NCBI GenBank assembly: GCA_017305455.1
Contig: JAFKKO010000117.1
Coordinates: 21,824 to 85,823, forward strand
Direction: 5' to 3'
DNA: 64,000 nucleotides
Source: Hyphomicrobiales bacterium
GTDB taxonomy: Bacteria; Pseudomonadota; Alphaproteobacteria; Rhizobiales; Xanthobacteraceae
Shown here: piece by piece, positions 1 through 64,000 of the stretch
How the letters are laid out: each line of letters opens with the position of its first letter
How positions within the stretch are numbered: position 1 is the stretch's first letter
Program-made: the position numbers and the translations under genes
Notes under the pieces: generated by a model
Told to the model about the DNA's origin: nothing
Databases searched by the model: none
The model's input: the letters and a program-made list of their open reading frames with translations, nothing else

Positions 1-1340
1 ACATCGCCGCCGGCGGCGTGCTGCCGATGTGCCAGGACACCGGCACCGCGATCATCATGGGCAAGAAGGGCTCTCGCGTGCTCACCGAGGGCGACGACGA
101 GGCGGCCCTCAGCGAGGGCGCGCGCGATGCGTATCTCAAGCGCAACCTGCGCTATTCGCAGGTCGCGCCGCTGTCGATGTTCGAGGAGAAGAACACCCGC
201 AACAACATGCCGGCGCAGTGCGAGATCTACGCCGAGGGCGAGGACGCCTACAAGTTCATGTTCATGGCCAAGGGCGGCGGCTCGGCCAACAAAAGCTTCC
301 TGTTTCAGGGCACGCCCTCGCTGCTGACCAAGGATCGCCTGCACGCGTTCCTCAAGGAGAAGGTGCTGACGCTCGGCACTGCGGCGTGTCCGCCCTATCA
401 CCTTGCCATCGTCATTGGCGGCACCTCGGCCGAACTGACCATGAAGACCGTGAAGCTCGCCTCCGCGCGCTATCTTGACGGCCTGCCGACCACCGGCAGC
501 GAGGACGGCCATGCCTTCCGCGATCTGGAGATGGAGCAGGAAATCCACAAGATGACGCAATCGCTCGGCGTCGGCGCGCAGTTCGGCGGCAAGTATTTCT
601 GCCACGACGTGCGGGTGATCCGCCTGCCGCGGCACGGCGCATCGCTGCCGATCGGGCTCGGCGTGTCCTGCGCCGCCGACCGTCAGGTGCTCGGCAAGAT
701 CACCAAGGACGGCATCTATCTGGAGGAGCTCGAGCATAATCCGGCGCAGTATCTGCCGGTGGTGGAAGGTCATCTCGGCGGCGAGGTGGTGAGGATCGAT
801 CTCGACAGACCGATGAAAGAAATTCTGGCGACGCTGTCGCAATATCCGATCAAGACCCGGCTGTCGCTGAACGGCACCATGATCGTGGCGCGAGATTCGG
901 CGCATGCCAAGCTGCGCGAGCGGCTGGAGAAGGGTGAGCCGCTGCCGGATTATTTCAAGAACCATCCGATCTATTACGCGGGCCCCGCGAAGACGCCGGC
1001 GGGTTACGCCTCGGGTTCGTTCGGCCCGACCACGGCGGGGCGGATGGATTCCTTCGTCGATCAGTTCCAGGCGGCCGGCGGCTCGATGGTGATGCTGGCG
1101 AAGGGCAATCGGGCGCCGGCGGTGCGCGAGGCCTGCAAGGCGCATGGCGGGTTCTATCTCGGCTCGATCGGTGGCGCGGCGGCGAACCTCGCCGAACACT
1201 GCATCAAGAAGGTCGAGGTGGTGGAATATCCCGAACTTGGCATGGAAGCGATCTGGCGCATCGAGGTGGTGGATTTCCCGGCCTTCATCGTCATCGACGA
1301 CAAGGGCAACGACTTCTTCAAGGAACTGAACCTGAGCTGA
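1..1340 (+). CDS. fumA: Class I (Fe-S) fumarate hydratase, 5'-truncated by the window edge
   Basis: The frame is open from the window start to the TGA at 1338-1340 (listed ORF 18..1340). The translation carries class I fumarase/tartrate dehydratase motifs ([19 protein letters not shown], beta-domain GPTTAGRMD...MLAKGNR). A hairpin plus T-run follows. Confidence 0.9.
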
Positions 1341-1366
1341 CAGGGTTCATGCAATTCCCGCTTCTC

Positions 1367-1396
1367 ATGGCCGGCCCCGTGCCGGCCATTTTTGTT
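1367..1396 (+). terminator. Intrinsic terminator after the fumarase gene
   Basis: Perfect 9-bp stem atggccggc/gccggccat with a 5-nt loop, followed by ttttgtt. Confidence 0.75.
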
Positions 1397-1551
1397 GGTC
1401 TTTGTTGTTCGCCGTGAAGCTCTGACGCGGCGACGTGTGCGGCCCGTGTTGGGGTGGTTTGCGTCATGGCGGACATAAAAGAGTCGCGGACCTGTCCTAT
1501 ACCGGCGCTCCTTGACGATCGAAAATCGTGAGCTGGCCACGGAGAAACCTC

Positions 1552-1965
1552 ATGAAGGTCAATCCCTATCTGTTTTTCGACGGCACCTGCGAGCAGGCGT
1601 TCAAATTCTACGCCGATGTGCTGGGCGCGAAGATCGAAGCCATGATGTCCTACAAGGACATGCCGCCGAACGAACGCATGCCGGCGGACTGGAAAGACAA
1701 GATCATGCATGGGCGCATCTCGCTCGGCGGTTACGACATCATGGCCTCCGATACAGTGCCGGGCGATTACAACGAGCCGCAAGGCTTCGACCTGACGCTG
1801 AATATCGACACGGTGGAGGAGGCTGAGCGTATCTACAAGGCGCTGTCGCAAGGCGCGCGGGCCATTCGCATGCCGCTTGGCGAGACCTTCTGGGCGCAAC
1901 GCTTCGGCGCGTTCACCGACAAGTTCGGCACGCCGTGGATGATCAACTGCGAGAAGAAGATGTAG
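1552..1965 (+). CDS. PhnB-like VOC (glyoxalase-fold) family protein
   Basis: MKVNPYLFFDG...ETFWAQRFGAFTDKFGTPWMIN matches PhnB-type proteins from end to end. I prefer ATG 1552 over the listed GTG 1528 because GGAGA lies 6 nt upstream. Confidence 0.8.
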   Translation: MKVNPYLFFDGTCEQAFKFYADVLGAKIEAMMSYKDMPPNERMPADWKDKIMHGRISLGGYDIMASDTVPGDYNEPQGFDLTLNIDTVEEAERIYKALSQGARAIRMPLGETFWAQRFGAFTDKFGTPWMINCEKKM

Positions 1966-1982
1966 CGGCCGGCTTGCGGCAC

Positions 1983-2102
1983 ATCATGGAGCTGGCGATG
2001 TTCAATCTGCTTCCGTCGGGAGACCAGAGGGCGACCGACCGCGTCATGGCCGCGATGATGCAGATGATCAAGATGGATATCGCGGCGCTGCAAGCGCCTG
2101 TG
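1983..2102 (+). pseudogene. Possible relic of the C-terminal tail of a second VOC (3-demethylubiquinone-9 methyltransferase-domain) gene
   Basis: The translation IMELAMFNLLPSGDQRATDRVMAAMMQMIKMDIAALQAPV resembles the conserved C-terminal tail (...RVMxAMLxMxKIDIAxLxxA) of that family as I remember it. There is no matching N-terminal part and no SD or start in register. This is from memory, not a search. Confidence 0.3.
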
Positions 2103-2193
2103 ACGGAACGTAGACGCGACCGCGTGATCGCGTCTTGGCCTGCGAAAGAGGTGTGTTACAAGGCGCGTCCTTTGTCCGGACAATGATGGAATC

Positions 2194-3405
2194 GTGATCG
2201 TGTCTTCGACGAGCTATGCCAGAAATGCCATCGTGCTTGGCCTGTTGTCGGCGGTCGGGCCGTTCGCGATCGACATGTATCTGCCGGCGCTGCCCTCGAT
2301 CGCCGCCGACCTGAAAGCGTCCACCGCCGCGACGCAGATGACGCTGATGGTGTTCTTCATGGCGTTCGGCATCTGCCAGCTTGTCTATGGTCCGCTTTCC
2401 GATATGGCCGGACGCAAGCCGCCGCTGTATTTCGGCCTGGTCCTCTTCATCCTCGGCTCGATCGGCTGCGCACTGGCGCCGAACATCGATTGGCTGATCG
2501 CGCTGCGGGTGGTGCAGGGCGTCGGCGCCGCGGCGATGATGGTGATTCCGCGCGCGATCATCCGCGATCTGCATACCGGCATCGAGGCGACGCGGCTGAT
2601 GTCGCTGGTCATGCTGGTGTTCAGCGTCTGCCCGATCCTGGCGCCGTTGATCGGCAGCGCGCTGATCGTGCCGTTCGGCTGGCGCGCGGTGTTTGTCGGC
2701 GTCACGGTCGCGGCGATTGCCGGTCTTGTCATGGCCGCGATCTTCCTGCCCGAGACGCGGTCCCGGCATGACCGCATGCCGGTCAGCGCGGCCGACGTGG
2801 TTAGTGGTTTCCGCTATCTTTTGACACATCCGCGCTTTCTGGGCTTGACCTTCATCGGCGGCCTCGGCATGGCGAGCTTTTTCGCGTTTCTGGCTTCGTC
2901 CTCCTTCATCTATATCGGCCATTTCGGCCTGACGCCGACGCAGTACAGCCTGGCGTTCTCGGTGAATGCCATCGGTTTCATCGGGGCGTCACAGTTTGCC
3001 GCCGGCCTCGGCGCGCGCTTTGGCATCGCGCGCATGGTGATGGTCGCGGTGATCTGCTACACGCTGTTCGCGCTCGTCAATTTCGCGGTCACGGCGGCGG
3101 GCGTCGATCATCTTGCGGTGCTGATGGCCCTGCTGTTTGCGAGTTTTGCGTTTCTCGGTCTCGTTATTCCCTCGACCATGGTGCTGGCGCTGGACGATCA
3201 CGGCCCGATCGCCGGCATCGCCTCGGCGCTGGGCGGCACGCTGCAGATGATCGCGGGCGGCGCGGTGATCGCGGTCGCCAGCCTGTTTTTCGACGGCACG
3301 GCCCTGCCGATGGTGACGATCATCGCGCTGTGCGCCTGCGGCGCATTGCTGCTCGGCTTTGTCACATTGCGTGGCCGCGCTTCGGCGCCGCAACCGGCGG
3401 AGTGA
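2194..3405 (+). CDS. MFS transporter, Bcr/CflA drug-resistance subfamily
   Basis: 403-aa polytopic hydrophobic protein. LGLLSAVGPFAIDMYLPALPSIAADL and GPLSDMAGRKPPL are typical Bcr/CflA N-terminal motifs. The GTG start is the listed one. Confidence 0.85.
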   Translation: MIVSSTSYARNAIVLGLLSAVGPFAIDMYLPALPSIAADLKASTAATQMTLMVFFMAFGICQLVYGPLSDMAGRKPPLYFGLVLFILGSIGCALAPNIDWLIALRVVQGVGAAAMMVIPRAIIRDLHTGIEATRLMSLVMLVFSVCPILAPLIGSALIVPFGWRAVFVGVTVAAIAGLVMAAIFLPETRSRHDRMPVSAADVVSGFRYLLTHPRFLGLTFIGGLGMASFFAFLASSSFIYIGHFGLTPTQYSLAFSVNAIGFIGASQFAAGLGARFGIARMVMVAVICYTLFALVNFAVTAAGVDHLAVLMALLFASFAFLGLVIPSTMVLALDDHGPIAGIASALGGTLQMIAGGAVIAVASLFFDGTALPMVTIIALCACGALLLGFVTLRGRASAPQPAE

Positions 3406-3591
3406 GCGGCGGCGACGGAACCGGCCGCTTTTGCGGGAAATTGCAGCATTCAGGGTGGATCAAAGGCCGCAAACAGTGGTTTTGATGGGGATGACGCGGG
3501 ACCTGCGTTGTCATCGGCCGGGAAACGTATGACATTCGCAGCGGAATCGCTTTAATACGGCGCTATTGTTCGATTTTACCGTCAGTGAGCC

Positions 3592-4266
3592 ATGCCAGTC
3601 ATTTCCTCCAATAAGCCCTATCGGATCGGACGCTCCAAGACCGGGCTCGGCCTGTTCGCCACCAAGCGGATCGAGAAGGGCACCAAGATCATCCGCTATA
3701 TCGGCCCGCTTCTGGACTCCCGGAAGAAGGAGGATGATGAGATCGAGAACAAGTACCTGTTCGAGATCAACAATCGCTGGACCATTGACGGTTCGATCCG
3801 ACGCAACATCGCCCGCTACATCAATCATTCCTGCCGGCCGAACGCGGAGTCCGACGTCAATTCGCGCGAGCGCCGTGTTGTCATCCGCGCCATCAAGACC
3901 ATCGAGCCGGGCGACGAGATCAACTACGATTACGGCACCGATTACTTCAAGATTTTCCTGAAGCCGATCGGCTGCAAGTGCGATCACTGCGAGAAGAAGC
4001 GCAAGAAGGCGCGCGCCGAGGCGCGGGCGGAGAAGCTGCGGCTGAAATTGAAGGCCGAGAAGAAAGCCGCCAGGGACGCAAGCAAGCCTGCGGCCAAGGC
4101 CACCAAAGGCAAGGCCACGCCCGCCAAAAGCTCGACCGTGCGCGTCGCCGCCGCGGCCCATGCGCGCGGCACCGGTCAGGTCACCAAGACCAAAGCGCGC
4201 CGCACCCGGCCGCTGGCCGCATCGGACGGCGCGAAAAGCCGGGCCCGCAAGAGCCGCGCCTCGTAA
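3592..4266 (+). CDS. SET-domain protein (putative lysine methyltransferase) with a Lys/Ala/Arg-rich C-terminal tail
   Basis: SET signatures are GLGLFATKRIEKGTKII.Y.G, NHSCRPN and EPGDEINYDYG, plus a post-SET-like CKCDHC. About 90 aa of KKRKKARAEARAEKLRLKLKAEKKAARDASKPAAKATKGKATPAK... follow. Confidence 0.85.
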   Translation: MPVISSNKPYRIGRSKTGLGLFATKRIEKGTKIIRYIGPLLDSRKKEDDEIENKYLFEINNRWTIDGSIRRNIARYINHSCRPNAESDVNSRERRVVIRAIKTIEPGDEINYDYGTDYFKIFLKPIGCKCDHCEKKRKKARAEARAEKLRLKLKAEKKAARDASKPAAKATKGKATPAKSSTVRVAAAAHARGTGQVTKTKARRTRPLAASDGAKSRARKSRAS

Positions 4267-4331
4267 GTGCGATCGCCTTGCCGGGGACTGCCGTCATGCC
4301 TATCTGACGGAAAACCCCGCGAGGCCGTCTC

Positions 4332-4994
4332 ATGAACAACACCACGCCGCTGCAGATCGACGTTGTGTCCGACGTGGTTTGCCCATGGTGCTACATCGGC
4401 AAGCGCCGGCTGGAATCCGCGCTGGCGCTGGTGCCGGATGTGCCGGTCGAAGTGCACTGGCGGCCGTTCTTCCTCAATCCGTGGGTGCCGCGCGAAGGCA
4501 TGTCGCGCGAGCAGTATCTCACCACCAAGTTCGGCTCGGTCGAAGCCTATCAAGGCATTGCCGGTCGCGTGGCGCAGGCCGCCGCGGCTGAAGGGCTGCA
4601 ATACAATTCGGATCGGATGAAGCGCCAGCCCAACACCCTCGATTGTCATCGCCTGATCCATTGGGCGGACGAGGAGGGCAAGGCCGCTGCGATGAAGCAG
4701 CGGCTGATGGATCTGTATTTCCGCGACGGCGGCGATCTCACCGACATCGACGTTCTGGTGCAGGCCGCCGCCGCTATCGGTCTCAATGCCGACCGCATCC
4801 GCGCGCGTCTTGCCGGCGATGAGGACGTCGATGTGGTGTCCGCACAGGCGAAGGAGGCCGCTGACAAGGGCATCAGCGGCGTGCCGACCTATGTGCTGGC
4901 GCGGACTTATGCCATTTCAGGCGCGCAGGATCCCGCGCAGTTCGCGCAGGCGATCCGGCAGGTCGCGGCGAAGATGGACAGCCTTTCGGCGTGA
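4332..4994 (+). CDS. DsbA-family (FrnE-like) thiol oxidoreductase/isomerase
   Basis: It has the CPWC thioredoxin-fold motif in VVSDVVCPWCYIGKRRLE. The 220-aa length and the C-terminal GVPTYV motif are typical of the FrnE/HCCA-isomerase-like DsbA family. Confidence 0.85.
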   Translation: MNNTTPLQIDVVSDVVCPWCYIGKRRLESALALVPDVPVEVHWRPFFLNPWVPREGMSREQYLTTKFGSVEAYQGIAGRVAQAAAAEGLQYNSDRMKRQPNTLDCHRLIHWADEEGKAAAMKQRLMDLYFRDGGDLTDIDVLVQAAAAIGLNADRIRARLAGDEDVDVVSAQAKEAADKGISGVPTYVLARTYAISGAQDPAQFAQAIRQVAAKMDSLSA

Positions 4995-5035
4995 TCGTAT
5001 CGCAGCAATGACAGGCGTGAATTGCGAGGCGGCGT

Positions 5036-6190
5036 TCAGGAGCGCTGCTTCCTGATGGCATGCACGACGCGGCGCGCAGGCTCGCGGATGCGCCGGCGTA
5101 AATCGAGGGCAACACGGATCGCGCCGACCAGCGGATCGCGCCGCCGCAGGGGAATCAGCACGTCGCCGATCGGCAGGCGGCCGCGCCAGATCGGATCGAT
5201 CATCGGATGATCGGGGGTTGCGATGGAATCCACGCTGGCGATGCTGTCATCGGCGCACATGTAGCGGGTGAGTTCGAGCGTCAGCAGCACGCCGGGCGAA
5301 CATTTGGCAAAGCGCTCGTCCACGCCGAGCTTGAAATAGAAGGCGCGATCCAGATGCCGCAGCACGATCGCGGCCGCGACCGGCGTCTCGCCGGCGTAGA
5401 GCGAGACGACTTCGCATGCCCCGCGCGCCGCCATGTCGCGCACCGCGCGGCAGATGAAGGCGAGATGAGCCTCGTCCTGAAGCAGCGCGGTGCCGCGCCG
5501 GGCCTTCCAGCCGCTGGCCTCGAGTTGCAGAAACACTTCAAGGGCGGGAGCGATGTCCTCGGGCGTCGCGGCGATGGTGAACATCACTTCGCCGATATCG
5601 GCGAGGCGGTGGTGCTGGCGTCGCAGTTCCTTGAGCTTCTTGGCGCCGAGCGCCTCGCGCAGGAGTTCGTCGGCATCGCGCGTGGCGTCGAGCAAGGCGC
5701 GAGCGTGGGAATGCAGAACGTGCGTCTGCAAACCTTCCCATGCCATCGCCCGCGTGAAGGCCGCCATCACCGGACCGTCGAGCGGGGTGTCACGCAGGAT
5801 CAGCGCGCGCGCGCCGACGGCGCGCGCCTGCCGCATCAGGCGGCCTGCGGCTTGATCGGCGTTGTCGCGGTCGAGCAGCACGGTGCCGAGCGGCGGATAG
5901 ACGTCGGCGGTGACGAGCGCGGGCAACGGCAATCCGTAGGCGCGCCAGGCCGACACCGCGGGCATCAGGCCGAGCAGGGTCTCGCCGCTCTCGTTCCAGG
6001 CGCTCAGCGCGCGGTTCTCGGTCCGTCCGCGCAGGAAGATATCCGCCGCCAGCGACCAGTCCGGCAGATAGTAGCCGTTCGGCTCAGCCGCGCGGGCGGC
6101 GAGGGATTGCCAGGAATCCAGCGGAACATCGCGGAGCATCTGTAGCGCCGCGGGCGCGAGATTGGGCGTTGCGCGCGGCGGCAACGACAC
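5036..6190 (-). CDS. GNAT-type acetyltransferase, CelD/BcsL (FemAB-like) subfamily
   Basis: The C-terminal two thirds (EVFLQLEASGWKARRGTAL...YFKLGVDERFAKCSPGVLL) resembles CelD/BcsL-like GNAT proteins. The listed ORF runs to 6520, but that extension looks non-coding. GTG at 6188-6190 (used here) and ATG at 6137-6139 are both plausible starts. Confidence 0.6.
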   Translation of the reverse strand: MSLPPRATPNLAPAALQMLRDVPLDSWQSLAARAAEPNGYYLPDWSLAADIFLRGRTENRALSAWNESGETLLGLMPAVSAWRAYGLPLPALVTADVYPPLGTVLLDRDNADQAAGRLMRQARAVGARALILRDTPLDGPVMAAFTRAMAWEGLQTHVLHSHARALLDATRDADELLREALGAKKLKELRRQHHRLADIGEVMFTIAATPEDIAPALEVFLQLEASGWKARRGTALLQDEAHLAFICRAVRDMAARGACEVVSLYAGETPVAAAIVLRHLDRAFYFKLGVDERFAKCSPGVLLTLELTRYMCADDSIASVDSIATPDHPMIDPIWRGRLPIGDVLIPLRRRDPLVGAIRVALDLRRRIREPARRVVHAIRKQRS

Positions 6191-6540
6191 CTGCGCCTCG
6201 CCGATGGCGCGATGTTCGTTCGCGCTTACTGCGTTTTTGATGACCTCGAGCACGTTCCTGATCCCATCACGTCGCGCGCAGCAAAAACTGCCTCGCAGCG
6301 AGCGTCGATGGCCGGAACCTATCGGGAAGATTTCAAAAATTGCTTGGAGTTTGTCTGCAAATCCGCAAGGCCAGGTTAGATAATGCTTAACCATATCGGC
6401 CGGCTCGCGAAGCCGTGCCGCATGGTCGTTTGCGGATCGGCTTTGGGCCCCGAGCGGCGCTGTTCCGACGGTGTTGCCGCTTGGAGCAGGCGGTTCGCTT
6501 TTGCTATAAATCGGGCGCATCCGAACGGGAGTTAGGCGGA

Positions 6541-6822
6541 ATGAGCGGAAGAATCTTGCGATTTGTCGGTCTGGCCGGCACGGCGGCGCTGTTGGCGTTC
6601 GCGAGCGCGCCGGTGCAGGCGCAGTTCACTCCAGGGTTTCAGCTGGGCGGCGACAAGGAAGTGTCTCCGGAGGAACGGGAGCGCAACCAGGCCAACGAAC
6701 GGGCCGCCAGAGAAGCGCAGAAGAAGATCGTTGCGCCCAAGGCCAGCAATGATCCGTGGGCGGATGTGCGCACCAGCGAGCCCCCGGCCAAGAGCGCCAA
6801 GCCCAAGGCCGTCGCGCGCTGA
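6541..6822 (+). CDS. Small secreted protein, unknown function
   Basis: ATG 6541 has GGGAG 9 nt upstream. There is a clear signal peptide, MSGRILRFVGLAGTAALLAFASAPVQA|QF, followed by a charged Lys/Glu/Pro-rich mature part. I do not recognise a family. Confidence 0.55.
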   Translation: MSGRILRFVGLAGTAALLAFASAPVQAQFTPGFQLGGDKEVSPEERERNQANERAAREAQKKIVAPKASNDPWADVRTSEPPAKSAKPKAVAR

Positions 6823-6840
6823 TATCCCGGCCTGACGTTT

Positions 6841-6918
6841 GTCTCATGGGCTTGTCCCATGGATTTTTCTCATAGGCTTGTCTCATGGGCTTGTCTCGTG
6901 GACGTGCCTCATTTTGCG
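6841..6918. repeat. 13-bp tandem repeat, six units (consensus GTCTCATGGGCTT)
   Basis: The units read gtctcatgggctt / gtcccatggattt / ttctcataggctt / gtctcatgggctt / gtctcgtggacgt / gcctcattttgcg. Units 1 and 4 are identical. The period is not a multiple of 3, and the repeat is intergenic. Confidence 0.85.
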
Positions 6919-7025
6919 GCATGCGCGCCGCGGCGACCTTTGGAAGAGATCGGCGGGGACGGGTGTGTGCTGGCGCTCGATCGAAGGGCGGGTGTTTGGA
7001 CCATGCGCCGGGATTGGAGAATCTG

Positions 7026-7343
7026 ATGGGGCGGTTTGTCGGTTCGGTGATTGTGGCGTTCGCGATCGTTGTGTTCGGCTACTACGTCTATTTCCAGCCG
7101 ACAGCCAGCGAAGCGGCCTGCGACCGCGCGGTTCAGTCGTCGATCGGAGCCGGGTCGCCATTCACGGTGCGCTCGCATGCCTCGACCGCCGGCCGCGACA
7201 GCATGACGGTGACGGTTGCGTTCAGCACCGCGACGGCGGATGGCGCGCGGCGCGAGCAGGTCTATGGCTGCGATCTGGCGAGGCAGGCGGACGGCGCGTT
7301 CACGGTGGTCAAGGTTTATCCGGCGCCGGGTGCACAAAACTGA
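7026..7343 (+). CDS. Membrane-anchored hypothetical protein
   Basis: ATG 7026 has GGAGA 5 nt upstream. One N-terminal TM helix (FVGSVIVAFAIVVFGYYVYF) precedes a ~80-aa soluble part. I do not recognise a family. Confidence 0.5.
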   Translation: MGRFVGSVIVAFAIVVFGYYVYFQPTASEAACDRAVQSSIGAGSPFTVRSHASTAGRDSMTVTVAFSTATADGARREQVYGCDLARQADGAFTVVKVYPAPGAQN

Positions 7344-7512
7344 AAGTCGGCCTGGCAGGGCTGCGGCGGCTCTCACCGCTACCGGCGATATGAGGAATTT
7401 ATCGATCGGTCTTCATGGATCGTTCAGGACGTTCCTTGGCATCGCGTTAGTCTTCGCGCGATAGGTTATCGTGATGAACCGGCTTGGCGGTTCATGAATT
7501 TCGGAGGCCCAC

Positions 7513-7677
7513 TTGAAGCAGTCCGTCCTGCGCTTTCTGGCCAATCAGTCCGGCGCGACCGCGATCGAATACGGGCTGATCATGGGAGGTATCGCCCTGG
7601 CCATTCTGGCTGCTATTCAGGGAGTGGGCAGCTCCATCAGTTCGGTGTTCGGAAGAGCCTCCAACGCCCTGCAATAA
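7513..7677 (+). CDS. flp: Flp/Fap-family type IVb pilin (54 aa; absent from the ORF track because it is under 60 aa)
   Basis: TTG start at 7513 with GGAGG at 7503-7507. The translation MKQSVLRFLANQSGATAIEYGLIMGGIALAILAAIQGVGSSISSVFGRASNALQ contains the Flp prepilin motif G/ATAIEYGLI followed by a hydrophobic stretch. The stop is TAA at 7675-7677. Confidence 0.85.
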   Translation: MKQSVLRFLANQSGATAIEYGLIMGGIALAILAAIQGVGSSISSVFGRASNALQ

Positions 7678-7908
7678 CGCGCTCGCCGCGTGACCCGTGC
7701 GATGCGGGTCTGTCTTCTGCTTTGAAAGATCCGGCTTGTCCCGCTGCGTATTGACGCGGTGGCTGCGACGTCGGGCTGCGTGATGCAGGCCGAAACACGC
7801 TGCAATGATGTCTGCGGCGCAATTCCCGCGCCCCGCATGTCGCGGGCACGCCTGCGAAACTCGTCCGAACACCTTACAAAGTAAATGTTTACTTCTTAAC
7901 GTGGCACG

Positions 7909-8832
7909 CTAAGTCTTCGGCGGCTTGCGACCGAGGAACAGCTCAAGAAACACGCCTCTCAACCACCTGTTGGCGGGGTCGTAATGATAGCGCTCGTGCC
8001 AATGCTGCTTGATGTCGACCGTTGGGAGCTTGAGCGGCGGCTTGAGCAGTTTGATATTGGTGGAGTTGGCAAAAGACAGCGCGAGATTGCGCGGTACGGT
8101 TCCGATCGTGTCGGTCTGGGAGATCACCACTGGCAAGGTCAGGAAGTGAGGGACCGTCATGGCGACAGGACGCTTGATGCGCTGCTTGGCGATGGTCCGT
8201 TCGATCCCGACCTCGTGCGCCGTGCCGCTGGACGACACCAGCACATGCGGCAGGGTAGAGAACTGCTGGAGGGACAGCGTGTCATTCACCGTGGGATGGT
8301 CGGAGTTCGCGATGCAGACGAACTCGTCGCGGTACAGAAGCTGTTCGAAGAATCCGCCGGACAAACCCTCGAACAGGCCGACGGCCAGATCGACGTCGCC
8401 GGAAATCATCGCTTCCTGAATGCCGCGACGTGGGATCGACTCGATGTTGATGCCGACGCCCGGCGCGATGGCTTGCAGATGGCGCAGCAAGCGCGGCAGC
8501 ATCACGGCTTCGCCGATATCCGTCATGAAGACGGAGAAGGTACGGGATGAGCGCGCGGCATCGAAACTTGCATCGATCTTCAGCGCGCCGTCGATCAGCT
8601 CGCAGGCTTTGCGGATTGGCTCGGCGATCGATGCGGCATAAGGCGTCGGCTCCATGCCGCGCACGGTGCGCACGAACAACGGGTCGTTCAGAATCTTGCG
8701 CAGCCGCGCCAGCGCGTTGCTCAACGCGGGCTGACTCAACCCGACGCGATCGGCGGCGAGCGTGATGTTACGCTCACGATCGATCGCGACGAACGCCACA
8801 AGCAGATTGAGGTCGAGCGAATTTATATTCAT
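7909..8832 (-). CDS. LysR-family transcriptional regulator
   Basis: It has an N-terminal wHTH (LVAFVAIDRERNITLAADRVGLSQPALSNALARLR) plus a LysR substrate-binding domain. It is divergent from fdrA. Confidence 0.9.
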   Translation of the reverse strand: MNINSLDLNLLVAFVAIDRERNITLAADRVGLSQPALSNALARLRKILNDPLFVRTVRGMEPTPYAASIAEPIRKACELIDGALKIDASFDAARSSRTFSVFMTDIGEAVMLPRLLRHLQAIAPGVGINIESIPRRGIQEAMISGDVDLAVGLFEGLSGGFFEQLLYRDEFVCIANSDHPTVNDTLSLQQFSTLPHVLVSSSGTAHEVGIERTIAKQRIKRPVAMTVPHFLTLPVVISQTDTIGTVPRNLALSFANSTNIKLLKPPLKLPTVDIKQHWHERYHYDPANRWLRGVFLELFLGRKPPKT

Positions 8833-9032
8833 GCGACGAATACGCTACATGGAGAAATGACATTAGACAACATGGCGACCTCATTCTCTAATCAACGAGG
8901 GTACGGCATTGCAATGACATCGCGTGGATTGCGAAACAACGCGATCTGATCGCGCGAGCATAATGCCTTGACGACGGCGATTTCGATTCACCGCCGTGAT
9001 GTCGTGCGCGACTTTCTCATATGGGGTGAGCG

Positions 9033-10631
9033 ATGAAAGTTAAGTGCAGCATCAAGGCCAATGTCTATAAAGACTCCGTTTCATTGATGAGGATTTCGCA
9101 GCTTGTCGTCTCGCGGACGTCCGTGCAGCGCACAACGCTGTTGATGGGAACCAAGGCGAACAAGGAGTTTTTGGCGCAAGCCAAACTCATGCGGCCGGAA
9201 TTGGATGCGGCACAGCCAAGCGACATCATGATCGTCGTGGAGGACGGTTCGGATGAGACGATGGCTGCGGCCGAGCGTGAAATTCATTCGTTGATCGCGG
9301 GCGAGGAGCCCAAAGCGGGTTCATCCGAACAGGCTGCCGAATTGCCGCCGCGTTCGATCGCGGTCGGCGTCTCGCGCGCCGAAGAGGCCGATCTGGCGCT
9401 GATCTCGGTGCCGGGCTCGTATGCGGCGGCTGAAGCGATGAAGGCGTTGCGGCAGGGGCTTAGTGTGCTTTTGTTCAGCGACAACGTGCCGATCGAGCAG
9501 GAGCGCGAGCTCAAGAAGGTCGCGCAGCGCAAGAATCTTCTTGTCATGGGACCGGACTGCGGAACGGCGGTGATCAACGGCGTGCCGCTCGGTTTCGCCA
9601 ATGTTGTGCGGCGTGGCGGCGTCGGCCTGGTCGGCGCTTCCGGCACCGGCCTGCAGGAGATCATGTGTCAGGTTCATCGCCTCGGCGAGGGACTGTCCCA
9701 TGCCATCGGCACCGGCAGCCGCGATGTGTATGACGACATCGGTGGCGCAACAATGTTGCAGGGACTCGACCTGCTGGCCGCGGACAAGGCCACCAAAGTG
9801 ATCGCAATCATCTCCAAGCCGCCCGCGCCAGCCGTGCAGCAGCGCGTGCTGGCCAAGGCCGCGTCGCTGCAAAAGCCAGTGGTGGTCTGTTTCCTTGGCG
9901 GAAGTCCGGCCGCGCCCGGCGATAACGTCCACTGCGTTGCGACATTGCAGGAGGCGGCCGCCAAGGCGGTCGCGCTCGCGAAGGGCACGAAGGCGGCCGG
10001 CGAGGTCTCGCATGGCGGCGCGGCGGTCGATGCGATCGCCGCCAGGTTGAAGCTGTCGCAGCGATTCATCCGTGGACTTTATTCTGGCGGCACGTTCTGC
10101 GCGGAGGCGCAGGTGATCTGGCAGCGCCATGGGATCAGCACCCATTCCAATGTTCCGCTTGATTACGACCTCAAGCTCAAGGACGAGAACAAAAGCGTCG
10201 GGCACACCGCGATCGACCTCGGCAGCGACGAGTTCACGGTCGGCCGGCCACATCCGATGATCGACTACGGCGTGCGTATCGATCGGCTGCAGCGCGAGGC
10301 CAAGGACCCCGACGTCGCCTGCATCGTGCTCGATGTCGTGCTCGGCTATGGCAGTCACGAGAATCCAGTGAGCGTGCTCGCGCCGGCCATTCGTACGGCC
10401 AAGGCCACTGCCAAACAGGGCGGCCGCGAACTGCCGGTTGTCTGCTTTATCTGCGGCACCGACGAGGACCCGCAGCATCTGGCTTCGCAGACCGAGGCTC
10501 TCGCCAGGGAAGGCGTGATCTTCGCCTCGGCAAGCACGGAGGCTGCGAGCATCGCAGCGGATCTCGCCACGCGGATGGCCTCGGGCGATGCTGCTTCGGA
10601 TCGTCGTGCGCAACAGGGTAAGGGCCGGTAA
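9033..10631 (+). CDS. fdrA: FdrA-family protein (succinyl-CoA-synthetase-alpha-like acyl-CoA synthetase fold)
   Basis: The N-terminal KANVYKDSVSLMRIS is typical of FdrA. CoA-ligase-like motifs are ISVPGSYAAAEA, GPDCGTAVINGVPLGFAN and VGASGTGLQE. A GGGGTGAG SD precedes ATG 9033. Confidence 0.85.
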   Translation: MKVKCSIKANVYKDSVSLMRISQLVVSRTSVQRTTLLMGTKANKEFLAQAKLMRPELDAAQPSDIMIVVEDGSDETMAAAEREIHSLIAGEEPKAGSSEQAAELPPRSIAVGVSRAEEADLALISVPGSYAAAEAMKALRQGLSVLLFSDNVPIEQERELKKVAQRKNLLVMGPDCGTAVINGVPLGFANVVRRGGVGLVGASGTGLQEIMCQVHRLGEGLSHAIGTGSRDVYDDIGGATMLQGLDLLAADKATKVIAIISKPPAPAVQQRVLAKAASLQKPVVVCFLGGSPAAPGDNVHCVATLQEAAAKAVALAKGTKAAGEVSHGGAAVDAIAARLKLSQRFIRGLYSGGTFCAEAQVIWQRHGISTHSNVPLDYDLKLKDENKSVGHTAIDLGSDEFTVGRPHPMIDYGVRIDRLQREAKDPDVACIVLDVVLGYGSHENPVSVLAPAIRTAKATAKQGGRELPVVCFICGTDEDPQHLASQTEALAREGVIFASASTEAASIAADLATRMASGDAASDRRAQQGKGR

Positions 10632-12079
10632 TGACCATGGCGTATTCATTTCTCGACCGTAAAACCTCCGTCATCAGCCTCGGCGCGTCCGATCTCGACA
10701 AGGGCATCGAAAGCGCCAAGGCTCCCCTGGTGCGGTTGCAATGGCAGCCGGTGGGCGACGGCAATCCGGATGTGGCCTGGAGTCTTGCGCAGATCGTCGG
10801 CGACAAGGACGATCCCGAGGCCTTCGGCTCGCTGGTCGATCGCGCCAACGAGGAAGCGCTGCAGCGCATCCTCACCGCGCAGCCGGTCTGGGTGGACGTG
10901 GTTCTCCACGCTTCCGAGGTGTGGCCGGATATGGGGCGCACGCTGCTGCATGCCGGCCCGCCGATCGCCTGGGACGACATGTGTGGCCCGATGCGCGGCG
11001 GCGTGATCGGCGCCATTCTCTACGAGAAATGGGCCGAGACGCAGGAGGAGGCGGAGAAGCTCGCCGGCAGCGGCGCCATCCGTTTTGCGCCGTGCCATGA
11101 GTTCGGCGCGGTGGGGCCGATGAGCGGCATCATCTCGCCGTCGATGCCGCTGTTCGCCGTGCAGAACAAGACAGGCGGCAATTTCGGTTATGCGCCGATG
11201 ATGGAATCGGGCGGCGCCAAGACCCTTCGCTTCGGCGCCTTCGCGCCCGAAGTGATCGCCGGCCTGAAGTGGATCGAGAACGTGCTGGCGCCAGCGCTCA
11301 AGACCGCGGTCGCCGGGATCGATGGCGGCCTGCCGCTGAAGCAGATCATGGGGCAGGCGCTGCACATGGGCGATGACGTTCACAACCGCAACACGGCGGC
11401 GACCTTGCTGCTGCTGCGCACGGTGGTGGACTCGCTGCTCGGCTCGAACACGCCGAAGGACATCGTTCAGGACGTGGTCAAGGTGGTCGGCGCGGACGAC
11501 ATGTTCTTCCTCAGCCTGTCGATGGCGGCGTGCAAATCCACCATGGATGCCGCCCACGGCGTGCCTCACAGCAGCATCGTGACCGCGATGGCCCGCAACG
11601 GCGTCAATGTCGGCATCCGGGTGAGCGGGCTTGGTGGCAGCTGGTTCGTCGGCAAGGCGGACGTGCCGCTCGGTCTGTTCCTGCCGGGCTTCAGCGAAGC
11701 GGATGCCAATCCGGATATCGGCGACAGCGCCATCACCGAAACCTCGGGGCTCGGCGCGTTCGCCATGGCGGCCGCTCCCGCGATGGTGCAGTTCGTCGGC
11801 GGCACGCCGCAGGACGCGCTGCGTTATTCGCGCGAGATGGCGTTCATCACGGTCGGACGCAATCCGGGCTTCACGCTGCCGGCGCTCGATTTTATCGGCG
11901 CGCCGGTCGGCATCGACGTGCGCAAGGTGGTCGACGAAGGCATGCGGCCGGTGATCAACACCGCGACCGCGCACAAGGAAGCCGGCAAGGGCATTATCGG
12001 CGCCGGCATCGTCAAGGCTCCGATGAAGTGCTTCACCGAAGCCGTGCAGGCGCTGGCCGCCGGCGCCGGGAAATCGTAA
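10631..12079 (+). CDS. DUF1116 (YlbE-like) protein
   Basis: The start overlaps the fdrA stop (taATG). TLLHAGPPIAWDDMCGPMRGGVIGA...FAPCHEFGAVGPMSGIISPSMP matches the DUF1116/YlbE pattern that normally partners FdrA. Confidence 0.8.
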   Translation: MTMAYSFLDRKTSVISLGASDLDKGIESAKAPLVRLQWQPVGDGNPDVAWSLAQIVGDKDDPEAFGSLVDRANEEALQRILTAQPVWVDVVLHASEVWPDMGRTLLHAGPPIAWDDMCGPMRGGVIGAILYEKWAETQEEAEKLAGSGAIRFAPCHEFGAVGPMSGIISPSMPLFAVQNKTGGNFGYAPMMESGGAKTLRFGAFAPEVIAGLKWIENVLAPALKTAVAGIDGGLPLKQIMGQALHMGDDVHNRNTAATLLLLRTVVDSLLGSNTPKDIVQDVVKVVGADDMFFLSLSMAACKSTMDAAHGVPHSSIVTAMARNGVNVGIRVSGLGGSWFVGKADVPLGLFLPGFSEADANPDIGDSAITETSGLGAFAMAAAPAMVQFVGGTPQDALRYSREMAFITVGRNPGFTLPALDFIGAPVGIDVRKVVDEGMRPVINTATAHKEAGKGIIGAGIVKAPMKCFTEAVQALAAGAGKS

Positions 12080-12105
12080 GCGCAACGACAGGTTGACGTA
12101 GATGG

Positions 12106-12134
12106 AAGGCGCCCTCTGGGGCGCCTTTTTGTTT
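12106..12134 (+). terminator. Intrinsic terminator after the fdrA-DUF1116 pair
   Basis: Hairpin aaggcgcc-ctct-ggggcgcctt followed by tttgttt, 27 nt after the stop codon. Confidence 0.75.
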
Positions 12135-12418
12135 GACGTGTCGTGTTGCCCAAGAGCAGTCCTGGCATGCCAGCGTTATGTCGGAATGATTTCGCCCGGA
12201 CAGTTTGTCGCGTGGCCGCGCTGCCCCTGTTTTTCACAGCGTTTTCAAAAACATTCACGATGTGAATTCAGTCTATACGGCTGCGTGCGTAGGCAATCCC
12301 AAAGGTTTGTTTTTAGATCGATGCGTGAGAGATGCGCCACAATCGGCACAAGCCGGAATGTCAACCGACGAACGAAGTTGGCTGTCGCAAATCACGGAAC
12401 GCAACAGGGGGACTTTTT

Positions 12419-13408
12419 ATGATTCAGAATCGTCGTCGTTTTGTACAGGCCGGCGTGTTGTCGGCCGCGTTGATTGCCGGAGCCGGTGCATTCACTTTCG
12501 CCAGCGCCGCGGATGACCCCATCAAGATCGGCATTCTCATTCCGGGTTCGAAGGCGGACCATGGCTGGATGGAATCGGGCTACAACGGCATGAAAGACGC
12601 CGAGAAGCGTCACGGCAAGAAGATCAAGGTGACCTATATCGAGAACGTGAAGTTCGCCGATATGGAGCAGGCGCTCGTGACGCTTGCGATGAAGAACAAT
12701 CTGGTGATCGGCGGCGCCGGTCAGACCCAGGCTTCGGTGCTCAAGGTCGCCAAGCGCTTTCCGAAAGTGAAGTTCTCGATCGTCGGCCCGACCGGCCAGC
12801 CGACCGAGAATGTCGCGCAGTACGACGTGCTGCAGGCCCAGATCGGTTACGTCGCCGGCGCGGTTGCTGCGATGATGTCGAAGAACGGCGCGGTCAGCTA
12901 TGTCGGCGGTCTTGAAATCCCGGCGATCGTGAACACCGGCAAGGAGTTCTGCAACGGCGCCAAGCACGTCAAGCCGGACGTCAAGTGCATCGAGAGCTAC
13001 ACCGGCGATTTCGATGACGTAGCGAAGGCGAAGGAAGCAACGCTGGCGGCGATCGCGCAGGGCGCGGACGTTCACTACAATATCCTCAATCTCGGCGTGC
13101 GTGGCATGGAGCAGGCGGCGCGCGAGAAGGGCACCAAGATGATTGGCAGCTACACCAATTATTGCGGCGAGAAGAACCCGCTCTACATCGCCTACACCAC
13201 CAGCGGCATCGGCTTCATGTACGAGTACGCGATTGACCAGATGGTCGCAGGCACCTGGCACCCCGAATACAAGCCGTTCGGTCTTGTGATGGGTCCGCGT
13301 TCGGCCGGCATTAATGTCTGCACCGGCGAAACTCCGGAAATCAAGGCGAAGATCAAGGAACTGCAGGACGATCTGTTGTCCGGCAAGATCAAGGTGCGGG
13401 TGGGCTGA
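12419..13408 (+). CDS. BMP-family (PnrA-like) ABC transporter substrate-binding protein
   Basis: ATG 12419 follows an AGGGGGA SD. There is an RR-containing signal, MIQNRRRFVQAGVLSAALIAGAGAFTFASA, then a BMP/basic-membrane-protein fold (IKIGILIPGSKADHGWMESGY...). Confidence 0.85.
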   Translation: MIQNRRRFVQAGVLSAALIAGAGAFTFASAADDPIKIGILIPGSKADHGWMESGYNGMKDAEKRHGKKIKVTYIENVKFADMEQALVTLAMKNNLVIGGAGQTQASVLKVAKRFPKVKFSIVGPTGQPTENVAQYDVLQAQIGYVAGAVAAMMSKNGAVSYVGGLEIPAIVNTGKEFCNGAKHVKPDVKCIESYTGDFDDVAKAKEATLAAIAQGADVHYNILNLGVRGMEQAAREKGTKMIGSYTNYCGEKNPLYIAYTTSGIGFMYEYAIDQMVAGTWHPEYKPFGLVMGPRSAGINVCTGETPEIKAKIKELQDDLLSGKIKVRVG

Positions 13409-13412
13409 TCAA

Positions 13413-14972
13413 ATGGCGCTTCTCGAGCTATCCGGCCTGACGAAAAGGTTTGGTTCGTTCACCGCTCTCGACCATGTGAGCCTCACGGTCGAGAGCGGGG
13501 AGGTCCACTGCCTTCTCGGTGAAAACGGCGCCGGCAAGTCGACTCTCTGCAATCTGATTTTCGGTGTGCACAAGCCGGATGCGGGCGTCATCTCCCTTGC
13601 GGGAGAGGCGTTCCACCCGGCCGGGCCGGCCGAGGCTCTCCACAACGGCATCGTGATGGTGCACCAGCATTTCAGCCTGGTGCCGAACATGACCGTGGCG
13701 GAGAATCTCATGCTGGGCCGTTCGGGTCCGAAGCTGGAGCCGCACATCGTGATCGATCGCATGGCGGAGCTTGCGGCCGAGTACGACCTGCGGATCGATC
13801 CGCACGTACGCATCGAGGATTTGTCGGTCGGAGAGCGCCAGCGCGTCGAGATCATCAAGTGTCTGCTTGGTGATCCTCGGCTGCTGGTTCTGGACGAGCC
13901 GACGGCTGTGCTGCAGCCGGACGAGATCGACGCATTGCTCGCGATCTGCCGCCAGTTGGTGGATCGCGGCAAGGCGGTGCTCCTCGTCACCCACAAGCTC
14001 GGCGAGATCAAGCGCATTGCCGATCGCACCACGGTCTTGCGTCAGGGCAAGGTCGTCGAGACGGTGAAGATGGAAGGGGCGGACATGCAGTCGCTGGTCC
14101 GCTCGATGGTCGGACGCGACGTGCGTTCGCCCGGATCGGTTCTTGCCGCCACGATCGGGATCGAGAACCAGAACGAGGCCGACAGCAAGGTCATTTCCAT
14201 GCTGTCGCAGGACCGCACTGTCGAGCCGGCGCTGCAATTGTCGCATCTGACCTATTGCGATGCGGACGGCGTCACCAGAATCGACGACATCAATCTCAAG
14301 GTGATGCCGGGCGAGATTGTCGGCATCGCCGGCGTCGAGGGCAACGGCCAGACCGAACTCGGGCTCATGCTCGCGGGGCTGCTGGAGCAGACCTCCGGTT
14401 CGATCGCGGCCGGTGGCAAGAATCTGGACGGCTGTTCGCCGGAGGAGATCACCGCGGCGGGCGTCGGCATCGTGCCGGAGGACCGCCATGCGGTGGCCTG
14501 CATCAAGGAGATGTCGGTTGAGGAAAACCTGTTCCTCGGTTCGATTTCGCAATTCACCCGGTTCGGTTTCGTCAACCGCCCGGCGATGCGTCTGGCGGCT
14601 CGCGAATTGATGCGGGAGTTCGACGTGCGCGCGAGCGGCCCGGAGATTCCGATGTCGGGATTGTCCGGCGGCAATCAGCAGAAGGCCGTTCTGGCCCGCG
14701 AGCTGACGCTCGATCCTCTGATCTTCCTGCTCGCGGCGCAGCCGACGCGCGGCCTTGATGTCGGTGCCATCGAGGCCGTCTACAGCCGTATCCGCGCGGC
14801 GAGCGAGAGCGGGCTGGGCGTACTCCTGATTTCCAGCGAGCTTGAAGAACTGATCGCTGTGTCGGATCGCATCGCCGTCATTTACCGCGGCAAGCTCGTC
14901 GGCGAGCTGGCGTCGGATTCATTCAGCCGAGAGTCAATTGGGGCGATGATGTCGGGACATGAGCATGTCTAA
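13413..14972 (+). CDS. ABC transporter ATP-binding protein with two fused ATPase domains
   Basis: It has two Walker A motifs (GENGAGKST, GVEGNGQTE) and two ABC signatures (LSVGERQRV, LSGGNQQKA). The architecture is typical of BMP/CUT2-type importers. ATG 13413 lies 5 nt after the SBP stop. Confidence 0.9.
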   Translation: MALLELSGLTKRFGSFTALDHVSLTVESGEVHCLLGENGAGKSTLCNLIFGVHKPDAGVISLAGEAFHPAGPAEALHNGIVMVHQHFSLVPNMTVAENLMLGRSGPKLEPHIVIDRMAELAAEYDLRIDPHVRIEDLSVGERQRVEIIKCLLGDPRLLVLDEPTAVLQPDEIDALLAICRQLVDRGKAVLLVTHKLGEIKRIADRTTVLRQGKVVETVKMEGADMQSLVRSMVGRDVRSPGSVLAATIGIENQNEADSKVISMLSQDRTVEPALQLSHLTYCDADGVTRIDDINLKVMPGEIVGIAGVEGNGQTELGLMLAGLLEQTSGSIAAGGKNLDGCSPEEITAAGVGIVPEDRHAVACIKEMSVEENLFLGSISQFTRFGFVNRPAMRLAARELMREFDVRASGPEIPMSGLSGGNQQKAVLARELTLDPLIFLLAAQPTRGLDVGAIEAVYSRIRAASESGLGVLLISSELEELIAVSDRIAVIYRGKLVGELASDSFSRESIGAMMSGHEHV

Positions 14973-16071
14973 GTCGGAATTTGCAGTGAAGTCCTCCAGC
15001 CTGAGCTGGCCGGATGGATTGAAGGGGGTGATCCCGTTGCAGGTCGTCGTTCCGGTTGTCGCCACCATCGGCGCGCTGCTGGTCGGCCTGTTGATCATCG
15101 CCATCACCGGCGGCTCGGTTTCGGAAGCGATCGAGGCGTTCTGGGACGGCATGGCGGGCAGCAGCTTCAACATCGGCTCCTCGCTCAACCGCGCCATCAG
15201 CCTCGGCCTGGTCGGCCTCGGCTTTATCTTCGCGAACCGGGCCAATCTCACCAACGTCGGCGGTGAAGGCCAGATCGCCATCGGCGGCATGTTCGCCACC
15301 GCCATGGCGCTGCACGGGGCAGGGTCCCTGCCGTTCGGTCTCGCCTTTATCGTCCCGCTGTTCGTCGGCGCGCTCGCCGGCGGCTGCTGGGGCGCGCTCG
15401 CGGGCGTGCTGAAAGCCAAGCGCAACACCAACGAAGTCATCAGCACGCTGCTGCTCTCCTTCATCGCGCTGCCTCTGGTGTACTGGTCGGTGGAGTCGTT
15501 TCATCTGCTGCGCAAGCCGATCAGCGACGTCTCCTCGCTGCCTGAGTCGCCCGAGATTCCGGATGCGACCAAGCTGCCGCTGCTGTTTCCCTCGGATGGC
15601 TCCTCGCCGCTGCATATCGGATTGCCGCTGGCGATCGTCGCGGTGATCGTGGTCTGGTTCGTGCTGCGCCACACTTCGCTCGGCCTCAAGCTGCGCGCGG
15701 TCGGCCTCAACGAGATGGCCTCGCGCCGCGCCGGCCTGCGGGCAAGCTGGCTGATCATTCTCGCCATGGGCGTTTCCGGCGCGCTTGGCGGCCTCGGCGG
15801 CGCGATCATGATCCTTGGCCAGCAGTATTATCTGACCAGTGATTTCTCCTCCGGTTACGGCTTCGACGGGCTGGTCGTCGGCCTGCTGTCGCGCGGTTCG
15901 GCGGTGGGTGTGGTGATCGGCGCGCTGCTGTTCGGCTTCCTGCGCTCGGGCAGCATCAATATGGAAATCACCGCGCATGTTCCCTCTGCGGTGGTGCTGA
16001 TCTGCCAGGGTCTGATCGTTATCGCCATCGCCGGATCCGCTCTTCTCATGGATAGAAAGCCGAACTCATGA
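14959..16071 (+). CDS. ABC transporter permease (BMP/CUT2-type)
   Basis: 370-aa polytopic membrane protein. It overlaps the ATPase stop, which suggests translational coupling. It has BPD_transp_2-like hydrophobic repeats. Confidence 0.85.
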   Translation: MSMSKSEFAVKSSSLSWPDGLKGVIPLQVVVPVVATIGALLVGLLIIAITGGSVSEAIEAFWDGMAGSSFNIGSSLNRAISLGLVGLGFIFANRANLTNVGGEGQIAIGGMFATAMALHGAGSLPFGLAFIVPLFVGALAGGCWGALAGVLKAKRNTNEVISTLLLSFIALPLVYWSVESFHLLRKPISDVSSLPESPEIPDATKLPLLFPSDGSSPLHIGLPLAIVAVIVVWFVLRHTSLGLKLRAVGLNEMASRRAGLRASWLIILAMGVSGALGGLGGAIMILGQQYYLTSDFSSGYGFDGLVVGLLSRGSAVGVVIGALLFGFLRSGSINMEITAHVPSAVVLICQGLIVIAIAGSALLMDRKPNS

Positions 16072-16994
16072 TCGAGGAACAACTCGCAGTTTTCATCGGA
16101 TCGGGCCTGCGCCTCGCTGCGCCCCTGATCTTCGCCGGCGCCGGCGAGATGCTCAGTGAGCGGGCCGGCGTCCTCAACCTCAGCCTCGACGGCATGATGC
16201 TGACCTCCGCTTTCACCGCGGCGGCGGCGTCCTGGGCGACCGGATCGCCGATGGCCGGACTCGCGGCCGGTATTATCGCCGCGGTGTCGGTGGCCTATGT
16301 GCAGGCGATCCTGAGCGTGACGTTGCGCGCCAACCAGCTTGTGGTCGGCATCGGCTTCAACATTCTGGCGCTCGGCGCGACGACGTTTCTCTACCGGGAA
16401 ATTTTCGGGCCGCTGTCGCGCGACGCCATTCCGGGCTTCACCCAGCTCAACTGGTCGTGGCTCACTGCCATTCCGGTGATCGGCCCCGCGCTGTCGCACC
16501 AGACCTGGCTTGTCTATCTCGCTATCTTCATGATGGTGGTGACCTGGGCGCTGCTGAAATACACCTCGTTCGGCCTTGCGGTGCGCGCGGTCGGCGAAGA
16601 CCCGCGCTCGGCCGACAAGGCCGGAATCAATGTCGGCCGCACGCGCTATCTTGCCGTGCTTTATGCCGGCGCGCTGGCGGGGCTGGGCGGTGCTTTCCTG
16701 TCGATTGCCGACAGCAACACCTTCACCGAGAACATGACCAAGGGCGCGGGCTATCTTGCCATCACCGCGGTGATTTTCGGCGGCTGGACTCCATGGCGCA
16801 CACTCGGCGCGTGCCTGCTGTTCGGCTTCGCCACGGCGCTGCAATTCCTGGTGCCGGCCCTGCAGATCGACGTTCCGGTGGCCTGGCTGCTGCTGCTGCC
16901 GTATCTTCTGGCGCTGATCGCGATCGCCGGCTTCGTCGGCAAGAGCCGCCAGCCGGCGGCGCTGACCATACCGTTCGCGCGCGGGGCATCGTGA
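16068..16994 (+). CDS. ABC transporter permease (second subunit)
   Basis: 308-aa polytopic membrane protein. It shares a 4-nt ATGA overlap with the preceding permease gene. Confidence 0.85.
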   Translation: MIEEQLAVFIGSGLRLAAPLIFAGAGEMLSERAGVLNLSLDGMMLTSAFTAAAASWATGSPMAGLAAGIIAAVSVAYVQAILSVTLRANQLVVGIGFNILALGATTFLYREIFGPLSRDAIPGFTQLNWSWLTAIPVIGPALSHQTWLVYLAIFMMVVTWALLKYTSFGLAVRAVGEDPRSADKAGINVGRTRYLAVLYAGALAGLGGAFLSIADSNTFTENMTKGAGYLAITAVIFGGWTPWRTLGACLLFGFATALQFLVPALQIDVPVAWLLLLPYLLALIAIAGFVGKSRQPAALTIPFARGAS

Positions 16995-17041
16995 TGCCCG
17001 CGCGATTCTCACCATCACTAGTACATTGAAAGGGAAGGTCC

Positions 17042-17854
17042 ATGGCTACGAACGCTAAGGTTTCGGAAAAGGCGCAGCCGGCGCAGGACGAGGTGAGGCC
17101 TCTTGGCACCGGCGGCTACAAATGGCTGGTCAGCGACAACAACGTGAACATGGCGATGGAGCCGCCGCCGCCGCGCGCTGTCACCATCGACGCGCAACAT
17201 CAGTCGGTGACGATGGACCTCAACCGCACGGCGATCCTTGTCATCGACATGCAGAACGATTTCTGCACCAAGGACGGTTGGGTCGACCACCTCGGCTTCG
17301 ATTACGCACCGGACCGCGCGCCGATCGGGCCGCTGCAGAAATTGCTGCCCGGCCTGCGCGCGGCGGGCGTGCCGGTGATCTGGGTGAACTGGGGCAACCG
17401 GCCGGACCTGATAAACATGCCGCCGAACCAGATCCATCTCTACAAGCGGACCGGCGTCGGCATCGGTCTTGGCGAGCCGCTGCCGGTCGGCGGCCACAAG
17501 GTGCTGGAGAAGGATAGCTGGGCTGCCGCGGTGGTGGACGAACTGAAGCCGCTGCCCGAGGACATCTGCGTCGACAAGTACCGCATGAGCGGTTTCTGGG
17601 ATACGCCGCTCGACAGCATCCTGCGCAATCTCGACACCCGGACTATCCTGTTCGCCGGCGTGAACACCGACCAGTGCGTGCTGCACTCGCTGACCGACGC
17701 CAACTTCCTCGGCTATGGCTGCGTCATGGTGGAGGACTGCTGCGCCACCACCTCGCCGGACTACTGCACGGCGGCGACGCTGTTCAACGTCAAGAAGGGC
17801 TTCGGCTTCGTGACGAAGTCCGACGCCATCCTCCGGGCGCTGCCCCGGCCCTGA
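17042..17854 (+). CDS. Isochorismatase-family cysteine hydrolase (amidohydrolase)
   Basis: The Asp-Lys-Cys triad context is visible: AILVIDMQNDFC, VDKYRMSGF, AGVNTDQCVLHS. There is a ~60-aa N-terminal extension relative to minimal family members. Confidence 0.8.
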   Translation: MATNAKVSEKAQPAQDEVRPLGTGGYKWLVSDNNVNMAMEPPPPRAVTIDAQHQSVTMDLNRTAILVIDMQNDFCTKDGWVDHLGFDYAPDRAPIGPLQKLLPGLRAAGVPVIWVNWGNRPDLINMPPNQIHLYKRTGVGIGLGEPLPVGGHKVLEKDSWAAAVVDELKPLPEDICVDKYRMSGFWDTPLDSILRNLDTRTILFAGVNTDQCVLHSLTDANFLGYGCVMVEDCCATTSPDYCTAATLFNVKKGFGFVTKSDAILRALPRP

Positions 17855-18016
17855 GGTTTCCTGTTGCGCGCAGGTCCCTGGACCGGCCCGCGCGCAACGA
17901 CGCCGGCTTGTCGCCCGGGGGACACCCGCGGATTTACTCATCCGCGCCGGAGGCGACGAGCCGGCGTCACCTGGTTTTCAGGTGAGGGAAGTGCAGGTCG
18001 AGACGCTTGAGAACAT

Positions 18017-18046
18017 AAGGCCGCCCGCGAGGCGGCCTTTATTTTT
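18017..18046 (+). terminator. Intrinsic terminator closing the ABC/hydrolase operon
   Basis: Stem aaggccgcc/ggcggcctt with loop cgcga, followed by tattttt. The T-run is on the plus strand only. Confidence 0.7.
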
Positions 18047-18116
18047 CGACGACGGATATTCCGTGCTCCGTCAGGGCATCGAGCAAGTTTGCAAGATCGC
18101 GGTGAGGCCACCGAGC

Positions 18117-18785
18117 TCACCGTGTCGGTATCAGCTCCGGCATCAAGGCTTTCGTCCCATCGAGAAATGCCCGGACAGCATCGATGACGATTGCGTCCAA
18201 CTGCTTTGGCGTCGGGGTTTGATAGACGAAGCGACGGATGGCCATATAGAAAATGCGGCCATGTAATCCCCAGAACATCTCCACTTCGCGTTCTGACAGC
18301 GGCACTTCTTCTTTCGACGGCAGCTTCAGCTCGTGGCGCAATTCGGCGCAGGCGGGTTCGATGATCTCCCTGCGGACGATCGCGAGATAGCGTCCGGTGA
18401 TGTCGAAGGATTTCATGCCGGAAAAGACGAAGATCCGTACCCAGTTATATTCGAACACCTGTTCCACGTATTCGAGATAGAACTGAACGAGCCGCGCTTG
18501 CAGCGGCTGGCTTCGATCGCGGATCAGTCCGCTCCATGATGGCGACCAGCGGCTGAGATAGATTTCCTCATAGACCCGCTCGATGAGCGCTTCCTTGCTC
18601 GGGAAATGCCGATAGATCGCCGAATGCGTGATGCCCATGCGTTTGGCGAGCTCGCGTGTCTGACCCCCAAATCCCTGTTCGGCGAAAAACCGAACCGCTT
18701 CGTCGACAATAAAGCGTTCCCGATCAGCCGCCCGCATGTTGCGGCGCGGCAGTTTTTTGGCTGATTTTGCTGACTTTTTTGCCAT
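18117..18785 (-). CDS. TetR/AcrR-family transcriptional regulator
   Basis: The HTH is FFAEQGFGGQTRELAKRMGITHSAIYRHFPSKEALI. It is divergent from the molybdenum hydroxylase operon. Confidence 0.9.
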   Translation of the reverse strand: MAKKSAKSAKKLPRRNMRAADRERFIVDEAVRFFAEQGFGGQTRELAKRMGITHSAIYRHFPSKEALIERVYEEIYLSRWSPSWSGLIRDRSQPLQARLVQFYLEYVEQVFEYNWVRIFVFSGMKSFDITGRYLAIVRREIIEPACAELRHELKLPSKEEVPLSEREVEMFWGLHGRIFYMAIRRFVYQTPTPKQLDAIVIDAVRAFLDGTKALMPELIPTR

Positions 18786-18830
18786 CTGCGTTCAGTGCGT
18801 TGTGAGGACACCGGGATAACCCAATAACAA

Positions 18831-18852
18831 AAAGTGACCAAGTGGTCATTTT
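18831..18852. promoter_or_regulatory. Palindromic operator 1 (aaaGTGACCA-ag-TGGTCAtttt) in the tetR/hydroxylase intergenic region
   Basis: 22-bp inverted repeat with one mismatch and core TGACCAAGTGGTCA. A second copy of the same half-site lies 56 bp downstream. Confidence 0.6.
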
Positions 18853-18886
18853 CTGTTGACGGGCATGGCTGAGGCATGATCTAGAT

Positions 18887-18906
18887 TTGAGACCAGATGG
18901 TCACAA
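18887..18906. promoter_or_regulatory. Palindromic operator 2 (ttgaGACCA-ga-TGGTCacaa)
   Basis: 20-bp inverted repeat with the same GACCA-N2-TGGTC core as operator 1. It lies 34 nt upstream of the TTG start at 18940. Confidence 0.6.
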
Positions 18907-18939
18907 TTCTGGACCCATAAACGAACCGGGGGGTTTGTT

Positions 18940-19800
18940 TTGAAGGCCCGAGCATTTCGCTATGCGCGGCCCGCCACTGTCGCGGAGGCGCTTGAGATCT
19001 TCGCAAGTTCCGGCGAGGACGCGAGCTATATCGCAGGCGGCCAGAGTCTGGTGCCCGCGCTTGCCCTGCGCCTGCAGGCGCCCGACATCCTGATCGACAT
19101 CGCACATATCGAGTCGCTTCGCGGCGTCGAGCTGCAAGGGCAGTGGCTGCGGATCGGCGCGCTGACGCGGCACTGCGAGGCGATGACCGATCCCCTGATT
19201 GTTCGGCATGCGCCGTTGTTTTGCGAAGCCGCGCCTCATGTGGCGCATCCCGCGATCCGCAACAAGGGCACGATCGGCGGCAGCATCTCACATGCGGATC
19301 CGGCCTCCGAATTTCCGGCGGTGGCGCTGGCGATGGGTGCCGAGCTTGAAATCGCAAACCGCGACGGAACACGTCGTGTGCCCGCCGATGATTTCTTCAT
19401 CGATCTGTTTCAGACGGCGATCGAGCCCGGCGAATTGCTGGTCGCGATCCATGTTCCGGTGGTGCGCACCGGCCACCGCTGGGCGTTTCATGAATTCGCG
19501 CGGCGTCGTGGCGACTTCGCTCTCGTCGGCTCCGGCATTCTCGCCGAGTTCGGCAATGGCCTGATCGAGCAGATCCGCATCGTGTTCTTCGGGGTCGGCA
19601 GTACGCCGGTCCGCGCCCGACAGGCCGAGGACGCGCTGATCGGCCGCGCCTTGAATCGGGAGACCATCATGGCCGCGCAGGCGGGGGTCGGCGAGGGTTT
19701 GACGCCGCCGGAAGATGAGCACGTCCCGCCGGCCATGCGGGTTCACCTTGCCCGCGTTCTTCTGGGCCGTCTGCTTGGTCAGATCATGGAGCAGGCATGA
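18940..19800 (+). CDS. Molybdenum hydroxylase FAD-binding (CoxM-like, medium) subunit
   Basis: FAD-binding motifs YIAGGQSLVPAL and NKGTIGGSISHADPASE. The start is TTG, as listed. Confidence 0.9.
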   Translation: MKARAFRYARPATVAEALEIFASSGEDASYIAGGQSLVPALALRLQAPDILIDIAHIESLRGVELQGQWLRIGALTRHCEAMTDPLIVRHAPLFCEAAPHVAHPAIRNKGTIGGSISHADPASEFPAVALAMGAELEIANRDGTRRVPADDFFIDLFQTAIEPGELLVAIHVPVVRTGHRWAFHEFARRRGDFALVGSGILAEFGNGLIEQIRIVFFGVGSTPVRARQAEDALIGRALNRETIMAAQAGVGEGLTPPEDEHVPPAMRVHLARVLLGRLLGQIMEQA

Positions 19801-20309
19801 GCCAGTTCGTTAACATCAACCTGCAGGTCAATGGCGACAAGGTGTCGAGCAGCGTGGCGCCGCGCGACACGCTGGCCGATTTCCTGCGTCAGACGCTTCA
19901 ACTGACCGGCACGCATACCGGTTGCGAAATGGGCATCTGCGGCGCGTGTCTCGTCATGCTGGATGGCCGCGTGGTGCATTCGTGCCTGACGTTCGCGGTG
20001 CAGGCAGACGGAGCGGCCGTGGAGACCATCGAAGGGTTGAGCGAGCGCGGCGCTATTGCCGATCTCCAGCAAGCCTTTCATCAGCGCAATGCATTGCAAT
20101 GCGGCTTCTGCACGCCGGGCGTGCTGATGACAGCCCATAGCCTGCTGTCCCAACCGGGCGTGCCCTCGCGCGAGGACATTCGCGACGCGCTGTCCGGCAA
20201 TTACTGCCGCTGTACCGGATATGAAGCCATCGTCGATGCGATCGAGGGCGTCGCGCGCTGCCGCAACGGTGCGCCCGCTGATCGCGAGATCGAGGAGGTG
20301 AATCGATGA
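19797..20309 (+). CDS. Molybdenum hydroxylase [2Fe-2S] (CoxS-like, small) subunit
   Basis: Two cluster motifs are present: GCEMGICGAC...C and QCGFCTPG...CRCTGY. It shares a 4-nt overlap with the flanking genes. Confidence 0.92.
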   Translation: MSQFVNINLQVNGDKVSSSVAPRDTLADFLRQTLQLTGTHTGCEMGICGACLVMLDGRVVHSCLTFAVQADGAAVETIEGLSERGAIADLQQAFHQRNALQCGFCTPGVLMTAHSLLSQPGVPSREDIRDALSGNYCRCTGYEAIVDAIEGVARCRNGAPADREIEEVNR

Positions 20310-22681
20310 ACGCGCCGCTGACCTCGCTCGATCGTCCGAATTCCTATATCGGCCGCTCGGTTCCGCGCCCTAATGCCAAGCGGCTGCTTGCCGGGCGTGG
20401 CCGCTATGTCACCGACATTATCCTGCCGCGGATGGTGCATGCCGCATTCGTGCGCAGTCCCCATGCCCATGCGCGCATCGTGTCCATCGATACCGAGGCC
20501 GCGCGCAACATGCCCGGCGTGCGTCTGGTGGCGACGGGGGAGGACCTGGCGCGGCTCTGCGCGCCGTGGGTGGGCACGCTTGATCATTTCAAGGGAATGA
20601 AATCACCGCCGCAACTGCCGCTGCCGATCGAGAAGGTGGTCTGGGCGGGGCAGGCGGTCGCTGCCGTTGTCGCGGACACGCGCGCCTTGGCCGAGGATGC
20701 GGCCGAGGCGGTTCAGATCGAGTTCGAGGAGCTTCCGGCGGTGGTCGATATCGATGCCGCGCGCAAGCCCGGCTCGCCGGTGATTTCGCCCGAGCTTGGC
20801 GATAACGTCTGCTTTCGCGGGAAAATCGACACCGGAGGCGTGGACGAGATTTTTGCCAACGCCGCGCATGTCGCCGAAGAAGAGTTCCGCTTCGGACGTC
20901 ACACCGCGGTGACGATGGAGCCGCGCGCCATTATCGCCGACTACGACGCCAACGAGCCCCGGCTGACGGTTCATCATGCCACGCAAACGCCCTATCAGTT
21001 TCAGGATATCTACTCCCGGCATTATGGCATCCCCGAATCCTGCGTGCGCGTGATCGCGCCCGATATCGGCGGCTCGTTCGGCATGAAGCTGCACATGTAT
21101 CATGAGGACATGGCGGTGGTCGGCCTCAGCATGATGCTCGGCCGGCCGGTGAAATATGTCGCCGACCGTATCGAATCGTTCGTCTCCGACATCCATGCGC
21201 GCGATCATCGGGTCCGCGCCCGCGTGGCCGCGGATGCCGAGGGCACCATCCTGGCGATGGATGTGGAGGACGTCACAGGGATCGGCGCTTTCTCCGCCTA
21301 TCCGCGCACCAGTGTAGTCGAAGGCAACCAGGTCTACCGGCTGATCGGCGCACCTTACGGCTTTCAGAATTACCGTGCCGACCTGCAAGTCGTTTTCCAG
21401 AATAAGGTGCAGATGAGCCAGTATCGGGCCGTCGGGCATCCGATCGCCTGCACAGTCACCGAGCGGCTGGTGGACATGGTTGCCGGCAAGGCTGCCCTGG
21501 ACGCCTTCGAGGTCCGCGCGCGCAACCTCATCCCCGACGACGCCTATCCGTGCGCATCGCCCACCGGCTTCAAGTTCGAAGCGCTCTCTCATCATGCCTG
21601 TCTGACCAAGCTGCGCGCGATGATGAACTACGATCACCTTCGTGCCGAGCAGGCCGAACTCAGGAAGCGCGGTATCCATCGCGGCATCGGCATTGCGGCG
21701 TTCGTCGAGATCACCAATCCCGGTCCCGCGTTTTATGGCGTCGGCGGTGCGCGGATTTCCTCGCAGGATGGCGCGATCATCAAGATCACGCCGTCCGGCG
21801 ACGTTCGCTGCCTGATCTCGGTCACCGAGCTGGGGCAGGGCACCGAAACCATCGTCGGCCAGATCGTGGCCGAGCATCTGGGTGTCGATCGTGCGCGGGT
21901 GAAGGTTCTCACCGGCGATACCGAGGTCACACCCCATGGCGGTGCGACATGGGCCTGCCGTGGCGCGGGTATCGGCGGCGAGACCGCGTTGCAGGCTGCG
22001 AACAAGCTCAAGGCAAATGTGCTTGCGGTCGCCGGCGCCATTTTGCAGGAGCAGCCGGACAAGCTCAACGTTCAGAACGGCTGGATCGTCGATGCGGCCA
22101 CGGCCCAGCAGCGAATCGAACTCTCCGAGATCGCGCGTATCGCTTATTTCCGGTCGGATACGCTGCCGCCCGGCACGCAAGCGCAGCTCTCGGTGGTGCA
22201 TCATTACGCGCCGCAAGGTTATCCTTTCGCATTCACCAACGGCTTGCAGGGTTGTTACATCGAACTCGACGTGGAAACAGGGTTCGCCAGGATCCTGAAG
22301 CACTGGGTCGTCGAGGATTGCGGCCGCGTCATCAATCCGATGCTGGTGGACGAACAGATCCGTGGCGGCGTGGTGCAGGGCCTGGGCGCCGCGTTCTTCG
22401 AAGAATGCATCTATGACGAGAGCGGTCAGCTCACCAACGGCTCGCTCGCGGACTATCTCGTGCCGATGGCGGCTGAGATGCCGGATATCGAGGTCGCCCA
22501 CGTCGAAACGCCCACGATGGACACGCAATTGGGAGCCAAGGGCGTCGGCGAGGCCGGCACTGCGGCGGCATCGGCCGCGGCGCTCAACGCCATCAACGAC
22601 GCGATGTCGCCGTTCGGGGCAACAATCGCGCAGGTTCCGATGACGCCGACAAGAATCCTGAAGGCGCTGGGAAAAATCTAA
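20306..22681 (+). CDS. Molybdopterin-binding large subunit (xanthine dehydrogenase/CoxL family), substrate unknown
   Basis: 791 aa. Motifs are DIGGSFGMK and a C-terminal GAKGVGEAGT with the conserved Glu. The region I take to be the active-site loop reads SQYRAVGHP, which is neither VAYRCSFR (form I CODH) nor AYRGAGR (form II). Confidence 0.88.
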   Translation: MNAPLTSLDRPNSYIGRSVPRPNAKRLLAGRGRYVTDIILPRMVHAAFVRSPHAHARIVSIDTEAARNMPGVRLVATGEDLARLCAPWVGTLDHFKGMKSPPQLPLPIEKVVWAGQAVAAVVADTRALAEDAAEAVQIEFEELPAVVDIDAARKPGSPVISPELGDNVCFRGKIDTGGVDEIFANAAHVAEEEFRFGRHTAVTMEPRAIIADYDANEPRLTVHHATQTPYQFQDIYSRHYGIPESCVRVIAPDIGGSFGMKLHMYHEDMAVVGLSMMLGRPVKYVADRIESFVSDIHARDHRVRARVAADAEGTILAMDVEDVTGIGAFSAYPRTSVVEGNQVYRLIGAPYGFQNYRADLQVVFQNKVQMSQYRAVGHPIACTVTERLVDMVAGKAALDAFEVRARNLIPDDAYPCASPTGFKFEALSHHACLTKLRAMMNYDHLRAEQAELRKRGIHRGIGIAAFVEITNPGPAFYGVGGARISSQDGAIIKITPSGDVRCLISVTELGQGTETIVGQIVAEHLGVDRARVKVLTGDTEVTPHGGATWACRGAGIGGETALQAANKLKANVLAVAGAILQEQPDKLNVQNGWIVDAATAQQRIELSEIARIAYFRSDTLPPGTQAQLSVVHHYAPQGYPFAFTNGLQGCYIELDVETGFARILKHWVVEDCGRVINPMLVDEQIRGGVVQGLGAAFFEECIYDESGQLTNGSLADYLVPMAAEMPDIEVAHVETPTMDTQLGAKGVGEAGTAAASAAALNAINDAMSPFGATIAQVPMTPTRILKALGKI

Positions 22682-22727
22682 CAAGAAAAAACGACGTGAA
22701 AAATAAATCCATATGGAGGAGGAAACT

Positions 22728-23978
22728 ATGAAGGACGTAATCCGGACTAGTGCTCGACAAAAGATTTCCCGCCGCAGCGCCCTCGTGGCGCTCGGCGCAG
22801 GTGCAAGCTATCTGGCCATGCCGTGGATCGCGCGGGCGGCAGACGATACCATCCGTGTCGGCTTTCCGACGCCGCTGACCGGGCCTTTCGCCGCCGAAGC
22901 GAAGGATCAGGTCAAGAGCGCGGAGCTTGCCGTCAAGCAGTTCAACGACAAGGGCGGCATTGGTGGCCGCAAGATCGAATTGCTGGTGCGGGACGACAAG
23001 CTCAATGGCGGCGAGGCCGCGACACGTACGCTGGAGCTGATCGAGAAGGACAAGGTCCATGCGATCGTTGGATCGCTGTCGAGCGCCGTACAGCTCGCCG
23101 TCAACGAAGTGACCCGCGCGCGCAATGTGATCTACATCTCGATCAGCCAGTCCGACACCATCAACGAGGTGAAGGACTTCAGCAAATATACCTTCCATGA
23201 GGCGCTCAACCCGCACATGACTGCCGGCGCCGTGGCGCGGCATACGTTCAAGAAGGGCTCGAAAGTCGCCTATCTTTCGGCCGACTATGCCTACGGGCAC
23301 GAAATGCTGCGCGGCTTCAAGCAGGCACAGGCCGCGCTCGGCGCGGAAAGCGTCGGCGAGATCCTGCACCCGTTCGGCGCGGCTGACTATTCGACCTTCA
23401 TGCCGCGTCTGCGGTCGATGCGCCCCGACATCCTTTGCATCAGCAATTTCGGTCGTGATCAGGCCAATTCGATCAAGCAGGCGGTCGATTTCGGCATGAA
23501 GCAGCAGATGAAGATCGTGGTTCCGGTCCTGCTGCACAATCAGCGACTGGCTGTCGGTCCCGAGGTCTTCGAGGGTGTTGTCGGTGGCGCCAACTACTAT
23601 TGGGGCCTGGAAAGCCAGATCCCCAGCGCAAAGGCTTTCAATGACGCCTATCGCGCCAGCCATGGCGGCGCGATCCCGACCGACTACGGCGCCTACGGTT
23701 ACACCGGACTTTATTCGCTACTGCTTGCGATGCAGGCTGCCGGCGGCACCGACACCGACAGGGTAATCGCCGCGCTCGAAGCGCTCAAATATGATGTCGC
23801 CAAGGGAGCTCAGCATTATCGCAAGTGCGACCATCAATCGGTACAGTCTGTCCTTGTTCTTGAATCGAAGAAGAAGGCGGACATGAAGAGCGATATGGAT
23901 ATGTTCCAGATCGTGGCGAATGAACCCGCCTCCGAGAGCGTTCTGCGCAGTTGCGCCGAACTCGGCTTTCCTACCTGA
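22728..23978 (+). CDS. Liv-type (Peripla_BP_6) ABC transporter substrate-binding protein
   Basis: ATG 22728 lies 4 nt after GGAGGAGG. There is an RR-containing signal (ISRRSALVALGAGASYLAMPWIARA), then TIRVGFPTPLTGPFA...GGIGGRKIELLVRDD, typical of branched-chain/aromatic-acid binding proteins. Confidence 0.88.
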   Translation: MKDVIRTSARQKISRRSALVALGAGASYLAMPWIARAADDTIRVGFPTPLTGPFAAEAKDQVKSAELAVKQFNDKGGIGGRKIELLVRDDKLNGGEAATRTLELIEKDKVHAIVGSLSSAVQLAVNEVTRARNVIYISISQSDTINEVKDFSKYTFHEALNPHMTAGAVARHTFKKGSKVAYLSADYAYGHEMLRGFKQAQAALGAESVGEILHPFGAADYSTFMPRLRSMRPDILCISNFGRDQANSIKQAVDFGMKQQMKIVVPVLLHNQRLAVGPEVFEGVVGGANYYWGLESQIPSAKAFNDAYRASHGGAIPTDYGAYGYTGLYSLLLAMQAAGGTDTDRVIAALEALKYDVAKGAQHYRKCDHQSVQSVLVLESKKKADMKSDMDMFQIVANEPASESVLRSCAELGFPT

Positions 23979-23997
23979 CGGGATGGCTGCTTTTCCA

Positions 23998-24864
23998 ATG
24001 GATGCAGAACTCATTCTGATGCAGCTCTTTTCCGGAGTTGCCCTCGGCGCGATCCTGATTATCGCCGCGCTCGGCCTGTCGATTATCTTCGGCATGCTGG
24101 GCGTGGTGAACTTCGCGCACGGAGCGTTGTTCATGGTCGGCGCCTACGCCGGATTGTGGGTGGCCTCTCTCACCGGCAGCTTCTGGTGGGGGCTTGTGGT
24201 GGCTCCGATCATGATCGGCCTGTTCGGCATGATCATCGAGTTCTTGCTGGTGCGTCCACTCTATGGCCGCTCGATCGACGACCCGCTGCTGCTGACCTTC
24301 GGATTGAGCTACGTGCTGGTCGAGGCCGTGCGCATGATCTTCGGCAGCGACGGGATTCCTTTCCCGACGCCGTCGCAGCTCACCGGCGTGGTCGATCTCG
24401 GCGTCGGGTTCTTCCCGATCTACCGTCTGTTCGTGATCGGCGTTACCGTCGTCGTGTTGCTGCTGCTGTGGTTCGGTCTCGAAAAGACGAAGTTCGGGCT
24501 GATCGTGCGCGCCGGAGCGCGGGACCCCACCATCATGCGGGTGCTCGGCGTCGATGTCGGCAAGGTCTGGCTGCTGGTGTTCGGCCTCGGCGTGGCGCTT
24601 GCGGCGCTGGGCGGTGTGCTGGCGGGACCGATGCGGAGCGTCAATCCGGAAATGGGATCGCTGGTGCTGGCCGAAGCTTTCGTCGTGACGGTGATCGGCG
24701 GCCTCGGCTCGCTGCTCGGATCGATCGTCGCGGGGCTGCTGGTCGGCATCGCGATCAGCATGACCGCGCTGTTCGCGCCCGAGATGGCGACCATCGTGAT
24801 GTTCGCGTTGATGGCGGTTGTTCTTCTGATCCGGCCGCAGGGCCTGTTCGGAAAACTCGCGTAA
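23998..24864 (+). CDS. Branched-chain-type ABC permease (LivH-like)
   Basis: MDAELILMQLFSGVALGAILII... is a typical LivH N-terminus. ATG 23983 is an alternative start. Confidence 0.85.
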   Translation: MDAELILMQLFSGVALGAILIIAALGLSIIFGMLGVVNFAHGALFMVGAYAGLWVASLTGSFWWGLVVAPIMIGLFGMIIEFLLVRPLYGRSIDDPLLLTFGLSYVLVEAVRMIFGSDGIPFPTPSQLTGVVDLGVGFFPIYRLFVIGVTVVVLLLLWFGLEKTKFGLIVRAGARDPTIMRVLGVDVGKVWLLVFGLGVALAALGGVLAGPMRSVNPEMGSLVLAEAFVVTVIGGLGSLLGSIVAGLLVGIAISMTALFAPEMATIVMFALMAVVLLIRPQGLFGKLA

Positions 24865-24876
24865 CGGAGCGGAAAC

Positions 24877-25869
24877 ATGACCTCTACTGCGTTTGCCGCA
24901 CCCAGATTGCCCACCGATCGCAAGCCATCCGGGCTGGCGGCGGCATTGACGGCATATCGTGTGCCGCTGTCGGTCGCAGCCCTGTGCCTGTTGCCATGGC
25001 TGTTGCCGTCGCAGGCGCTGGCCGTCAATGTTCTGGTCTATGGCGTGCTGGCGGTCGGCTACAATCTGCTGTTCGGCTACACCGGCATGCTGTCTTTCGG
25101 ACATGCGGCGTTCTTCGGCGCCGGTGCTTACGTCGCCGGCATCGCGATCAGCAAGTTCGGAATTCCGTGGTATGCCGCCGTGCCGCTCGGCATTGTCGGC
25201 GGAGGCGTGCTGGCGTTCATCATCGGCGTGCTGTCCACCCGAACGCGCGGCATCTATTTCTCGATGGTGACGCTCGCGCTGGCCCAGCTCATTTATTATG
25301 TGGCGCTGCAGGCCTCCTCCTGGACAGGTGGCGAGAACGGCCTGCGCGGGTTGACCGTCGACAAGATCAATCTGTTCGGATGGAGCATCAATTTTCTCGA
25401 TCCGGTCAACAAGTACTACGTGCTGATGGTTCTGGCCGCGCTGGCGTTGCTGATCGTCTCCCGCATTCTCAATTCGCCTTTCGGCGCCGCGATCGAAGCC
25501 ATCCGCGAGAACGAGCGGCGGGCGCGAACCTGCGGGTTTAATGTCGAGCGCACCAAGCTGCTGTCGTTTACGCTGTCGGGCCTGATCTGCGCGCTGGCCG
25601 GAACGATGTCGGCACTTCATCTCGCCTTCGTTCCTCTGGATGTTCTGCACTACCAGACCTCCGGCATGATTGTGATGATGACCCTGCTGGGCGGCACGCG
25701 AAGCTTTTTCGGCCCGTTCATCGGCGCGCTTGTCTTTCTGTTGATGGAGGACGTGTTCTCGCTGTGGACCTCCCATTGGCAGATCATTGTCGGCTCGATC
25801 TTCGTGCTTTTCGTTCTATTCCTGCCGAAGGGAATCTGGGGCACCTTTCTGTCGAAGGTGATGCGATGA
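24877..25869 (+). CDS. Branched-chain-type ABC permease (LivM-like)
   Basis: 330-aa polytopic protein with LFGYTGMLSFGHAAFFGAGAY, the LivM-family motif. Confidence 0.85.
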   Translation: MTSTAFAAPRLPTDRKPSGLAAALTAYRVPLSVAALCLLPWLLPSQALAVNVLVYGVLAVGYNLLFGYTGMLSFGHAAFFGAGAYVAGIAISKFGIPWYAAVPLGIVGGGVLAFIIGVLSTRTRGIYFSMVTLALAQLIYYVALQASSWTGGENGLRGLTVDKINLFGWSINFLDPVNKYYVLMVLAALALLIVSRILNSPFGAAIEAIRENERRARTCGFNVERTKLLSFTLSGLICALAGTMSALHLAFVPLDVLHYQTSGMIVMMTLLGGTRSFFGPFIGALVFLLMEDVFSLWTSHWQIIVGSIFVLFVLFLPKGIWGTFLSKVMR

Positions 25870-26621
25870 GTACGCCGCTTCTGGCCGTCGAGAATGCCGG
25901 GCGCAGCTTCGGCGGATTTCTCGCTCTTGAGGGCGTGACCGCGGCTTTTCAGCCGGGCAAGGTGACGTCGATCATCGGGCCGAACGGCGCGGGCAAGAGC
26001 ACGTTCTTCAATCTGCTGTCGGGTGTGCTGACGCCATCGAGCGGCTCGATCCGCTTCAAGGGCCGCGACCTGAAAGGAACGCCGCAGCATGAATTCGTGC
26101 ATCTGGGGATCGCGCGATCCTATCAGATCACCACCATCTTTCCCGATCTCAGCGTGCATGAGAACGTGCGCGTCGCGGCGCAGGCCGGGCAGTGGCGTTA
26201 CAATATCTGGATCAATCGGAAGAAACTTTCCGATCTGGACGCAAAGGCCGACAGCGCGCTTGAAGCCGTTGGCCTGATCGGCAAGCGCGACGAGACCGCG
26301 AAGTTTCTGGCGCATGGCCAGCAGCGCGCGCTCGAAATCGCGATTGCTTTGGTTTCCGATCCGGAGGTGCTGCTGCTCGACGAGCCGACGGCCGGGATGG
26401 GGCCCGAAGAAACCAAGGACATGGTGGCGTTGCTGGAGAAGCTCGCCACCCAGCGGACCATCCTTCTTGTCGAGCACAAGATGAAGATGATTCTCGGCCT
26501 CAGCGACCGCATCCTGGTCCTGCACCATGGCCGCCTGATTGCGGATGGCACGCCGCACGACATTCAGACGGACCCCGAGGTCCGCCGCGTCTATCTGGGA
26601 CAGAACCATGGCTATGCTTGA
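25866..26621 (+). CDS. ABC ATP-binding protein (LivG-like)
   Basis: The start overlaps the LivM stop (ATGA). Walker A is GPNGAGKST, the signature is LAHGQQRALEIA, and the C-terminal tail is LivG-like. Confidence 0.9.
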   Translation: MSTPLLAVENAGRSFGGFLALEGVTAAFQPGKVTSIIGPNGAGKSTFFNLLSGVLTPSSGSIRFKGRDLKGTPQHEFVHLGIARSYQITTIFPDLSVHENVRVAAQAGQWRYNIWINRKKLSDLDAKADSALEAVGLIGKRDETAKFLAHGQQRALEIAIALVSDPEVLLLDEPTAGMGPEETKDMVALLEKLATQRTILLVEHKMKMILGLSDRILVLHHGRLIADGTPHDIQTDPEVRRVYLGQNHGYA

Positions 26622-27318
26622 GACCAGGGACCTCCACGCCTGGTATGGCGCGAGCCATACGCTGCACGGGGTGTCGATTTCGGTGGGGCAGGGCGAAGTC
26701 GTCGCCCTTGTCGGCCGCAACGGCGCCGGCAAGACCACCACGATCCGCTCCATCATGGGGCTGATGTCCAAAACGGCGGGCAGCGTGACCTTTGACGGCA
26801 CCGAGCTGATGCCTCTGCGCTCGCATCACCGCTTCGCGCTCGGTCTGGCCTATGTTCCCGAGGAGCGCCGCATCGTCCCCGGACTGACGGTGCGCGAGAA
26901 CCTGCAGCTCGGCCTTGTCGCCAGCGACGGGCGCATCAACGAGCGCGTTGCGATCGACGAGATCGCGGAGAGTTTTCCTCGCCTCAAGGAGCGGCTCAAT
27001 CAGGAGGCGGTGACGATGTCCGGCGGCGAACAGCAGATGCTGGCGATCGCCCGCGCGACCATCGCCAAGCCGAAGATGATCCTGCTCGACGAGCCTTCGG
27101 AGGGCATCATGCCGGTGCTGGTCGAGGAGATGGGCGTGCTGTTTCGCCGCCTGCGCGATCAGGGCGTCACGCTGCTCCTGGTGGAGCAGAATGTGGAATG
27201 GGCGCTGCGTCTGGCCGATCGCGCCGTCATCATCGATCAGGGCGAGGTTGTTTACGAGAGCAGTGCCGCGACCTTGCTGGCCGACAAGGCCATTCAGGAC
27301 CGCTACTGCGCCGTGTGA
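26608..27318 (+). CDS. ABC ATP-binding protein (LivF-like)
   Basis: Walker A is GRNGAGKTT and the signature is MSGGEQQMLAIA. It overlaps the LivG stop. ATG 26614 is an alternative start. Confidence 0.9.
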   Translation: MAMLETRDLHAWYGASHTLHGVSISVGQGEVVALVGRNGAGKTTTIRSIMGLMSKTAGSVTFDGTELMPLRSHHRFALGLAYVPEERRIVPGLTVRENLQLGLVASDGRINERVAIDEIAESFPRLKERLNQEAVTMSGGEQQMLAIARATIAKPKMILLDEPSEGIMPVLVEEMGVLFRRLRDQGVTLLLVEQNVEWALRLADRAVIIDQGEVVYESSAATLLADKAIQDRYCAV

Positions 27319-27346
27319 TTTTTTCGATCGAAGCAGGATTTCCCCG

Positions 27347-27817
27347 ATGCAAATGAACGACAGCCAGCCGATCCCGGCTTCACGCGAGAAAGTCTGGGCC
27401 GCGCTCAACGATCCCGAGGTGCTGCGCCAGTGCATTCCGGGCTGCCAGGCTCTCGAGATGACATCGCCGACCGACATGACGGCGAAGGTTGTGGTCAAGG
27501 TTGGACCCGTCAAGGCAACCTTCGGCGGCAAGGTGACCCTGAGCGATCTCGATCCTCCGAACGGTTACAGGATTACCGGCGAAGGCTCCGGCGGCGTCGC
27601 CGGCTTCGCCAAGGGCGGCGCGGCGATCAGGCTCGAGGCCGTGAGCGAGAACGAGACGATCCTGCACTACGAGGTCGACTCGCAGATCGGCGGCAAGCTG
27701 GCTCAACTCGGAAGCCGGTTGATCGATTCCACCGCCAAGAAGCTGGCGGGTGAATTCTTCGCAAAGTTCGGAGCGGTCGTCTCCGAAAGTCCGGGTGACG
27801 TCTCCGTCGGGGCGTGA
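27347..27817 (+). CDS. CoxG-like SRPBCC-family protein
   Basis: MQMNDSQPIPASREKVWAALNDPEVLRQCIPGC...GGKLAQLGSRLID matches the carbon monoxide dehydrogenase subunit G family. The start is moved from the listed 27191. Confidence 0.85.
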   Translation: MQMNDSQPIPASREKVWAALNDPEVLRQCIPGCQALEMTSPTDMTAKVVVKVGPVKATFGGKVTLSDLDPPNGYRITGEGSGGVAGFAKGGAAIRLEAVSENETILHYEVDSQIGGKLAQLGSRLIDSTAKKLAGEFFAKFGAVVSESPGDVSVGA

Positions 27818-28010
27818 ACCGGACAGCCCGCTGCGGACGCGGACCGCACGATCTCGACATTTCGTTGCCTTGCGGCAGGGCCGTTGAATTCATGTTCGAT
27901 GTGGCCATGGCCCTCGGCCGACCTTCCGGGGCCCGGCCATTGGCTGTGCAGCTTGGCTGGGATCCCGTCATCCGTTCCGGATTTCGGTCGCGTGCGATGG
28001 GAGTCAAAAA

Positions 28011-28032
28011 GAACATATTGCGAACAAGGAAC
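28011..28032. promoter_or_regulatory. Alphaproteobacterial SOS (LexA) box GAAC-N7-GAAC upstream of recA, with a third GAAC 3 nt further on
   Basis: The sequence reads GAACatattgcGAACaagGAAC, 106 nt upstream of the recA ATG. It matches the GAAC-N7-GAAC / GTTC-N7-GTTC direct-repeat LexA site described for Rhizobiaceae and Rhodobacter. Confidence 0.75.
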
Positions 28033-28137
28033 AAATGGGGTACATTGCCTCTATCGGATGTCCTTCGCGATTCCGTCCGCCGTTTCTGGGAAGCCTGTTT
28101 GCCGGCCGGCGAATCCCGTTCATAAGGAGCATGACCT

Positions 28138-29226
28138 ATGGCACCTGCTGCCCTGCGTATCGTCGAAGGAACTTCCATGGACAAGACCAAGGCTCTGTCG
28201 GCCGCGCTCTCCCAGATCGAGCGCCAGTTCGGCAAGGGCTCCGTGATGAGGCTGGGCAAGAACGACCGCTCGATGGACGTCGAGGTGGTGTCCTCCGGCT
28301 CGCTTGGCCTCGATATCGCGCTCGGCGTCGGCGGCTTGCCCAAGGGGCGGGTGGTCGAGATTTACGGCCCGGAATCCTCCGGCAAGACCACGCTGGCGCT
28401 GCATTGCGTCGCCGAGGCGCAGAAGAAGGGTGGCATCTGCGCCTTCATCGACGCTGAACACGCGCTCGATCCGGTCTATGCCCGCAAGCTCGGCGTCAAT
28501 GTCGATGAGCTTCTGATTTCCCAGCCCGACCATGGCGAGCAGGCGCTGGAGATCGCCGACACGCTGGTGCGCTCCGGCGCGGTCGACGTGCTGATCGTCG
28601 ATTCGGTGGCGGCGCTGGTGCCGCGCGCCGAACTTGAGGGCGAGATGGGCGATGCGCTGCCCGGCCTGCAGGCGCGTCTGATGAGCCAGGCGCTGCGCAA
28701 GCTGACCGCCTCGATCAACAAGTCCCACACCATGGTGATCTTCATCAACCAGATCCGCATGAAGATCGGTGTGATGTACGGCTCGCCCGAGACCACCACC
28801 GGTGGCAACGCGCTGAAATTCTACGCCTCGGTCCGTCTCGACATTCGCCGCATCGGCGCGATCAAGGAGCGCGACGAGGTGATCGGCAACTCCACCCGCG
28901 TCAAGGTGGTGAAGAACAAGCTGGCGCCGCCGTTCAAGCAGGTCGAATTCGACATCATGTATGGCGAGGGCGTCTCCAAGATGGGCGAGATCCTCGACCT
29001 CGGCGTCAAGGCCGGCATTGTCGAGAAGTCCGGCGCCTGGTTCTCCTACGACAGTCAGCGCCTTGGTCAGGGCCGCGAGAACTCCAAGGCCTTCCTCAAG
29101 GCCAATCCCGATCTCACCGCCAAGATCGAAACCGCGATCCGGCAGAATTCCGGTTTGCTGGCCGAGCAGATTCTGGCCGGCACGCCCGAGAGCGATGCCG
29201 AAGGCGAGGAGCCGGCGGAAGATTGA
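28138..29226 (+). CDS. recA: Recombinase RecA
   Basis: [18 protein letters not shown], Walker [11 protein letters not shown], and full-length similarity to RecA. AAGGAG lies 8 nt upstream of ATG 28138. Confidence 0.98.
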
Positions 29227-29323
29227 TGACTTCCGGGGCTTGAGTTCGTCGTGACTTGAGTTTCGGTGCGGTCCCGGAAGAACGGGAATCCTTCCGGATC
29301 AGACCGCGCCTTCGGAAGAGAAC

Positions 29324-29377
29324 GGGTGCTGCGGACGTTGAGTTGCCGACGTCCTCAGCGCCCGTTTTGTTTTTTTG
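29324..29377 (+). terminator. Intrinsic terminator of recA
   Basis: 15-bp stem gggtgctgcggacgt/acgtcctcagcgccc (one G-U pair, one mismatch) followed by gttttgttttttt. Confidence 0.8.
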
Positions 29378-29405
29378 CGAGCGGATAAGCGGATAGCTAA
29401 TGTTC

Positions 29406-29517
29406 TCGTCATGGCCGGATTTATTCCGGCCATCCACGACCTTGCACCTCGACAGTGCACAGCATTGAATGTGTGAAGCGGAGACGTAGATGGCCGGAAC
29501 AAGCCCGGCCATGACGC
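29406..29517. repeat. Composite hairpin-pair repeat, family A, copy 1
   Basis: Arm tcgtcatggccggatttattccggccatccacg is followed ~47 bp later by the inverted arm cgtagatggccggaacaagcccggccatgacg. Each arm is itself a GC hairpin. The same architecture occurs at 37275 and 40332. Confidence 0.8.
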
Positions 29518-29533
29518 ATAATCAGAGATGCCG

Positions 29534-32404
29534 CTACTCCGCCGCCTGCGCGTAGTCCGACACCGGCGGGCAGGAGCAGACCAGATTGCGGTCGCCATAG
29601 ACGTTGTCGACGCGGCCGACCGGCGACCAGTATTTGTCGTTGCGCGAGGTGCCGGCCGGGAAGCAGCCGTCGGCGCGCGCGTAGGGCCGCTGCCAGCCGT
29701 CGTCGGCGATGTCATGCACGGTGTGCGGCGCGTTGCGCAGCGGCGAGGCCTCGATCGGCCAGCGATTGTTCTCCACCTCGGCGATCTCGCGGCGGATCGC
29801 GATCATCGCCTCGCAGAAACGATCGAGCTCGGCCTTCGCTTCGGATTCGGTCGGCTCGATCATCAGCGTGCCGGGCACCGGGAAGCTCATGGTCGGCGCG
29901 TGGAAGCCGTAATCGATCAGCCGCTTGGCGATGTCGTCCACGGTGACGCCGCAGGAGGTCTTCAGCGGCCGCGGATCGACGATGCATTCATGCGCGACGC
30001 GGCCGCGTTCGTTGCGATAGAGCACCGGAAAATGCGGATCGAGCCGCTGCGCGATGTAGTTGGCGTTGAGGATCGCGATCTCGGTCGCGCGCTTGAGGCC
30101 CTCGCCGCCCATCATCAGGATATAGAGATACGAGATGACGAGGATCGAGGCCGAGCCGTACGGCGCGGCGCTGACCGCGCCCACCGCCGCCGCGCCGCCA
30201 TCGCACGCGATATGTCCGGGCAGGAACGGCGCGAGATGCTTTCGCACGCCGATCGGGCCCATGCCGGGGCCGCCGCCGCCATGCGGAATGCAGAACGTCT
30301 TGTGCAGGTTGAGATGGCTGACATCGGCGCCGTAATCGCCCGGCCGCGACAGCCCGACTTGCGCGTTGAGGTTGGCGCCGTCGAGATAAACCTGTCCGCC
30401 GTGCTGATGCACGATGTCGCAGATGTCGCGAATGTGCTCCTCGAACACGCCGTGCGTCGAGGGATAGGTGATCATCACCGCCGCGAGGCTGGAAGCGTGC
30501 TGTTCGGCTTTCTTGCGCAGATCATCGACATCGACATTGCCGTGCGTGTCGCACGCCACCACCACGACCTCCATGCCCGCCATGCTGGCGGAGGCCGGGT
30601 TGGTGCCGTGCGCCGAGGAGGGGATCAGGCACACCGTGCGCTGCGGCTCGCCGCGCGCGGCGTGATAGGCGCGGATCGCCAGCAAGCCGGCATATTCGCC
30701 CTGCGCGCCGGAGTTCGGCTGCAGCGAGATCGCGTCATAGCCGGTGATGGCGATCAGCATCTCTTCCAGCCGCTTGAACAGCGCGTGATAGCCGGCGGAC
30801 TGTGCCTTGGGCACGAAGGGATGCAGCGCGCCGAACTCCGGCCATGTCACCGGCATCATCTCGGTGGTGGCGTTGAGCTTCATGGTGCATGAGCCGAGCG
30901 GGATCATCGCGCGGTCGAGCGCAAGATCGCGGTCCGCGAGCTTGCGCATGTAGCGCAAGAGCTCGGTCTCGGAGCGATGGGCGTGAAACACCGGATGGGT
31001 GAGGAACGCGCCAGTCCGCACCAGCTCCGGCGGCAGCGCCTCGCGCGCCTGCCGCTCGATCTCGTCATAGGCGAGGTTGCCGCCGAAGGCGCGCCACACT
31101 GCCTCGATGATGGCGGGCGTGGTGGTCTCGTCGAGCGCGATCGCCAGCGTGCCGTCACCAACGTGCAGGTTGATCTGCTCGGCCAACGCCCGCGTCACGA
31201 TCTCGTTCTGCCGCGCGCCATCCACCTTCACCGTGACGGTGTCGAAGAATGTCTCGCTGGTCGGCGCAAAGCCGAGCTTGCGCAGACCCGCCGCCAGCGC
31301 CGCCGTGCGGCGGTGCACGGTGCGTGCGATATGCGTCAGCCCTTCGGGGCCGTGATAGACGGCGTACATCGAGGCGATCACCGCCAGCAGCACCTGCGCG
31401 GTGCAGATGTTGGAGGTCGCTTTCTCGCGGCGGATGTGCTGCTCCCGGGTCTGCAGCGCGAGGCGATAGGCCGGCGCGCCGCGCGCATCGACCGACAGGC
31501 CGACAAGGCGGCCGGGCATCGTGCGCTTGAGCGCGTCCTTCACCGCCATGTAGGCGGCATGCGGTCCGCCATAGCCCATCGGTACGCCGAAGCGCTGCGC
31601 CGAGCCGATTGCGATGTCGGCGCCGAGTTCGTCGGGCGAAGCCAGCAGCGTCAGCGCCAACAGATCGGCGGCAATGATCGCGATGCCGCCTTTGGCATGC
31701 AGCGCAGCGATCGCGGCGCGGGGATCGCGCACTGCGCCGTCCGTGCCGGGATACTGGAACAGCGCGCCGAACACCTCGGCTTTATCGAGATCGCGCGCCG
31801 GATCGCCGACGATCAGCGTCCAGCCGAGCGGCTCGGCGCGGGTGCGCAGCACCGCCAGCGTCTGCGGATGCACCGCCTGATCGACGAAGAACGCGCTTGC
31901 CTTCACCTGCGCGGAGCGATGCGCCAGCGCCATCGCTTCCGCCGCCGCGGTTGCCTCGTCGAGCAGCGAGGCGTTGGCGACATCGAGGCCGGTCAGATCG
32001 CAAATCATGGTCTGAAAGTTGAGCAGCGCTTCCAGTCGGCCCTGGCTGATCTCAGGCTGATACGGCGTGTAGGCAGTGTACCAGGCCGGGTTCTCCAGAA
32101 TGTTGCGCTGGATCACCGCCGGCAGGATGGTGCCGGAATAGCCTTGACCGATCAGCGAGGTGAACACGCTGTTCTGTGCGGCGAGTTCGCGCATATGCGC
32201 CAGCGCCTCGGTCTCGCTCAGCGCCGGGCCGAGATCGAGCGGCTTCGCCTGCCGGATCGAGGCAGGCAGCGTCTCGCCGATCAGCGCGTCGATACTTTTG
32301 GCACCGACAGTTTCCAGCATCGCGGCGATATCGCGCGGTGAGGGACCGATGTGCCGGCGCGCGAAGTCGGTCGCGGGTTCATTCGAGGGGCGATGCGCGG
32401 TCAT
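29534..32404 (-). CDS. gcvP: Glycine dehydrogenase (decarboxylating), single-chain P protein
   Basis: 956 aa with full-length GcvP similarity (e.g. [29 protein letters not shown]). It is the last gene of gcvT-gcvH-gcvP. Confidence 0.97.
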
Positions 32405-32449
32405 TTGAAGATCCTTGAAGCTTCAAAAGTTGTGAAAGGGACAACGCTT

Positions 32450-32570
32450 CACCTCTCCCCGTCGGGGAGAGGTCGGATTGCGCAGCAATCCGGGTGAGGG
32501 GGATCGAATTTCAGTTTCAGGCATCTGGCGCCCCTCACCCCAACCCTCTCCCCGGCGGGGAGAGGGAGCG
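32450..32570. repeat. Nested palindromic REP/MITE-like element in the gcvH-gcvP spacer
   Basis: It contains hairpins cctctcccc-gtc-ggggagagg, gattgc-gca-gcaatc and ccctctcccc-ggc-ggggagaggg, plus the flanking inverted pair gggtgagggg/cccctcaccc. Confidence 0.75.
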
Positions 32571-32595
32571 CATCGTGCATGTCGATCCATCAGTC

Positions 32596-32961
32596 TCACG
32601 CCGTGTGCGCCTTGTAGGCGGCTTCATCCATCAGGCCGTCGAGTTCGCTTTTGTCGGCGATCTTCAGCTTGAAGAACCACGCGCCCTTGCCGGGATCGGA
32701 GTTCACCAGCGAAGGATCGGCGACCACGGCGTCGTTGACGGCGACGACCTCGCCGGTGATCGGCGCGTAGACGTCGGACGCGGCCTTGACGCTCTCGACG
32801 GTCGCGGCGGCTTCCGCCTTCTTCAGCGCGCGGCCGACCTTGGGCAGTTCGACGAACACCACGTCGCCGAGCTGGGTCTGGGCGAAGTCGGTGATGCCGA
32901 TCGTGGCGACGTCGCCTTCGATCTGCAGCCATTCATGGTCGTCGGTGAACAAAGTGGTCAT
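32596..32961 (-). CDS. gcvH: Glycine cleavage system H protein
   Basis: 121 aa with the lipoyl-lysine motif VESVKAASD. Confidence 0.97.
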
Positions 32962-32969
32962 GCATGTCC

Positions 32970-34145
32970 TCAGCGTTGATAAGTGGGAGCAACGAATGGC
33001 AGTTTCGAAATGCGCAGCGGCAGGCGCTGGCCGCGCACCTCGGCGAACAGAAGCGTGTCGATGGCGGAGAGCGCGGTCGGCACATAGCCCATCGCCACCG
33101 GGCCGCCCACGCTGGGGCCGAAGCCGCCCGAGGTCACGGTGCCGATCGGGTCGGTTGAAGTTTCATCAGCAAACAGCGCAGCGCCTTCGCGCACCGGCGC
33201 GCGGCCCTCGGCCTTCAGCCCGACGCGGCGGCGCGATGCGCCTTTGTCGAACTGCGGCAGGATCACATCCGCGCCGGGAAAACCGCCGGCTTTCGCGCCG
33301 CCGCTGCGGCGTTTTTTCTGAACCGCCCACTCCAGCGCCGCTTCCACCGGCGTCGTCGCGGTGTCGATGTCATGGCCATAAAGGCAAAGCCCGGCCTCCA
33401 GCCGCAGGCTGTCGCGCGCGCCGAGCCCGATCGGCAGCACGTCGGAATCCGCCAGCAGCGTGGTGACGACGCGCTCGGCATCCGCCGCCGGAATCGAAAT
33501 CTCGAAACCGTCCTCGCCGGTGTAGCCGGAGCGCGAGACGAAACAGTCGGCATTAAGGATGCGGCGCGGCGCGGCATCCATGAAGCGCATGGCGGCGACA
33601 TCCGGCGCGTGTTTTGCCAGCACGGTGGCGGCCTTGGGGCCTTGCAGCGCGACCAACGCGCGATCGGTCAGCGGCTCGATCACGCAGTCGTTGGACAGAT
33701 GCGCGCGCAGATGCGCCTCGTCGGCGTCCTTGCAGGCGGCGTTGACCACCAAAAACAGGTGGTCCCCGAAATTTGCCACCATCAGGTCGTCGAGAATGCC
33801 GCCCGCCGGATTGGTGAACAGGGCATAGCGCTGGCGGCCGGGCGCGATGCTGGCGATGTCCTGCGGAACGAGACGCTCCAGCGCGGCGGCGGCATCCGCG
33901 ACCGTTCCGGATTTCGGCCGCAGCGCGAGCTGGCCCATATGCGAGACATCGAACAGGCCAGCGGCGGTTCGGGTGTGCAGATGCTCCTTGAGTACGCCTG
34001 CGGCATATTGCACCGGCATCTCATAGCCGGCGAACGGCACCATCTTGCCGCCATGGGTAAGGTGCAGCGCATGCAGCGGCACGCGCTTCAGCGGGGCGGC
34101 GGAGGCAGGGTTGTTGGCGGGCGTATCCGGGGCGTGCGCAAGCAT
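32970..34145 (-). CDS. gcvT: Glycine cleavage system aminomethyltransferase T
   Basis: MLAHAPDT...[12 protein letters not shown]...[13 protein letters not shown] 34143-34145 is preceded by AGGAG. The listed ORF extends to 34412, but that part overlaps the riboswitch. Confidence 0.93.
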
Positions 34146-34199
34146 GTCGAGGCTCCTGATGGCCGCGGGAACCTTCGAATCAAGGTCCTGCAAGCCTGA

Positions 34200-34370
34200 A
34201 GAAGCCCCACCTGTCTTTTTGCCTGAGAGTATTATCCCGTCGGCGGATACCGCGCCGGTCGGCCCGGCCGTATCTCTTTCCAGATTTGGTCCGTCACACG
34301 GTCCTTTTGCCTGAGAGTTTCCGGGGCGGTTGCTCCTTCGGCGCCGGCTCGGCCGGTCTCTTCCGACGTG
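34200..34370 (-). promoter_or_regulatory. Tandem glycine riboswitch (two aptamers) in the gcvT leader
   Basis: The minus strand reads cGGAAGAGACC...GCGCCGAAGGAGCAAccgccccggaaaCUCUCAGGCAAAAGGACcg, then cuGGAAAGAGaua...ccgccgacgggauaauaCUCUCAGGCAAAAAGACagg. These are two copies of the conserved GGAGAG...CACCGAAGGGGCAA...CUCUCAGGCAAAAGGAC-type aptamer core, upstream of gcvTHP. Confidence 0.88.
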
Positions 34371-34589
34371 ACGTCGTGTGCGGAGCAAAACATGGGATTC
34401 TGAGGCTGTCAACGCGACCGGAATTTAGACAATCGGCGGTCGTGCGCTTGCAACCGTCTGATCCTAAATCCTGTTTGTGGCTGCCGCTTTATGGACAGGC
34501 TGTCGGGCCCCGTCTAAAAGCGGCGTGGAACAGGGCCGCAGAACCCCTCCGGGAGCGGCGGATTCGAACAGATCGGCGATTGGACGGTT

Positions 34590-37253
34590 ATGAGCGGCGT
34601 TAACGAGATCAGGTCGGGATTTCTGGATTATTTCGCGAAGAACGGCCACGAGAAGGTGGCGTCCTCGCCGCTGGTGCCGCGCAACGACCCGACCCTGATG
34701 TTCACCAATGCGGGCATGGTGCAGTTCAAGAACGTGTTCACCGGTCTTGAGAAGCGCCCCTATCAGCGCGCCACCACCTCGCAGAAATGCGTCCGCGCCG
34801 GCGGCAAGCACAACGACCTCGACAATGTCGGCTACACCGCGCGCCACCACACCTTTTTTGAGATGCTCGGCAATTTCTCGTTCGGCGATTACTTCAAGGA
34901 TCGCGCGATCGAACTCGCCTGGAACCTGATCACCAAGGAATTCGCGCTCCCCAAGGACCGCCTGCTGGTCACGGTGTTCTCGGAGGACGACGAGGCCTTC
35001 AACCTGTGGAAGAAGATCGCGGGCCTGCCGGAATCCCGGATCATCCGCATCGCGACCTCGGACAATTTCTGGCAGATGGGCGACACCGGCCCGTGCGGAC
35101 CGTGCTCGGAAATCTTCTTCGATCACGGCGACAAGATTCCGGGGGGGCCTCCCGGCTCGGCGGACGAGGACGGCGACCGCTTCATCGAGATCTGGAATCT
35201 CGTGTTCATGCAGTTCGAGCAGGTCGCGGGCGGCGTGCGCAATCCGCTGCCGCATCCCTCGATCGACACCGGCATGGGGCTGGAGCGCATCGCCGCGGTG
35301 CTGCAGGGCAGGCACGACAATTATGAGATCGACCTGTTCGTCGCGCTGATCCGCGCCGCCTCCGAACTCACCGGCGCCGATCCGCACGGCCCGATGCAGG
35401 CCTCGCTGCGCGTGATCGCCGATCACCTGCGCGCGTCCTCGTTCCTGATCGCCGACGGCGTGCTGCCCTCCAACGAGGGTCGCGGCTATGTGCTGCGCCG
35501 GATCATGCGCCGCGCCATGCGCCACGCGCAGTTGCTCGGCGCGAAAGATCCGCTGATGCATCGCCTGGTCTGGGCGCTGGTGCGCGAGATGGGGCAGGCC
35601 TATCCGGAACTGGTGCGCGCCGAGAAGCTGATCGAGGAAACGCTGAAGCTGGAGGAGACCCGCTTCCGCAAGACGCTGGCCAAGGGCCTGTCGATCCTCG
35701 ACGACAAGAGCCGCGATCTCAAGAAAGGCGACATGTTCGACGGCGAGACCGCGTTCACGCTGTACGACACCTACGGCTTCCCGCTCGATCTGACGCAGGA
35801 CGCATTGCGCGCGCGCGGCATCGGCGTCGATCTCTCGTCCTTCACCGACGCGATGGACCAGCAGCGCGCCAAGGCGCGTGCCGCCTGGGCCGGCTCGGGC
35901 GACACCGCCGCGGAGAAGGTCTGGTTTCCGCTGCGCGAGCGGCTCGGGGCGACCGAATTCCTCGGCTACGAGACGGAAGTCGCCGAAGGCGTCGTCTCCG
36001 CGCTGGTCAGGGACGGCGAGAGCGTCGAGACTCTGAAGGCGGGCGAGACCGGCGCGGTGGTGATGAACCAGACGCCGTTCTACGGCGAATCCGGCGGTCA
36101 GGTCGGCGACACCGGCATGCTGACCGGCGAGGGCGTGCGCTTCCGCGTCACCGATACCCAGAAGAAGGCCGGCGACCTGTTCGTCCATCTCGGCACCGTG
36201 GAGGAAGGCACGCTGAAGCCCGGCACGGCGCTGCAGCTTGACGTCGATCACACGCGGCGCAGCGCGATCCGCGCCAACCATTCGGCGACGCACCTGCTGC
36301 ATGAGGCGCTGCGCCTCGTGCTCGGCAACCACATCGCCCAGCGCGGTTCGCTGGTCGCGCCGGAGCGGCTGCGTTTCGACTTCGCGCACACCAAGCCGAT
36401 CACGCCGGAGGAATTGCAGCGCATCGAGGACATCGCCAACGACATCGTGCTGGAGAACGGCGAAGTCGTCACCCGCGTGATGGCGGTGGACGATGCGCGC
36501 GAATCCGGCGCGCGGGCGCTGTTCGGCGAGAAATACGGCGACGAGGTGCGCGTCGTGTCGATGGGCAAGGGCGCCGGCAACGCGCTCGGCTGGTCGGTCG
36601 AATTGTGCGGCGGCACCCATGTGAAGCGCACCGGCGATATCGGCCTGATCTCGGTGACGGGCGAGAGCGCGGTCGCCTCCGGCATTCGTCGCATCGAGGC
36701 GCTGACCGGCCGCACCGCGCGGCAGGCCGCCAATCACAGCATTCAGGTCGCCAAGACTGCAGCCTCCGAACTCAAGACCACGCTGGAGGACATGCCGGCG
36801 CGGGTCGCCGCGCTGCTCGAAGAGCGCAAGAAGCTGGAGCGCGATCTGTCCGACGCGCGCAAGAAGCTGGCGATGGGCGGCGGTGCATCGGCGGGCGGTG
36901 CCGCCAACGGCGCCGAGACCCGCATGGTCGCCGGGGTGAAGTTCTTCGGCCGCGCCGTGCAGGGCATCGAGATGAAGGATCTCAAGAGCCTTGCCGACGA
37001 CGCCAAGAAGAAGGTCGGGCAGGGCGTGGTCGCCATCGTCGGCGTCACCGAGGACGGCAAGGCCGGCGTCGTGGTCGGCGTCACGCCGGACCTGACATCG
37101 CGGTTCTCCGCGGTCGATCTCGTGCGGGTGGCGTCCGAGACGCTGGGCGGCAAGGGCGGCGGCGGCCGGCCGGACATGGCGCAGGCCGGCGGGCCGAACG
37201 GCGCGCAGGCCGATGCCGCGATCGCCGCGATCGAAAAGGCCATGGGCGCGTAA
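34590..37253 (+). CDS. alaS: Alanine--tRNA ligase
   Basis: 887 aa. [37 protein letters not shown], and the editing-domain motif [11 protein letters not shown]. Confidence 0.98.
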
Positions 37254-37274
37254 GGCGACCACACTACATTTCTC

Positions 37275-37366
37275 TCGTCATGGCCGGGCTCGTCCCGGCC
37301 ATCCACGTTTTCTGAGTTGAAATGTCGTGAAGACGTGGATGCCCGGCACAAGGCCGGGCATGACGA
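37275..37366. repeat. Composite hairpin-pair repeat, family A, copy 2
   Basis: Arm tcgtcatggccgggctcgtcccggccatccacg, 26-bp spacer, then the inverted arm cgtggatgcccggcacaaggccgggcatgacga. Confidence 0.85.
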
Positions 37367-37432
37367 GAAATACTGCGTCGAGGAGATGCGCGCGCGCCGT
37401 CTTGGACTATGAGGCGGGTGCTGTCATCTTGC

Positions 37433-38287
37433 TCAGTGCGACATGAACACCGGTGCGGTCATGGATTCGAGGATGGTGCGGGTCACGCCGCCCAGCACGA
37501 ATTGGCGCAGCCGCGAATGGCCGTAGCCGCCGATCACCATGATGTCCGCGCCCTGGTCGGCAATGTACGACAGGATCGCGTTGCCGACATCGACGTCGGG
37601 CGCCTGCAGCGTCTTCAGCGTCACGTTGATGTCGTGGCGGGTCAGATGGGCGACGATGCCCTCGCCGCTGGCCTGATGGCGCGAGTCTTCGGTTTTCTCG
37701 TTGGCGACGATCAGGATCTCGACCTTCTTGGCCCGCTTCAGCAACGGCCGGGCGTCGTTCACCGCACGCGCGGCGGTGGAACTGCCGTCCCAGCAGCACA
37801 CCACATGATCGAGCTTGAAGGGGTCCCGCTGGATATAGGGCACGATCAGGACCGGCCGGCCCGAATCGAACAAGACCGCCTCGATCATCGCTTCGTTGTC
37901 GTCCTCGTGGTTTTCGGTCTGCTGGACGATGCTGAGGTCGGAGCGGCGCGCCTTGACCGCGAAGGCTTCCGCCGAGCGCGGCAGGCGATGCATGATCACT
38001 TCGTGGTCGAAGGAAATCTTGTGGCTCTTTGCTGCTTCCTCGAACCGCGCGACGGAGGCGCTGGCTTCGCGCGCCTTTTCCGCGGTGATGTTGGAAATCA
38101 CCGATGCGGGCATCGACGGGATCGGATATTGCGCGAAACCGACCGGGTCGCAGAACGCCATGCCGGTCACATGCGCGTCACAAGCCTGCGCCACCGATAT
38201 CGCATAGTCGAGAGAGCGGTCGCGTGCCGGGTCGGTTTCGAGCTTGAGGGTGATATCCTTGATCACGAGAGGCCTCCAATCGGTCAT
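37433..38287 (-). CDS. Universal stress protein with tandem Usp domains
   Basis: 284 aa with two UspA-like halves. The C-terminal ADIMVIGGYGHSRLRQFVLGGVTR is the typical Usp ATP-binding motif. Confidence 0.85.
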   Translation of the reverse strand: MTDWRPLVIKDITLKLETDPARDRSLDYAISVAQACDAHVTGMAFCDPVGFAQYPIPSMPASVISNITAEKAREASASVARFEEAAKSHKISFDHEVIMHRLPRSAEAFAVKARRSDLSIVQQTENHEDDNEAMIEAVLFDSGRPVLIVPYIQRDPFKLDHVVCCWDGSSTAARAVNDARPLLKRAKKVEILIVANEKTEDSRHQASGEGIVAHLTRHDINVTLKTLQAPDVDVGNAILSYIADQGADIMVIGGYGHSRLRQFVLGGVTRTILESMTAPVFMSH

Positions 38288-38490
38288 TTTACTGCAATTC
38301 GTCTAGTAGCATTTTCGCGCTGCCCTGGCGACGGCGGGTTGAGGCACATCAACCTGCAGAGGTGCCAGCCGAATTCGCCGTGCCTGATCATCGCATGCCG
38401 GATCCTCGCATGGCGGCCATCTCCGGACTGCGGCGATGGGTAGCCGGACAACGTGCTGGCGCCTTGTTCGCGAATGCAACAAAATGCCGC

Positions 38491-40173
38491 ATGAATCATA
38501 ATACTCCTTTGATATCAACGATCGTCGTCGGTCTTGTGCTGGCTTTCATTCTCGGCACGCTGGTCCAGCGGGTTCGTGTTTCTCCGCTGGTCGGGTATTT
38601 GCTTGCCGGCGTGGTGATGGGGCCCTTCACCCCCGGTTACGTCGCCGACCAGAACATCGCCAACGAGCTTGCCGAAATCGGCATCATCCTGCTGATGTTC
38701 GGCGTCGGCCTGCATTTCTCGCTGAAGGATCTGTGGTCGGTGCGCGCCATCGCCTTGCCCGGCGCCGTGGTGCAGATCACGGCGGCGACGGTGATGGGCT
38801 GGGCGCTCGGCTGGACGCTGGGCTGGAGCACCGGCAAGGGCATCATGTTCGGCATCGCGCTCTCCACCGCGTCCACGGTGGTGCTGCTGCGCGCCATGCA
38901 GGAGCGGCGGCTGATCGACACCGAGCGCGGCCGCATCGCGGTCGGCTGGCTGATCGTCGAGGATATCTTCTGCGTCCTGACGCTGGTGATGCTGCCGCCG
39001 CTGGCGGGCCTGATGAGCGGGGAGGCGGTCGGCAGTCTCGCATTGTCGGCGCTGGTCTGGCCGATGGCGGCGACGATCGGCAAGGTCGCGACCTTCGTGC
39101 TGCTGATGCTGGTGGTCGGCCGCCGCGTCATTCCCTGGCTGCTGCATTATGTCGCCCATACCGGCTCGCGCGAATTGTTCCGCCTCGCGGTGTTCGCGAT
39201 CTCGCTCGGCGTCGCGTTCGGCGCGGCAATCCTGTTCGACGTCTCGTTCGCGCTGGGCGCGTTCTTCGCCGGCATGATCCTCAGCGAATCCGAACTCAGC
39301 CAGCGCGCCGCCAGCGAGACGCTGCCGCTGCGCGATGCGTTCGCGGTGCTGTTCTTCGTCTCGGTCGGCATGCTGTTCGACCCCTCGATCATCATCAAGG
39401 AGCCGCTGCCGCTGCTGGCGACGCTGTTCATCATCCTGTTCGGCAAGTCGCTGGCGGCCTACGCCATCGTGCGGGTGTTCGGTTATTCCAACTCGACCGC
39501 GCTGACGATCTCGGCGAGCCTGGCGCAGATCGGCGAGTTCTCCTTCATTCTCGTCGCGCTCGGCGTCAGCCTGTCGCTGATGAGCGAGCGCGGCCGCGAT
39601 CTGGTGCTGGCCGGCTCCATCATCACCATCATGCTCAACCCGCTATGGTTCGCGCTGCTCGACCGCGTGCTGGCGGAGAAGGAGGGTGCGCCGAAAGCGC
39701 CGCCGGACGAGAAGCCCGCGCCGCGTGTCGAACTGCCGGTCTCGCTCCTCACCAACCATGTGGTGCTGGTCGGCTATGGCCGGGTCGGCAGCGTGGTCGG
39801 CAAAGCGCTGCGTGCGAGCAACGTTCCGCTGCTGGTGATCGAGGACAATCCCGGCACGATCGAGCGGCTGCGGCAGGAGAGTGTCGACGTCATCACCGGC
39901 AACGCCGCGGCGCCGGGCATGCTGCAGGCGGCCAATCTCGCCGCTGCGCGCGGCCTGCTGGTGGCGATCCCCGATGCCTTCGAGGGCGGCCAGATCGTCG
40001 CCAAGGCGCGCGCGGTCAGCACCAGCGTTCCGATCATCGCGCGGGCGCATTCGGAGGAGGAAATCGCGCACCTCAAGCATCATGGCGCCAATTCGGTGAT
40101 CATGGGCGAGCATGAGATCGCCAAGGCGATGATCGCGCAGATCGGCATGGGAGCGCAGCCGCTGGCGTCGTGA
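38491..40173 (+). CDS. Kef-type monovalent cation:proton antiporter (YbaL-like) with a C-terminal TrkA-N domain
   Basis: Na/H-exchanger membrane domain (LVGYLLAGVVMGPFTPG) followed by the Rossmann motif VVLVGYGRVGSVVG. The start is moved to ATG 38491. Confidence 0.88.
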   Translation: MNHNTPLISTIVVGLVLAFILGTLVQRVRVSPLVGYLLAGVVMGPFTPGYVADQNIANELAEIGIILLMFGVGLHFSLKDLWSVRAIALPGAVVQITAATVMGWALGWTLGWSTGKGIMFGIALSTASTVVLLRAMQERRLIDTERGRIAVGWLIVEDIFCVLTLVMLPPLAGLMSGEAVGSLALSALVWPMAATIGKVATFVLLMLVVGRRVIPWLLHYVAHTGSRELFRLAVFAISLGVAFGAAILFDVSFALGAFFAGMILSESELSQRAASETLPLRDAFAVLFFVSVGMLFDPSIIIKEPLPLLATLFIILFGKSLAAYAIVRVFGYSNSTALTISASLAQIGEFSFILVALGVSLSLMSERGRDLVLAGSIITIMLNPLWFALLDRVLAEKEGAPKAPPDEKPAPRVELPVSLLTNHVVLVGYGRVGSVVGKALRASNVPLLVIEDNPGTIERLRQESVDVITGNAAAPGMLQAANLAAARGLLVAIPDAFEGGQIVAKARAVSTSVPIIARAHSEEEIAHLKHHGANSVIMGEHEIAKAMIAQIGMGAQPLAS

Positions 40174-40202
40174 GGTCGTGATGAAATGAAGTGGCTGTTT
40201 CT

Positions 40203-40289
40203 GTCGTCATTGCGAGCGAAGCGAAGCAATCCAGAAGCGCCAAGGTGAGAGCTGGATTGCTTCGTCGCTATCGCTCCTCGCAATGACGA
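40203..40289. repeat. Palindromic REP/MITE-like element, family B
   Basis: gtcgtcattgcgagcgaagcgaagcaatccag ... ctggattgcttcgtcgctatcgctcctcgcaatgacga forms a long imperfect inverted repeat. Confidence 0.75.
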
Positions 40290-40331
40290 TGATTGAGGCT
40301 GTACGGACAAAAATCTCGGTCATGCCAAAAG

Positions 40332-40419
40332 TCGTCATGGCCGGATGTATCCAGCCATCGGCGTCTTGATGGTCTCCGTGGGAAGGCGTGGATCCCCGGG
40401 ACCAGCCCGGGCATGACGG
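40332..40419. repeat. Composite hairpin-pair repeat, family A, copy 3 (left arm degenerate)
   Basis: tcgtcatggccggatgtatccagccatcggcg ... cgtggatccccgggaccagcccgggcatgacgg, with the same arm order and orientation as copies 1 and 2. Confidence 0.7.
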
Positions 40420-40482
40420 CTACTGCGATTGCCGATCCTGCCGTCGCAGGCAACCCTTCAAGGCTGTTACTGACCTGACAAC

Positions 40483-40516
40483 AAAAAAGGCGCGGATCGC
40501 TCCGCGCCTTTGTTTT
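40483..40516. terminator. Bidirectional intrinsic terminator (icd on the minus strand, Kef-type gene on the plus strand)
   Basis: The sequence is aaaaaa-ggcgcgga-tcgc-tccgcgcc-tttgtttt, giving A/T runs on both sides of a 10-bp stem. It lies 18 nt from the icd stop. Confidence 0.8.
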
Positions 40517-40533
40517 AAGGGGGTTTGCGGGGC

Positions 40534-41751
40534 TTACGCCGTCGCCATCGCCTTGGTCATGTTCTCCGCCACCTTGTCGAGGAAACCGGTGGTCGAGAGC
40601 CAGCGCTGTTCGGCGCCGACCAGCAGCGCGAGGTCCTTGGTCATGTAGCCGGCTTCCACCGTCTCGACGCAGACCCGCTCCAGCGTCTTGGCGAACTTCG
40701 CCAGCGCCTCGTTGTTGTCGAGCTTGGCGCGGTGGGCCAGCCCTTGCGTCCAGGCGAAGATCGAGGCGATCGAGTTGGTCGAGGTCTCGTTGCCCTTCTG
40801 GTGCTCGCGATAGTGGCGGGTCACGGTGCCGTGGGCGGCCTCGGCTTCCACCGTCTTGCCGTCCGGCGTCAGCAGCACCGAGGTCATCAGGCCGAGCGAG
40901 CCGTAGCCCTGCGCCACGGTGTCGGACTGCACGTCGCCATCGTAGTTCTTGCAGGCCCAGACATAGCCGCCCGACCATTTCAGCGCCGAGGCCACCATGT
41001 CGTCGATCAGCCGGTGCTCGTAGGTCAGCTTCTTGGCCTCGAATTCCTTCTTGAATTCGGAATCGTAGATTTCCTGGAAGATGTCCTTGAAGCGGCCGTC
41101 ATAGACCTTGAGGATGGTGTTCTTGGTCGACAGATAGACCGGGTAGCCGCGCGACAGGCCGTAGTTGAACGAGGCGCGGGCGAAATCCTTGATCGAGTCG
41201 TCGAGGTTGTACATGCCCATCGCGACGCCGCCGCCGGGGGCGCGGAACACCTCTTTCTCGATCACCTTGCCGTCCTCGCCGACGAACTTCATGGTCAGCG
41301 TGCCGGCGGTCGGGAATTTGAAATCGGTGGCGCGGTACTGGTCGCCATAGGCATGACGGCCGATGATGATCGGCTTGGTCCAGCCGGGCACCAGGCGCGG
41401 CACGTTCTTGCAGATGATGGGCTCGCGGAAGATCACGCCGCCGAGGATGTTGCGGATGGTGCCGTTCGGCGACTTCCACATCTCCTTGAGGCCGAATTCC
41501 TTCACCCGCGCCTCGTCGGGGGTGATGGTCGCGCATTTGACGCCGACGCCGTGCTTCTTGATGGCGTTGGCGGCGTCGATGGTCACCTGATCGTTGGTCT
41601 TGTCGCGGTGCTCCATCCCGAGGTCGTAATATTCGAGGTTCACATCGAGGAAGGGATGGATCAGCTTGTCCTTGATGTACTGCCAGATGATCCGGGTCAT
41701 CTCGTCGCCATCGAGTTCGACGACAGGGTTCGCTACCTTGATTTTTGCCAT
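40534..41751 (-). CDS. icd: NADP-dependent isocitrate dehydrogenase (homodimeric, eukaryote-like type)
   Basis: [31 protein letters not shown]... shows 405-aa full-length similarity to the IDH1-like subfamily. Confidence 0.96.
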
Positions 41752-41995
41752 GCGGATCGTGCCTTCTGAGAGGAAAATTGCGGCGGGAACGATATTCGCC
41801 GGCGGCTATAGCATCGCGCCTTGCAGTGCGGAAGGCAGCCCAAAGCAGTAGAGCGATGCAGGAGCGGTCATGATCGGCGCCTCTCGCGCAGGGTGATGCC
41901 GCGTATGGCTCTCCGATTCAAAACAATTTCGTAACCCATTTATTATATTATTGATTTTTCTTCGGCTGGAAACTTTTTCCAACTCTCGCAGCGGC

Positions 41996-42192
41996 TTGAA
42001 TCAATCTCTTCACGACTTGATTCAAAGTCTTAAGCAGTTGAATCAACGTGCTGACGACCGGATTCAGATTCTTCAGCTCTTGAATCAAAAACTTCGGCTT
42101 CTGAATCAACCGCCTCACGGGTTAGCGCGAATCCTCGCCTCTTGAATCAAGGTCTTCGATGGGTGATGCACATCCTTCAGCCCTTGATTCAG
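41996..42192. repeat. 21-bp phased tandem array (~10 units) with palindromic core TTGA(A/T)TCAA
   Basis: Units start at 41996, 42017, 42038, 42059, 42080, 42101, 42122, 42142 and 42184. Ten GANTC pentamers lie within 41998-42190. The array sits in a locally AT-rich intergenic island. Confidence 0.9.
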
Positions 42193-42203
42193 AAAGCGAG
42201 CCG

Positions 42204-43388
42204 ATGTCGGGCACCGACAAGACCAAAACGCCGACCCAGCCCGAGGGGCCCATCGTGGTCCTGGTGGAGCCGCAGCTCGGCGAGAACATCGGCATGGCCG
42301 CCCGCGCCATGGGCAATTTCGGCCTGCGGCGGTTGCGGCTGGTGAAGCCGCGCGACGGCTGGCCGAACATGGCGGCGCAGCGCGCGGCGGCGGGGGCCGA
42401 CCACATCCTCGATGCGGTGGAGCTGTTCGACAGCGTCGAGGCGGCGGTGGCCGACTGCTCGCTGCTGTTCGCCACCACCGCCCGCGCCCATGACCAGGCC
42501 AAGCCGGTGGTGGGACCGGAGGCGGCGGCGGGCGAGATCGTCCGGGAGATCGGGCAGGGCGGCACCGCCGCGATCCTGTTCGGCCGCGAGCGCTGGGGCC
42601 TCACCAACGAGGAGGTGTCGCTCGCGGGCCGGATCATCACCTTTCCGGTCAATCCGGCCTTCGCCTCGCTCAACCTCGCGCAGGCGGTGCTGCTGACCGG
42701 CTATGAATGGTTCAAGCAGGCCACCGGCGGCGCGCTGCCATTCGCCATGCCCGAGCGCTCCGAACGCGCCTCCGGCCACCAGATGCAGGCGTTCTTCGAC
42801 AATCTGGTCGCCGAGCTCGACAAGGTCGAATTCCTGCGTCCGGTGGAGAAGCGCGACACCATGCTGGTCAATCTGCGCAACATCTTCACGCGGATGGAGC
42901 CGACCAAGCAGGACATGCACACCCTGCACGGCGTGGTGATGGCGATTGCCGAGGGCCGCAAGGGCCCGGCCAAGGGCGGGGTGCTCGACAGCGACGGCGC
43001 CGAGCGGCTGCGGACCCTGCTCGCCGAGCATGGCGACGGCCGCGGCGGGCAGGAGAGCGGCGGCAGCGTGCGCGGGCTGGCTCGGATGCTGCGGCGCAAT
43101 CCGACCGACGCCGAGCGCATCCTGTGGAAGGCGCTGACCACCGACCGGCGCTTCGCCGCCCAGTTCAAGCGCCAGACCCCGGTGGGGCGGCATATCCCGG
43201 ATTTCGTCTCCTTCATCCGCCGCGTCGCGGTCGAGATCGTCCATGACGGCGAGGCCGAAGTGGTGACGCATGACCGCGCCCGCCGCGGCGAATGGCTGCG
43301 CGAGCGCGGCTACCGGGTGGTGGAGTTGTCCGCCGCCGCGATCGAGCGCGATCTCGGCGTGGCGCTGGAGGCGATCGCCGCGGCGTAG
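42204..43388 (+). CDS. SpoU/TrmJ-like RNA 2'-O-methyltransferase fused to a C-terminal DUF559 (Vsr-like endonuclease fold) domain
   Basis: The N-terminal ~250 aa (VVLVEPQLGENIGMAARAMGNFGL..LRLV.PR; FGRERWGLTNEE; ASLNLAQAV) are TrmJ-like. The C-terminal ~110 aa (ARMLRRNPTDAERILWKAL...FKRQTPVGRHIPDFVSF...VEIVHDG...RGYRVVEL) are DUF559-like. ATG 42204 and the listed 42159 are both possible starts. Confidence 0.75.
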   Translation: MSGTDKTKTPTQPEGPIVVLVEPQLGENIGMAARAMGNFGLRRLRLVKPRDGWPNMAAQRAAAGADHILDAVELFDSVEAAVADCSLLFATTARAHDQAKPVVGPEAAAGEIVREIGQGGTAAILFGRERWGLTNEEVSLAGRIITFPVNPAFASLNLAQAVLLTGYEWFKQATGGALPFAMPERSERASGHQMQAFFDNLVAELDKVEFLRPVEKRDTMLVNLRNIFTRMEPTKQDMHTLHGVVMAIAEGRKGPAKGGVLDSDGAERLRTLLAEHGDGRGGQESGGSVRGLARMLRRNPTDAERILWKALTTDRRFAAQFKRQTPVGRHIPDFVSFIRRVAVEIVHDGEAEVVTHDRARRGEWLRERGYRVVELSAAAIERDLGVALEAIAAA

Positions 43389-43404
43389 CCGGCCGTTCGC
43401 GGGC

Positions 43405-44157
43405 CTAGACGCGCCCGAACAGGTGCGGCACCGACGACACCAGCATGGCGATGCCCGAGAGCGTCAGCAGGCCGAGCACGATCTGCCGGAACGTGGTCTC
43501 GCTGATGCCGATATAGACGCGGGTGCCGAGCAGCGTCGGGATCAGCATCGCCGGCAGGATCAGGCCGAAGGTCGGCAGCAGCTTCACCGTGACGATGCCG
43601 GAGGCGATGTAGCCCGCCATGGTGGCGGTGAGGGTGGCGAGATTGAAGTTCTGGATGATCGAGCGCTGGACGTCCTTGTCGTAGCGCCGCAGCGTGCACC
43701 ACAGCGTCGGGATCACGCCCGAATAGCCGCCGAACCCGCTCATGATGCCGCCGGTCAGGCCGATCACGCTGTTGAGCACCGCGCCGCCGAACCGGACCGG
43801 CGGCAGGCGCGATGACACCAGCATGATCGGGCACCAGATCGCGAGCAGCGCGCCCAGCATGGTCTTGAACAGATGGCCGTCGAGATGGGGCAGGATGGCG
43901 ACGCCAATGGGAATTCCGGCAAAGCCGCCGGCGAGATAGGGCCAGAACAGCTGCCAATTGAAGCCGCGCCGCACTGTGAAGACGGCGAGCAACTGCCCCG
44001 TCATCGCGCCGAACACCACCATCGGCGCGATCAGTTGTGGCTCGACCGCCCAGATCCAGATCGAGGTGGCGACGAGGCCGAAGGTGAAGCCGGACAGCCC
44101 CTGCACGAACCCGGCGACGGCGGCTCCGAGTGCGATGATGAGGATGGTCGCGGACAT
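43405..44157 (-). CDS. TauE/SafE-family anion (sulfite) exporter
   Basis: 250-aa polytopic protein, MSATILIIALGAAVAGFVQGLSGFTFGL... The start is moved from the listed 44289 to ATG 44157. Confidence 0.8.
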   Translation of the reverse strand: MSATILIIALGAAVAGFVQGLSGFTFGLVATSIWIWAVEPQLIAPMVVFGAMTGQLLAVFTVRRGFNWQLFWPYLAGGFAGIPIGVAILPHLDGHLFKTMLGALLAIWCPIMLVSSRLPPVRFGGAVLNSVIGLTGGIMSGFGGYSGVIPTLWCTLRRYDKDVQRSIIQNFNLATLTATMAGYIASGIVTVKLLPTFGLILPAMLIPTLLGTRVYIGISETTFRQIVLGLLTLSGIAMLVSSVPHLFGRV

Positions 44158-44398
44158 GCGGGGGGCGGGTCGCCTGCTGATCGCCGCGGCAGGTCCGGCC
44201 GGCGCTGCGGAGGGTGAGTGATTCCTTCCAGTGCAACATAGCCCCGCGGGCCCCGCAAGCATGGCCCTTGCGCTTTGGCGCCAACGCATGTGTCATCCGT
44301 GCACTGACGGCGGTTTTCGCGAATTATTCCGGTTTGCGGAATAAAGCGCCGCAGCGAAGTGTTGCTTGAAAACTAAACCAGAATAAAGGGAGGTTTTT

Positions 44399-44890
44399 AT
44401 GCGCTCATTTGGTCTTGTCCTGCTGACGACAGCGTCCGCGCTTGCCGCCGGCCCGGTGTCCGCGCAGGCGCCGCAGGTCGAGAAGAACGTTTCGATGGCC
44501 ATGGCGATGGCGATCATGCAGGGCACGCTCGATCAGTGCAAAGCCGACGGCTACAAGGTCTCGGTCACCGTCGTCGACAAGGCCGGCAATGTCGCCGCGC
44601 AGATCCGCGGCGACGGCACCAGTCCGCACACCATGGAATACAGCCGCCTGAAGGCCTACACCGCACGCACGCGCGGCATGACGTCGGGCGATTTCGCCAA
44701 GCAGACCGAGGATCCGAAGATGGCGTACCTGCGCCAGATCCCGAACACGGTCTATGCGGCGGGCGGCGTGCCGATCAAGGCCGGCAATGAAGTGATCGGC
44801 GCGGCCGGCGCCTCGGGCGCGCCCGGAGGCGACAAGGACGAAGCCTGCGTCAATGCCGGCATCGCCAAGGTGGCCGACGCGCTGAAATAA
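44399..44890 (+). CDS. Secreted GlcG/HbpS-like (DUF336) heme-binding protein
   Basis: The signal peptide is MRSFGLVLLTTASALAAGPVSA|QA. The motifs VSVTVVDKAGN...GGVPIKAGNEVIGAAGASGAPGGDKDEAC are typical of GlcG/HbpS. An AGGGAGG SD is present. Confidence 0.85.
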   Translation: MRSFGLVLLTTASALAAGPVSAQAPQVEKNVSMAMAMAIMQGTLDQCKADGYKVSVTVVDKAGNVAAQIRGDGTSPHTMEYSRLKAYTARTRGMTSGDFAKQTEDPKMAYLRQIPNTVYAAGGVPIKAGNEVIGAAGASGAPGGDKDEACVNAGIAKVADALK

Positions 44891-44911
44891 GCTTGCCGGA
44901 TATTCTTGCAG

Positions 44912-44947
44912 GCGCCGCGCGGCACGTTTCGCGCGGCGCGTGTTTTT
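44912..44947 (+). terminator. Intrinsic terminator after the GlcG-like gene
   Basis: Perfect 10-bp stem gcgccgcgcg/cgcgcggcgc with an 8-nt loop, followed by gtgttttt. Confidence 0.8.
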
Positions 44948-45036
44948 GCGCGGCGATCGTCCCGGACTGTTCGGGAGCGAGCCTGATCCTTGTGGCGGTG
45001 AGCGGCCTGAAAGCCGGGTCTCGAACCGTGAGGCCG

Positions 45037-45083
45037 CCCTCATTCCGCGAGAGGCCTGCTGCGCAGGCTCCTCGGGATGAGGG
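45037..45083. repeat. Imperfect palindromic REP-like element
   Basis: ccctcattccgcgagaggcctgc-tgc-gcaggctcctcgggatgaggg has ~22-bp arms with a few mismatches. Confidence 0.5.
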
Positions 45084-45093
45084 CGCCGGCGCG

Positions 45094-45411
45094 TTACACG
45101 CCGGCCTTGACCTGCTGGATGGCGGCGGCCATCAATTCGTCCATCTTCACCCGGATCTGCTGTTCGGTGACGCCCTTCTCGGCCAGGTCCTCGGCGACCT
45201 TGCGCAGCACGTCGCGATCGCCGCTTTCCTCGAAATCGGCGGCGACCACCTCCTTGGCGTAGGCGGCGGCTTCATCGCCCGACTTGCCCAGCCGTTCGGC
45301 GGCCCAGAGCCCCAAAAGCTTGTTGCGACGGGCCTCCGCCTTGAATTTCTGTTCCTCGTCGAGAGCAAACTTCTTTTCGAAGCCTTCCTCGCGCTTGTCG
45401 AAAGAGGACAT
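45094..45411 (-). CDS. DUF1476 protein (F1-ATPase inhibitor zeta-subunit family)
   Basis: The 105-aa product MSSFDKREEGFEKKFALDEEQKFKAEARRNKLLGLWAAE... matches the alphaproteobacterial DUF1476/zeta family. Only the last 105 codons of the listed 466-aa ORF are used. Confidence 0.85.
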   Translation of the reverse strand: MSSFDKREEGFEKKFALDEEQKFKAEARRNKLLGLWAAERLGKSGDEAAAYAKEVVAADFEESGDRDVLRKVAEDLAEKGVTEQQIRVKMDELMAAAIQQVKAGV

Positions 45412-45702
45412 ATATCTGTTCCGTCGTTTGAATTGGGACCAAGGACAGCCACGCGGCTGGCCCTTCGATATAGGTTCCCGTTCCAGCGGTGCAATATCCG
45501 AAAGGTCGCAGGCCGGGGTTAAACAAGGCGGTAAAACCCCCCGGGTTGCGTTGTATCGGCAGGCCCAATCGGTTAGGTTGCCTGCGAGTCCAGGTTCGCG
45601 ATTTGTTTCGCGTTTTTGGGCTTCGCGGCAGCTCCGTCGCGGGATCGCGTAACACCCGGAGCGTTCCATTCCATGGATTTCAACAACACACGGTACATCC
45701 CT

Positions 45703-46470
45703 ATGAGCCGTCGGCGCCGTATTTACGAAGGCAAGGGCAAGGTTCTGTATGAAGGACCCGAACCCGGCACACTGATCCAGCATTTCAAGGACGACGCCAC
45801 CGCGTTCAATGCCAAGAAACACCAGATCATCGAGGGCAAGGGTGTCCTCAACAACCGGATCTCGGAATACATCTTCCAGCATCTGAACGACATCGGGGTG
45901 CCGACGCATTTCATCAAGCGCCTCAATATGCGCGAGCAGTTGATCCGCGAGGTCGAGATCGTGCCGCTCGAGGTGGTGGTGCGCAACGTCGCAGCCGGCT
46001 CGCTGTCGCAGCGTCTCGGCATCGAGGAGGGCACCCAGCTTCCGCGCTCGATCATCGAGTTCTATTACAAGAACGATCAGCTCGGCGATCCGATGGTGTC
46101 CGAAGAGCACATCACCGCGTTCGGCTGGGCGACGCCGCAGGAAATCGACGACATCATGGCGCTCGCCATCCGCGTCAACGACTTCCTCTCCGGCCTGTTC
46201 CTCGGCATCGGCATCCGCCTCGTCGACTTCAAGATGGAGTGCGGCCGCCTGTTCGAGAACGAGATGATGCGCATCGTCGTCGCCGACGAGATTTCGCCGG
46301 ATAGCTGCCGGCTGTGGGACATCAAGTCGAACGAGAAGCTCGACAAGGATCGCTTCCGCCGCGATCTCGGCGGCCTGCTCGAGGCCTACACCGAAGTCGC
46401 CAAGCGTCTCGGCATCCTGATCGAGAACGAGCGTCCAGCAGGCTCCGGTCCGGTGCTGGTGAAGAGCTGA
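45703..46470 (+). CDS. purC: Phosphoribosylaminoimidazole-succinocarboxamide (SAICAR) synthase
   Basis: [40 protein letters not shown]... The start is moved to ATG 45703. Confidence 0.96.
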
Positions 46471-46541
46471 ATCATCTCTCATGGTTCGAGACACATCGTC
46501 ATGGCAGGCGTAGCCTGCGTAAACTTGGCTACGATGCGATG

Positions 46542-46600
46542 CTCCTCACCATGAGGTTCTTATCCTGAGGAGCGCGCTTGCGCGCGTCTCGAAGGATGAG
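46542..46600. repeat. Nested imperfect palindromes (REP-like) in the purC-purS spacer
   Basis: ctcctca...tgaggag, plus tcctgaggagcgcgc-ttg-cgcgcgtctcgaagga. It is related in flavour to the 45037 element. Confidence 0.4.
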
Positions 46601-46623
46601 GAAAAGAAGGGCAGATTTCGCAG

Positions 46624-46866
46624 ATGAAAGCGCGCGTCACTGTTACGCTGAAGAACGGCATTCTGGATCCGCAGGGCAAGGCCATTGAGGGCGCGCTGAG
46701 GTCGCTCGGCGTCGATGGCATCGCCAGCGTGCGGCAGGGCAAGGTGTTCGACATCGAGGTCGAAGGCAGCGACAGGGCGAAGGCCGAGGCCGCGCTCAAG
46801 GCCGCGGCCGACAAGCTGCTCGCCAACACCGTGATCGAGAACTACCGCGTCGAAGTCCTGAGCTAG
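46624..46866 (+). CDS. purS: FGAM synthase subunit PurS
   Basis: 80 aa: [29 protein letters not shown]... Confidence 0.95.
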
Positions 46867-46874
46867 ATCGAACG

Positions 46875-47572
46875 ATGAAAGCCGCCGTTCTCGTCTTCCC
46901 CGGCATCAACCGTGAGCGCGACATGGCGCGCACCTTGAAGCTCGTCTCCGGCACCGAGCCCGCGATGGTCTGGCACGCCGAGACCGAACTGCCGAAGGGC
47001 ACCGATCTCGTCGTCATTCCCGGCGGCTTCTCCTATGGCGATTATCTGCGCTGTGGCGCCATCGCCGCGCGCGCGCCGGTGATGGATGCGGTGCGCGCCC
47101 ATGCCGCCAAAGGCGGCCTTGTGCTCGGCGTCTGCAACGGCTTCCAGATCCTGTGCGAGAGCGCCCTGCTGCCGGGCGTGCTGATGCGCAACGCCAGGCT
47201 GAAATTCATCTGCCGCGACGTGCACCTGCGTGTCGAGCGCTCCGATACGCCGTTTACCCGCGGCTACAATGCCGGGCAGGTGATCCGCGTGCCGGTCGCG
47301 CATGGCGAGGGCAACTACGCCGCCGACGAGGACACCATCCGCCGCCTCGAAGGCGAGGGCCGCGTGCTCTATCGCTACTGCTCGCCGGCCGGCGAGGTCG
47401 GCGACACCCACAACATCAACGGCGCCGCCGCCTCGATCGCCGGCATCGTGAATGAGAAAGGCAACGTGCTCGGCATGATGCCGCATCCCGAAAACCATGT
47501 CGAAGAGATCATGGGCTGCACCGACGGCCGCGGCCTGTTCGCGGGCCTTGCCGCCCATCTGGAGCGCGCGGC

Positions 47573-47576
<4 letters not shown>
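46875..47576 (+). CDS. purQ: FGAM synthase glutaminase subunit PurQ
   Basis: It has [10 protein letters not shown] and the catalytic Cys in [12 protein letters not shown] lies near the C-terminus. Confidence 0.96.
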
Positions 47577-49792
<2,216 letters not shown>

Positions 49793-49793
49793 A

Positions 49794-50921
49794 TCAAAGC
49801 ACCCGCCGCGCGCCGGGGATTTGCAACAGCAACAGCGTGGCGGCCCAGCTTGCGCAAAGGCCGCCCGCGAAGGCGATGCCGGCCTTGGCGAAGGGCGACA
49901 TCTCCACCGGCAGCAGCCAGTGCTGCAGCCACAGCACCGGCACGTAATGGACAAGGAAGATGCCGTAGGCGGCGGGCCGCATGGCGTCGAGCAGTCCGCT
50001 GCCGCGGCGATCGAAGCGGATGAACCAGGCGAGAATGGCGAAGGCCATCGCCGCGCTGAACAGCGCGAAAGCGAGGCTGTAGGCAATCTGCGACCAGAGC
50101 GGCAGCACGTCCGGATTGGGCATCGCCACGCGGCGGTCATAAGCCAGCACGGCCAGCAGCCCGTAGGCGATCAGTGCCAGCGCCGCCCAGCGCGGCCAGT
50201 GTTTTGCGAGATGCCCGCCGGCGGCGAGAATACCGTCCCCGATCCGCGCGAGACCGATCCCCGCGCCGAAGAAGAAATAGCTCATGTAGAGAAATATCCG
50301 GCTCGCCTGTACGTCGAAGGGGCCGACCCCGAACCATCGGGCCGGACCGAAGGCAAGTCGCATTGGCACGTAGGCTGCCGCGGTTACGGCCAGGAATGCG
50401 GCGAATACCAGCGCCGGCCGCGCGAAACCGATCTGCGAGAGTCGGTTGACCGGCATCAGCGCGTTCGGCGCGAGGCGATAGAGCAACGCGGCGAGCAGGT
50501 CGAAAACCAGCAGCACCCAGACGAACCACACCGGGCCGCTCGGCCATGGCCCGGCCGTGACGGTCTTCCACCAATAGGCCGCAAGGCTGGCGCCGGGTTT
50601 GTCGATCTCCATGGCGTAATAAGCCAGCGGCATCAGAAAAAGCGCCGCCACCGCGAAGGGAAGCCCGAGCCGCAGCAGCCGTTCGCGCAGGAATTCGGCT
50701 GGCGTGCGGCGTTGCAGGCTCGGCCAGACGAACAGTCCCGAGAGGAAGAAGAACAGCGCCATGAAGAAGCTGTCGGTCGCAAGGACGATGCCGTCGAACC
50801 CGATCCAGGTGTCGGGGTCGGCCTTGCCATAATAGGTGTAGGGGATCACCGCGTGATGGATGACCACAAGGACGGTCATGGCGGTCCGGGTCCGGTCGAG
50901 GGCGGCGTTGCGTGCGGACAT
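49794..50921 (-). CDS. Acyltransferase-3 family membrane protein
   Basis: Polytopic protein with the N-terminal LDRTRTAMTVLVVIHHAVIPY motif of acyltransferase family 3. ATG 50921 with GGAG 8 nt upstream is preferred over the listed 50966. Confidence 0.8.
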   Translation of the reverse strand: MSARNAALDRTRTAMTVLVVIHHAVIPYTYYGKADPDTWIGFDGIVLATDSFFMALFFFLSGLFVWPSLQRRTPAEFLRERLLRLGLPFAVAALFLMPLAYYAMEIDKPGASLAAYWWKTVTAGPWPSGPVWFVWVLLVFDLLAALLYRLAPNALMPVNRLSQIGFARPALVFAAFLAVTAAAYVPMRLAFGPARWFGVGPFDVQASRIFLYMSYFFFGAGIGLARIGDGILAAGGHLAKHWPRWAALALIAYGLLAVLAYDRRVAMPNPDVLPLWSQIAYSLAFALFSAAMAFAILAWFIRFDRRGSGLLDAMRPAAYGIFLVHYVPVLWLQHWLLPVEMSPFAKAGIAFAGGLCASWAATLLLLQIPGARRVL

Positions 50922-51085
50922 CGGAACAGCTCCGGGGATTTTGATCGACGATGGCCATTTTGCCATGCGATAGAGGCGGGAGAATGCTGCGGGGATAGCC
51001 GCTGGCGGTGGATGCAGTGGCCGCCAGAATCTGCTATAATTGCAGGACTTTTAGAGCCGATGGCCATGCCGAAAGGAGACGACAA

Positions 51086-51322
51086 ATGCCCATGGACGCC
51101 CGGGAGATCGAAACCCTCATCAAGGAGGGGATTCCCGACGCGAGCGTCGAAATCCGCGACCTGGCGGGTGACGGCAATCATTATGCCGCAACGGTGATCT
51201 CGGAATCCTTCCGCGGCAAGTCGCGCGTCCAGCAGCATCAGATCGTGTACCAGTCGCTGAAGGGTCAGATGGGCGGCGTGTTGCACGCGCTGGCGCTGCA
51301 GACCGGCGTGCCGGACGCCTGA
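51086..51322 (+). CDS. BolA-family protein
   Basis: 78 aa: ...VEIRDLAGDGNHYAATVISESFRGKSRVQQHQIVYQSL... is the BolA fold signature. AAAGGAG precedes ATG 51086. Confidence 0.88.
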   Translation: MPMDAREIETLIKEGIPDASVEIRDLAGDGNHYAATVISESFRGKSRVQQHQIVYQSLKGQMGGVLHALALQTGVPDA

Positions 51323-51338
51323 GCGCCGGGGCGGTCCG

Positions 51339-52526
51339 GTGACGCGCCATAAGAGGGGAGCGCTGCTGCGAAAGCGCGCCCCGCATCAGCATCACCGCGT
51401 CACCTATGCCGAGCTGTTCTTCGATCTCGTCTTCGTCTTCGCGATCACCCAGCTCTCCCACACCATGCTGGCCCATTTCACGCCGCTTGGCGTGCTGCAG
51501 ACCGCGATCCTGTTTTTCGCGGTCTGGTGGGTCTGGATCTACACCTCCTGGATCACCAACTGGCTCGACCCGGACCGCACCCCGGTCCGGGTCATGCTGT
51601 TCGCGCTGATGATCGCGGGCTTGTTGCTCTCGACGTCGATCCCGAAAGCTTTCGACACCCGCGGCCTTGCCTTCGCGCTGGCCTTCGTCGGCATGCAGGT
51701 TGGCCGCTCGGTGTTCTCGGCGCTGTCGATCCCGGTCTCGGAGCCGGCGCTGCGGATGAATCTGTGGCGCATCGCGGCGTGGCTGACATGCAGCGGCGTG
51801 TTCTGGATCGCCGGCGGCCTCTCCGAAGGGAATGCGCGGGCCACGCTGTGGATCGTCGCTCTGCTGATCGAATATGCCGGGCCGGCAATGGGCTTTCGCG
51901 TGCCGGGTCTTGGCGCGTCCTCGACACGGGACTGGGACGTCGAGGGTGGCCACATGGCGGAGCGCTGCGCGCTCTTCATCATCATCGTGCTCGGCGAATC
52001 CATCGTCGTTACCGGTGCGACCTTTGCTGAAACGCAGTGGAGCGCCACCACCATCGCGGCCTTTATCGTGGCACTGCTCGGCAGCATCGCGATGTGGTGG
52101 GTCTATTTCCACATCGGCGCCGAAGCCGGGTCGGAAGAAATCTCGCACACGAAGGATGCCGGCCGTCTGGCGCGTCTGGCCTACACCTATCTGCATCTGC
52201 CGATTGTCGCCGGCATCGTGGTCTCGGCGGTGGGCGACGAATTGTTGCTGACGCATGCCGACGGCCATGTCGACGGCAAGGCGATCATCGGCATGATCGG
52301 CGGGCCGCTGCTGTTTCTGATCGGCACCATCCTGTTCAAGCGCAGCATTCGCGGTCACCTGCAATTGTCGCATCTGGTCGGCATCGGACTGTTGCTGCTG
52401 CTTATTCCTGTTGCTTATCATCTCACGCCGCTATCGCTGTCGGCGGCGGCCACCGCGATCATGCTGATCGTCGCGGCTTGGGAGGCAATCTCGCTGCGGG
52501 GCGAGAGCGCCGCGTCGCAAGCGTGA
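51339..52526 (+). CDS. LtrA (low temperature requirement A)-family membrane protein
   Basis: RVTYAELFFDLVFVFAITQLSH followed by ~10 TM segments is typical of LtrA. The start is GTG. Confidence 0.8.
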   Translation: MTRHKRGALLRKRAPHQHHRVTYAELFFDLVFVFAITQLSHTMLAHFTPLGVLQTAILFFAVWWVWIYTSWITNWLDPDRTPVRVMLFALMIAGLLLSTSIPKAFDTRGLAFALAFVGMQVGRSVFSALSIPVSEPALRMNLWRIAAWLTCSGVFWIAGGLSEGNARATLWIVALLIEYAGPAMGFRVPGLGASSTRDWDVEGGHMAERCALFIIIVLGESIVVTGATFAETQWSATTIAAFIVALLGSIAMWWVYFHIGAEAGSEEISHTKDAGRLARLAYTYLHLPIVAGIVVSAVGDELLLTHADGHVDGKAIIGMIGGPLLFLIGTILFKRSIRGHLQLSHLVGIGLLLLLIPVAYHLTPLSLSAAATAIMLIVAAWEAISLRGESAASQA

Positions 52527-52535
52527 GCGGCGGCT

Positions 52536-53507
52536 TTACTCTTTCGCCAGCAGCGCCTGCACCGAGAACAGTCCGTCGGGATCGATCCATGTTTCGCGCG
52601 GCGTCCAGCCCGCGTCGCGCGCCAGGGCCTGGAAGCGTTCGACGCTGTATTTGTAGCTGCTCTCGGTGTGGATGCTTTCGCCGGCGCGGAAAGCGATGCT
52701 GCGTTCCATGACCCGCACCGTCTGCGCCTTGCGGCTGATCAGATGCATCTCGATGCGGTGGCGCTCGCGATTGTAGATCGCGCGATGGGTGAAGGTCGAT
52801 AGCTCGAAATGGCCGTCCAGCTCGTGGTTGATGCGCTCCAGCAGATTGAGGTTGAATTTTGCGGTGATGCCGGCTGCATCGTTATAGGCGGCGCGCAGAA
52901 CGTGCTCGTCCTTTTCAAGATCGACGCCGACGATCAGTGTGGACCCCGTCCCGAGAATCTCGCGCGCGCCGCGCAGGAACGCACTCGCCTCTTGCGGTTC
53001 GAAATTGCCGATGGTCGAGCCGGGAAAGAACCCGACCTTCGGCAGGTTCTGCACGGCGCGGGGCAGGTTGAACGGCGCGGTGAAGTCGGCGACCACGGGA
53101 TGCACCGCCAGATCGGGAAAGTCGGCGCGCAGCGCGGTCGCCTGACCGTTGAGAAAGGCGCCGGAAATATCCACCGGCACGTAAGCGCCGATCCTGCACT
53201 GCGCGAGCAGCAGCCGCACCTTGGTCGTGGCGCCGGCGCCGAATTCGATCAGCGCGGCATCCGGCGGCATGATCCGCGCGATCTCCTGACCATGATCGCG
53301 CAGCATGCCAAGTTCGGTGCGGGTCGGATAATATTCCGGCAGGCGCGTGATCTCTTCGAACAGGCGCGAGCCGGTCTCGTCATAGAAATATTTCGGCGGC
53401 AGTTGCTTGGGCTGCCGCGTCAGCCCCGCGATCACGTCGGCGGCGAAGGCGTCGTGTGCATTTTCAGGTCGGGATCTGGCGGGCCGCGAGGCAACATGAA
53501 TGTTCAT
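52536..53507 (-). CDS. egtD: L-histidine N-alpha-methyltransferase (ergothioneine pathway EgtD)
   Basis: FAADVIAGLTRQPKQLPPKYFYDETGSRLFEEITRLPEYYPTRTE...EFGAGATTK are EgtD hallmarks. Confidence 0.88.
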   Translation of the reverse strand: MNIHVASRPARSRPENAHDAFAADVIAGLTRQPKQLPPKYFYDETGSRLFEEITRLPEYYPTRTELGMLRDHGQEIARIMPPDAALIEFGAGATTKVRLLLAQCRIGAYVPVDISGAFLNGQATALRADFPDLAVHPVVADFTAPFNLPRAVQNLPKVGFFPGSTIGNFEPQEASAFLRGAREILGTGSTLIVGVDLEKDEHVLRAAYNDAAGITAKFNLNLLERINHELDGHFELSTFTHRAIYNRERHRIEMHLISRKAQTVRVMERSIAFRAGESIHTESSYKYSVERFQALARDAGWTPRETWIDPDGLFSVQALLAKE

Positions 53508-53557
53508 GTGGAGTCCATGTTGAGTTCATACTGAATTAATGAGGGGTTCCGCCCGCC

Positions 53558-54805
53558 TCATGCAGGGTAATCCGCCAGCCGCAGTCCGGTGAACTGCCAG
53601 CGGTGATGCGGATAGAAGAAGTTGCGATAGGTGACGCGGCTGTGGCCTTCGGGCGTCGCCAGCGACGAGCCGCGCAGCACGTACTGATTGACCATGAACT
53701 TGCCGTTGTATTCGCCGAGCGCGCCTTCGATGGCGCGATAGCCGGGGTAGGGCGCGTAGGCGCTGCGCGTCCATTGCCAGACGATGCCGAAAGCATCATT
53801 GAGCAAGTCGGCACGCGCCGCGACTTCCCATTCCATCTCGGTCGGCAGATGCTTGCCGCTCCAGCGCGCGAAGGCATCGGCCTCGTAATAGCTGACGTGA
53901 CACACCGGCGCGTCCGGATCGACTGGAACGAGACCGGCAAGCGTCATGATGCGCCATTCGCCGTCGATGTTGCGCCAGTGGCCCGGCGCATCCCAGCCTT
54001 CTCTCTCGACGGCGGCGAAGCCGTCCATCAGCCATAGCGTCGGCTTGCGATAGCCGCCGTCATTCATGAAGGCGAGCCATTCGGCATTAGTGACGAGGTT
54101 GCGCGCAAGCTTCACGGGGCCGACAAGAGCGCGGTGCGCCGGCTTTTCATTGTCGAAATGGAAGCTATCGTCCTGATGCCCGATGGTGTGAATGCCTTCG
54201 GTCAGCGTCGTCCACGCATCGCCGGAGTTGTGCGCCGACGGCCAGCGCCATGCCGTATCGTAGGCCGGCGGAATCGGATTCTGCGCGAAGGCGTGCAGGA
54301 TGTCGGTCAGCATCAGTTCCTGATGCTGCTGCTCGTGATTGAAGCCGACCTCCATCAGCGGAGCGATGGCGCGCAGCTTCTCCTGCGGTGCATCCTGCAG
54401 AAAAGCCGCCATCGCGGCGTCGACATAGCGGCGATAGGCGGTGACTTTCTCGGCACCGGGACGGGTGAGGTGGCCGCGTTGCGCGCGCGCATGTCGCGGT
54501 CCGGCGCTGACGTAGTAGGAATTGAACAGATAGGCATAGTCGGGATGAAACGGCTTGTAGCCTTCAACATGCTCGCCGAGCACGAACTGCTCGAAGAACC
54601 ATGTGGTGTGAGCGCGGTGCCATTTCGCCGGGCTTGCATCCGGCATCGACTGGATCAACTGGTCTTCCGGTGACAGCGGCGCCGCGCGCCGCTCGGTCTC
54701 TTCGCGCACGCGCCGATAGGCCGCGCGCAGGGCATCGGACAAACCCGTTTGCGATGCTGGGAATTTTGACTGGGGGCCTGCCGGCACGGCCGCTGGTTTC
54801 GTCAC
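53558..54805 (-). CDS. egtB: Ergothioneine biosynthesis sulfoxide synthase EgtB (DinB_2 + FGE-sulfatase domains)
   Basis: It has the N-terminal DinB-like metal motif WHRAHTTWFFE...NHEQQHQELM and a C-terminal FGE-like WQWTRSAYAPYPGY...RGSSLATP. It lies directly upstream of egtD. Confidence 0.88.
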   Translation of the reverse strand: MTKPAAVPAGPQSKFPASQTGLSDALRAAYRRVREETERRAAPLSPEDQLIQSMPDASPAKWHRAHTTWFFEQFVLGEHVEGYKPFHPDYAYLFNSYYVSAGPRHARAQRGHLTRPGAEKVTAYRRYVDAAMAAFLQDAPQEKLRAIAPLMEVGFNHEQQHQELMLTDILHAFAQNPIPPAYDTAWRWPSAHNSGDAWTTLTEGIHTIGHQDDSFHFDNEKPAHRALVGPVKLARNLVTNAEWLAFMNDGGYRKPTLWLMDGFAAVEREGWDAPGHWRNIDGEWRIMTLAGLVPVDPDAPVCHVSYYEADAFARWSGKHLPTEMEWEVAARADLLNDAFGIVWQWTRSAYAPYPGYRAIEGALGEYNGKFMVNQYVLRGSSLATPEGHSRVTYRNFFYPHHRWQFTGLRLADYPA

Positions 54806-55105
54806 AGAACTCTCCGGTTTGGCAGGACAACGGTTTTGCGACGCAACCGTTCCGGAGAATTTGGGTTCATGTGCGGGGGGGCGGGCGAAAGATCGGGAAC
54901 GATCGGGGTGGACGGAGCCAGCCGCTTTCGCCGTGGGCCGGAATCGACCCGAAACCGGGAAAATGCGGTCAAAAAGCCGCCTGATGCGGAATTGAATTGA
55001 TTGGGATGCGGAACCGTTTACGGATACATATATGCCCGAAGCGGTCGCCCGAACGCGGATAATCGCCGCCCTGTCGCCGAGGATGAGGCCTTAAAGGACA
55101 AGACT

Positions 55106-55441
55106 ATGAGCATCCAGCAATTCATCGAATCGGAAGTGAAGTCCAATGACGTCGTGCTGTTCATGAAGGGCAGCCCGCAATTCCCGCAATGCGGCTTTTC
55201 CGGCCAGGTGGTCCAGATCCTCGACCATATCGGCGTGCCGTATAAGGGCCTGAACGTGCTGGAGTCGGCCGAGCTGCGCGACGGCATCAAGCAATATTCC
55301 AATTGGCCGACCATTCCCCAGCTCTACGTCAAGGGCGAGTTCATCGGCGGTTGCGACATCGTGCGCGAGATGTTCCAGGCCGGCGAGTTGCAGAAGCTCA
55401 TGACCGACAACGGCATTCAGGTTCAGCAGGCCGCCGGCTGA
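55106..55441 (+). CDS. grxD: Monothiol (Grx4-type) glutaredoxin
   Basis: [19 protein letters not shown]...[19 protein letters not shown] carries the CGFS active site. Confidence 0.95.
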
Positions 55442-55473
55442 CCCGCCGACGTCTGACGATCTGGTTTTGAGAC

Positions 55474-55517
55474 AAGCGGCCGGCACCGCGAGAGCGGTGC
55501 CGGCCGCTTGTTTTTTG
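55474..55517 (+). terminator. Intrinsic terminator after grxD
   Basis: 16-bp perfect stem aagcggccggcaccgc/gcggtgccggccgctt with loop gaga, followed by gttttttg. Confidence 0.9.
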
Positions 55518-55551
55518 CGTGATGGGCATCATCGGTATCGACCCGACAAAG

Positions 55552-55580
55552 CAAAAAAGCCGCCCCGAAGGGCGGCTTTG
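55552..55580 (-). terminator. Intrinsic terminator after rpsD
   Basis: The minus strand reads aagccgccc-ttcg-gggcggctt followed by ttttgc, 23 nt after the rpsD stop. Confidence 0.85.
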
Positions 55581-55602
55581 CTGTCTGCTCTCGGCTGAAA
55601 AA

Positions 55603-56220
55603 TCAGCGCGAATAGAATTCGATGATCAGGTGCGGTTCCATCTGCACCGGGAACGGCACTTCCGACAGGTTCGGCACGCGGACGAACTTCGCCGTCTGCT
55701 TGCCGTGGTCGACTTCAAGGAAGTCCGGGGTGTCGCGCTCGGCAAGCTGGTTGGCCTCGAGCACCAGAGCGAGCTGCTTGGAGGCGTCCTTCACCTCGAT
55801 CACGTCGCCGACCTTCACCTTGTAGCTGGCGATGTTGACGCGCTTGCCGTTGACCTTGATGTGGCCGTGGTTGATGAACTGGCGCGCCGCGAACATGGTC
55901 GGCACGAACTTGGCGCGATAGACCACGGCGTCGAGGCGACGCTCGAGCAGGCCGATCAGGTTCTCGCCCGAGTCGCCCTTGAGGCGGGTCGCCTCGACGT
56001 ACACGGCGTAGAACTGACGCTCGGAAATGTTGGCGTAATAGCCCTTGAGCTTCTGCTTGGCGCGGAGCTGGGTGCCGAAGTCGGAGAGCTTGCCCTTGCG
56101 GCGCTGGCCGTGCTGGCCCGGGCCGTATTCACGCTTGTTGACGGGGCTCTTCGGGCGGCCCCAGATGTTCTGGCCCATACGGCGATCGATTTTATACTTC
56201 GCCTCACTACGCTTAGTCAT
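55603..56220 (-). CDS. rpsD: 30S ribosomal protein S4
   Basis: [49 protein letters not shown]... The start is moved from the listed 56340 to ATG 56220. Confidence 0.97.
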
Positions 56221-56497
56221 CGCGTCCTCTTTGCGGTTCGAGTTTGAGGAAACGCGCCCTCCTTCGCAGCGGGAAGATCCCGATGCTGACAGGTCCATCC
56301 CATAAGCTTGATGGAAGGGACCGCGGGTCGCGAAACACATCGCGGGCCGAAAGCGGCCCGCGAACGAGGCTGTTGATAGGGAAATAGCGCCGATATGTCA
56401 AACAGATCGGGGCTTTTTGGCCGGATTTTTGCGAGCTCGCGAACGCCCGGTCTCGCGCCATCCGGCGTGTAAATGACCAGTAATTTGAAAGGCTTGC

Positions 56498-57298
56498 TCA
56501 GGCCGGGGTCAGCGCGGCCGCGCCGAAGAAGGGCTTGAGCGCCCCATTCAGCTCCGAGGAGGCCTTGCCCGAGGTGAAGATCATCCGCGCCGGAGCCGGG
56601 CTGATGTCGGCGGCCTTCGGGCCTGCGAGGTCCACCACGCGCCGGGCGATGGCGGGGGCGGGGTCGATCCAGTCCACCGGCCAGGGCGCCAGCCGCTGGA
56701 TCTGGCCCAGCAGCAGCGGGTAATGCGTGCAGGCCAGCACTACGGTGTCGGTCCGGGTCGCGGCATCGTCGCCGACAAAGCATGGCGCGATCTCGGCCGC
56801 GATCGCCGCGTCGCTGACGGCCTCGCCGCGCAGCGCCGCTTCGGCCAGCGCCGCGAGATGTTCGGAGCCGACCAGCGTGGTTTGGCAGTCACCGGCGAAA
56901 TCCCGGATCAGCGTCCTGGTGTATTCGCGCCGCACGGTGCCGCGGGTGCCGAGCACGGAGACACGCTTGGTTCTGGACGCGGCACAGGCGGGCTTGATCG
57001 CCGGGACGGTGCCGACGAACGGGATCCCATAGGCCTGCCGCAGATGCGCCATTACCAGCGTGGAGGCGGTGTTGCAGGCGATCACGGCAAGGTCGGGTTT
57101 ATGGGTGGCGATCAGGTCGCCGATCAGCGGCACCACCCGCGCGATGATCTCGTCCTCGGTGTGCTGTCCATAAGGAAAGAATGCATCGTCCGCGACATAG
57201 GTATAGGCGGCGTCCGGGCGGGCGCTAACGATTTCGCGCAGCACCGTGAGGCCACCGAGGCCGGAGTCGAAAACGAGAATGGCGGGTCCGTGGGGCAC
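56498..57298 (-). CDS. murI: Glutamate racemase
   Basis: FDSGLGGLTV, IACNTAS and ACTHYPLL are the catalytic Cys motifs. Confidence 0.95.
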   Translation of the reverse strand: MPHGPAILVFDSGLGGLTVLREIVSARPDAAYTYVADDAFFPYGQHTEDEIIARVVPLIGDLIATHKPDLAVIACNTASTLVMAHLRQAYGIPFVGTVPAIKPACAASRTKRVSVLGTRGTVRREYTRTLIRDFAGDCQTTLVGSEHLAALAEAALRGEAVSDAAIAAEIAPCFVGDDAATRTDTVVLACTHYPLLLGQIQRLAPWPVDWIDPAPAIARRVVDLAGPKAADISPAPARMIFTSGKASSELNGALKPFFGAAALTPA

Positions 57299-57485
57299 TT
57301 GGCGAGTATAGTTGACAGCCGGTTAGCAATATCTTGCGGGACCGGTTGCGAGGAAGCGGGGCCGCGCATGCCAGCTATAAGGCTGATTGGAACAATTCCA
57401 AGGCAAGTCCGAGGCCGAATCCTTGCTGGCCTTTGTCTTCTGTGGCTTTTCGGAGCGAGGGACTGACAAACATCCGGGCAAGACA

Positions 57486-58037
57486 ATGTTGAAGAATACC
57501 GAGCGGTCATGGGGCGCGGTATCGCGCGCGCTGCACTGGCTGCTGGCCCTGGCCATTCTGGGGCTGCTGGCCTACGGCTGGTGGATGAACCACGTTCCCG
57601 CTCGCGCGGACCGGTTCTTTCATCGCTCGATTCATGCCAACATCGGCTATCTCGTATTGCTTCTGATGGTGCTGCGGGTGATCTGGGTGGTGGTCAACCC
57701 GAAGCCTGCGCTGCCCGCCGGCACGCCGAAATGGGAACGGGTGCTGGCCCACGCCAATCAGGGCCTGCTTTATGTGCTGACCATCGTGGTCGCGATGCTG
57801 GGCTGGGCCCATTCCGGCGCGCACAAGCCGACTTACGCCGACTGGTTCGGCCTGTTTCGGGTACCGCAATTCACCAGCCAGAACCGGGCTGCCTCGCGCT
57901 TTTACGAGAACTGGCACATCTATCTTGCTTACGCGCTGTTGGCGCTGATCGTGTTGCATGTAGCAGCCGCGCTCTATCATCGCTTCGTCAAGAAAGACGG
58001 CATGCTGGAGCGGATGGTTGACGGCCGGGCGCAATAG
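57486..58037 (+). CDS. Cytochrome b561-family (CybB-like) membrane protein
   Basis: It has four TM helices with conserved His (SRALHWLLA..., SIHANIGY..., WAHSG..., NWHIYLAY...LHVAAALYH). The start is moved to ATG 57486. Confidence 0.82.
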   Translation: MLKNTERSWGAVSRALHWLLALAILGLLAYGWWMNHVPARADRFFHRSIHANIGYLVLLLMVLRVIWVVVNPKPALPAGTPKWERVLAHANQGLLYVLTIVVAMLGWAHSGAHKPTYADWFGLFRVPQFTSQNRAASRFYENWHIYLAYALLALIVLHVAAALYHRFVKKDGMLERMVDGRAQ

Positions 58038-58048
58038 GCCGCTGCGGC

Positions 58049-58618
58049 TTAAATCCGGTTGAGCAATCGCCCGAGCAGCACCAGCCCCTGCGGCCACAGT
58101 CCGAGCCGCGATGCGCCGTTGAGATGGCCAAGCTCGCCGACATCGCAGAAGCCGGATTCCCAGCTTGCCGCGAAAGCGCTGGCGCGCGCCGTCGTCACAT
58201 AAGGATCGTCGCTGCTGGCAATGACGATCGACGGCACCGGCAGGGCTGTGCGCGGCAGCGGCGCAAAATTGCGGATCGTGTCCGGCGTGTGGTCGGGAGA
58301 TTCAACGTCGGACGGAGCGGCCAGCAGCGCCGCCTTGACCCGTCCCGGCGGGCGCGTCGCCAGCCAGTGCACCGCGAGCGCGACCCCGAGGCTGTGCGCG
58401 ATCAGAACCGCGGGCCGCGTTCCCTGTGCGACGGCGTTGTCGAGCCGCGCCAGCCAGTCCGGCAATTGCGGAGTATCCCAGTCGTTCTGCAGCACACGCG
58501 AGGAGTTGGGAAACGCCATCGACCAGTGCGACTGCCAGTGATCGACCCCGGAATTGCCAAGGCCCGGCAGCAGCAGAAAGTCGAACGCCTCGCAGGACGG
58601 GATCATGAGTCGGACCAA
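58049..58618 (-). CDS. YdeN/RBBP9-type alpha/beta serine hydrolase
   Basis: LLLPGLGNSGVDHWQSHW and the nucleophile elbow AHSLG are present. It lies 4 nt downstream of purB on the same strand. An alternative start is four codons in. Confidence 0.75.
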   Translation of the reverse strand: MVRLMIPSCEAFDFLLLPGLGNSGVDHWQSHWSMAFPNSSRVLQNDWDTPQLPDWLARLDNAVAQGTRPAVLIAHSLGVALAVHWLATRPPGRVKAALLAAPSDVESPDHTPDTIRNFAPLPRTALPVPSIVIASSDDPYVTTARASAFAASWESGFCDVGELGHLNGASRLGLWPQGLVLLGRLLNRI

Positions 58619-58622
58619 TGCG

Positions 58623-59933
58623 TTATCGGGCGGCGCCGAACACCCGCGCGAAGATCGTGTCGACGTGCTTTAAGTGATACGCGAGGTCGAATTGTTCCTC
58701 GATTTCCTTGTCGGACAGGTATTTCTTGACCTCGGCGTCCTTCTTCAGAAGTGACTGGAAGTCGCCTTCGCCGCGCCAGACCGGCATCGCATTGCGCTGG
58801 ACCAGTCTGTAGGCGTCCTCGCGCGAGGCGCCCTTCTGCGTCAGCGCGATCAGCACGCGCTGGGAATGCACCAGGCCGCCGAGACGGTCGAGGTTCTTCT
58901 GCATATTCTGCGGATAGACCAGCAGCTTTTCGATCACGCCGGCGAGACGGGTGAGCGCAAAGTCCAGCGTCACCGTGGCGTCCGGCGCCATCATCCGTTC
59001 GGCCGAGGAGTGCGAGATATCGCGCTCGTGCCACAGCGCGACGTTCTCCAGCGCCGGGGTGACGTAGGCGCGCACCATGCGGGAGAGGCCGGTGAGGTTC
59101 TCGGTCAGCACCGGGTTGCGCTTGTGCGGCATCGCGGAGGAGCCCTTCTGCCCCTCGGAGAAGAACTCCTCGGCCTCGAGCACTTCGGTGCGCTGCATGT
59201 GGCGAATTTCGATCGCAAGCCGCTCCATCGAGGCGGCGATCACGCCGAGCGTGGCGAAGAACATCGCGTGGCGGTCGCGCGGGATCACCTGGGTCGAAAT
59301 CGGTTCAACCGTCAGCCCCATCGCCTTGGCGACATGGGCTTCCACGCGCGGATCGATCTGTGCGAAGGTGCCGACCGCGCCGGAAATGGCGCAGGTCGCG
59401 ATCTCCTTGCGCGCGGCGACAAGGCGCTCGCGGGCGCGGGTGAATTCGGCGTAAGCGAAAGCGAGCTTGAGGCCGAACGTGACCGGTTCGGCATGGATGC
59501 CGTGCGAGCGGCCGATCACCGGCGTCATCTTGTGCTCGAAGGCACGAGTCTTGAGCGCGGCCAGCACCCGGTCGATATCGGCGAGCAGCAGATCGGCGGC
59601 GCGGGACAGCTGCACGTTGAGGCAGGTGTCGAGCACGTCGGAGGAGGTCATGCCCTGATGCACGAAGCGCGCTTCGGGGCCGACGATCTCCGCCAGATGC
59701 GTCAGGAAAGCGATGACGTCGTGCTTGGTCTCGCGCTCGATCTCGTCGATCCGCTCGACATTGAAGGTCACGCCCTTGGCCTTGGCCCAGATGGTCTTGG
59801 CGGCTTCCTTCGGAATGACGCCGAGATCGGCCAGCGCATCGGCGGCATGGGCTTCGATCTCGAACCAGATCTGAAACCGCGTCTGCGGCTCCCAGATGGA
59901 GGTCATTTCGGGGCGGGAATAGCGGGGGATCAT
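58623..59933 (-). CDS. purB: Adenylosuccinate lyase
   Basis: MIPRYSRPEMTSIWEPQTRFQIWFEIE... and the fumarate-lyase signature GSSAMPHKRNP. Confidence 0.97.
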   Translation of the reverse strand: MIPRYSRPEMTSIWEPQTRFQIWFEIEAHAADALADLGVIPKEAAKTIWAKAKGVTFNVERIDEIERETKHDVIAFLTHLAEIVGPEARFVHQGMTSSDVLDTCLNVQLSRAADLLLADIDRVLAALKTRAFEHKMTPVIGRSHGIHAEPVTFGLKLAFAYAEFTRARERLVAARKEIATCAISGAVGTFAQIDPRVEAHVAKAMGLTVEPISTQVIPRDRHAMFFATLGVIAASMERLAIEIRHMQRTEVLEAEEFFSEGQKGSSAMPHKRNPVLTENLTGLSRMVRAYVTPALENVALWHERDISHSSAERMMAPDATVTLDFALTRLAGVIEKLLVYPQNMQKNLDRLGGLVHSQRVLIALTQKGASREDAYRLVQRNAMPVWRGEGDFQSLLKKDAEVKKYLSDKEIEEQFDLAYHLKHVDTIFARVFGAAR

Positions 59934-60167
59934 GGGGATGTCCTTTCGCGCCGGCTGTACCAGAACCCCCCGCCGGTGACAAACAGAACCCTCTGTTTTC
60001 CGCTGCTTTTCGAAGATTTCACACGACGACAGGCTCGGGGCGGCGCTCCGCGAAATTCGGATAACGGGGATGCGGCGCGGGGCGGGCTTCGCGCTATCCG
60101 CATTGAAATGAGGCTGCTAGCATTGCGACAATCGGGCGAAAAGTCCCGGTACCGAAGGGGAGAAAAC

Positions 60168-62108
60168 ATGACGCGTTTCATCGCCGCGGCGGCGATCGCT
60201 GCCGCCGTTCTCGTGCCTGCCAGCCAGGCCGTTGCCAAGGTCGTCAAGTTCGACATCGTCCGTACGGAATCGCCTGCTTTCGAAGGCCGTGTGTTCGGCA
60301 GTGTCGGCACCTACGATCGTATCCTTGCGCGTGCGACGATCGCCGTCGCGCCGGGCGATGCGCATAATTCCATCATCGTCGATCTCGACAAGGCGCCGCG
60401 CAATGCGCAGGGACTGGTCGAAGCGGCGACCGAAGTCGAAATCCTGCGTCCGACCAACGCCGCCAACGGCAACCGGCGCCTGTTCTATGAAGTGTTGAAC
60501 CGCGGCGGCAAGCTGAGCTTTGCCTTGTTCACCGACAACAACCCCGTCGTCAACGAACTGGTGAAGGCGGGTGACGCCGGCAACGGCTTTCTGATGAACC
60601 GGGGCTACACGATCGTCTGGAACGGCTGGCAAGGCGACCTCGCGCCGGGCGGAGGACGCTTGGCACTCTCGCCGCCGGTGGTGCCGGGCATTACTGGTCT
60701 TGCGCGGGAAGAATTCGTCTTCGACAACATGACCAATCCGGTCAGCGCCACGCTGAGCTATCCGGCTGCCGATCTCGATCCTTCGCATGCGAAACTGACC
60801 GTGCGCGAGCGCGAAGCTGACGAACGCGCCTCGCCGTCCGATCTGTCGTTCAAATACGACGGCGAGGGCAAGGTATCGATTTCGCGGCCTGCGAATTTCG
60901 ATGCGGGCGCGATCTACGAACTGGTTTATCCCGCCAAAAATTCGAAGGTGATGGGCGTCGGCTTCGCGACCACGCGGGACGTGGTGTCGTTCCTGCGTTA
61001 CGAGCAGGGCGATGGCGCGGGCAATCCGCTCGCGGGCCGTATCGACAAGGCGATCGGTTTCGGCCTGTCGCAGAGCGGCCGCTACCTGCATGATTTCATC
61101 TATCTCGGCTTCAACGCGGATGAGGCGGGCCGCACCGTGTTCGAGGGCGCTATGCCCCATATCTCCGGCGGCAAGAAGACCTTTACCAACTACCGCTTCG
61201 CGCAGCCGGGGCGCTCGCCTTATCAGCACGCCGACATGGTTTATCCGGGATCGGAGTTTCCCTTCACCTATCCGGTGACGACCGATGCGCTGACCGGCAA
61301 GACCGACGGCCTACTGGCGCGGTGTCTCGCCGCCAACAATTGCCCGAAGATCATCAAGTCTGACAGCGAGATCGAATTCTATCAGCAGCGGGCTTCGCTG
61401 GTGGTGACCGATACCAAGGGTGATCCGATCGCGATGCCGGACAATGTCCGGGTGTATTTCCTGTCGAACCTGCAGCACTTCGCGCTCGCCAACTCCAAAC
61501 CCGCGGCGACCAAGACGTGTCAGTTCCTGACCAATCCGCTGAACGCCGGCCCTTCGGTGCGGGCGTTGCTGATAGCGATGGATGCGTGGATCACCAACGG
61601 CACCGAGCCGCCGAAGAGCCGCTATCCGAGCCGCGCGGACGGCACGCTGGTGCCGCCGACCAAGGCGGATGTCGGGTTTCCGAGTATTCCCGGCTTTCCC
61701 TATAACGGCACGATGACGAAGCCGGTGCTGATGGATTTCGGCACCATGCCGCCAACCAAGGGCAAGCCCTATCCTATCTTCCTGCCGAAGACGGATGCGG
61801 ATGGCCGCGCTGTGGCGGGCGTGCATCTGCCGACGCTGGAGGCCGCCGCCGGAACGCACACCGGCTGGAATGTGCGTAAGGCGGGGTTTGCCGAAGGCGA
61901 GCTGTGCGAGAACAACGGCTCCTTTGTCCCGTTCGCTGCGACAAAGGAGGAGCGGCTCAAGAGCGGCGATCCGCGGCTGTCGATGGAAGAGCGCTATCCG
62001 AACGCCGGGGATCGTGCGGCAGCCATCGAGAAAGCCGCAAGGCAACTGGTGCAGGATCGTCTGCTGCTGGAAGACGATGTGAAGATTTTCACCAGTGCGA
62101 CCAACTGA
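60168..62108 (+). CDS. Secreted 646-aa protein of unknown function (possibly an alpha/beta-hydrolase-domain family)
   Basis: ATG 60168 lies 6 nt after GGGGAG. The signal peptide is MTRFIAAAAIAAAVLVPASQAVA|K. The N-terminal pattern FDIVRTESPAFEGRVFGSVGTYDRI...RRLFYEVLNRGGK resembles a conserved proteobacterial family I recall as alpha/beta hydrolase domain-containing. The upstream 434 codons of the listed ORF are antisense to purB and are discarded. Confidence 0.6.
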   Translation: MTRFIAAAAIAAAVLVPASQAVAKVVKFDIVRTESPAFEGRVFGSVGTYDRILARATIAVAPGDAHNSIIVDLDKAPRNAQGLVEAATEVEILRPTNAANGNRRLFYEVLNRGGKLSFALFTDNNPVVNELVKAGDAGNGFLMNRGYTIVWNGWQGDLAPGGGRLALSPPVVPGITGLAREEFVFDNMTNPVSATLSYPAADLDPSHAKLTVREREADERASPSDLSFKYDGEGKVSISRPANFDAGAIYELVYPAKNSKVMGVGFATTRDVVSFLRYEQGDGAGNPLAGRIDKAIGFGLSQSGRYLHDFIYLGFNADEAGRTVFEGAMPHISGGKKTFTNYRFAQPGRSPYQHADMVYPGSEFPFTYPVTTDALTGKTDGLLARCLAANNCPKIIKSDSEIEFYQQRASLVVTDTKGDPIAMPDNVRVYFLSNLQHFALANSKPAATKTCQFLTNPLNAGPSVRALLIAMDAWITNGTEPPKSRYPSRADGTLVPPTKADVGFPSIPGFPYNGTMTKPVLMDFGTMPPTKGKPYPIFLPKTDADGRAVAGVHLPTLEAAAGTHTGWNVRKAGFAEGELCENNGSFVPFAATKEERLKSGDPRLSMEERYPNAGDRAAAIEKAARQLVQDRLLLEDDVKIFTSATN

Positions 62109-62129
62109 TCGCGTCTTCATCCATGAATG

Positions 62130-62162
62130 AAAACCGCCTGGCCGTAGGCGGTTTTCTCATTT
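62130..62162 (+). terminator. Intrinsic terminator after the secreted-protein gene
   Basis: Stem aaaaccgcc/ggcggtttt with an 8-nt loop, followed by a U-rich tail ctcattt. Confidence 0.7.
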
Positions 62163-62369
62163 GGATCGTTGCGCGATGTGCCGAAGCCGCGGCCACGGAT
62201 CGTCGAGACATCCGAAGCGGCTCGGCTTCTACCCGCTGCGGTGTCCATCCGGCTTGTCCGTGATCAAGGTTCGCGCTTTAACTTTACATACCATGCGCCG
62301 GCGGCTGGAGTTCATGGGTCCGTGGTGGCTTCGAACAGCATCGTCATGGCGAGTGAGGGGTGCGGGGCC

Positions 62370-63110
62370 ATGCTGGTCGCGATCTTTTCGGATATTCATG
62401 CCAATCGCCCGGCTTTCGAGGCGTGTCTCGCGGCGGCGCATGCGCGGCATGCGGAGCGCATCATCCTGCTCGGCGATTATGTCGGCTACGGCGCCGATCC
62501 AGAATGGACGGTCGATGTCGTGTCCGATCTCGTGGCCAAGGGCGCTGCCGCCATTCTCGGAAATCACGACCGCGCCGTACGGCATCCCAGCGAGACCATG
62601 AACGATGCCGCGCAGATCGTCATCGCATGGACGCGCGAACGGCTGACGACCGATCGGCAGGATTTCCTCGATCGGCTGCCTTTGACCCATGTCGAGGAAG
62701 GCGTCCTCTATGTCCACGCCGAGGCGAGCGATCCTGCCGCCTGGCATTATGTCCGGTCGGCGGACGATGCGGTGCGCAGCCTCGCGGCGACCGATGCGCG
62801 GGTGACGATTTGCGGCCATGTCCACCGTCCGGCGCTCTATTCGATGTCGGTCGTCGGCAAGATGACGGCGTTCGTGCCGACGGCGGAGATTCCGGTGCAG
62901 CTATTGGCCGGCCGCAGATGGCTCGCAGTGCTCGGATCGGTCGGCCAGCCGCGGGACGGCATCGCCGCGGCGTCCTTCGCGATGTTCGATACCGTGCGGC
63001 ACGAGATCACTTTCTGCCGCGTGCCATACGATATCGACGCCGCGGCGGCGCGCATCCGCGATAACGGCCTGCCGAGCTGGTTCGCCGACCGTCTTTACTT
63101 GGGAAAATAG
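62370..63110 (+). CDS. Metallophosphoesterase (calcineurin-like phosphoesterase)
   Basis: The motifs appear in canonical order: FSDIHAN, GDYVGYG, GNHD, and GHVH near the C-terminal part. ATG 62370 is preferred; 62346 is an alternative. Confidence 0.85.
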   Translation: MLVAIFSDIHANRPAFEACLAAAHARHAERIILLGDYVGYGADPEWTVDVVSDLVAKGAAAILGNHDRAVRHPSETMNDAAQIVIAWTRERLTTDRQDFLDRLPLTHVEEGVLYVHAEASDPAAWHYVRSADDAVRSLAATDARVTICGHVHRPALYSMSVVGKMTAFVPTAEIPVQLLAGRRWLAVLGSVGQPRDGIAAASFAMFDTVRHEITFCRVPYDIDAAAARIRDNGLPSWFADRLYLGK

Positions 63111-63127
63111 TTTCCGGGAGACAGCCG

Positions 63128-64000
63128 ATGGTGAAGTATTCGATCGAAGAAGGAGCGGTGATCGACGGCTTCGCTCTCGACAAATGCGTGCATCACGGCG
63201 GGATGGCGACACTGTGGAGCGCGACGCATCCGGAGATCGGCCTGCCCATCCTCGTCAAGATTCCGAAAATATCGGAGGGCGATGACCCTGCCGCGATCGT
63301 CAGCTTCGAAATGGAGCAGATGATCTTTCCGCGACTATCCGGTGATCATGTGCCGGCATGTTACGGCACGGGTGATTTCTCCCGCCAGCCTTACGTGGCG
63401 ATGGAGCGTATTCCCGGCGACACGCTGTACAAGCGCATCGCCGATCTGCCGTTGGCATATGAGGAGGCGGCGACGATCTGCGAACACGTCGCGATCGCGC
63501 TCGAAGACCTGCATCGTCAGAACGTCATTCATCACGACATCAAGCCGAGCAGCATCATGTTCCGCCCGTCCGGCGCGGCGGTGCTGATCGATTTCGGCCT
63601 GTCGCATCACGCACAATTGCCCGATCTGCTTCAGGCCGAATTCCGCCTGCCTTATGGAACGGCACCTTACATGGCGCCGGAACGCTTGCTCGGAGTGCGG
63701 GACGATCCGCGCAGCGACCTGTTTTCGCTGGGTGTGATGCTCTATTTTCTCACCACCGGCGAGCGGCCGTTCGGCGAAGGCGAGACGCTGCACGCCATCC
63801 GGCGCCGGCTGTGGCGCGATCCGGTGCCGCCGCGCAAGATCAGGGCCGATTATCCGCCCTGGCTTCAGGAGATCGTGCTGCGCTGTCTGGAGATCGATCC
63901 GGCGAAGCGATACCCCACGGCGGCGCAGCTCGCCTTCGATCTGTCCCATCCCGAGCAGGTGACGCTGACGGCGCGCTCCGCAAAGCTGCAGCGGGATTCG
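63128..64000 (+). CDS. Hanks-type serine/threonine protein kinase, 3'-truncated by the window edge (not in the ORF track because there is no stop)
   Basis: ATG 63128 lies 7 nt after GGGAG. The translation is open to the window end. It contains the catalytic loop HHDIKPSSIMF, DFGLS, the activation segment GTAPYMAPE, and RSDLFSLGVMLY. Confidence 0.85.
   Translation, partial: MVKYSIEEGAVIDGFALDKCVHHGGMATLWSATHPEIGLPILVKIPKISEGDDPAAIVSFEMEQMIFPRLSGDHVPACYGTGDFSRQPYVAMERIPGDTLYKRIADLPLAYEEAATICEHVAIALEDLHRQNVIHHDIKPSSIMFRPSGAAVLIDFGLSHHAQLPDLLQAEFRLPYGTAPYMAPERLLGVRDDPRSDLFSLGVMLYFLTTGERPFGEGETLHAIRRRLWRDPVPPRKIRADYPPWLQEIVLRCLEIDPAKRYPTAAQLAFDLSHPEQVTLTARSAKLQRDS

Follow-up and report, generated by a model that had tools for sequence, protein, structure and literature searches.

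A conserved, uncharacterised gene set probably for ureide import and breakdown in a Hyphomicrobiales bacterium, in a copy without three partner genes of its relatives

Two neighbouring operons in a 64-kb stretch of Hyphomicrobiales DNA (64,000 nucleotides, hereafter the window) raise the question of whether a regulator, an fdrA/DUF1116 pair, an ABC importer and a cysteine hydrolase belong together and, if so, what they process. The fdrA and DUF1116 products are now named AllF and AllG, which we take to be subunits of oxamate carbamoyltransferase. The eight-gene region is a real, conserved but uncharacterised gene set, probably for the import and breakdown of a small nitrogen-rich ureide, and the window copy lacks three partner genes that relatives carry. 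All eight genes were located where an initial annotation had placed them, with two start codons corrected (bmp and the ATPase gene). The features are as follows.

7909-8832, minus strand: LysR-family regulator, 307 aa (Pfam HTH_1 and LysR_substrate)
8828-8840, no strand: candidate LysR box 1, TTCATGCGACGAA, which differs from TTCAYNNNRTGAA by a single mismatch and lies on the border of the divergent spacer between lysR and allF
8940-8954, no strand: 15-bp palindrome CGCGATCTGATCGCG, present, probably not a conserved regulatory site
9033-10631, plus strand: AllF/FdrA-type subunit, 'a' paralogue clade, 532 aa (NCBIfam NF004760, 487.9 bits vs cutoff 433)
10631-12079, plus strand: AllG/DUF1116 subunit, 'a' clade, 482 aa (PF06545 'AllG', 279 bits vs cutoff 27)
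12106-12134, plus strand: intrinsic terminator after allG (dG -23.5 kcal/mol, z -3.6)
12254-12266, no strand: candidate LysR box 2, TTCACGATGTGAA, exact T-N11-A dyad preceding the bmp start codon by 153 nt
12419-13408, plus strand: BMP/PnrA-family periplasmic binding protein, 329 aa (PF02608; Tat-like signal)
13413-14972, plus strand: ABC ATPase with two nucleotide-binding domains, 519 aa (two ABC_tran stretches)
14959-16071, plus strand: ABC permease 1 (PF02653, BPD_transp_2)
16068-16994, plus strand: ABC permease 2 (PF02653, BPD_transp_2)
17042-17854, plus strand: isochorismatase-like cysteine hydrolase of a new subfamily, 270 aa (PF00857)
18017-18039, plus strand: strong terminator closing the operon, between the hydrolase gene and a convergent tetR (9-bp stem, 7 GC pairs, T-rich tail)

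Two subunits of the AllFGH system were recognised in the window, AllF by its score above the NF004760 cutoff and AllG through PF06545/DUF1116, with PDB matches to FdrA (3dmy, E 3e-79) and to 3clq (E 3e-118), respectively. The window AllG falls in a distinct clade of the tree. Both ORFs are intact, and a taATG overlap at 10629-10633 couples allG translationally to allF, as had been described. In E. coli, allFGHK (fdrA-ylbE-ylbF-ybcF) encodes oxamate carbamoyltransferase and a catabolic carbamate kinase (PMC11326118, PMC9843812), and activity needs all three of allF, allG and allH (PMC11326118). The window resembles this system in having adjacent, coupled genes (38% identity to E. coli AllF and 45% to AllG), and in other genomes AllH and carbamate kinase are likewise encoded in the orthologous clusters. 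It differs in that AllH and AllK are missing, its AllG has an N-terminal extension of ~65 aa and its relatives have two AllG paralogues. Moreover, an ABC importer and a cysteine hydrolase stand in place of allECD as partners, and LysR in place of AllS/ArcA as regulator.

No AllH (PF11392/DUF2877) was detected in the 64 kb by tblastn, for which E. coli AllH and three AllH proteins from the clusters served as queries, and neither carbamate kinase (AllK) nor a second AllG, AllG(b), is present there; these three absences hold for the 64-kb window. The initial annotation had also listed YlbF/DUF2877 and carbamate kinase as missing, which is true of all 64 kb. Its conclusion that the pair probably performs a reaction different from that in E. 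coli is not supported: every orthologous cluster with enough flank contains AllH, carbamate kinase and a second AllG beside the 'a' pair. Carbamate kinase adjoins AllG in nearly all AllG loci with enough flank (L007-L079), and the orthologous clusters often add a homologue of HpxW-like oxamate amidohydrolase; the best PDB match of these GGT-family neighbours was the HpxW oxamate amidohydrolase 5HFT (E 2e-101). The window is a reduced copy of these fuller clusters, whose gene combination points towards a step of the oxamate carbamoyltransferase type, with carbamoyl phosphate as its product.

We consider it unlikely that, without AllH and carbamate kinase, FdrA/DUF1116 carries out another reaction, such as CoA ligation or phosphoryl transfer with the acid product of the hydrolase as substrate. 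FdrA does possess succinyl-CoA-synthetase-alpha-like CoA_binding and Ligase_CoA domains, its NCBIfam family is still called 'acyl-CoA synthetase FdrA', the 'a' clade is a distinct paralogue, and the pair is kept under selection with no AllH or AllK adjacent. However, AllK, AllH and AllG(b) accompany the 'a' pair in every other lineage, the one family member that has been tested proved to be a carbamoyltransferase (PMC11326118), and no conserved CoA-dependent follow-up genes lie nearby. The earlier idea of FdrA as a CoA/phosphoryl-transfer enzyme acting on the hydrolase product gained no specific support.

The terminator first assigned to the pair was confirmed. It has a 9-bp stem, AAGGCGCCC/GGGCGCCTT, at 12106-12127 and a T-rich tail, and it is conserved in a 96%-identical relative (L168); a pattern scanner overlooked it because a G-T stem extension consumed the T-tail. 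As allG has its own terminator, each operon forms a transcript of its own in the window. From this terminator to the bmp start, the leader measures ~285 nt, in agreement with the length originally given.

The LysR-type regulator has both expected domains, a divergent target operon and candidate dyad boxes of the T-N11-A type. Orthologues of lysR (50-62% identity) belong to this cluster in Pandoraea terrae and in two MAGs, one from Hyphomicrobiaceae and one from Ferrovibrionaceae, and a LysR-family gene, assigned by Pfam only, occupies the equivalent place in L170 and Ramlibacter L165. In the window, L005 and L170, the 13-bp T-N11-A dyad TTCAYNNNRTGAA occurs both at the edge of the lysR/allF spacer and upstream of bmp. 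Box 1 overlaps the annotated lysR start codon and is one of only two matches with no more than one mismatch in 64 kb; exact matches lie at the equivalent place in L005 (8293-8305) and L170 (2510-2522). L168, L170, L005 and L081/L004 share the box 2 dyad, which in these loci precedes bmp by 140-190 nt. The motif is absent from clusters with a TetR or MarR regulator in place of LysR. A regex did not detect it ahead of bmp in L083, a Ferrovibrionaceae locus of the LysR type, and Ramlibacter L165 shows near-matches only. As the raw count in the window does not exceed chance (2 observed vs 3.6 expected), the operator argument rests on position and cross-locus conservation. A motif common to both operons suggests co-regulation, and the dyad is a better regulatory-site candidate than the 15-bp palindrome proposed initially. 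That palindrome exists, but the window contains 17 perfect 7-1-7 palindromes vs 7.3 in shuffles, and orthologous lysR spacers do not preserve CGCGATCTGATCGCG in palindromic form; by itself it is no more than chance, and it is probably not a conserved regulatory site.

Strong purifying selection acts on the pair (dN/dS 0.05-0.20 for allF and allG; 0.14-0.20 for allF), which argues that it is not a decaying remnant. Compared with L168, the values were 0.14 for allF and 0.05 for allG, and over its 3.3-kb contig L168 has the same layout as the window: allF-allG, a terminator-bearing spacer without carbamate kinase, then bmp. No gene remnants were seen in the spacer after the pair. We therefore doubt that allF/allG is a leftover, idle after losing AllK, AllG(b) and AllH and positioned there by history, with the importer and hydrolase as the sole working unit. 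Such an origin would agree with the partners missing from the window, with the pair's own terminator and the leader behind it, and with the fact that most hydrolase/ABC cores work without AllF/AllG; the intact, coupled ORFs, the low dN/dS against a relative of identical layout over the covered stretch, the empty spacer and the suggested co-regulation through a common operator motif speak against it.

The BMP-ABC genes and the hydrolase were present in all 11 genomes or contigs (11/11) bearing window-clade AllG (68-96% identity). Their linkage to AllF/AllG takes several gene orders, with rearrangements in Pandoraea and the Ferrovibrionaceae MAG, and holds across Alpha- and Betaproteobacteria despite them. 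In three further loci this hydrolase/ABC core is fused to a second, phylogenetically separate AllF/AllG clade (L104, L165 and L166, in the order hydrolase-AllH-AllF-AllG), which indicates independent recruitment. A chance juxtaposition of two unrelated operons would suit their separate transcripts in the window, but the linkage across two classes, the independent recruitment and the common operator motif all oppose it; already contradicted by the neighbourhood data, it is highly improbable. The initial annotation had made its module depend on co-conservation of the fdrA/DUF1116 pair with the ABC/hydrolase operon, and the neighbourhood comparison found the two co-conserved. Together with the apparent co-regulation, this supports its proposal that both operons form one conserved module, which would scavenge a small nitrogen compound.

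The importer is of the BMP/PnrA type, comprising a PF02608 protein, a fused double ATPase and two BPD_transp_2 permeases. The five-gene operon and the RR-type signal of its binding protein, now read as Tat-like (MIQNRRRFVQAG...ASA/AD), were upheld, but the bmp start moves from 12332 to ATG 12419, giving 329 aa as in all orthologues; the ATPase start was likewise corrected, to ATG 13413 (519 aa). Importer scores were below the cutoffs of the closest named NCBIfam set, 'putative B6 ABC transporter'. The closest solved structure to the binding protein is AtzT, the BMP protein of the atrazine plasmid (6pi5, E 9e-28), which provides a precedent for BMP proteins that bind planar N-heterocycles rather than nucleosides. 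The relationship is distant.

The Asp-Lys-Cys triad of the hydrolase (D69/K179/C212), noted earlier as intact, is invariant in 120 orthologues, as are the pocket residues W80, W117, R181, N208 and Q211. Its best PDB matches were BiuH 6azo (E 3e-40), RutB 8bkd, Herbaspirillum BiuH 6xjm and TrtA 6xix. The substrate-binding residues E84/K145/Q215 of BiuH correspond to E72/K132/Q202 of TrtA, and residue roles for comparison with BiuH, TrtA and RutB are available (PMC5806882, PMC7948467). In the window enzyme, BiuH/TrtA substrate residues are replaced (E84 by W117, K145 by M182, T171 by N208, V174 by Q211), the M182 position being occupied by Ile in the majority of orthologues, and no Gln clearly corresponds to Q215. 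RutB residues Y29, Y35, N72 and Y136 are also replaced, leaving only R181 (RutB R135) in common. Since the triad is kept but these substrate residues are replaced, the hydrolase represents a new subfamily and not a known enzyme, in keeping with the undescribed pathway that the initial annotation had supposed.

It is accordingly very improbable that the ABC/hydrolase operon is an ordinary biuret/triuret (BiuH/TrtA) or pyrimidine (RutB) system, even with these best PDB matches and with BMP-type importers accompanying trtA and biuH in nitrifier MAGs, alongside allFGHK in comammox (PMC12625717). Besides the replaced residues, the family scores are far from the cutoffs (NCBIfam BiuH NF050097, 151 bits vs 370; RutB TIGR03614, 147.7 bits vs 378), and neither rutA or other rut genes nor atzF lie near the hydrolase. 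In comammox Nitrospira and ammonia-oxidising archaea, trtA, biuH and atzF with bmpA-nupABC are collocated with allFGHK, which published work handles as a separate pathway neighbouring the triuret/biuret genes (PMC7948467, PMC12625717). We recovered Nitrospira loci L052, L058, L061, L062, L064 and L072, with a true BiuH in L058. Such clusters likewise bring together a BMP-type ABC importer, an isochorismatase-like cysteine hydrolase and AllF/AllG, but the window hydrolase shares 30-39% identity with their enzymes and lacks their substrate-binding residues, transporter components share 25-38%, and the window has no atzF or trtB.

The real core is the hydrolase with its transporter, and the third partner varies. 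When sampled from the hydrolase side, 18 of 27 long metagenome loci had an amidase-signature amidase of ~400 aa as partner, and AllF/AllG was rare (1/27). Of 36 long loci that contain a hydrolase orthologue, 18 had the PRK08310 amidase and 10 had AllF/AllG, never both together (0/36; Fisher p 3e-4, on sampled loci that are not independent). The amidase belongs to NCBIfam PRK08310, outside the AtzE/HpxY family (216 bits vs cutoff 461), and its common version of the module occurs in Rhizobium leguminosarum pRL9b4 and Variovorax paradoxus VAI-C. Known oxalurate routes use the HpxY amidase in Klebsiella and AllFGH with AllK in E. coli (PMC11326118; PMC12625717), and the alternation mirrors these hydrolytic and phosphorolytic routes. 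The oxalurate branch of Klebsiella HPX, as cited in PMC12625717 (HpxW structure 5HFT), consists of the amidase-signature amidase HpxY and the oxamate amidohydrolase HpxW. In the common version of the module, an amidase-signature amidase and an HpxW-like gene of the GGT family similarly take the place of AllF/AllG, although the amidase is PRK08310 rather than AtzE/HpxY and a cysteine hydrolase and BMP importer are added. Neither the amidase nor an HpxW-like gene is present in the window.

On balance, we think it probable that the region is one LysR-controlled module for the uptake and breakdown of a small ureide or acylurea, namely oxalurate or a close precursor or analogue. The nitrogen-scavenging module of the original interpretation is retained in this proposal, but not its different FdrA/DUF1116 reaction or its palindrome site. 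The BMP-type importer would take up the compound, and the hydrolase would cleave a first amide or ureide bond, most likely yielding an N-carbamoyl (acylurea) acid. An AllF/AllG-containing oxamate-carbamoyltransferase-type enzyme would then split this acid with phosphate to give carbamoyl phosphate, which carbamate kinase would convert to ATP, NH3 and CO2; where present, the HpxW-like enzyme would deamidate the remaining oxamate-like amide. The hydrolase could instead act last, on that amide. As the window supplies only importer, hydrolase, regulator and AllF/AllG, we infer that AllH, AllG(b) and carbamate kinase are encoded elsewhere in the genome and act in trans, or that the pair works in reduced form. 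The computations establish the identities of the genes, their co-conservation, the alternation of partners, the purifying selection and the operator motif common to both operons, whereas the class of substrate and the sequence of steps, like the supply of missing subunits in trans, are inferred.

A broader reading, which we offer tentatively and rate as rather doubtful as a whole, including partner swap and substrate divergence, is that AllF/AllG(/AllH) are general phosphorolytic acylurea-cleaving carbamoyltransferases, beyond anaerobic allantoin fermentation. If so, aerobic soil bacteria would plug them in behind BiuH-like cysteine hydrolases and BMP importers, interchangeably with amidase-signature amidases, and would gain ATP from ureide nitrogen sources. 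Paralogous AllF/AllG sets would have diverged in substrate, for example oxalurate versus allophanate or carboxybiuret-type compounds. The window's pair, without AllH and AllK, would be a minimal two-subunit form or a specificity module borrowing both from another locus, and the hydrolase subfamily would define a new ureide/heterocycle entry reaction, such as the formation of oxalurate from parabanate or oxalurate amide.

ORF listing and profile searches confirmed the eight genes described in the initial annotation, with the coordinates and domains below.

7909-8832, minus strand: lysR, with HTH_1 and LysR_substrate domains
9033-10631, plus strand: fdrA/allF, NCBIfam FdrA (487.9 bits, cutoff 433)
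10631-12079, plus strand: DUF1116/allG, PF06545, currently named "Oxamate carbamoyltransferase subunit AllG" in Pfam
12419-13408, plus strand: BMP binding protein (bmp), PF02608
13413-14972, plus strand: ABC ATPase with two ABC_tran domains
14959-16071, plus strand: permease 1, PF02653
16068-16994, plus strand: permease 2, PF02653
17042-17854, plus strand: cysteine hydrolase, PF00857

The claimed taATG overlap between allF and allG was real, as was the terminator after allG (dG −23.5 kcal/mol, z −3.6), and the second operon is closed by a strong terminator at 18017-18039. Two starts were corrected: that of bmp to ATG 12419, giving a 329-aa protein with a Tat-like signal (MIQNRRRF...), and that of the ATPase to ATG 13413. 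In the 64 kb, tblastn with proteins from E. coli and related clusters gave no hit for AllH (DUF2877), for carbamate kinase, or for a protein of the GGT or amidase-signature families. The 160 nt between the hydrolase stop and the terminator (17855-18016) have a very strong predicted structure; with the terminator included, 17855-18050 folds into three long hairpins (MFE −110 kcal/mol, z −6.4), whose arms have no second copy in the window. Possible identities for this stretch are a structured 3′ UTR, an sRNA and a REP-like element.

The linkage between the two operons was surveyed from both sides. An AllG alignment was scanned against one genome per species, and the resulting 79 loci were searched by tblastn with the window proteins. 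BMP-type ABC importer genes and the hydrolase (54-83% identity) were present in every surveyed locus carrying an AllG of the window clade (68-80% identity), namely those of Bradyrhizobium altum, B. sp. C9, B. sp. Pha-3, Pandoraea terrae, a Hyphomicrobiaceae MAG and a Ferrovibrionaceae MAG; Pfam-annotated contigs supplied five additional window-clade cases. In Pandoraea the ABC/hydrolase genes are found upstream of lysR, and a GGT-family gene and lysR lie between the hydrolase and bmp in the Ferrovibrionaceae MAG. Because gene order varies in this way among lineages, the linkage of allF/allG to the hydrolase-importer core is not plain synteny.

Starting from the hydrolase as query, a metagenome scan yielded 80 loci (65-80% identity). 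Of the 27 that reached 12 kb or more, BMP-ABC genes adjoined the hydrolase in 24 and AllF/AllG in one (L104). Hydrolase orthologues were also looked up in three further cases, and AllF/AllG lay near the hydrolase in each. The order in L104, L166 and the Ramlibacter locus L165 was BMP-ABC, hydrolase, AllH, AllF, AllG. Their AllF/AllG belong to another clade than the window pair, indicating that two AllF/AllG lineages were recruited independently to the same core. These surveys supported the earlier idea of a single module in that allF/allG and the ABC/hydrolase operon are co-conserved, with an asymmetry between the AllG and hydrolase sides.

We then compared gene layouts, with (a) and (b) denoting paralogue clades of AllF and AllG; the window pair belongs to (a).

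L170 and L005 (homologous loci): LysR (minus strand), then AllF, AllG(a), AllK, AllG(b), BMP-ABC, hydrolase, AllH
Pandoraea: AllF, AllG(a), AllK, AllH, AllG(b)
Ferrovibrionaceae MAG: AllF, AllG(a), AllK, AllH, AllG(b), hydrolase, GGT
Bradyrhizobium: AllH, 61-aa ORF, AllG(b), AllF(b), AllK, AllF(a), AllG(a), BMP-ABC, hydrolase
Ramlibacter: BMP-ABC, hydrolase, AllH, AllF, AllG, then LysR (minus strand), then AllF, AllK, AllG, GGT

Orthologous clusters always encode one AllH, one carbamate kinase, two AllGs and one or two AllFs. Cultured carriers of the full AllF/G/H/K version are Pandoraea terrae LMG 30175, Bradyrhizobium altum Pear77 and Bradyrhizobium sp. Pha-3. The window layout is that of L170 and L005 minus AllK, AllG(b) and AllH, and is a reduced copy of these clusters. 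No pseudogene remnants of the three genes were found in its allG-bmp spacer (best E 0.04). A 96%-identical metagenomic relative (L168) has the same arrangement over its 3.3-kb contig, which ends before the hydrolase: allF, allG, a 358-bp spacer without carbamate kinase, and bmp, with the terminator as in the window. The dN/dS values of allF/allG were 0.18-0.20 against Bradyrhizobium, with the other five genes in the same range, and 0.14 (allF) and 0.05 (allG) against L168. This purifying selection indicates that the pair is functional, and the partners lacking in the window are probably encoded elsewhere. Bradyrhizobium AllG(b) is E. coli-like (416-418 aa) and is preceded by a separate ORF of 61-62 aa (L082 4398-4583, L169 4243-4431, L001 about 4285-4464). 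Long (~480 aa) AllGs, including that of the window, carry a homologue of this ORF as their N-terminal ~60 residues, indicating that the AllG N-terminal extension occurs as a split gene in some genomes.

AllFGH was identified as an oxamate carbamoyltransferase in 2024, in E. coli only, and is the sole tested member of its family (PMC11326118); AllK makes ATP after this step in E. coli (PMC9843812). A carbamate kinase gene adjoins nearly all of our AllG-selected loci. GGT-family genes in or beside several clusters had as best PDB match HpxW, the oxamate amidohydrolase of Klebsiella (5HFT; E 2e-101 and 5e-75 for the two chains). As read from the neighbouring genes, oxalurate would be converted to oxamate and carbamoyl phosphate, and on to oxalate. 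The initial annotation had favoured a different reaction for the FdrA/DUF1116 pair; this was not supported, as the carbamate kinase and HpxW-like neighbours fit the oxalurate route.

A second kind of partner emerged when ORFs were clustered from 36 long loci with hydrolase orthologues. The commonest neighbour after the transporter was a ~400-aa amidase-signature amidase (NCBIfam PRK08310, 439 bits, cutoff 391), which among named proteins is most closely related to AtzE-family enzymes, allophanate hydrolase and malonamidase E2. This amidase occurred in 18 loci and AllF/AllG in 10, with both in none (Fisher p 3e-4, with sampling that is not independent). Annotated replicons of two strains carry the full hydrolytic version.

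Rhizobium leguminosarum bv. trifolii 9B: one strand bmp, ATPase, two permeases, GGT; other strand cysteine hydrolase, amidase, TetR
Variovorax paradoxus VAI-C: one strand bmp, ATPase, two permeases; other strand cysteine hydrolase, amidase, TetR, GGT

According to a passage in PMC12625717 citing Huynh and Stewart 2023, oxalurate is broken down by HpxY and HpxW in Klebsiella and by AllFGH and AllK in E. coli. The swap of the amidase for AllFGH and AllK in the module is the same alternation. Where a cluster combines the cysteine hydrolase with both an amidase and an HpxW-like enzyme, a third step must fall to the hydrolase. Most simply, this would be the first cleavage of the imported compound, an order that we infer.

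The best PDB matches of the hydrolase were BiuH, RutB and TrtA, and its scores lay far under the curated BiuH and RutB cutoffs. The triad D69/K179/C212 was invariant across 120 orthologues. Biuret- and triuret-binding residues, with roles taken from PMC5806882 and PMC7948467, were swapped for other invariant ones (E84 to W117, T171 to N208, V174 to Q211, Y47 to W80), with K145 replaced by M or I at position 182; R181 is the counterpart of RutB R135. Profile scores and replacement of substrate residues ruled out BiuH, TrtA and RutB as identities. Judged by its sequence, the hydrolase represents a new subfamily. A small planar or anionic amide or ureide would fit its predicted aromatic pocket, which contains Arg, Asn and Gln, without the pocket fixing the substrate. 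The closest solved relative of the binding protein is AtzT, which binds hydroxyatrazine and guanine.

A more distant hydrolase homologue (57% identity) lies on a Pantoea sp. SOD02 plasmid (L173, 3052-13447) in a different LysR-controlled operon, which encodes BMP-ABC, a cupin, the cysteine hydrolase, a metal-dependent amidohydrolase and an OYE-type flavin reductase, with a creatininase-family gene alongside. As this locus shows, the hydrolase and importer pair is reused with other ring-opening enzymes.

Turning to regulation, we rejected the palindrome proposed earlier as an operator in the lysR/allF spacer; the window contains 17 such palindromes, and this one is unconserved. A 13-bp T-N11-A dyad, TTCAYNNNRTGAA, had two matches with at most one mismatch in the 64 kb (3.6 expected, i.e. 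not above chance): an exact one at 12254-12266, 153 nt upstream of bmp, and one with a single mismatch at 8828-8840, where the lysR/allF spacer borders lysR. The argument for this dyad is positional conservation, not match count in the window. L005 and L170 have exact copies at both corresponding positions, and Pandoraea and L168 have one upstream of bmp. Across the 170 fetched loci, eight of the 12 exact matches lie at these two positions, representing seven distinct places (L004 and L081 are the same contig stretch). TetR- or MarR-regulated clusters were without the dyad; among LysR-type loci, Ramlibacter L165 had near-matches only, and Ferrovibrionaceae L083 had no copy upstream of bmp. This pattern suggests that a single candidate LysR-type operator may serve both operons. 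A variant of the dyad with N4 spacing (8986-9001 included) performed no better than chance.

The Rfam scan of 7500-19000 for a leader riboswitch or other RNA element gave sub-threshold noise only (sraL-like terminator, E 0.14; IRES, E 0.61), neither leader had a sigma-54 promoter, and a sigma-70 consensus was not found. The bmp-proximal half of the 340-nt allG-bmp spacer (12240-12418, compared with L168 2800-2996) was well conserved even though dS of the flanking genes was about 0.5, and the terminator-proximal half was unconserved. This suggests that a constrained promoter or leader extends beyond the 13-bp dyad before bmp.

The genomic surroundings of the module are as follows.

18-1340: class I fumarate hydratase
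4332-4994: DsbA-like protein
5036-6520: 494-aa Acetyltransf_6 protein
18117-18785, minus strand: TetR gene, directly downstream of the module
18940-19800, 19797-20309 and 20306-22681: FAD, 2Fe-2S and MoCo subunits of a CoxMSL-type molybdenum hydroxylase, divergent from TetR
22713 to about 27318: Liv-type ABC importer, with Peripla_BP_6 (22713-23978) followed by two permeases and two ATPases
28138-29226: recA

The ordinary chromosomal genes among these neighbours (fumarate hydratase, DsbA-like protein, Acetyltransf_6 protein and recA) and the even GC content along the window indicate that the module is chromosomal, with no obvious island. The TetR at 18117-18785 was rejected as a module member; it is not homologous to the TetRs of amidase-type clusters and more likely serves the divergent Mo-hydroxylase operon. 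The region 18117-27318 could be a second module for N-heterocycle oxidation and uptake, and was not conserved beside the hydrolase in related genomes.

Only one paper emerged from our search for literature on this gene combination, or on gene clusters for using parabanate, oxalurate or oxamate: a 2025 MAG study that reports allFGHK beside biuH, trtA and bmpA-nupABC in nitrifiers, both comammox and archaeal, and treats them as neighbouring, separate pathways (PMC12625717). Our AllG survey recovered its Nitrospira loci and confirmed a true BiuH in one. In Serratia, Rahnella, Caballeronia and Burkholderia, TrtA-like hydrolases come before AllH-AllF-AllG-AllK. A BiuH-like hydrolase under the BiuH cutoff lies directly before AllH-AllF-AllG-AllK in L029, L044, L054-L056, L060, L068, L070 and L075 (positions about 6700-7000, upstream of AllF), which derive from Serratia, Rahnella, Buttiauxella, Caballeronia, Burkholderia and Cupriavidus. 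The TrtA-type motif GVTTEVCV is present in the copies read from Serratia and Caballeronia. These loci represent a second recurrent association of AllFGHK with a cysteine hydrolase.

The window module belongs with ureide catabolic clusters built on AllFGHK or BiuH/TrtA; it is not categorically new, and the association was partly noticed before. We found no description in the literature of the hydrolase subfamily, the amidase/AllFG partner swap or the AllH-less arrangement. With its core of an uncharacterised cysteine hydrolase and a BMP importer, this is a widespread soil module, represented in Rhizobium, Bradyrhizobium, Paraburkholderia, Variovorax, Pandoraea and many MAGs. Caution is warranted in annotating such hydrolases as RutB, BiuH or nicotinamidase. 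The interchange of the amidase with AllF/AllG (and AllH/AllK) yields a concrete, testable hypothesis on what substrates both enzymes use and on how aerobes might gain ATP from ureide nitrogen. With tractable strains and candidate operator sites named for experiments, the region is a solid and testable starting point for studying both the function of the AllFGH family and a new family of hydrolases.

Follow-up and report, generated by a model that had tools for sequence, protein, structure and literature searches.

A conserved operon combining a CoxL-like molybdenum hydroxylase, a Liv/Urt-type ABC importer and a CoxG-like protein in Hyphomicrobiales

Three-subunit molybdenum hydroxylases are exemplified by quinoline 2-oxidoreductase (QorMSL) of Pseudomonas putida 86 (PDB 1t3q), which, like the enzyme encoded in the locus described here, consists of an FAD subunit (M), a subunit with two [2Fe-2S] clusters (S) and a molybdopterin subunit (L). 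The form I Mo-Cu CO dehydrogenases (CODH) of O. carboxidovorans (1n5w) and M. smegmatis (8uem/8uds) have the same subunit architecture, the same M-S-L gene order and a CoxG SRPBCC partner, and their electron path from FAD to quinone via CoxG is probably shared by the present enzyme; CoxG, as a quinone shuttle, has also been tied to non-CODH members of the family (PMC12202499). In the same CoxL-like branch, the nicotine dehydrogenase NdhLMS and the 6-hydroxypseudooxynicotine dehydrogenase Kdh (7dqx) of pAO1 are catabolic N-heterocycle hydroxylases with an SRPBCC protein nearby, as here, although beside them lie coxD/E/F-like genes and the genes of a complete downstream pathway, both of which our module lacks. 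Caffeine dehydrogenase CdhABC of Pseudomonas sp. CBB1, likened here by description and not by sequence, is a heterotrimeric CoxL-like enzyme with a neutral N-heterocycle as substrate, and is clustered with HpxO-, UraH- and UraD-like genes (PMC4408171). On the transport side, CouPSTU (an HAAT-type ABC system) and TarPQM (a TRAP system) of Rhodopseudomonas palustris are redundant for the same aromatic acids (PMC3610893) and provide a precedent for both transporter types serving the same non-amino-acid substrates; whereas these two systems coexist in one genome, ABC and TRAP systems replace each other between orthologous operons of the family described below.

Organization of the locus

Within the window (the whole 64-kb stretch of DNA that was analysed), a TetR gene is divergent from a nine-gene operon that faces away from it and encodes M, S and L, a five-part Liv/Urt-type ABC importer and CoxG (Table 1). 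The ten genes listed in the preliminary description were all recovered in place, with Pfam domains agreeing with the identities it had given them, and the 4-nt overlaps it had reported are present at both the M/S and S/L junctions (ATGA in each case). L and the binding-protein gene are separated by 46 nt containing the ribosome-binding site GGAGGAGG, and the following junctions are also tight: 4-19 nt between the binding protein and LivH, 12 nt between LivH and LivM, overlaps of 4 nt for LivM/LivG and 8-14 nt for LivG/LivF, and 28 nt between LivF and CoxG. A terminator scan of the region returned 6 matches against 9.1 expected, and inside the operon it found weak intragenic matches but no convincing terminator, as had been claimed; judging from this layout, the nine genes may be read as a single transcript. 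A strong terminator-like hairpin lies outside the module and forms the boundary between it and the upstream operon.

Table 1. Features of the locus and their positions in the window
Feature	Position	Strand	Evidence or remark
Terminator-like hairpin, strong	18017..18039	+	9-bp stem, 7 G-C pairs, then T-run
TetR-family repressor gene	18117..18785	-	TetR_N 2.3e-14; divergent from operon
Operator-like palindrome O1	18836..18847	.	GACCAAGTGGTC; TetR-M intergenic region
Operator-like palindrome O2	18891..18902	.	GACCAGATGGTC; ~40 nt upstream of M start codon
M subunit, FAD-binding flavoprotein, 286 aa	18940..19800	+	TTG start; FAD_binding_5 6e-52; CO_deh_flav_C 2e-24
S subunit, two [2Fe-2S] clusters, 170 aa	19797..20309	+	Fer2 + Fer2_2; 4-nt overlap with M
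L subunit, molybdopterin-binding, catalytic, 791 aa	20306..22681	+	Ald_Xan_dh_C, MoCoBD_1, MoCoBD_2
Periplasmic binding protein, HAAT (Liv/Urt) type	22728..23978	+	Peripla_BP_6 3e-81; RBS GGAGGAGG before gene
Permease 1, LivH/UrtB-like	23983..24864	+	start 23983 or 23998; BPD_transp_2; UrtB 207.8 bits vs LivH 100.8
Permease 2, LivM/UrtC-like	24877..25869	+	BPD_transp_2; UrtC 150.5 bits vs LivM 113.4
ATPase 1, LivG/UrtD-like	25866..26621	+	ABC_tran + BCA_ABC_TP_C; 4-nt overlap with preceding gene
ATPase 2, LivF/UrtE-like	26608..27318	+	start 26608 or 26614; ABC_tran; UrtE 231 bits vs LivF 205
CoxG-like SRPBCC protein, 156 aa	27347..27817	+	PF06240 2.9e-33

The TTG start of M is followed by an in-frame start codon whose use would cut into the domain. 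S contains both cysteine motifs (CEMGICGAC...C and CGFC...CRC), and in L the catalytic Glu, located in GAKGVGEAG (residues 743-751), and the Mo-site Gln are conserved. Neither a signal peptide in M nor a Tat signal in S was found, whereas the binding protein begins with a Tat-like signal (SRRSAL...ARA/AD), so a periplasmic substrate would have to be imported to reach the enzyme, and the transporter is accordingly predicted to work inward.

Nearly all related loci have an orthologue of the TetR gene, with 56-96% identity. The pattern GACCANNTGGTC, to which the putative operators belong, has 3 matches in the window compared with 0.05 expected, and its looser form GACC-N4-GGTC occurs in the TetR-M intergenic region of 46 out of 55 loci, the TRAP-type ones of Stappia among them; it is seen in Cereibacter too, and the match is weaker in the Shinella orthologue. 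Most close relatives carry two copies of the palindrome at a spacing of about 53-55 nt. TetR is predicted to repress the operon at these sites.

Conservation and transporter exchange

Of 80 related genome loci, 52 contain the whole ten-gene set in colinear order inside 11 kb, an arrangement far beyond chance that covers at least 12 genera, among them Afipia, Tardiphaga, Bosea, Ancylobacter, Xanthobacter, Aquabacter, Azorhizobium, Methylobacterium, Neorhizobium, Phreatobacter and Enterovirga, with unrelated flanks between loci. Identities of every partner track that of L (r = 0.82-0.96; 0.90-0.96 for the transporter), and the binding protein is conserved to the same degree as L (mean 81% vs 80%). 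The preliminary description had called a transporter within such an operon unusual, a view that does not hold, as the ABC-containing MSL operon is the standard form of this enzyme family in Hyphomicrobiales and related families likewise place transporters in MSL operons.

Among the compared loci, no downstream pathway or ring-cleavage gene travels with the module, and the sole recurrent extra neighbour is a methylmalonate-semialdehyde dehydrogenase (MMSDH) gene with a LysR regulator, in four arrangements. A ureide/purine-type operon (FdrA/AllG/BiuH-RutB-like) adjoins the module in the window, and uraH, uraD and an FAD oxidoreductase gene lie beside it on M. radiotolerans pMRAD01; purine/ureide neighbours occur in two lineages only, and urate-type neighbours in one only.

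In the orthologous loci of Stappia and Cereibacter, TetR, MSL, CoxG and the TetR operator are kept and a TRAP system replaces the ABC system. Orthologous modules carrying TRAP (DctPQM) encode L subunits of 63-67% identity with the same loop, SQYRAVGHP, and the gene order in Stappia and Cereibacter (MSL-CoxG-TRAP) fits the earlier proposal that the ABC genes stand between L and a displaced coxG, CoxG being otherwise directly after L, as in Stappia, whose CoxG is 51% identical to ours. The Shinella orthologue is associated with an MFS transporter, which belongs to the aromatic-acid:H+ symporter family, and with a linked TctCBA system, and in a sister subclade TetR|MSL-DctPQM is maintained as a unit of seven genes (DctP in 65 and DctM in 68 of 83 loci). 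The exchange of ABC for TRAP is, in our view, the best argument for a coupling of import with oxidation.

Relation to characterised enzymes

The active-site loop had been placed at SQYRAVGHP in the preliminary description, and alignment bears this out: L residues 371-379 stand opposite GAYRGVGFT of QorL and VAYRCSFR of CoxL. The loop has neither Cys nor AYRCSFR nor AYRGAGR, and its position opposite AYRGVGF of QorL and AYRCSFR of CoxL indicates that the enzyme is neither a form I nor a form II CODH, in agreement with the earlier assignment. Across the enzyme family the loop is invariant, (S/C)QYR(A/G)VGHP. The best solved match to L is QorL (1t3q; 3.3e-146, full length), which shares its loop architecture (AYRGVGF compared with QYRAVGH here), including a Val where XDH has Phe914; unlike QorMSL, the present module has its own invariant loop, a dedicated importer, and TetR and CoxG in the operon. 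L is 36.6% identical to QorL, the best characterised match, 34.8% to M. smegmatis CoxL and 32-33% to Oligotropha and Hydrogenophaga CoxL/CutL, and about 45 sequences, each representing a cluster at 50% identity, outscore QorL against it. In the phylogenetic check that had been proposed, L clustered with no characterised enzyme: in a neighbour-joining tree it fell outside their clades, and outside those of form I CoxL and of the group with the AYRGAGRP loop, while QorL formed a separate clade with NdhL, and the pAO1 enzymes, of which Kdh has a PYRGAGRP-type loop, also belonged to clades other than that of L. A literature search for an experimentally characterised orthologue of the module found none, and no NCBIfam equivalog cut-off was reached by L.

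Domains of CoxD (MoxR), CoxE (VWA) and CoxF/XdhC were absent from all called ORFs of the 64-kb window, as had been noted. The absence stands, but its value as evidence against a CODH is weak, as the pAO1 nicotine Mo-enzymes have coxDEF-like genes. In the PDB, the CoxG-like protein matches 2pcs and M. smegmatis CoxG (8uds_D). A membrane tether has been described for the latter, whereas no membrane-anchor tail was found in the sequence of the protein encoded here; since, in addition, the TRAP modules of subclade B mostly lack CoxG, quinone coupling through CoxG does not appear to be obligatory, although it may well operate in this enzyme.

Candidate substrates and proposed mechanism

The binding protein has no close relative with ligand among solved structures; its nearest is 3i09 (1.7e-46), and it is about equally near the aromatic-acid binder 4ey3 (94.8 bits) and the urea binder 7s6e (87.6 bits). 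The ABC components score best on urea-transporter (Urt) models, with every score below the cut-off. In the module-linked TRAP binding proteins, RKLNAPG stands where TeaA has KKIRTM (in an alignment of ~25% identity), and these proteins lack the arginine by which canonical TRAP systems clamp a carboxylate (PMC4646407), a point of difference from the R. palustris systems for aromatic acids. Because of this missing arginine and the Urt preference of the ABC components, we lean, with low confidence, towards a small polar N-compound over a classical aromatic carboxylate, a lean for which the ureide/purine genes beside the module in the window and on pMRAD01 were counted as well. Tentative candidates are N-heterocycles (purines, pyrimidines, pyridines, imidazoles) and compounds resembling amides or ureides. 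The heteroaromatic class put forward in the preliminary description is retained as an option; the lean towards aromatic acids gains no specific support, given the missing TRAP arginine and the Urt scores.

The same mechanism acting on an aromatic or N-heteroaromatic carboxylate (nicotinate, picolinate, isonicotinate or quinoline-carboxylate) seems rather unlikely. Quinoline 2-oxidoreductase is the nearest solved enzyme and shares the loop Val, HAAT binding proteins of related bacteria take aromatic acids and 4ey3 is among the PDB matches, ABC and TRAP systems are redundant for aromatic acids in R. palustris (PMC3610893), and the Shinella orthologue is tied to an aromatic-acid symporter-family MFS and TctCBA; however, the arginine that would clamp a carboxylate is missing from the TRAP binding proteins (PMC4646407), the module is accompanied by no gene for ring cleavage or any later step, and QorL is a distant relative outscored by many others.

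It is improbable that the enzyme is an aldehyde oxidoreductase, forming the acid from an aldehyde that is either imported or already intracellular, and hydroxylates no heterocycle. One-step formation of a common acid would account for the missing pathway genes, the only recurrent neighbour, MMSDH, is an aldehyde dehydrogenase, and the best NCBIfam matches of all three subunits are archaeal glyceraldehyde dehydrogenase subunits, yet these scores are all well under the cut-offs (563 vs 790, 244 vs 350 and 184 vs 290), and Sulfolobus 4zoh (270 bits), PaoC, MOP and aldehyde-oxidase structures match far below QorL (492 bits) and CoxL. To our knowledge, dedicated high-affinity import of free aldehydes is not an established pattern.

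It is very improbable that the ABC genes encode an ordinary Liv system for amino acids with no functional tie to the hydroxylase: they carry the public name 'branched-chain amino acid transport system' and share their Pfam families with Liv systems, but they score far under the LivJ, LivH and LivM cut-offs, are co-inherited and co-diverge with L across genera, occupy the same position on M. radiotolerans pMRAD01 (binding protein and L both 62% identical), and are exchanged for TRAP under the same operator rather than plainly lost. A form II-type or otherwise atypical CODH, as suggested by the JGI name of the L orthologues ('aerobic carbon-monoxide dehydrogenase large subunit'), the presence of CoxG and high though sub-threshold NCBIfam CODH scores (522 vs 950 and 487 vs 991), can be set aside almost entirely in view of the loop without the Cu-ligating Cys, the tree position of L, the lack of coxDEF genes within 64 kb, and the conservation with the enzyme of some type of transporter, a binding-protein-dependent importer being something that a gas does not need.

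The loop, the tree position, the co-inheritance and the transporter exchange thus favour the non-CODH, import-and-hydroxylate operon that was originally put forward. As a general mechanism, a self-contained, substrate-inducible import-and-hydroxylate module is likely. Without inducer, TetR would be bound at the two GACCAnnTGGTC palindromes between its gene and the operon, and derepression would yield one transcript for importer, hydroxylase and CoxG. The binding-protein-dependent ABC importer would take a small organic compound into the cytoplasm, where the three-subunit xanthine-oxidase-family hydroxylase would put water-derived oxygen into an activated C-H of the compound. Two electrons would pass from Mo via the two [2Fe-2S] clusters to FAD, then to a quinone presented to the FAD subunit by the CoxG-type SRPBCC protein, and on to the respiratory chain. 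Since the module is not accompanied by genes of a downstream pathway, its product is presumably a common metabolite that enzymes encoded at other loci process further. The ten-gene operon is real and is kept in many soil alphaproteobacteria, and the kind of system to which it belongs is familiar.

Gene layout and class of the molybdenum enzyme

The divergent TetR gene and the nine plus-strand genes that the preliminary description had placed at 18117-27817 were recovered exactly; here M, S and L denote the FAD, iron-sulfur and molybdopterin subunits, MSL the whole enzyme, and the module all ten genes. ATGA overlaps join M to S, S to L and LivM to LivG, LivG and LivF overlap by 8-14 nt, and the remaining gaps measure 4-46 nt. 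Within the operon, a terminator scan returned nothing beyond weak matches inside genes, at a count below that of shuffled sequence; it also returned a strong hairpin that ends the operon upstream of the module. An Rfam scan found no riboswitch within or ahead of the module. Because S and M have no signal peptide and the binding protein carries a Tat-like SRRSAL signal, the enzyme is predicted to be cytoplasmic and the binding protein periplasmic.

Features of the module and its surroundings in the window
Feature	Position	Strand	Observation
LysR gene and upstream operon	7909-17854	LysR -, operon +	operon at 9033-17854
BMP-family binding-protein ORF	12332-13408	+	as called
Third palindrome, GACCAGATGGTC	13235-13246		exact copy of O2
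Hairpin	18017-18039		terminator scan
TetR-family gene	18117-18785	-	TetR_N, N-terminal HTH
O1 palindrome, GACCAAGTGGTC	18836		TetR-M intergenic; pattern match
O2 palindrome, GACCAGATGGTC	18891		TetR-M intergenic; pattern match
M, FAD subunit	18940-19800	+	TTG start; FAD-binding domain
S, 2x[2Fe-2S] subunit	19797-20309	+	two [2Fe-2S] domains
L, 791-aa molybdopterin subunit	20306-22681	+	hammerhead and two MoCo-binding domains
Binding protein	22728-23978	+	Peripla_BP_6
Two permeases	between binding protein and CoxG genes	+	BPD_transp_2
Two ABC ATPases	between binding protein and CoxG genes	+	first ATPase with BCA_ABC_TP_C tail
CoxG-like protein	27347-27817	+	COXG domain PF06240, 2.9e-33
GAAC-N7-GAAC, GAACATATTGCGAAC	28011-28025		~110 nt upstream of recA start
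recA	28138-29226		after the module
gcvT-gcvH-gcvP	29534-34412	-
Glycine riboswitch aptamer	34289-34376	-	60.8 bits, gathering score 32
EgtD-like and EgtB-like genes	52536-54805	-	adjoining

All Pfam domains of MSL scored above their gathering cut-offs in the three-subunit CoxMSL/QorMSL arrangement, both cluster-binding Cys motifs were found in S, the catalytic Glu motif of L (GAKGVGEAG) aligned with that of QorL and CoxL, and the Mo-site Gln is conserved (ATQTP opposite ATQMP of QorL). By these domain criteria, MSL is a predicted molybdenum hydroxylase of the xanthine-oxidase family. HMMER alignments of L to solved structures set SQYRAVGHP (L 371-379) opposite GAYRGVGFT of QorL and VAYRCSFR of CoxL/CutL, and the loop had thus been correctly placed in the preliminary description.

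Among characterised relatives, QorL shares 36.6% identity with the window L, M. smegmatis CoxL 34.8%, and the Oligotropha and Hydrogenophaga enzymes 32-33%; QorL was outscored against the window L by about 45 clusters in a library of representatives at 50% identity. The window L fell within a 12-leaf clade of a neighbour-joining tree built from 153 sequences, a midpoint-rooted distance tree that excludes tight clustering and does not fix the deep branching order; QorL plus NdhL, KdhL plus the AYRGAGRP group, and form I CoxL were placed outside this clade. Orthology to QorL was rejected on its identity and because it pairs with NdhL, beyond the 23-leaf clade containing the window L. L, M and S reached no NCBIfam equivalog cut-off; the best scores were those of the archaeal glyceraldehyde dehydrogenase alpha subunit (563, cut-off 790) and of the aerobic CO dehydrogenase (CODH) large subunit (487, cut-off 991), and a glyceraldehyde dehydrogenase (NF041018-20) was dismissed at 563 against a cut-off of 790, 244 against 350 and 184 against 290. 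The loops of the two CODH forms are defined as (A/S)YRCS(F/L)R, with the Cu-binding Cys, for form I and AYRGAGR for form II (PMC13240472). Form II was rejected since AYRGAGR is missing from L and the AYRGAGRP sequences share a group with KdhL that excludes the window L, and the form I Mo-Cu enzyme since SQYRAVGHP stands at the aligned position of the Cys loop. MoxR, VWA and XdhC domains, expected of coxDEF, were found in no called ORF within the 64-kb window, which is weak evidence against a CODH because the nicotine molybdenum enzymes of pAO1 have such genes. As judged from these comparisons, the window enzyme is neither a form I nor a form II CODH, nor a QorL orthologue. A literature search found no characterised orthologue of the module, which is an orphan yet well-delimited family of a known kind.

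Inheritance of the module and exchange of its importer

With one genome scanned per species, 80 loci were recovered at L identities of 51-97%, and 52 of them hold all ten genes, colinear, within 11 kb and with TetR divergent; TetR through LivF is kept in 63 of the 80, and many of the remaining loci are contigs that break off. Carriers include Afipia, Tardiphaga, Bosea, Ancylobacter, Xanthobacter, Aquabacter, Azorhizobium, Methylobacterium, Neorhizobium, Phreatobacter and Enterovirga. The flanks vary from genus to genus, and the window's neighbours on both sides recur only in an uncultured Afipia (locus L001), whose 97% identity across the region places the window in an Afipia-like genome. The identity of every partner correlates with that of L (r 0.82-0.96), the binding protein and L are equally conserved (means of 81% and 80%), and the whole module is present on the Methylobacterium radiotolerans plasmid pMRAD01, with L and the binding protein each 62% identical. 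The ten genes are inherited as a single unit. In Beijerinckiaceae and Roseiarcus MAGs (L059, L061) the two permease genes form a single fused ORF of ~630 aa, and in these loci and a Rhodopseudomonas MAG (L060) CoxG was not detected after the ATPases.

With a Peripla_BP_6 binding protein, two BPD_transp_2 permeases and two ATPases, the window importer is of the Liv/Urt (HAAT) ABC type, and it reached no Liv/Urt equivalog cut-off, the nearest being UrtB (207.8 bits against 250.3) and UrtE (231 against 286), with lower scores, also under cut-off, for LivH (101, against 208 for UrtB) and LivF (205). Orthologues from Stappia, a Rhodobacteraceae MAG and Cereibacter (L 63-67% identical) keep TetR, MSL and the same loop, have no ABC genes, and carry CoxG directly after L, followed by the TRAP genes DctP, DctQ and DctM; this order fits the earlier view that the ABC genes are lodged between L and CoxG. 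The same description had called a transporter inside a cox-like operon unusual, and the arrangement proved not to be unique, being comparable to a HAAT system between two MSL sets on Alicycliphilus pDP3 and to a TRAP-MSL arrangement in Roseivivax. In Shinella, an MFS transporter lies within the module, and a GntR regulator and three ORFs follow, which would be TctC/B/A by size alone and have no family match. The two MSL sets and importer of the small plasmid pDP3 (Alicycliphilus denitrificans, L082, 2342-14406) are accompanied by an amidase, a CoA ligase, a thioesterase, CoxG, two XdhC genes and a UbiA-type prenyltransferase. Identity to the window L is 52% for one of the L proteins, whose loop reads GMYRGVGIP, and the locus is a separate catabolic cluster from the module.

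A sister subclade (57-62% identity, loop (S/C)QYRAVGHP) has the layout TetR|MSL-DctPQM in Dinoroseobacter shibae pDSHI05 and Loktanella and is very common among marine Rhodobacterales, with at least 594 relatives. DctP and DctM genes were present in 65 and 68 of 83 loci, respectively, and a search of the flanks of these 83 loci found no conserved neighbour beyond TetR|MSL-DctPQM. The TRAP binding proteins of the two subclades are orthologous (64-66% identity). The subclades may differ somewhat in specificity, because one Hyphomonadaceae MAG holds both (L052, L167) and Stappia species hold either one.

The TetR protein has an N-terminal HTH, and the intergenic region that it shares with M contains two GACCAnnTGGTC palindromes, O1 and O2, which are putative operators; the window contains 3 matches to the pattern, where 0.05 would be expected. 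In 46 of 55 loci, TRAP-type Stappia included, the TetR-M interval contains a looser form, GACC-N4-GGTC, which also occurs in Cereibacter; a copy stands directly ahead of the separated M gene of Shinella, and D. shibae has a diverged pair, GAGCAAnTGATC. A wider regulon sought with GACC-N4-GGTC was abandoned, as the matches fell mostly in conserved coding sequence and were uninformative, and the C-terminal ligand domain of TetR matches no ligand-defined TetR. The exchange itself is the best evidence that the importer delivers the substrate of the enzyme: the importer is swapped for a non-homologous one beside enzymes, regulators and operators that remain orthologous, and importer and enzyme would be expected to handle the same compound.

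Several features of the surrounding DNA were also recorded. The third palindrome, in the 3' end of the BMP ORF, lies 79 nt ahead of the first candidate start (13314) of an ABC ATPase ORF, and may either place the upstream transporter under the same TetR control or be a chance occurrence. The upstream operon encodes an FdrA-family protein (488 bits, over cut-off), an AllG/DUF1116 protein, the BMP-family protein, a double ABC ATPase, two permeases and an isochorismatase-family hydrolase most similar to BiuH (biuret hydrolase) and RutB, each under its cut-off. The gene content of this operon suggests that a ureide or N-rich compound is used, and among related loci the operon is common only to L001. 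The GAAC-N7-GAAC ahead of recA matches the form known for alphaproteobacterial SOS boxes, in a pattern not rare in the window (3 found, 1.8 expected). The glycine riboswitch aptamer, upstream of gcvT-gcvH-gcvP, lies within the longest gcvT ORF, so the true gcvT start must lie downstream of ~34289. The EgtD-like histidine methyltransferase (Methyltransf_33) and the EgtB-like protein (DinB_2 plus FGE-sulfatase) form an ergothioneine-biosynthesis gene pair.

Candidate substrates, proposed electron output and significance

An arginine restricts canonical TRAP systems to carboxylates (PMC4646407). The module-linked TRAP binding proteins have RKLNAPG or RRLSAPG opposite KKIRTM of TeaA and LKLRTPG of another D. 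shibae DctP, so that the canonical arginine is missing in an alignment of low identity that is unambiguous in the motif, and the carboxylate substrate suggested by the TRAP linkage was withdrawn on this ground. A PDB search for a liganded TRAP binding protein of orthologous modules gave TeaA and UehA as best matches (~1e-21), and the ABC binding protein is equally distant from binders of aromatic acids and of urea. The permeases and ATPases of the ABC system, by contrast, get their highest scores, all under cut-off, from the urea-transporter (Urt) models. Nitrogen-heterocycle or ureide genes adjoin the module in two lineages, those of the window and of pMRAD01, the plasmid set comprising NCS1, two uraH genes, uraD and an FAD oxidoreductase. 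A general purine or ureide link was rejected, since among all loci searched this second set occurs only on pMRAD01, and FdrA, AllG, BMP and isochorismatase only in the Afipia lineage.

The sole recurrent extra neighbour, in four arrangements (Tardiphaga, Hyphomonadaceae MAG, Aquabacter and Xanthobacter), is a CoA-acylating methylmalonate-semialdehyde dehydrogenase (TIGR01722, 678-696 bits, over cut-off), found 1-3 kb from the module, usually with a LysR gene, in L004, L011, L042, L052, L055 and L057. It recurs too often for chance, and a search around it for a beta-alanine or pyrimidine pathway found none, nor any other pathway gene.

We propose, with low confidence, that the substrate is a small polar N-compound. 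The main rival is an aromatic or heteroaromatic acid, for which, against a neutral substrate, speak the Shinella MFS transporter, of the aromatic-acid:H+ symporter family, and the action of QorL-like enzymes on aromatic heterocycles; the missing TRAP arginine speaks against a carboxylate.

The window CoxG (156 aa, a single SRPBCC domain) belongs to the CoxG family by domain criteria; its structural matches are 2pcs and, at lower strength, M. smegmatis CoxG (8uds_D, 9.5e-10). Kropp et al. found that CoxG binds menaquinone and passes Mo-CODH electrons to the respiratory chain, and that CoxG homologues also stand beside non-CODH family members (PMC12202499). Based on these findings, electrons would run from Mo through 2x[2Fe-2S] and FAD to quinone, with predicted involvement of CoxG. 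We word this path conditionally because CoxG is absent from most modules of the sister subclade and the membrane tether described for the M. smegmatis protein (PMC12202499) is missing here, the window C-terminus ending ...AVVSESPGDVSVGA with no hydrophobic tail. The module would work like the catabolic molybdenum hydroxylases Qor, Ndh/Kdh and Cdh, and like Mo-CODH with CoxG in its electron output.

A further and rather unlikely extension is that the module and the marine TetR|MSL-TRAP systems carry out widespread respiratory scavenging, in which high-affinity uptake of an abundant small polar N-compound other than a carboxylate is coupled directly to quinone reduction. Were this so, its logic would be comparable to atmospheric CO or H2 oxidation, applied to a dissolved organic substrate on which no molybdenum enzyme is so far known to act.

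Members are annotated in public data as 'aerobic carbon-monoxide dehydrogenase large subunit', a name that is wrong for the module enzymes and therefore leads soil and marine surveys to overcount CO oxidisers. A simple criterion for excluding these members combines the loop (S/C)QYR(A/G)VGHP with a linked importer. Because Hyphomicrobiales from soil and plants commonly carry the family, and marine Rhodobacterales its sister clade, the substrate is probably an abundant environmental compound. Unrelated ABC-type and TRAP-type binding proteins serve orthologous enzymes, and a ligand shared by the two would name that substrate without prior purification of the molybdenum enzyme, an unusually clean route to its identification.

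Follow-up and report, generated by a model that had tools for sequence, protein, structure and literature searches.

The spacer between icd and a trmJ-like gene in the window (the whole 64-kb stretch of DNA that was analysed) contains a phased series of short palindromes, each built around a GANTC site, and raises the question of what such a series does in the control region of two divergent genes. The first-pass annotation had called it a methylation-gated or cooperative-binding regulatory array, and had drawn analogies with iteron origins, plasmid centromeres and sites read by GcrA. The part of this description that concerns a selected, phased, non-coding element of the control region with a GANTC core stood up to our analysis, whereas the iteron/centromere and GcrA analogies did not. 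The array is best read as a cis-regulatory DNA element, not as a gene and not as a structured RNA.

Organization of the array and its surroundings

The array consists of ten units arranged head to tail with a 21-bp period at positions 41996-42203, directly 5' of the trmJ start codon (ATG at 42204). The unit consensus is YTGAWTCAR-nnn-CTTCAS-nnn: a dyad, TTGAWTCAA, with GANTC at its exact centre is accompanied by a directional CTTCAS box, one per unit, whose centre lies 10.5 bp from that of the palindrome. The period equals two helical turns, which places every site on the same side of the duplex. Each of units 1-6 (41996..42121, plus strand) comprises the 9-bp GANTC-centred palindrome, nnn, the CTTCAS box and nnn, and is conserved unit by unit in two related loci, L241 and L242; units 1, 3 and 5 (starting at 41996, 42038 and 42080) carry TTGAATCAA, unit 2 (42017) TTGATTCAA, unit 4 (42059) CGGATTCAG and unit 6 (42101) CTGAATCAA. 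Unit 7 (42122..42141, plus strand) is degenerate and 20 bp long, carries a GANTC at 42129, and reads GCGAAATCC in relatives. Alignment with these relatives showed that the 41-bp step from unit 6 to unit 8 is a 1-bp deletion specific to the source genome, and it is this deletion in unit 7 that gave rise to the extra GANTC at 42129. Units 8 and 9 together occupy 42142..42183 on the plus strand: unit 8 (start 42142) reads TTGAATCAA GGT CTTCGA TGG, and unit 9 (start 42163) has a degenerate core, GTGATGCAC, with the CTTCAG box retained; in L242 this core is GTGATTCAC and the GANTC is present. The last unit (42184..42203, plus strand) reads TTGATTCAG AAAGCGAGCCG and ends in the tail AGAAAG.GAG. On re-reading the sequence, the unit starts given by the first-pass annotation were all correct, and its ten GANTC positions were identical to those found by our search.

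TTGAWTCAA occurs five times in the 64-kb window, always within the array (0.2 expected; 0/100 shuffles), and only three TGAWTCA sites lie outside it. Across the window, GANTC is rarer than expected (123 versus 338 sites). The array has ten in 210 bp, where 0.37 would be expected from the window background or 0.78 from the local composition (Poisson P~1e-11), and the excess over chance noted earlier is thus confirmed. The same is true of the AT-rich island, with a GC content of 0.40-0.41 at 41900-42100 and of 0.6-0.79 in the flanks. Owing to the divergence of the spacers, TRF reported just 2.5 copies of the 21-bp period; a repeat search recovered families of 21 and 42 bp.

The flanking genes are those that had been named before. 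The divergent left-hand neighbour is an ORF for NADP isocitrate dehydrogenase (icd, 405 aa; 40534..41751, minus strand; Pfam Iso_dh, E=5e-64), with 86-97% identity in related loci; an exact look-up of this protein returned no record. The trmJ-like gene (394 aa; 42204..43388, plus strand) encodes a fusion of a SpoU/TrmJ RNA 2'-O-methyltransferase (PF00588) with a C-terminal, PD-(D/E)XK endonuclease-like DUF559 domain (PF04480), and the DUF559 part matches PDB 3HRL, an 'endonuclease-like protein'. Homologues of 391-398 aa span 100% of the query from the ATG at 42204, and both domains are present in all of the best 120 homologues. The neighbours at this locus are icd, trmJ-DUF559, TauE and a Na/H exchanger.

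An AT-rich conserved block, CCGATTCAAAACAATTTCGTAACCCATTTATTATATTATTGA (41913..41955, plus strand), lies upstream of the array and includes a further GANTC (41915-41919). It is kept in L241 and L242, the DNA on either side being unalignable, and Afipia-type loci have related blocks (GATTCAAACGATTCG..TAACCCCATTGATTTATAAGG) ahead of the array. A scan of the sequence gave a sigma-70-like match, at the level of the consensus only, with a -35 element TTCAAA at 41917-41922 and a -10 element TATTAT at 41941-41946 separated by 18 bp. This TTCAAA-18-TATTAT pair, the sole match by eye and by scan, was rejected as a promoter, as it is not conserved in relatives. At the other end of the array, a tail of the form TTGAATCAGAAAGTGA(A/G).. 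stands directly 5' of the trmJ ATG in nearly all related loci. The last-unit tail AGAAAG.GAG is probably the ribosome-binding region of trmJ, judging from its position and from what we take to be its complementarity to the 3' end of 16S rRNA.

Conservation and distribution of the array

In L241 and L242, whose TrmJ proteins are 96% and 92% identical, the ten units are kept one by one, and the intergenic DNA on both sides cannot be aligned. A motif search retrieved more than 80 Nitrobacteraceae loci with the array, all of them the same locus; its pattern demanded two perfect cores, and the conservation of those two units is therefore inflated in this set. Loci fetched by protein alone give an unbiased view of array conservation, and among these the array was present in seven of eight. 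The exception, L275, is an icd-trmJ pair with neither the array nor any GANTC in its spacer, which indicates that the array is dispensable. Because many independent assemblies carry the same array, it cannot be an assembly artefact, a possibility that had been raised by the first-pass annotation.

The copy number differs between lineages, from 3 to about 11, with three units in most genomes; the three-unit arrays end 12-13 bp before the start codon. In 73 distinct arrays the spacing was 21 bp in 188 of 213 steps, and the exceptions ranged from 18 to 25 bp, some of them breaking the frame. Degenerate units keep GAWTC and vary at positions 1, 2, 8 and 9, and the central base alternates between A and T in neighbouring units in 44 of 60 steps. 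For 45 Bradyrhizobium-type sequences, the pairwise identity was 0.949 in the palindrome cores and 0.865 over the whole array, and in the same sequences 0.881 at codon positions 1+2 and 0.702 at 4-fold sites of trmJ. The array is a real element under strong purifying selection focused on GANTC. It is also independent of reading frame and persists without a downstream trmJ. Where emrAB lies between the array and trmJ (L041, L111 and others), with trmJ 3 kb away, five to nine units are retained, and in L276 the array is retained with a TTGACC promoter-like block between it and trmJ. These results bear out the claim that the control region between the divergent icd and trmJ holds a non-coding element under selection, with GANTC as its most conserved core and a well-kept 21-bp phase.

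A neutral tandem repeat (VNTR), without function and retained by descent only, would accommodate the variation in copy number and the one lineage that has no array. However, conservation of the cores exceeds that of non-synonymous positions in trmJ, while the adjacent intergenic DNA has diverged beyond alignment, and the units are orthologous one to one across species and have not been homogenised; we give this explanation only the slightest probability. Dispersed repeats of the REP/BIME type were rejected as well, as the TTGAWTCAA sites of the window are all in the array and the high-GC matches in the collections searched are nearly all at this one locus; for Br-REP1/2, the consensus sequences differ from the array unit (PMC5082802). 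No linked regulator gene is conserved near the array in related loci. No published description of the array was found, and a literature search for its 9-mers returned primer and shRNA matches only.

A similar phased GANTC module was found, in the opposite orientation, in GTA-like head-gene clusters of Rhizobiaceae. Twenty GTA-type regions were fetched by protein; GANTC was present at the two 21-bp-phased positions in 17/20 and 15/20 of them, and the full palindrome in only 4/20, and the N can be G. The module lies 140-200 bp upstream of the nearest gene and faces away from it, an orientation that suits a DNA site and not a sense-strand leader.

Coding, RNA and replication-related explanations

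The 21-nt period could be that of a heptad (LNQxLQx), in which case the array would encode a micro-protein that forms a coiled coil, a leader peptide whose translation is coupled to that of trmJ, or extra N-terminal residues of TrmJ. The consensus unit has no stop in frame 1, and the window has a 64-aa ORF at 41951-42145. The variable positions cluster in codon-sized blocks, changes between TTG and CTG and between CAA and CAG leave the amino acid unaltered, one clade has an 18-bp step, which keeps the frame, and most Bradyrhizobium forms end the frame with a TGA 1 nt 5' of the trmJ ATG. This TGA is, however, replaced in about 11 of 49 sequences, and lineages differ in how the frame meets the trmJ ATG: it may stop immediately upstream, run on in register with the ATG, or be out of register with it. 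Steps of 20, 22, 23, 41 and 44 bp break the frame, and the units beyond the break are equally conserved. No conserved start codon stands at a usable Shine-Dalgarno spacing, the ORF has no Pfam match, and the reverse strand is open to the same degree. The pattern of substitution also argues against translation: third (synonymous) positions within GANTC are invariant, the 'x' codons vary at all three positions, and alternating N with I would be a drastic replacement in a protein but leaves the palindrome intact. We consider a coding function very improbable. The inconsistency of the frame led us to reject each of the coding variants (heptad protein, trmJ-coupled uORF, N-terminal extension and programmed frameshifting), and likewise a Gln-codon sensor for TrmJ substrates.

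A function at the RNA level is rather unlikely. The array would be transcribed as the trmJ 5' UTR or as a short independent RNA, neighbouring A- and T-type palindromes would pair as alternative 9-bp hairpins with CUUCAG loops, and these hairpins would be recognised by a protein (perhaps TrmJ) or would act as a switch that exposes or hides the ribosome-binding site. In agreement with this, the CTTCAS box is always on the trmJ-sense strand, the last unit merges into the ribosome-binding site, the A/T alternation permits perfect pairing between units, and in Bradyrhizobium the helix formed by units 1 and 2 can be continued across the spacer up to a C-UUCG-G loop. The helix between units 1 and 2 gave a weak signal (88% of cells paired; covariation score reached by 7 of 500 shuffles), whereas that between units 2 and 3 showed no covariation. 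The array of the window has a more stable fold than its shuffled versions (z=-3.6), but the opposite strand folds equally well (z=-4.0), as it would for any palindrome array, and the common three-unit leader is as stable as its shuffles (z=0.08). RNAalifold returned -4.9 kcal/mol with zero compensatory pairs, the complementarity of spacers was at chance level in 153 distinct neighbouring unit pairs, and a search of Rfam found nothing in the window region that rose above noise, nor any family reaching the gathering score in four related loci. A leader is also hard to reconcile with arrays that have no sense gene after them or that precede a separate promoter-like block, and with the GTA-type module: it is antisense to the genes, and it keeps GANTC while just 39 of the 60 pairs of outer palindrome positions tested are complementary. 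Sequestration of the ribosome-binding site by CUUCA:UGAAG pairing was rejected: its base pairs never vary and so carry no information, and the clade of the window lacks the pairing. An anticodon-stem-loop mimic was weighed by inspection only.

The comparison with an iteron-type replication origin or a plasmid-like centromere (parC/parS) draws on the form of the array. As in iterons, the units (ten of them in the window) are contiguous direct repeats in helical phase, spaced by 21 bp in 188/213 steps; each has two conserved blocks separated by one turn, an AT-rich block adjoins the array, and methylation sites are present. In spite of this likeness, rep, parA, parB and parR are absent from the window region and from eight related loci with called genes, the DnaA box TTATCCACA is absent even with one mismatch allowed, and BLAST found no similar plasmid or phage record. 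Most genomes, moreover, have only the three units that stop just short of the start codon. The locus lies at about 0.70, 0.38, 0.12 and 0.60 of four multi-Mb contigs (starts as deposited), and these inconsistent fractions indicate that it is not tied to one chromosomal position. An origin or centromere has hardly any probability, and the analogy drawn in the first-pass annotation was given up.

The array as a putative protein-binding platform

GANTC is the target of the adenine methyltransferase CcrM, as well as the HinfI site, and alphaproteobacteria time their cell cycle by CcrM methylation of GANTC. To our knowledge, the only well-described reader of methylated GANTC is GcrA, whose known targets are single sites. 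The extended GcrA motif is YGAKTCK, and TGAWTCA does not fit it by inspection, as on either strand one K position is A; the GcrA reading was therefore not sustained. The array does share with CcrM/GcrA promoters a set of GANTC sites directly upstream of a gene, here ten in 210 bp before trmJ and conserved in relatives. Neither the IHF motif WATCAANNNNTTR nor the CtrA box TTAA-N7-TTAA has a match within the array, and the FNR/FixK box, Cra operator, PaaX, ARG box and Ros box were discarded by inspection, since their spacing or sequence differs. In B. diazoefficiens, 99.8% of GANTC sites are methylated and ccrM is bll2509 (PMC4840208), and in alphaproteobacteria GANTC can be shielded from CcrM by bound MucR, CtrA and PhoB (PMC5172544).

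The array may well be a DNA-level platform, centred on methylation sites, on which a protein binds cooperatively in the control region between the divergent icd and trmJ, an explanation on which our confidence is evenly balanced. Because it is strongly conserved throughout this family of soil bacteria, it is probably an undescribed docking array for a methylation-responsive regulatory protein. A dimeric or oligomeric DNA-binding protein would occupy the sites cooperatively and would cover the DNA from the AT-rich upstream block through the trmJ ribosome-binding site. Its occupancy would set the transcription of trmJ and possibly also that of the divergent neighbour, which is icd or, in Bradyrhizobium, a hydrolase gene. 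Binding would be coupled to N6-adenine methylation of the GANTC in the middle of the dyad, either by an effect of methylation on affinity or by shielding of the site from CcrM, and expression would then depend on the passage of the replication fork, the cell-cycle stage or a heritable methylation pattern. That a protein binds and does so cooperatively, which way it affects expression, and that it is linked to methylation are what we infer.

Two narrower proposals concern the protein. The first, of rather low probability, is that the platform serves an undescribed reader of the GANTC methylation state in Hyphomicrobiales, an analogue of SeqA or of the Lrp/OxyR-Dam systems that would polymerise at two-turn spacing and whose binding would depend on, or prevent, adenine methylation; in a sharper version of this idea, the dimeric TrmJ-DUF559 fusion would itself be the reader. 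The more doubtful proposal, also a specific version of the platform explanation, is that of an autoregulatory operator, in which the two fused DUF559 domains of a TrmJ-DUF559 dimer would bind the upstream GANTC dyads. SPOUT methyltransferases are obligate dimers, the Nitrobacteraceae arrays all adjoin, or ancestrally adjoined, the trmJ-DUF559 fusion, the best 120 homologues all have both domains, and a dyad centred on a HinfI/CcrM site is paired here with DUF559, a domain of restriction-endonuclease-like fold. Autoregulation is harder to reconcile with the retention of the array where trmJ has moved away or stands behind its own promoter-like block, with the presence of the fusion without the array in L275, and with the similar module in Rhizobiaceae GTA-type clusters, which has no known link to DUF559.

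Several features count against a docking platform in general. A linked regulator gene is absent, and the known motifs compared do not match the unit. A dedicated binding protein for what is apparently one locus per genome would be unusual. The sense-strand CTTCAS box and the abutment of the array on the ribosome-binding site would also suit a role at the RNA level, and a symmetric dimer bound to the dyad would not need the A/T alternation.

Cooperatively bound repeats at one- or two-turn spacing are known from the ARG boxes of ArgR (21 bp centre to centre), the metboxes of MetJ, R1 ParR-parC and iterons, and such arrays often overlap the promoter of the regulated gene. The present array resembles them in having short dyads or direct repeats at a whole-turn period, but its sequence is unrelated, it has no linked regulator, rep or par gene, and a methylation site centres each unit. 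SeqA binds clusters of hemimethylated GATC (E. coli oriC, the dnaA promoter) and needs same-face, whole-turn spacing. In the array, several methylation sites likewise lie on one helical face at whole-turn spacing; unlike SeqA clusters, it is not at an origin, and its conserved sequence extends past the methylation site. We know of no SeqA homologue or reader of hemimethylated GANTC in alphaproteobacteria. In the Dam/GATC switches (pap with Lrp; agn43, opvAB and gtr with OxyR), binding and methylation are mutually exclusive. These switches of Enterobacteria, like the array, have promoter-region methylation sites centred in regularly repeated regulator sites, which are putative in our case. They differ from it in using GATC (Dam) at 2-6 sites, whereas the array has GANTC (CcrM) in up to 10 units with a strict 21-bp period, and nothing indicates that the array is bistable.

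Within alphaproteobacteria, MucR targets are characterised by TA steps, which by inspection the array units lack. The CcrM/GcrA promoters of Caulobacter (ctrA P1, mipZ, ftsZ and others) have one to a few sites near -35/-10, which are read according to their methylation state. The presence of GANTC in a promoter region is shared with the array, and GANTC is methylated in Bradyrhizobium (PMC4840208). The array, in contrast, spans 60-210 bp and can sit upstream of or away from a promoter. The CcrM-shielded sites involve the same methyltransferase in the same bacterial group, and there, too, occupancy controls the methylation of promoter GANTC (PMC5172544). Those targets are scattered GANTC sites in AT-rich promoters, whereas the array has phased palindromes and no CtrA box.

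The array is found family-wide, lines up as many as ten GANTC sites along the same side of the helix, and has cores more conserved than the neighbouring coding sequence. Being under such strong selection across the family, it offers a clean natural bait for new methylation-sensitive DNA-binding proteins, and it is a natural test for Dam-style epigenetic switches in alphaproteobacteria. If the idea of a methylation-state reader is true, a tRNA-modification enzyme in Nitrobacteraceae and GTA-like capsid genes in Rhizobiaceae would be tied to fork passage or to heritable ON/OFF methylation. Gene transfer agents are typically made by only a small fraction of cells. The link to a tRNA 2'-O-methyltransferase, together with the GTA-like capsid module, suggests that both are expressed in a regulated or heterogeneous way. 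Should the array be just an ordinary operator, it would still define a new pair of regulator and operator, conserved in Bradyrhizobium, Afipia and Tardiphaga alike.

Anatomy and setting of the array

The array occupies positions 41996-42203 of the window, where ten head-to-tail units were read directly from the sequence. Eight have a length of 21 bp and two, unit 7 and the last, of 20 bp; only one step is out of phase, owing to a 1-bp deletion specific to the genome of the window. A 9-bp palindrome of the form YTGAWTCAR starts 8 of the 10 units, and reading of the window sequence bore out the first-pass annotation in its description of units 7 and 9 as degenerate. Each unit also carries a second element, a directional CTTCAS box centred 10.5 bp from the palindrome centre; the unit consensus is YTGAWTCAR-nnn-CTTCAS-nnn. 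All five TTGAWTCAA sites of the 64-kb window (0.2 expected) fall within the array, and this count was reached by none of 100 shuffles of the window. The ten GANTC positions in that annotation were exactly those found by our search. Since GANTC is strongly avoided throughout the window (123 found versus 338±18 expected from dinucleotide-preserving shuffles), the expectation for the 210 bp of the array is only 0.37 sites, compared with the ten present (Poisson P~1e-11).

The previously described AT-rich island was also recovered, with the GC content falling to 0.40 over the element versus 0.6-0.8 in the flanks, and a conserved AT-rich block (41913-41955) lies upstream of the array. The flanking genes are those named before: icd on the minus strand and, on the plus strand, a SpoU/TrmJ methyltransferase-DUF559 fusion gene (trmJ). 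Homologues covering the whole query (391-398 aa) place the trmJ start at ATG 42204, which means that the array runs up to the start codon. The fusion of the SpoU methyltransferase to a C-terminal DUF559 (42204-43388) was present in all of the best 120 homologues, and the closest solved structure to this endonuclease-like domain is 3HRL. Elsewhere in the window (6839-6912), TRF reported a 13-bp tandem repeat, TTGTCTCATGGGC, with 5.7 copies and 75% matches.

Distribution, conservation and rearrangement

One genome per species was scanned with a query of two palindromes 21 bp apart. Among the matches listed, most were chance matches in AT-rich genomes, and all seven Afipia, Bradyrhizobium or Tardiphaga matches with icd or trmJ were at the icd/trmJ locus; an eighth match in this family, in Afipia massiliensis (L093), falls within a large ORF and appears to be due to chance. 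A metagenome scan with a stricter two-unit pattern gave at least 120 loci, and among the matches listed nearly all high-GC loci had trmJ-DUF559 and/or icd adjoining the match. Most related loci were located by motif. As both patterns favour perfect cores, we fetched extra loci by protein identity alone. The first-pass annotation had proposed a search of relatives for the spacing and for conservation near icd; in seven of these eight loci the array was kept, with 10 units in L241 and L242 (the two closest relatives), 10 phased units in Afipia (Oligotropha) carboxidovorans OM5, 8 in L274, 7 in L277, 4-5 in L276 and 3 in B. cenepequi. The remaining locus, L275 from a Xanthobacteraceae MAG, has no array and no GANTC in its 203-bp icd/trmJ-DUF559 spacer (L275:1301-1500); its TrmJ is 79% identical to that of the window, and it is a natural 'deletion' control for the array. 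Of 213 steps counted across 73 distinct arrays, 188 measure 21 bp; three units make up 60 of these arrays and four to nine the others, and ten phased units are found in the window clade and OM5.

The array is maintained by selection. In L241 and L242 all units are conserved one by one, and the intergenic DNA flanking the AT-rich block and the array is unalignable. Among 45 Bradyrhizobium-type sequences, the mean pairwise identity was 0.949 for the palindrome cores (inflated, as two of three cores were demanded by the search pattern), 0.865 for the whole array, 0.881 for trmJ codon positions 1+2 and 0.702 for trmJ 4-fold degenerate sites. Unit 1, which the pattern does not demand in a typical Bradyrhizobium-type match, is still nearly invariant. 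Degenerate units retain GAWTC while positions 1, 2, 8 and 9 drift; the selected core is GANTC.

The icd-trmJ spacer is a hot spot for insertions, and the array is more than a trmJ leader. One Afipia group (L041, L111 and others) carries emrA/emrB-like genes inserted precisely at the junction of the last unit with trmJ (L041:2700-5840); the AT-rich block and a 5-9-unit array persist beside icd, and trmJ is preceded by a new promoter-like block with TTGACC. The same block lies between array and trmJ in L276, without an insertion. In Bradyrhizobium, other genes part icd from the array, which remains with trmJ and faces a conserved hydrolase gene. An FkbM-type methyltransferase gene splits the array of Afipia sp. 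Root123D2 into 4 and 8 units (L074:4842-6230), and at L219:200-2560 a ~60-bp duplication, comprising the last unit and the 5' end of trmJ, flanks an MFS+LysR insertion. The promoter-like block, AAATGTCTTGACC-N~17-AACTGCGTTACGGCAGGG, is conserved directly 5' of trmJ in the lineages where array and start codon are not contiguous (L276:1420-1500; L041:5740-5840; L125, L142, L178, L195, L205 and L207).

Candidate functions of the array

The best explanation, to which we assign about half of the weight, is that the array would be a DNA-level site for cooperative protein binding in a divergent control region, with an occupancy that interacts with methylation by CcrM. The first-pass annotation had suggested a methylation-gated or cooperative-binding array; the anatomy and the selection are borne out, and for the remainder we infer that a putative protein would bind the units cooperatively, that its occupancy may affect regulation in one direction or the other, and that this occupancy may be coupled to CcrM methylation. 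Several features together fit such an array: the dyad has the methylation site at its centre, the period is exactly two helical turns, selection concentrates on GANTC, the reading frame is of no consequence, and phase slips of 1-3 bp and differing positions and orientations relative to genes are tolerated. The CTTCAS box, always on the trmJ-sense strand, fits poorly, as does the lineage without the element (L275). The central base alternates between A and T in 44 of 60 neighbouring steps, which a symmetric dimer would not need; the alternation could stem from duplication in 42-bp units or from a reader that is asymmetric. A further poor fit is that no regulator gene was linked to the array in the loci whose neighbours were inspected. 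Autoregulation via the array by a dimeric TrmJ-DUF559 would be an attractive but quite improbable variant, as the array persists away from trmJ and L275 encodes the protein without it.

The main rival, that the array acts as an RNA-level leader, we consider unlikely. A helix between units 1 and 2 gave a modest signal (88% of cells paired, covariation score reached by 7 of 500 shuffles), at a level that, in the tool's own trials, related sequences without structure can attain, and a helix between units 2 and 3 gave none. Rfam returned no match, RNAalifold gave -4.9 kcal/mol with no compensatory pair, spacer complementarity was at chance level across 153 distinct pairs of neighbouring units, the two strands of the window array did not differ in how well they fold, and shuffles fold as well as the common 3-unit leader. 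On the Rfam, RNAalifold, spacer-pair and folding results, a recognisable structured RNA is unlikely. The 21-nt period also yields an open heptad frame, LNQxLQx, within a 64-aa ORF (41951-42145) that matched no Pfam family. Depending on the lineage, this frame has a stop 1 nt before the trmJ ATG or overlapping it, or runs in or out of frame with it, and the stop codon is replaced in ~11 of 49 sequences. Third codon positions within GANTC are invariant, none of the three positions of the 'x' codons is fixed, and units past frame-breaking steps (20, 22, 23, 41 and 44 bp) are as conserved as the units ahead of them; a coding function was rejected.

The analogy with iteron origins and plasmid centromeres drawn in the first-pass annotation did not hold: no locus examined has a rep or par gene, no DnaA box was found in the array, no plasmid or phage record was similar to it, and the position of the locus is inconsistent (~0.70, 0.38, 0.12 and 0.60 as fractions along four multi-Mb contigs with unverified start points). 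A dispersed repeat or REP element was rejected, since all copies are at one locus and the Br-REP1/2 consensus sequences differ. The array fails the defining tests for IHF, CtrA and DnaA sites, and by inspection its units do not fit what we take to be the GcrA motif.

In anatomy, the array is closest to cooperative operator arrays (ARG boxes, parC, iterons); ARG boxes are spaced 21 bp centre to centre. For the proposed mechanism, the closest analogues are the Dam/GATC switches (pap, agn43, opvAB) and, within the alphaproteobacteria, the shielding of GANTC by proteins. MucR, CtrA and PhoB, when bound, shield promoter GANTC from CcrM in Caulobacter and Sinorhizobium (PMC5172544), and in B. diazoefficiens, where ccrM is bll2509, 99.8% of GANTC sites are methylated (PMC4840208). 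We rate the array as belonging with known regulatory DNA bearing methylation sites, as a new form; no published description of it was found in the open-access texts searched.

Similar modules at other loci

In a scan of viral contigs, three high-GC, prophage-like contigs matched the two-unit motif; their gene order is portal, intergenic region, DUF6107 protein, head protease and major capsid; the named DUF6107 homologues are from Rhizobium, Pararhizobium, Neorhizobium, Shinella and Sinorhizobium. Twenty such GTA-type regions, Rhizobiaceae GTA-like/prophage head-gene clusters, were fetched by protein (L252-L271). Their conserved ~280-bp intergenic stretch (e.g. L249:2767-3042) has GANTC at fixed distances from the DUF6107 start (-114, -123, -153, -174 and, in some regions, -195), with 21 bp between successive sites from -153 onwards. 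At the two main phased positions, GANTC is kept in 17 and 15 of the 20 regions; the CTTCA box lies between phased sites in 14, and the full palindrome is retained in only four; N may be G. Outer palindrome positions are complementary in only 39 of 60 tested position pairs, and the module is oriented away from the nearest gene. A tight GANTC pair, GAATCTTTTGAATC, accompanies the module; the Afipia arrays are preceded by a related pair, GATTCAAACGATTC, of which one member is left in the window. What the Nitrobacteraceae array and the Rhizobiaceae module share is architecture (GANTC, 21-bp phase, CTTCA box) and not alignable sequence. The intergenic stretch also has a conserved CTGACG-N4-CGTCAG palindrome, and in some GTA-like clusters an RHH antitoxin and ParE-like toxin pair lies between the portal gene and the GANTC module (L244:714-1291).

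Perfect TTGAWTCAA pairs exactly 21 bp apart were seen at unrelated loci in other high-GC Hyphomicrobiales: Bosea (L056:3708-3737 and L090:5081-5110), Mesorhizobium (L094:6219-6248), Pararhizobium (L086:1888-1917) and Ensifer (L009:2527-2556). Such two-unit sites may be targets of the same putative reader. In the two Bosea species, where the pair lies upstream of an EamA-type transporter gene, the palindromes are identical but separated by 12-bp spacers that have diverged. A Polyangia MAG with a GC content of 0.74 carries an unrelated array of five 21-bp units, TTGATTCAAACATCAACATAC (L028:4125-4229); the unit there differs from that of the window in having two TCAA/TTGA-type boxes.
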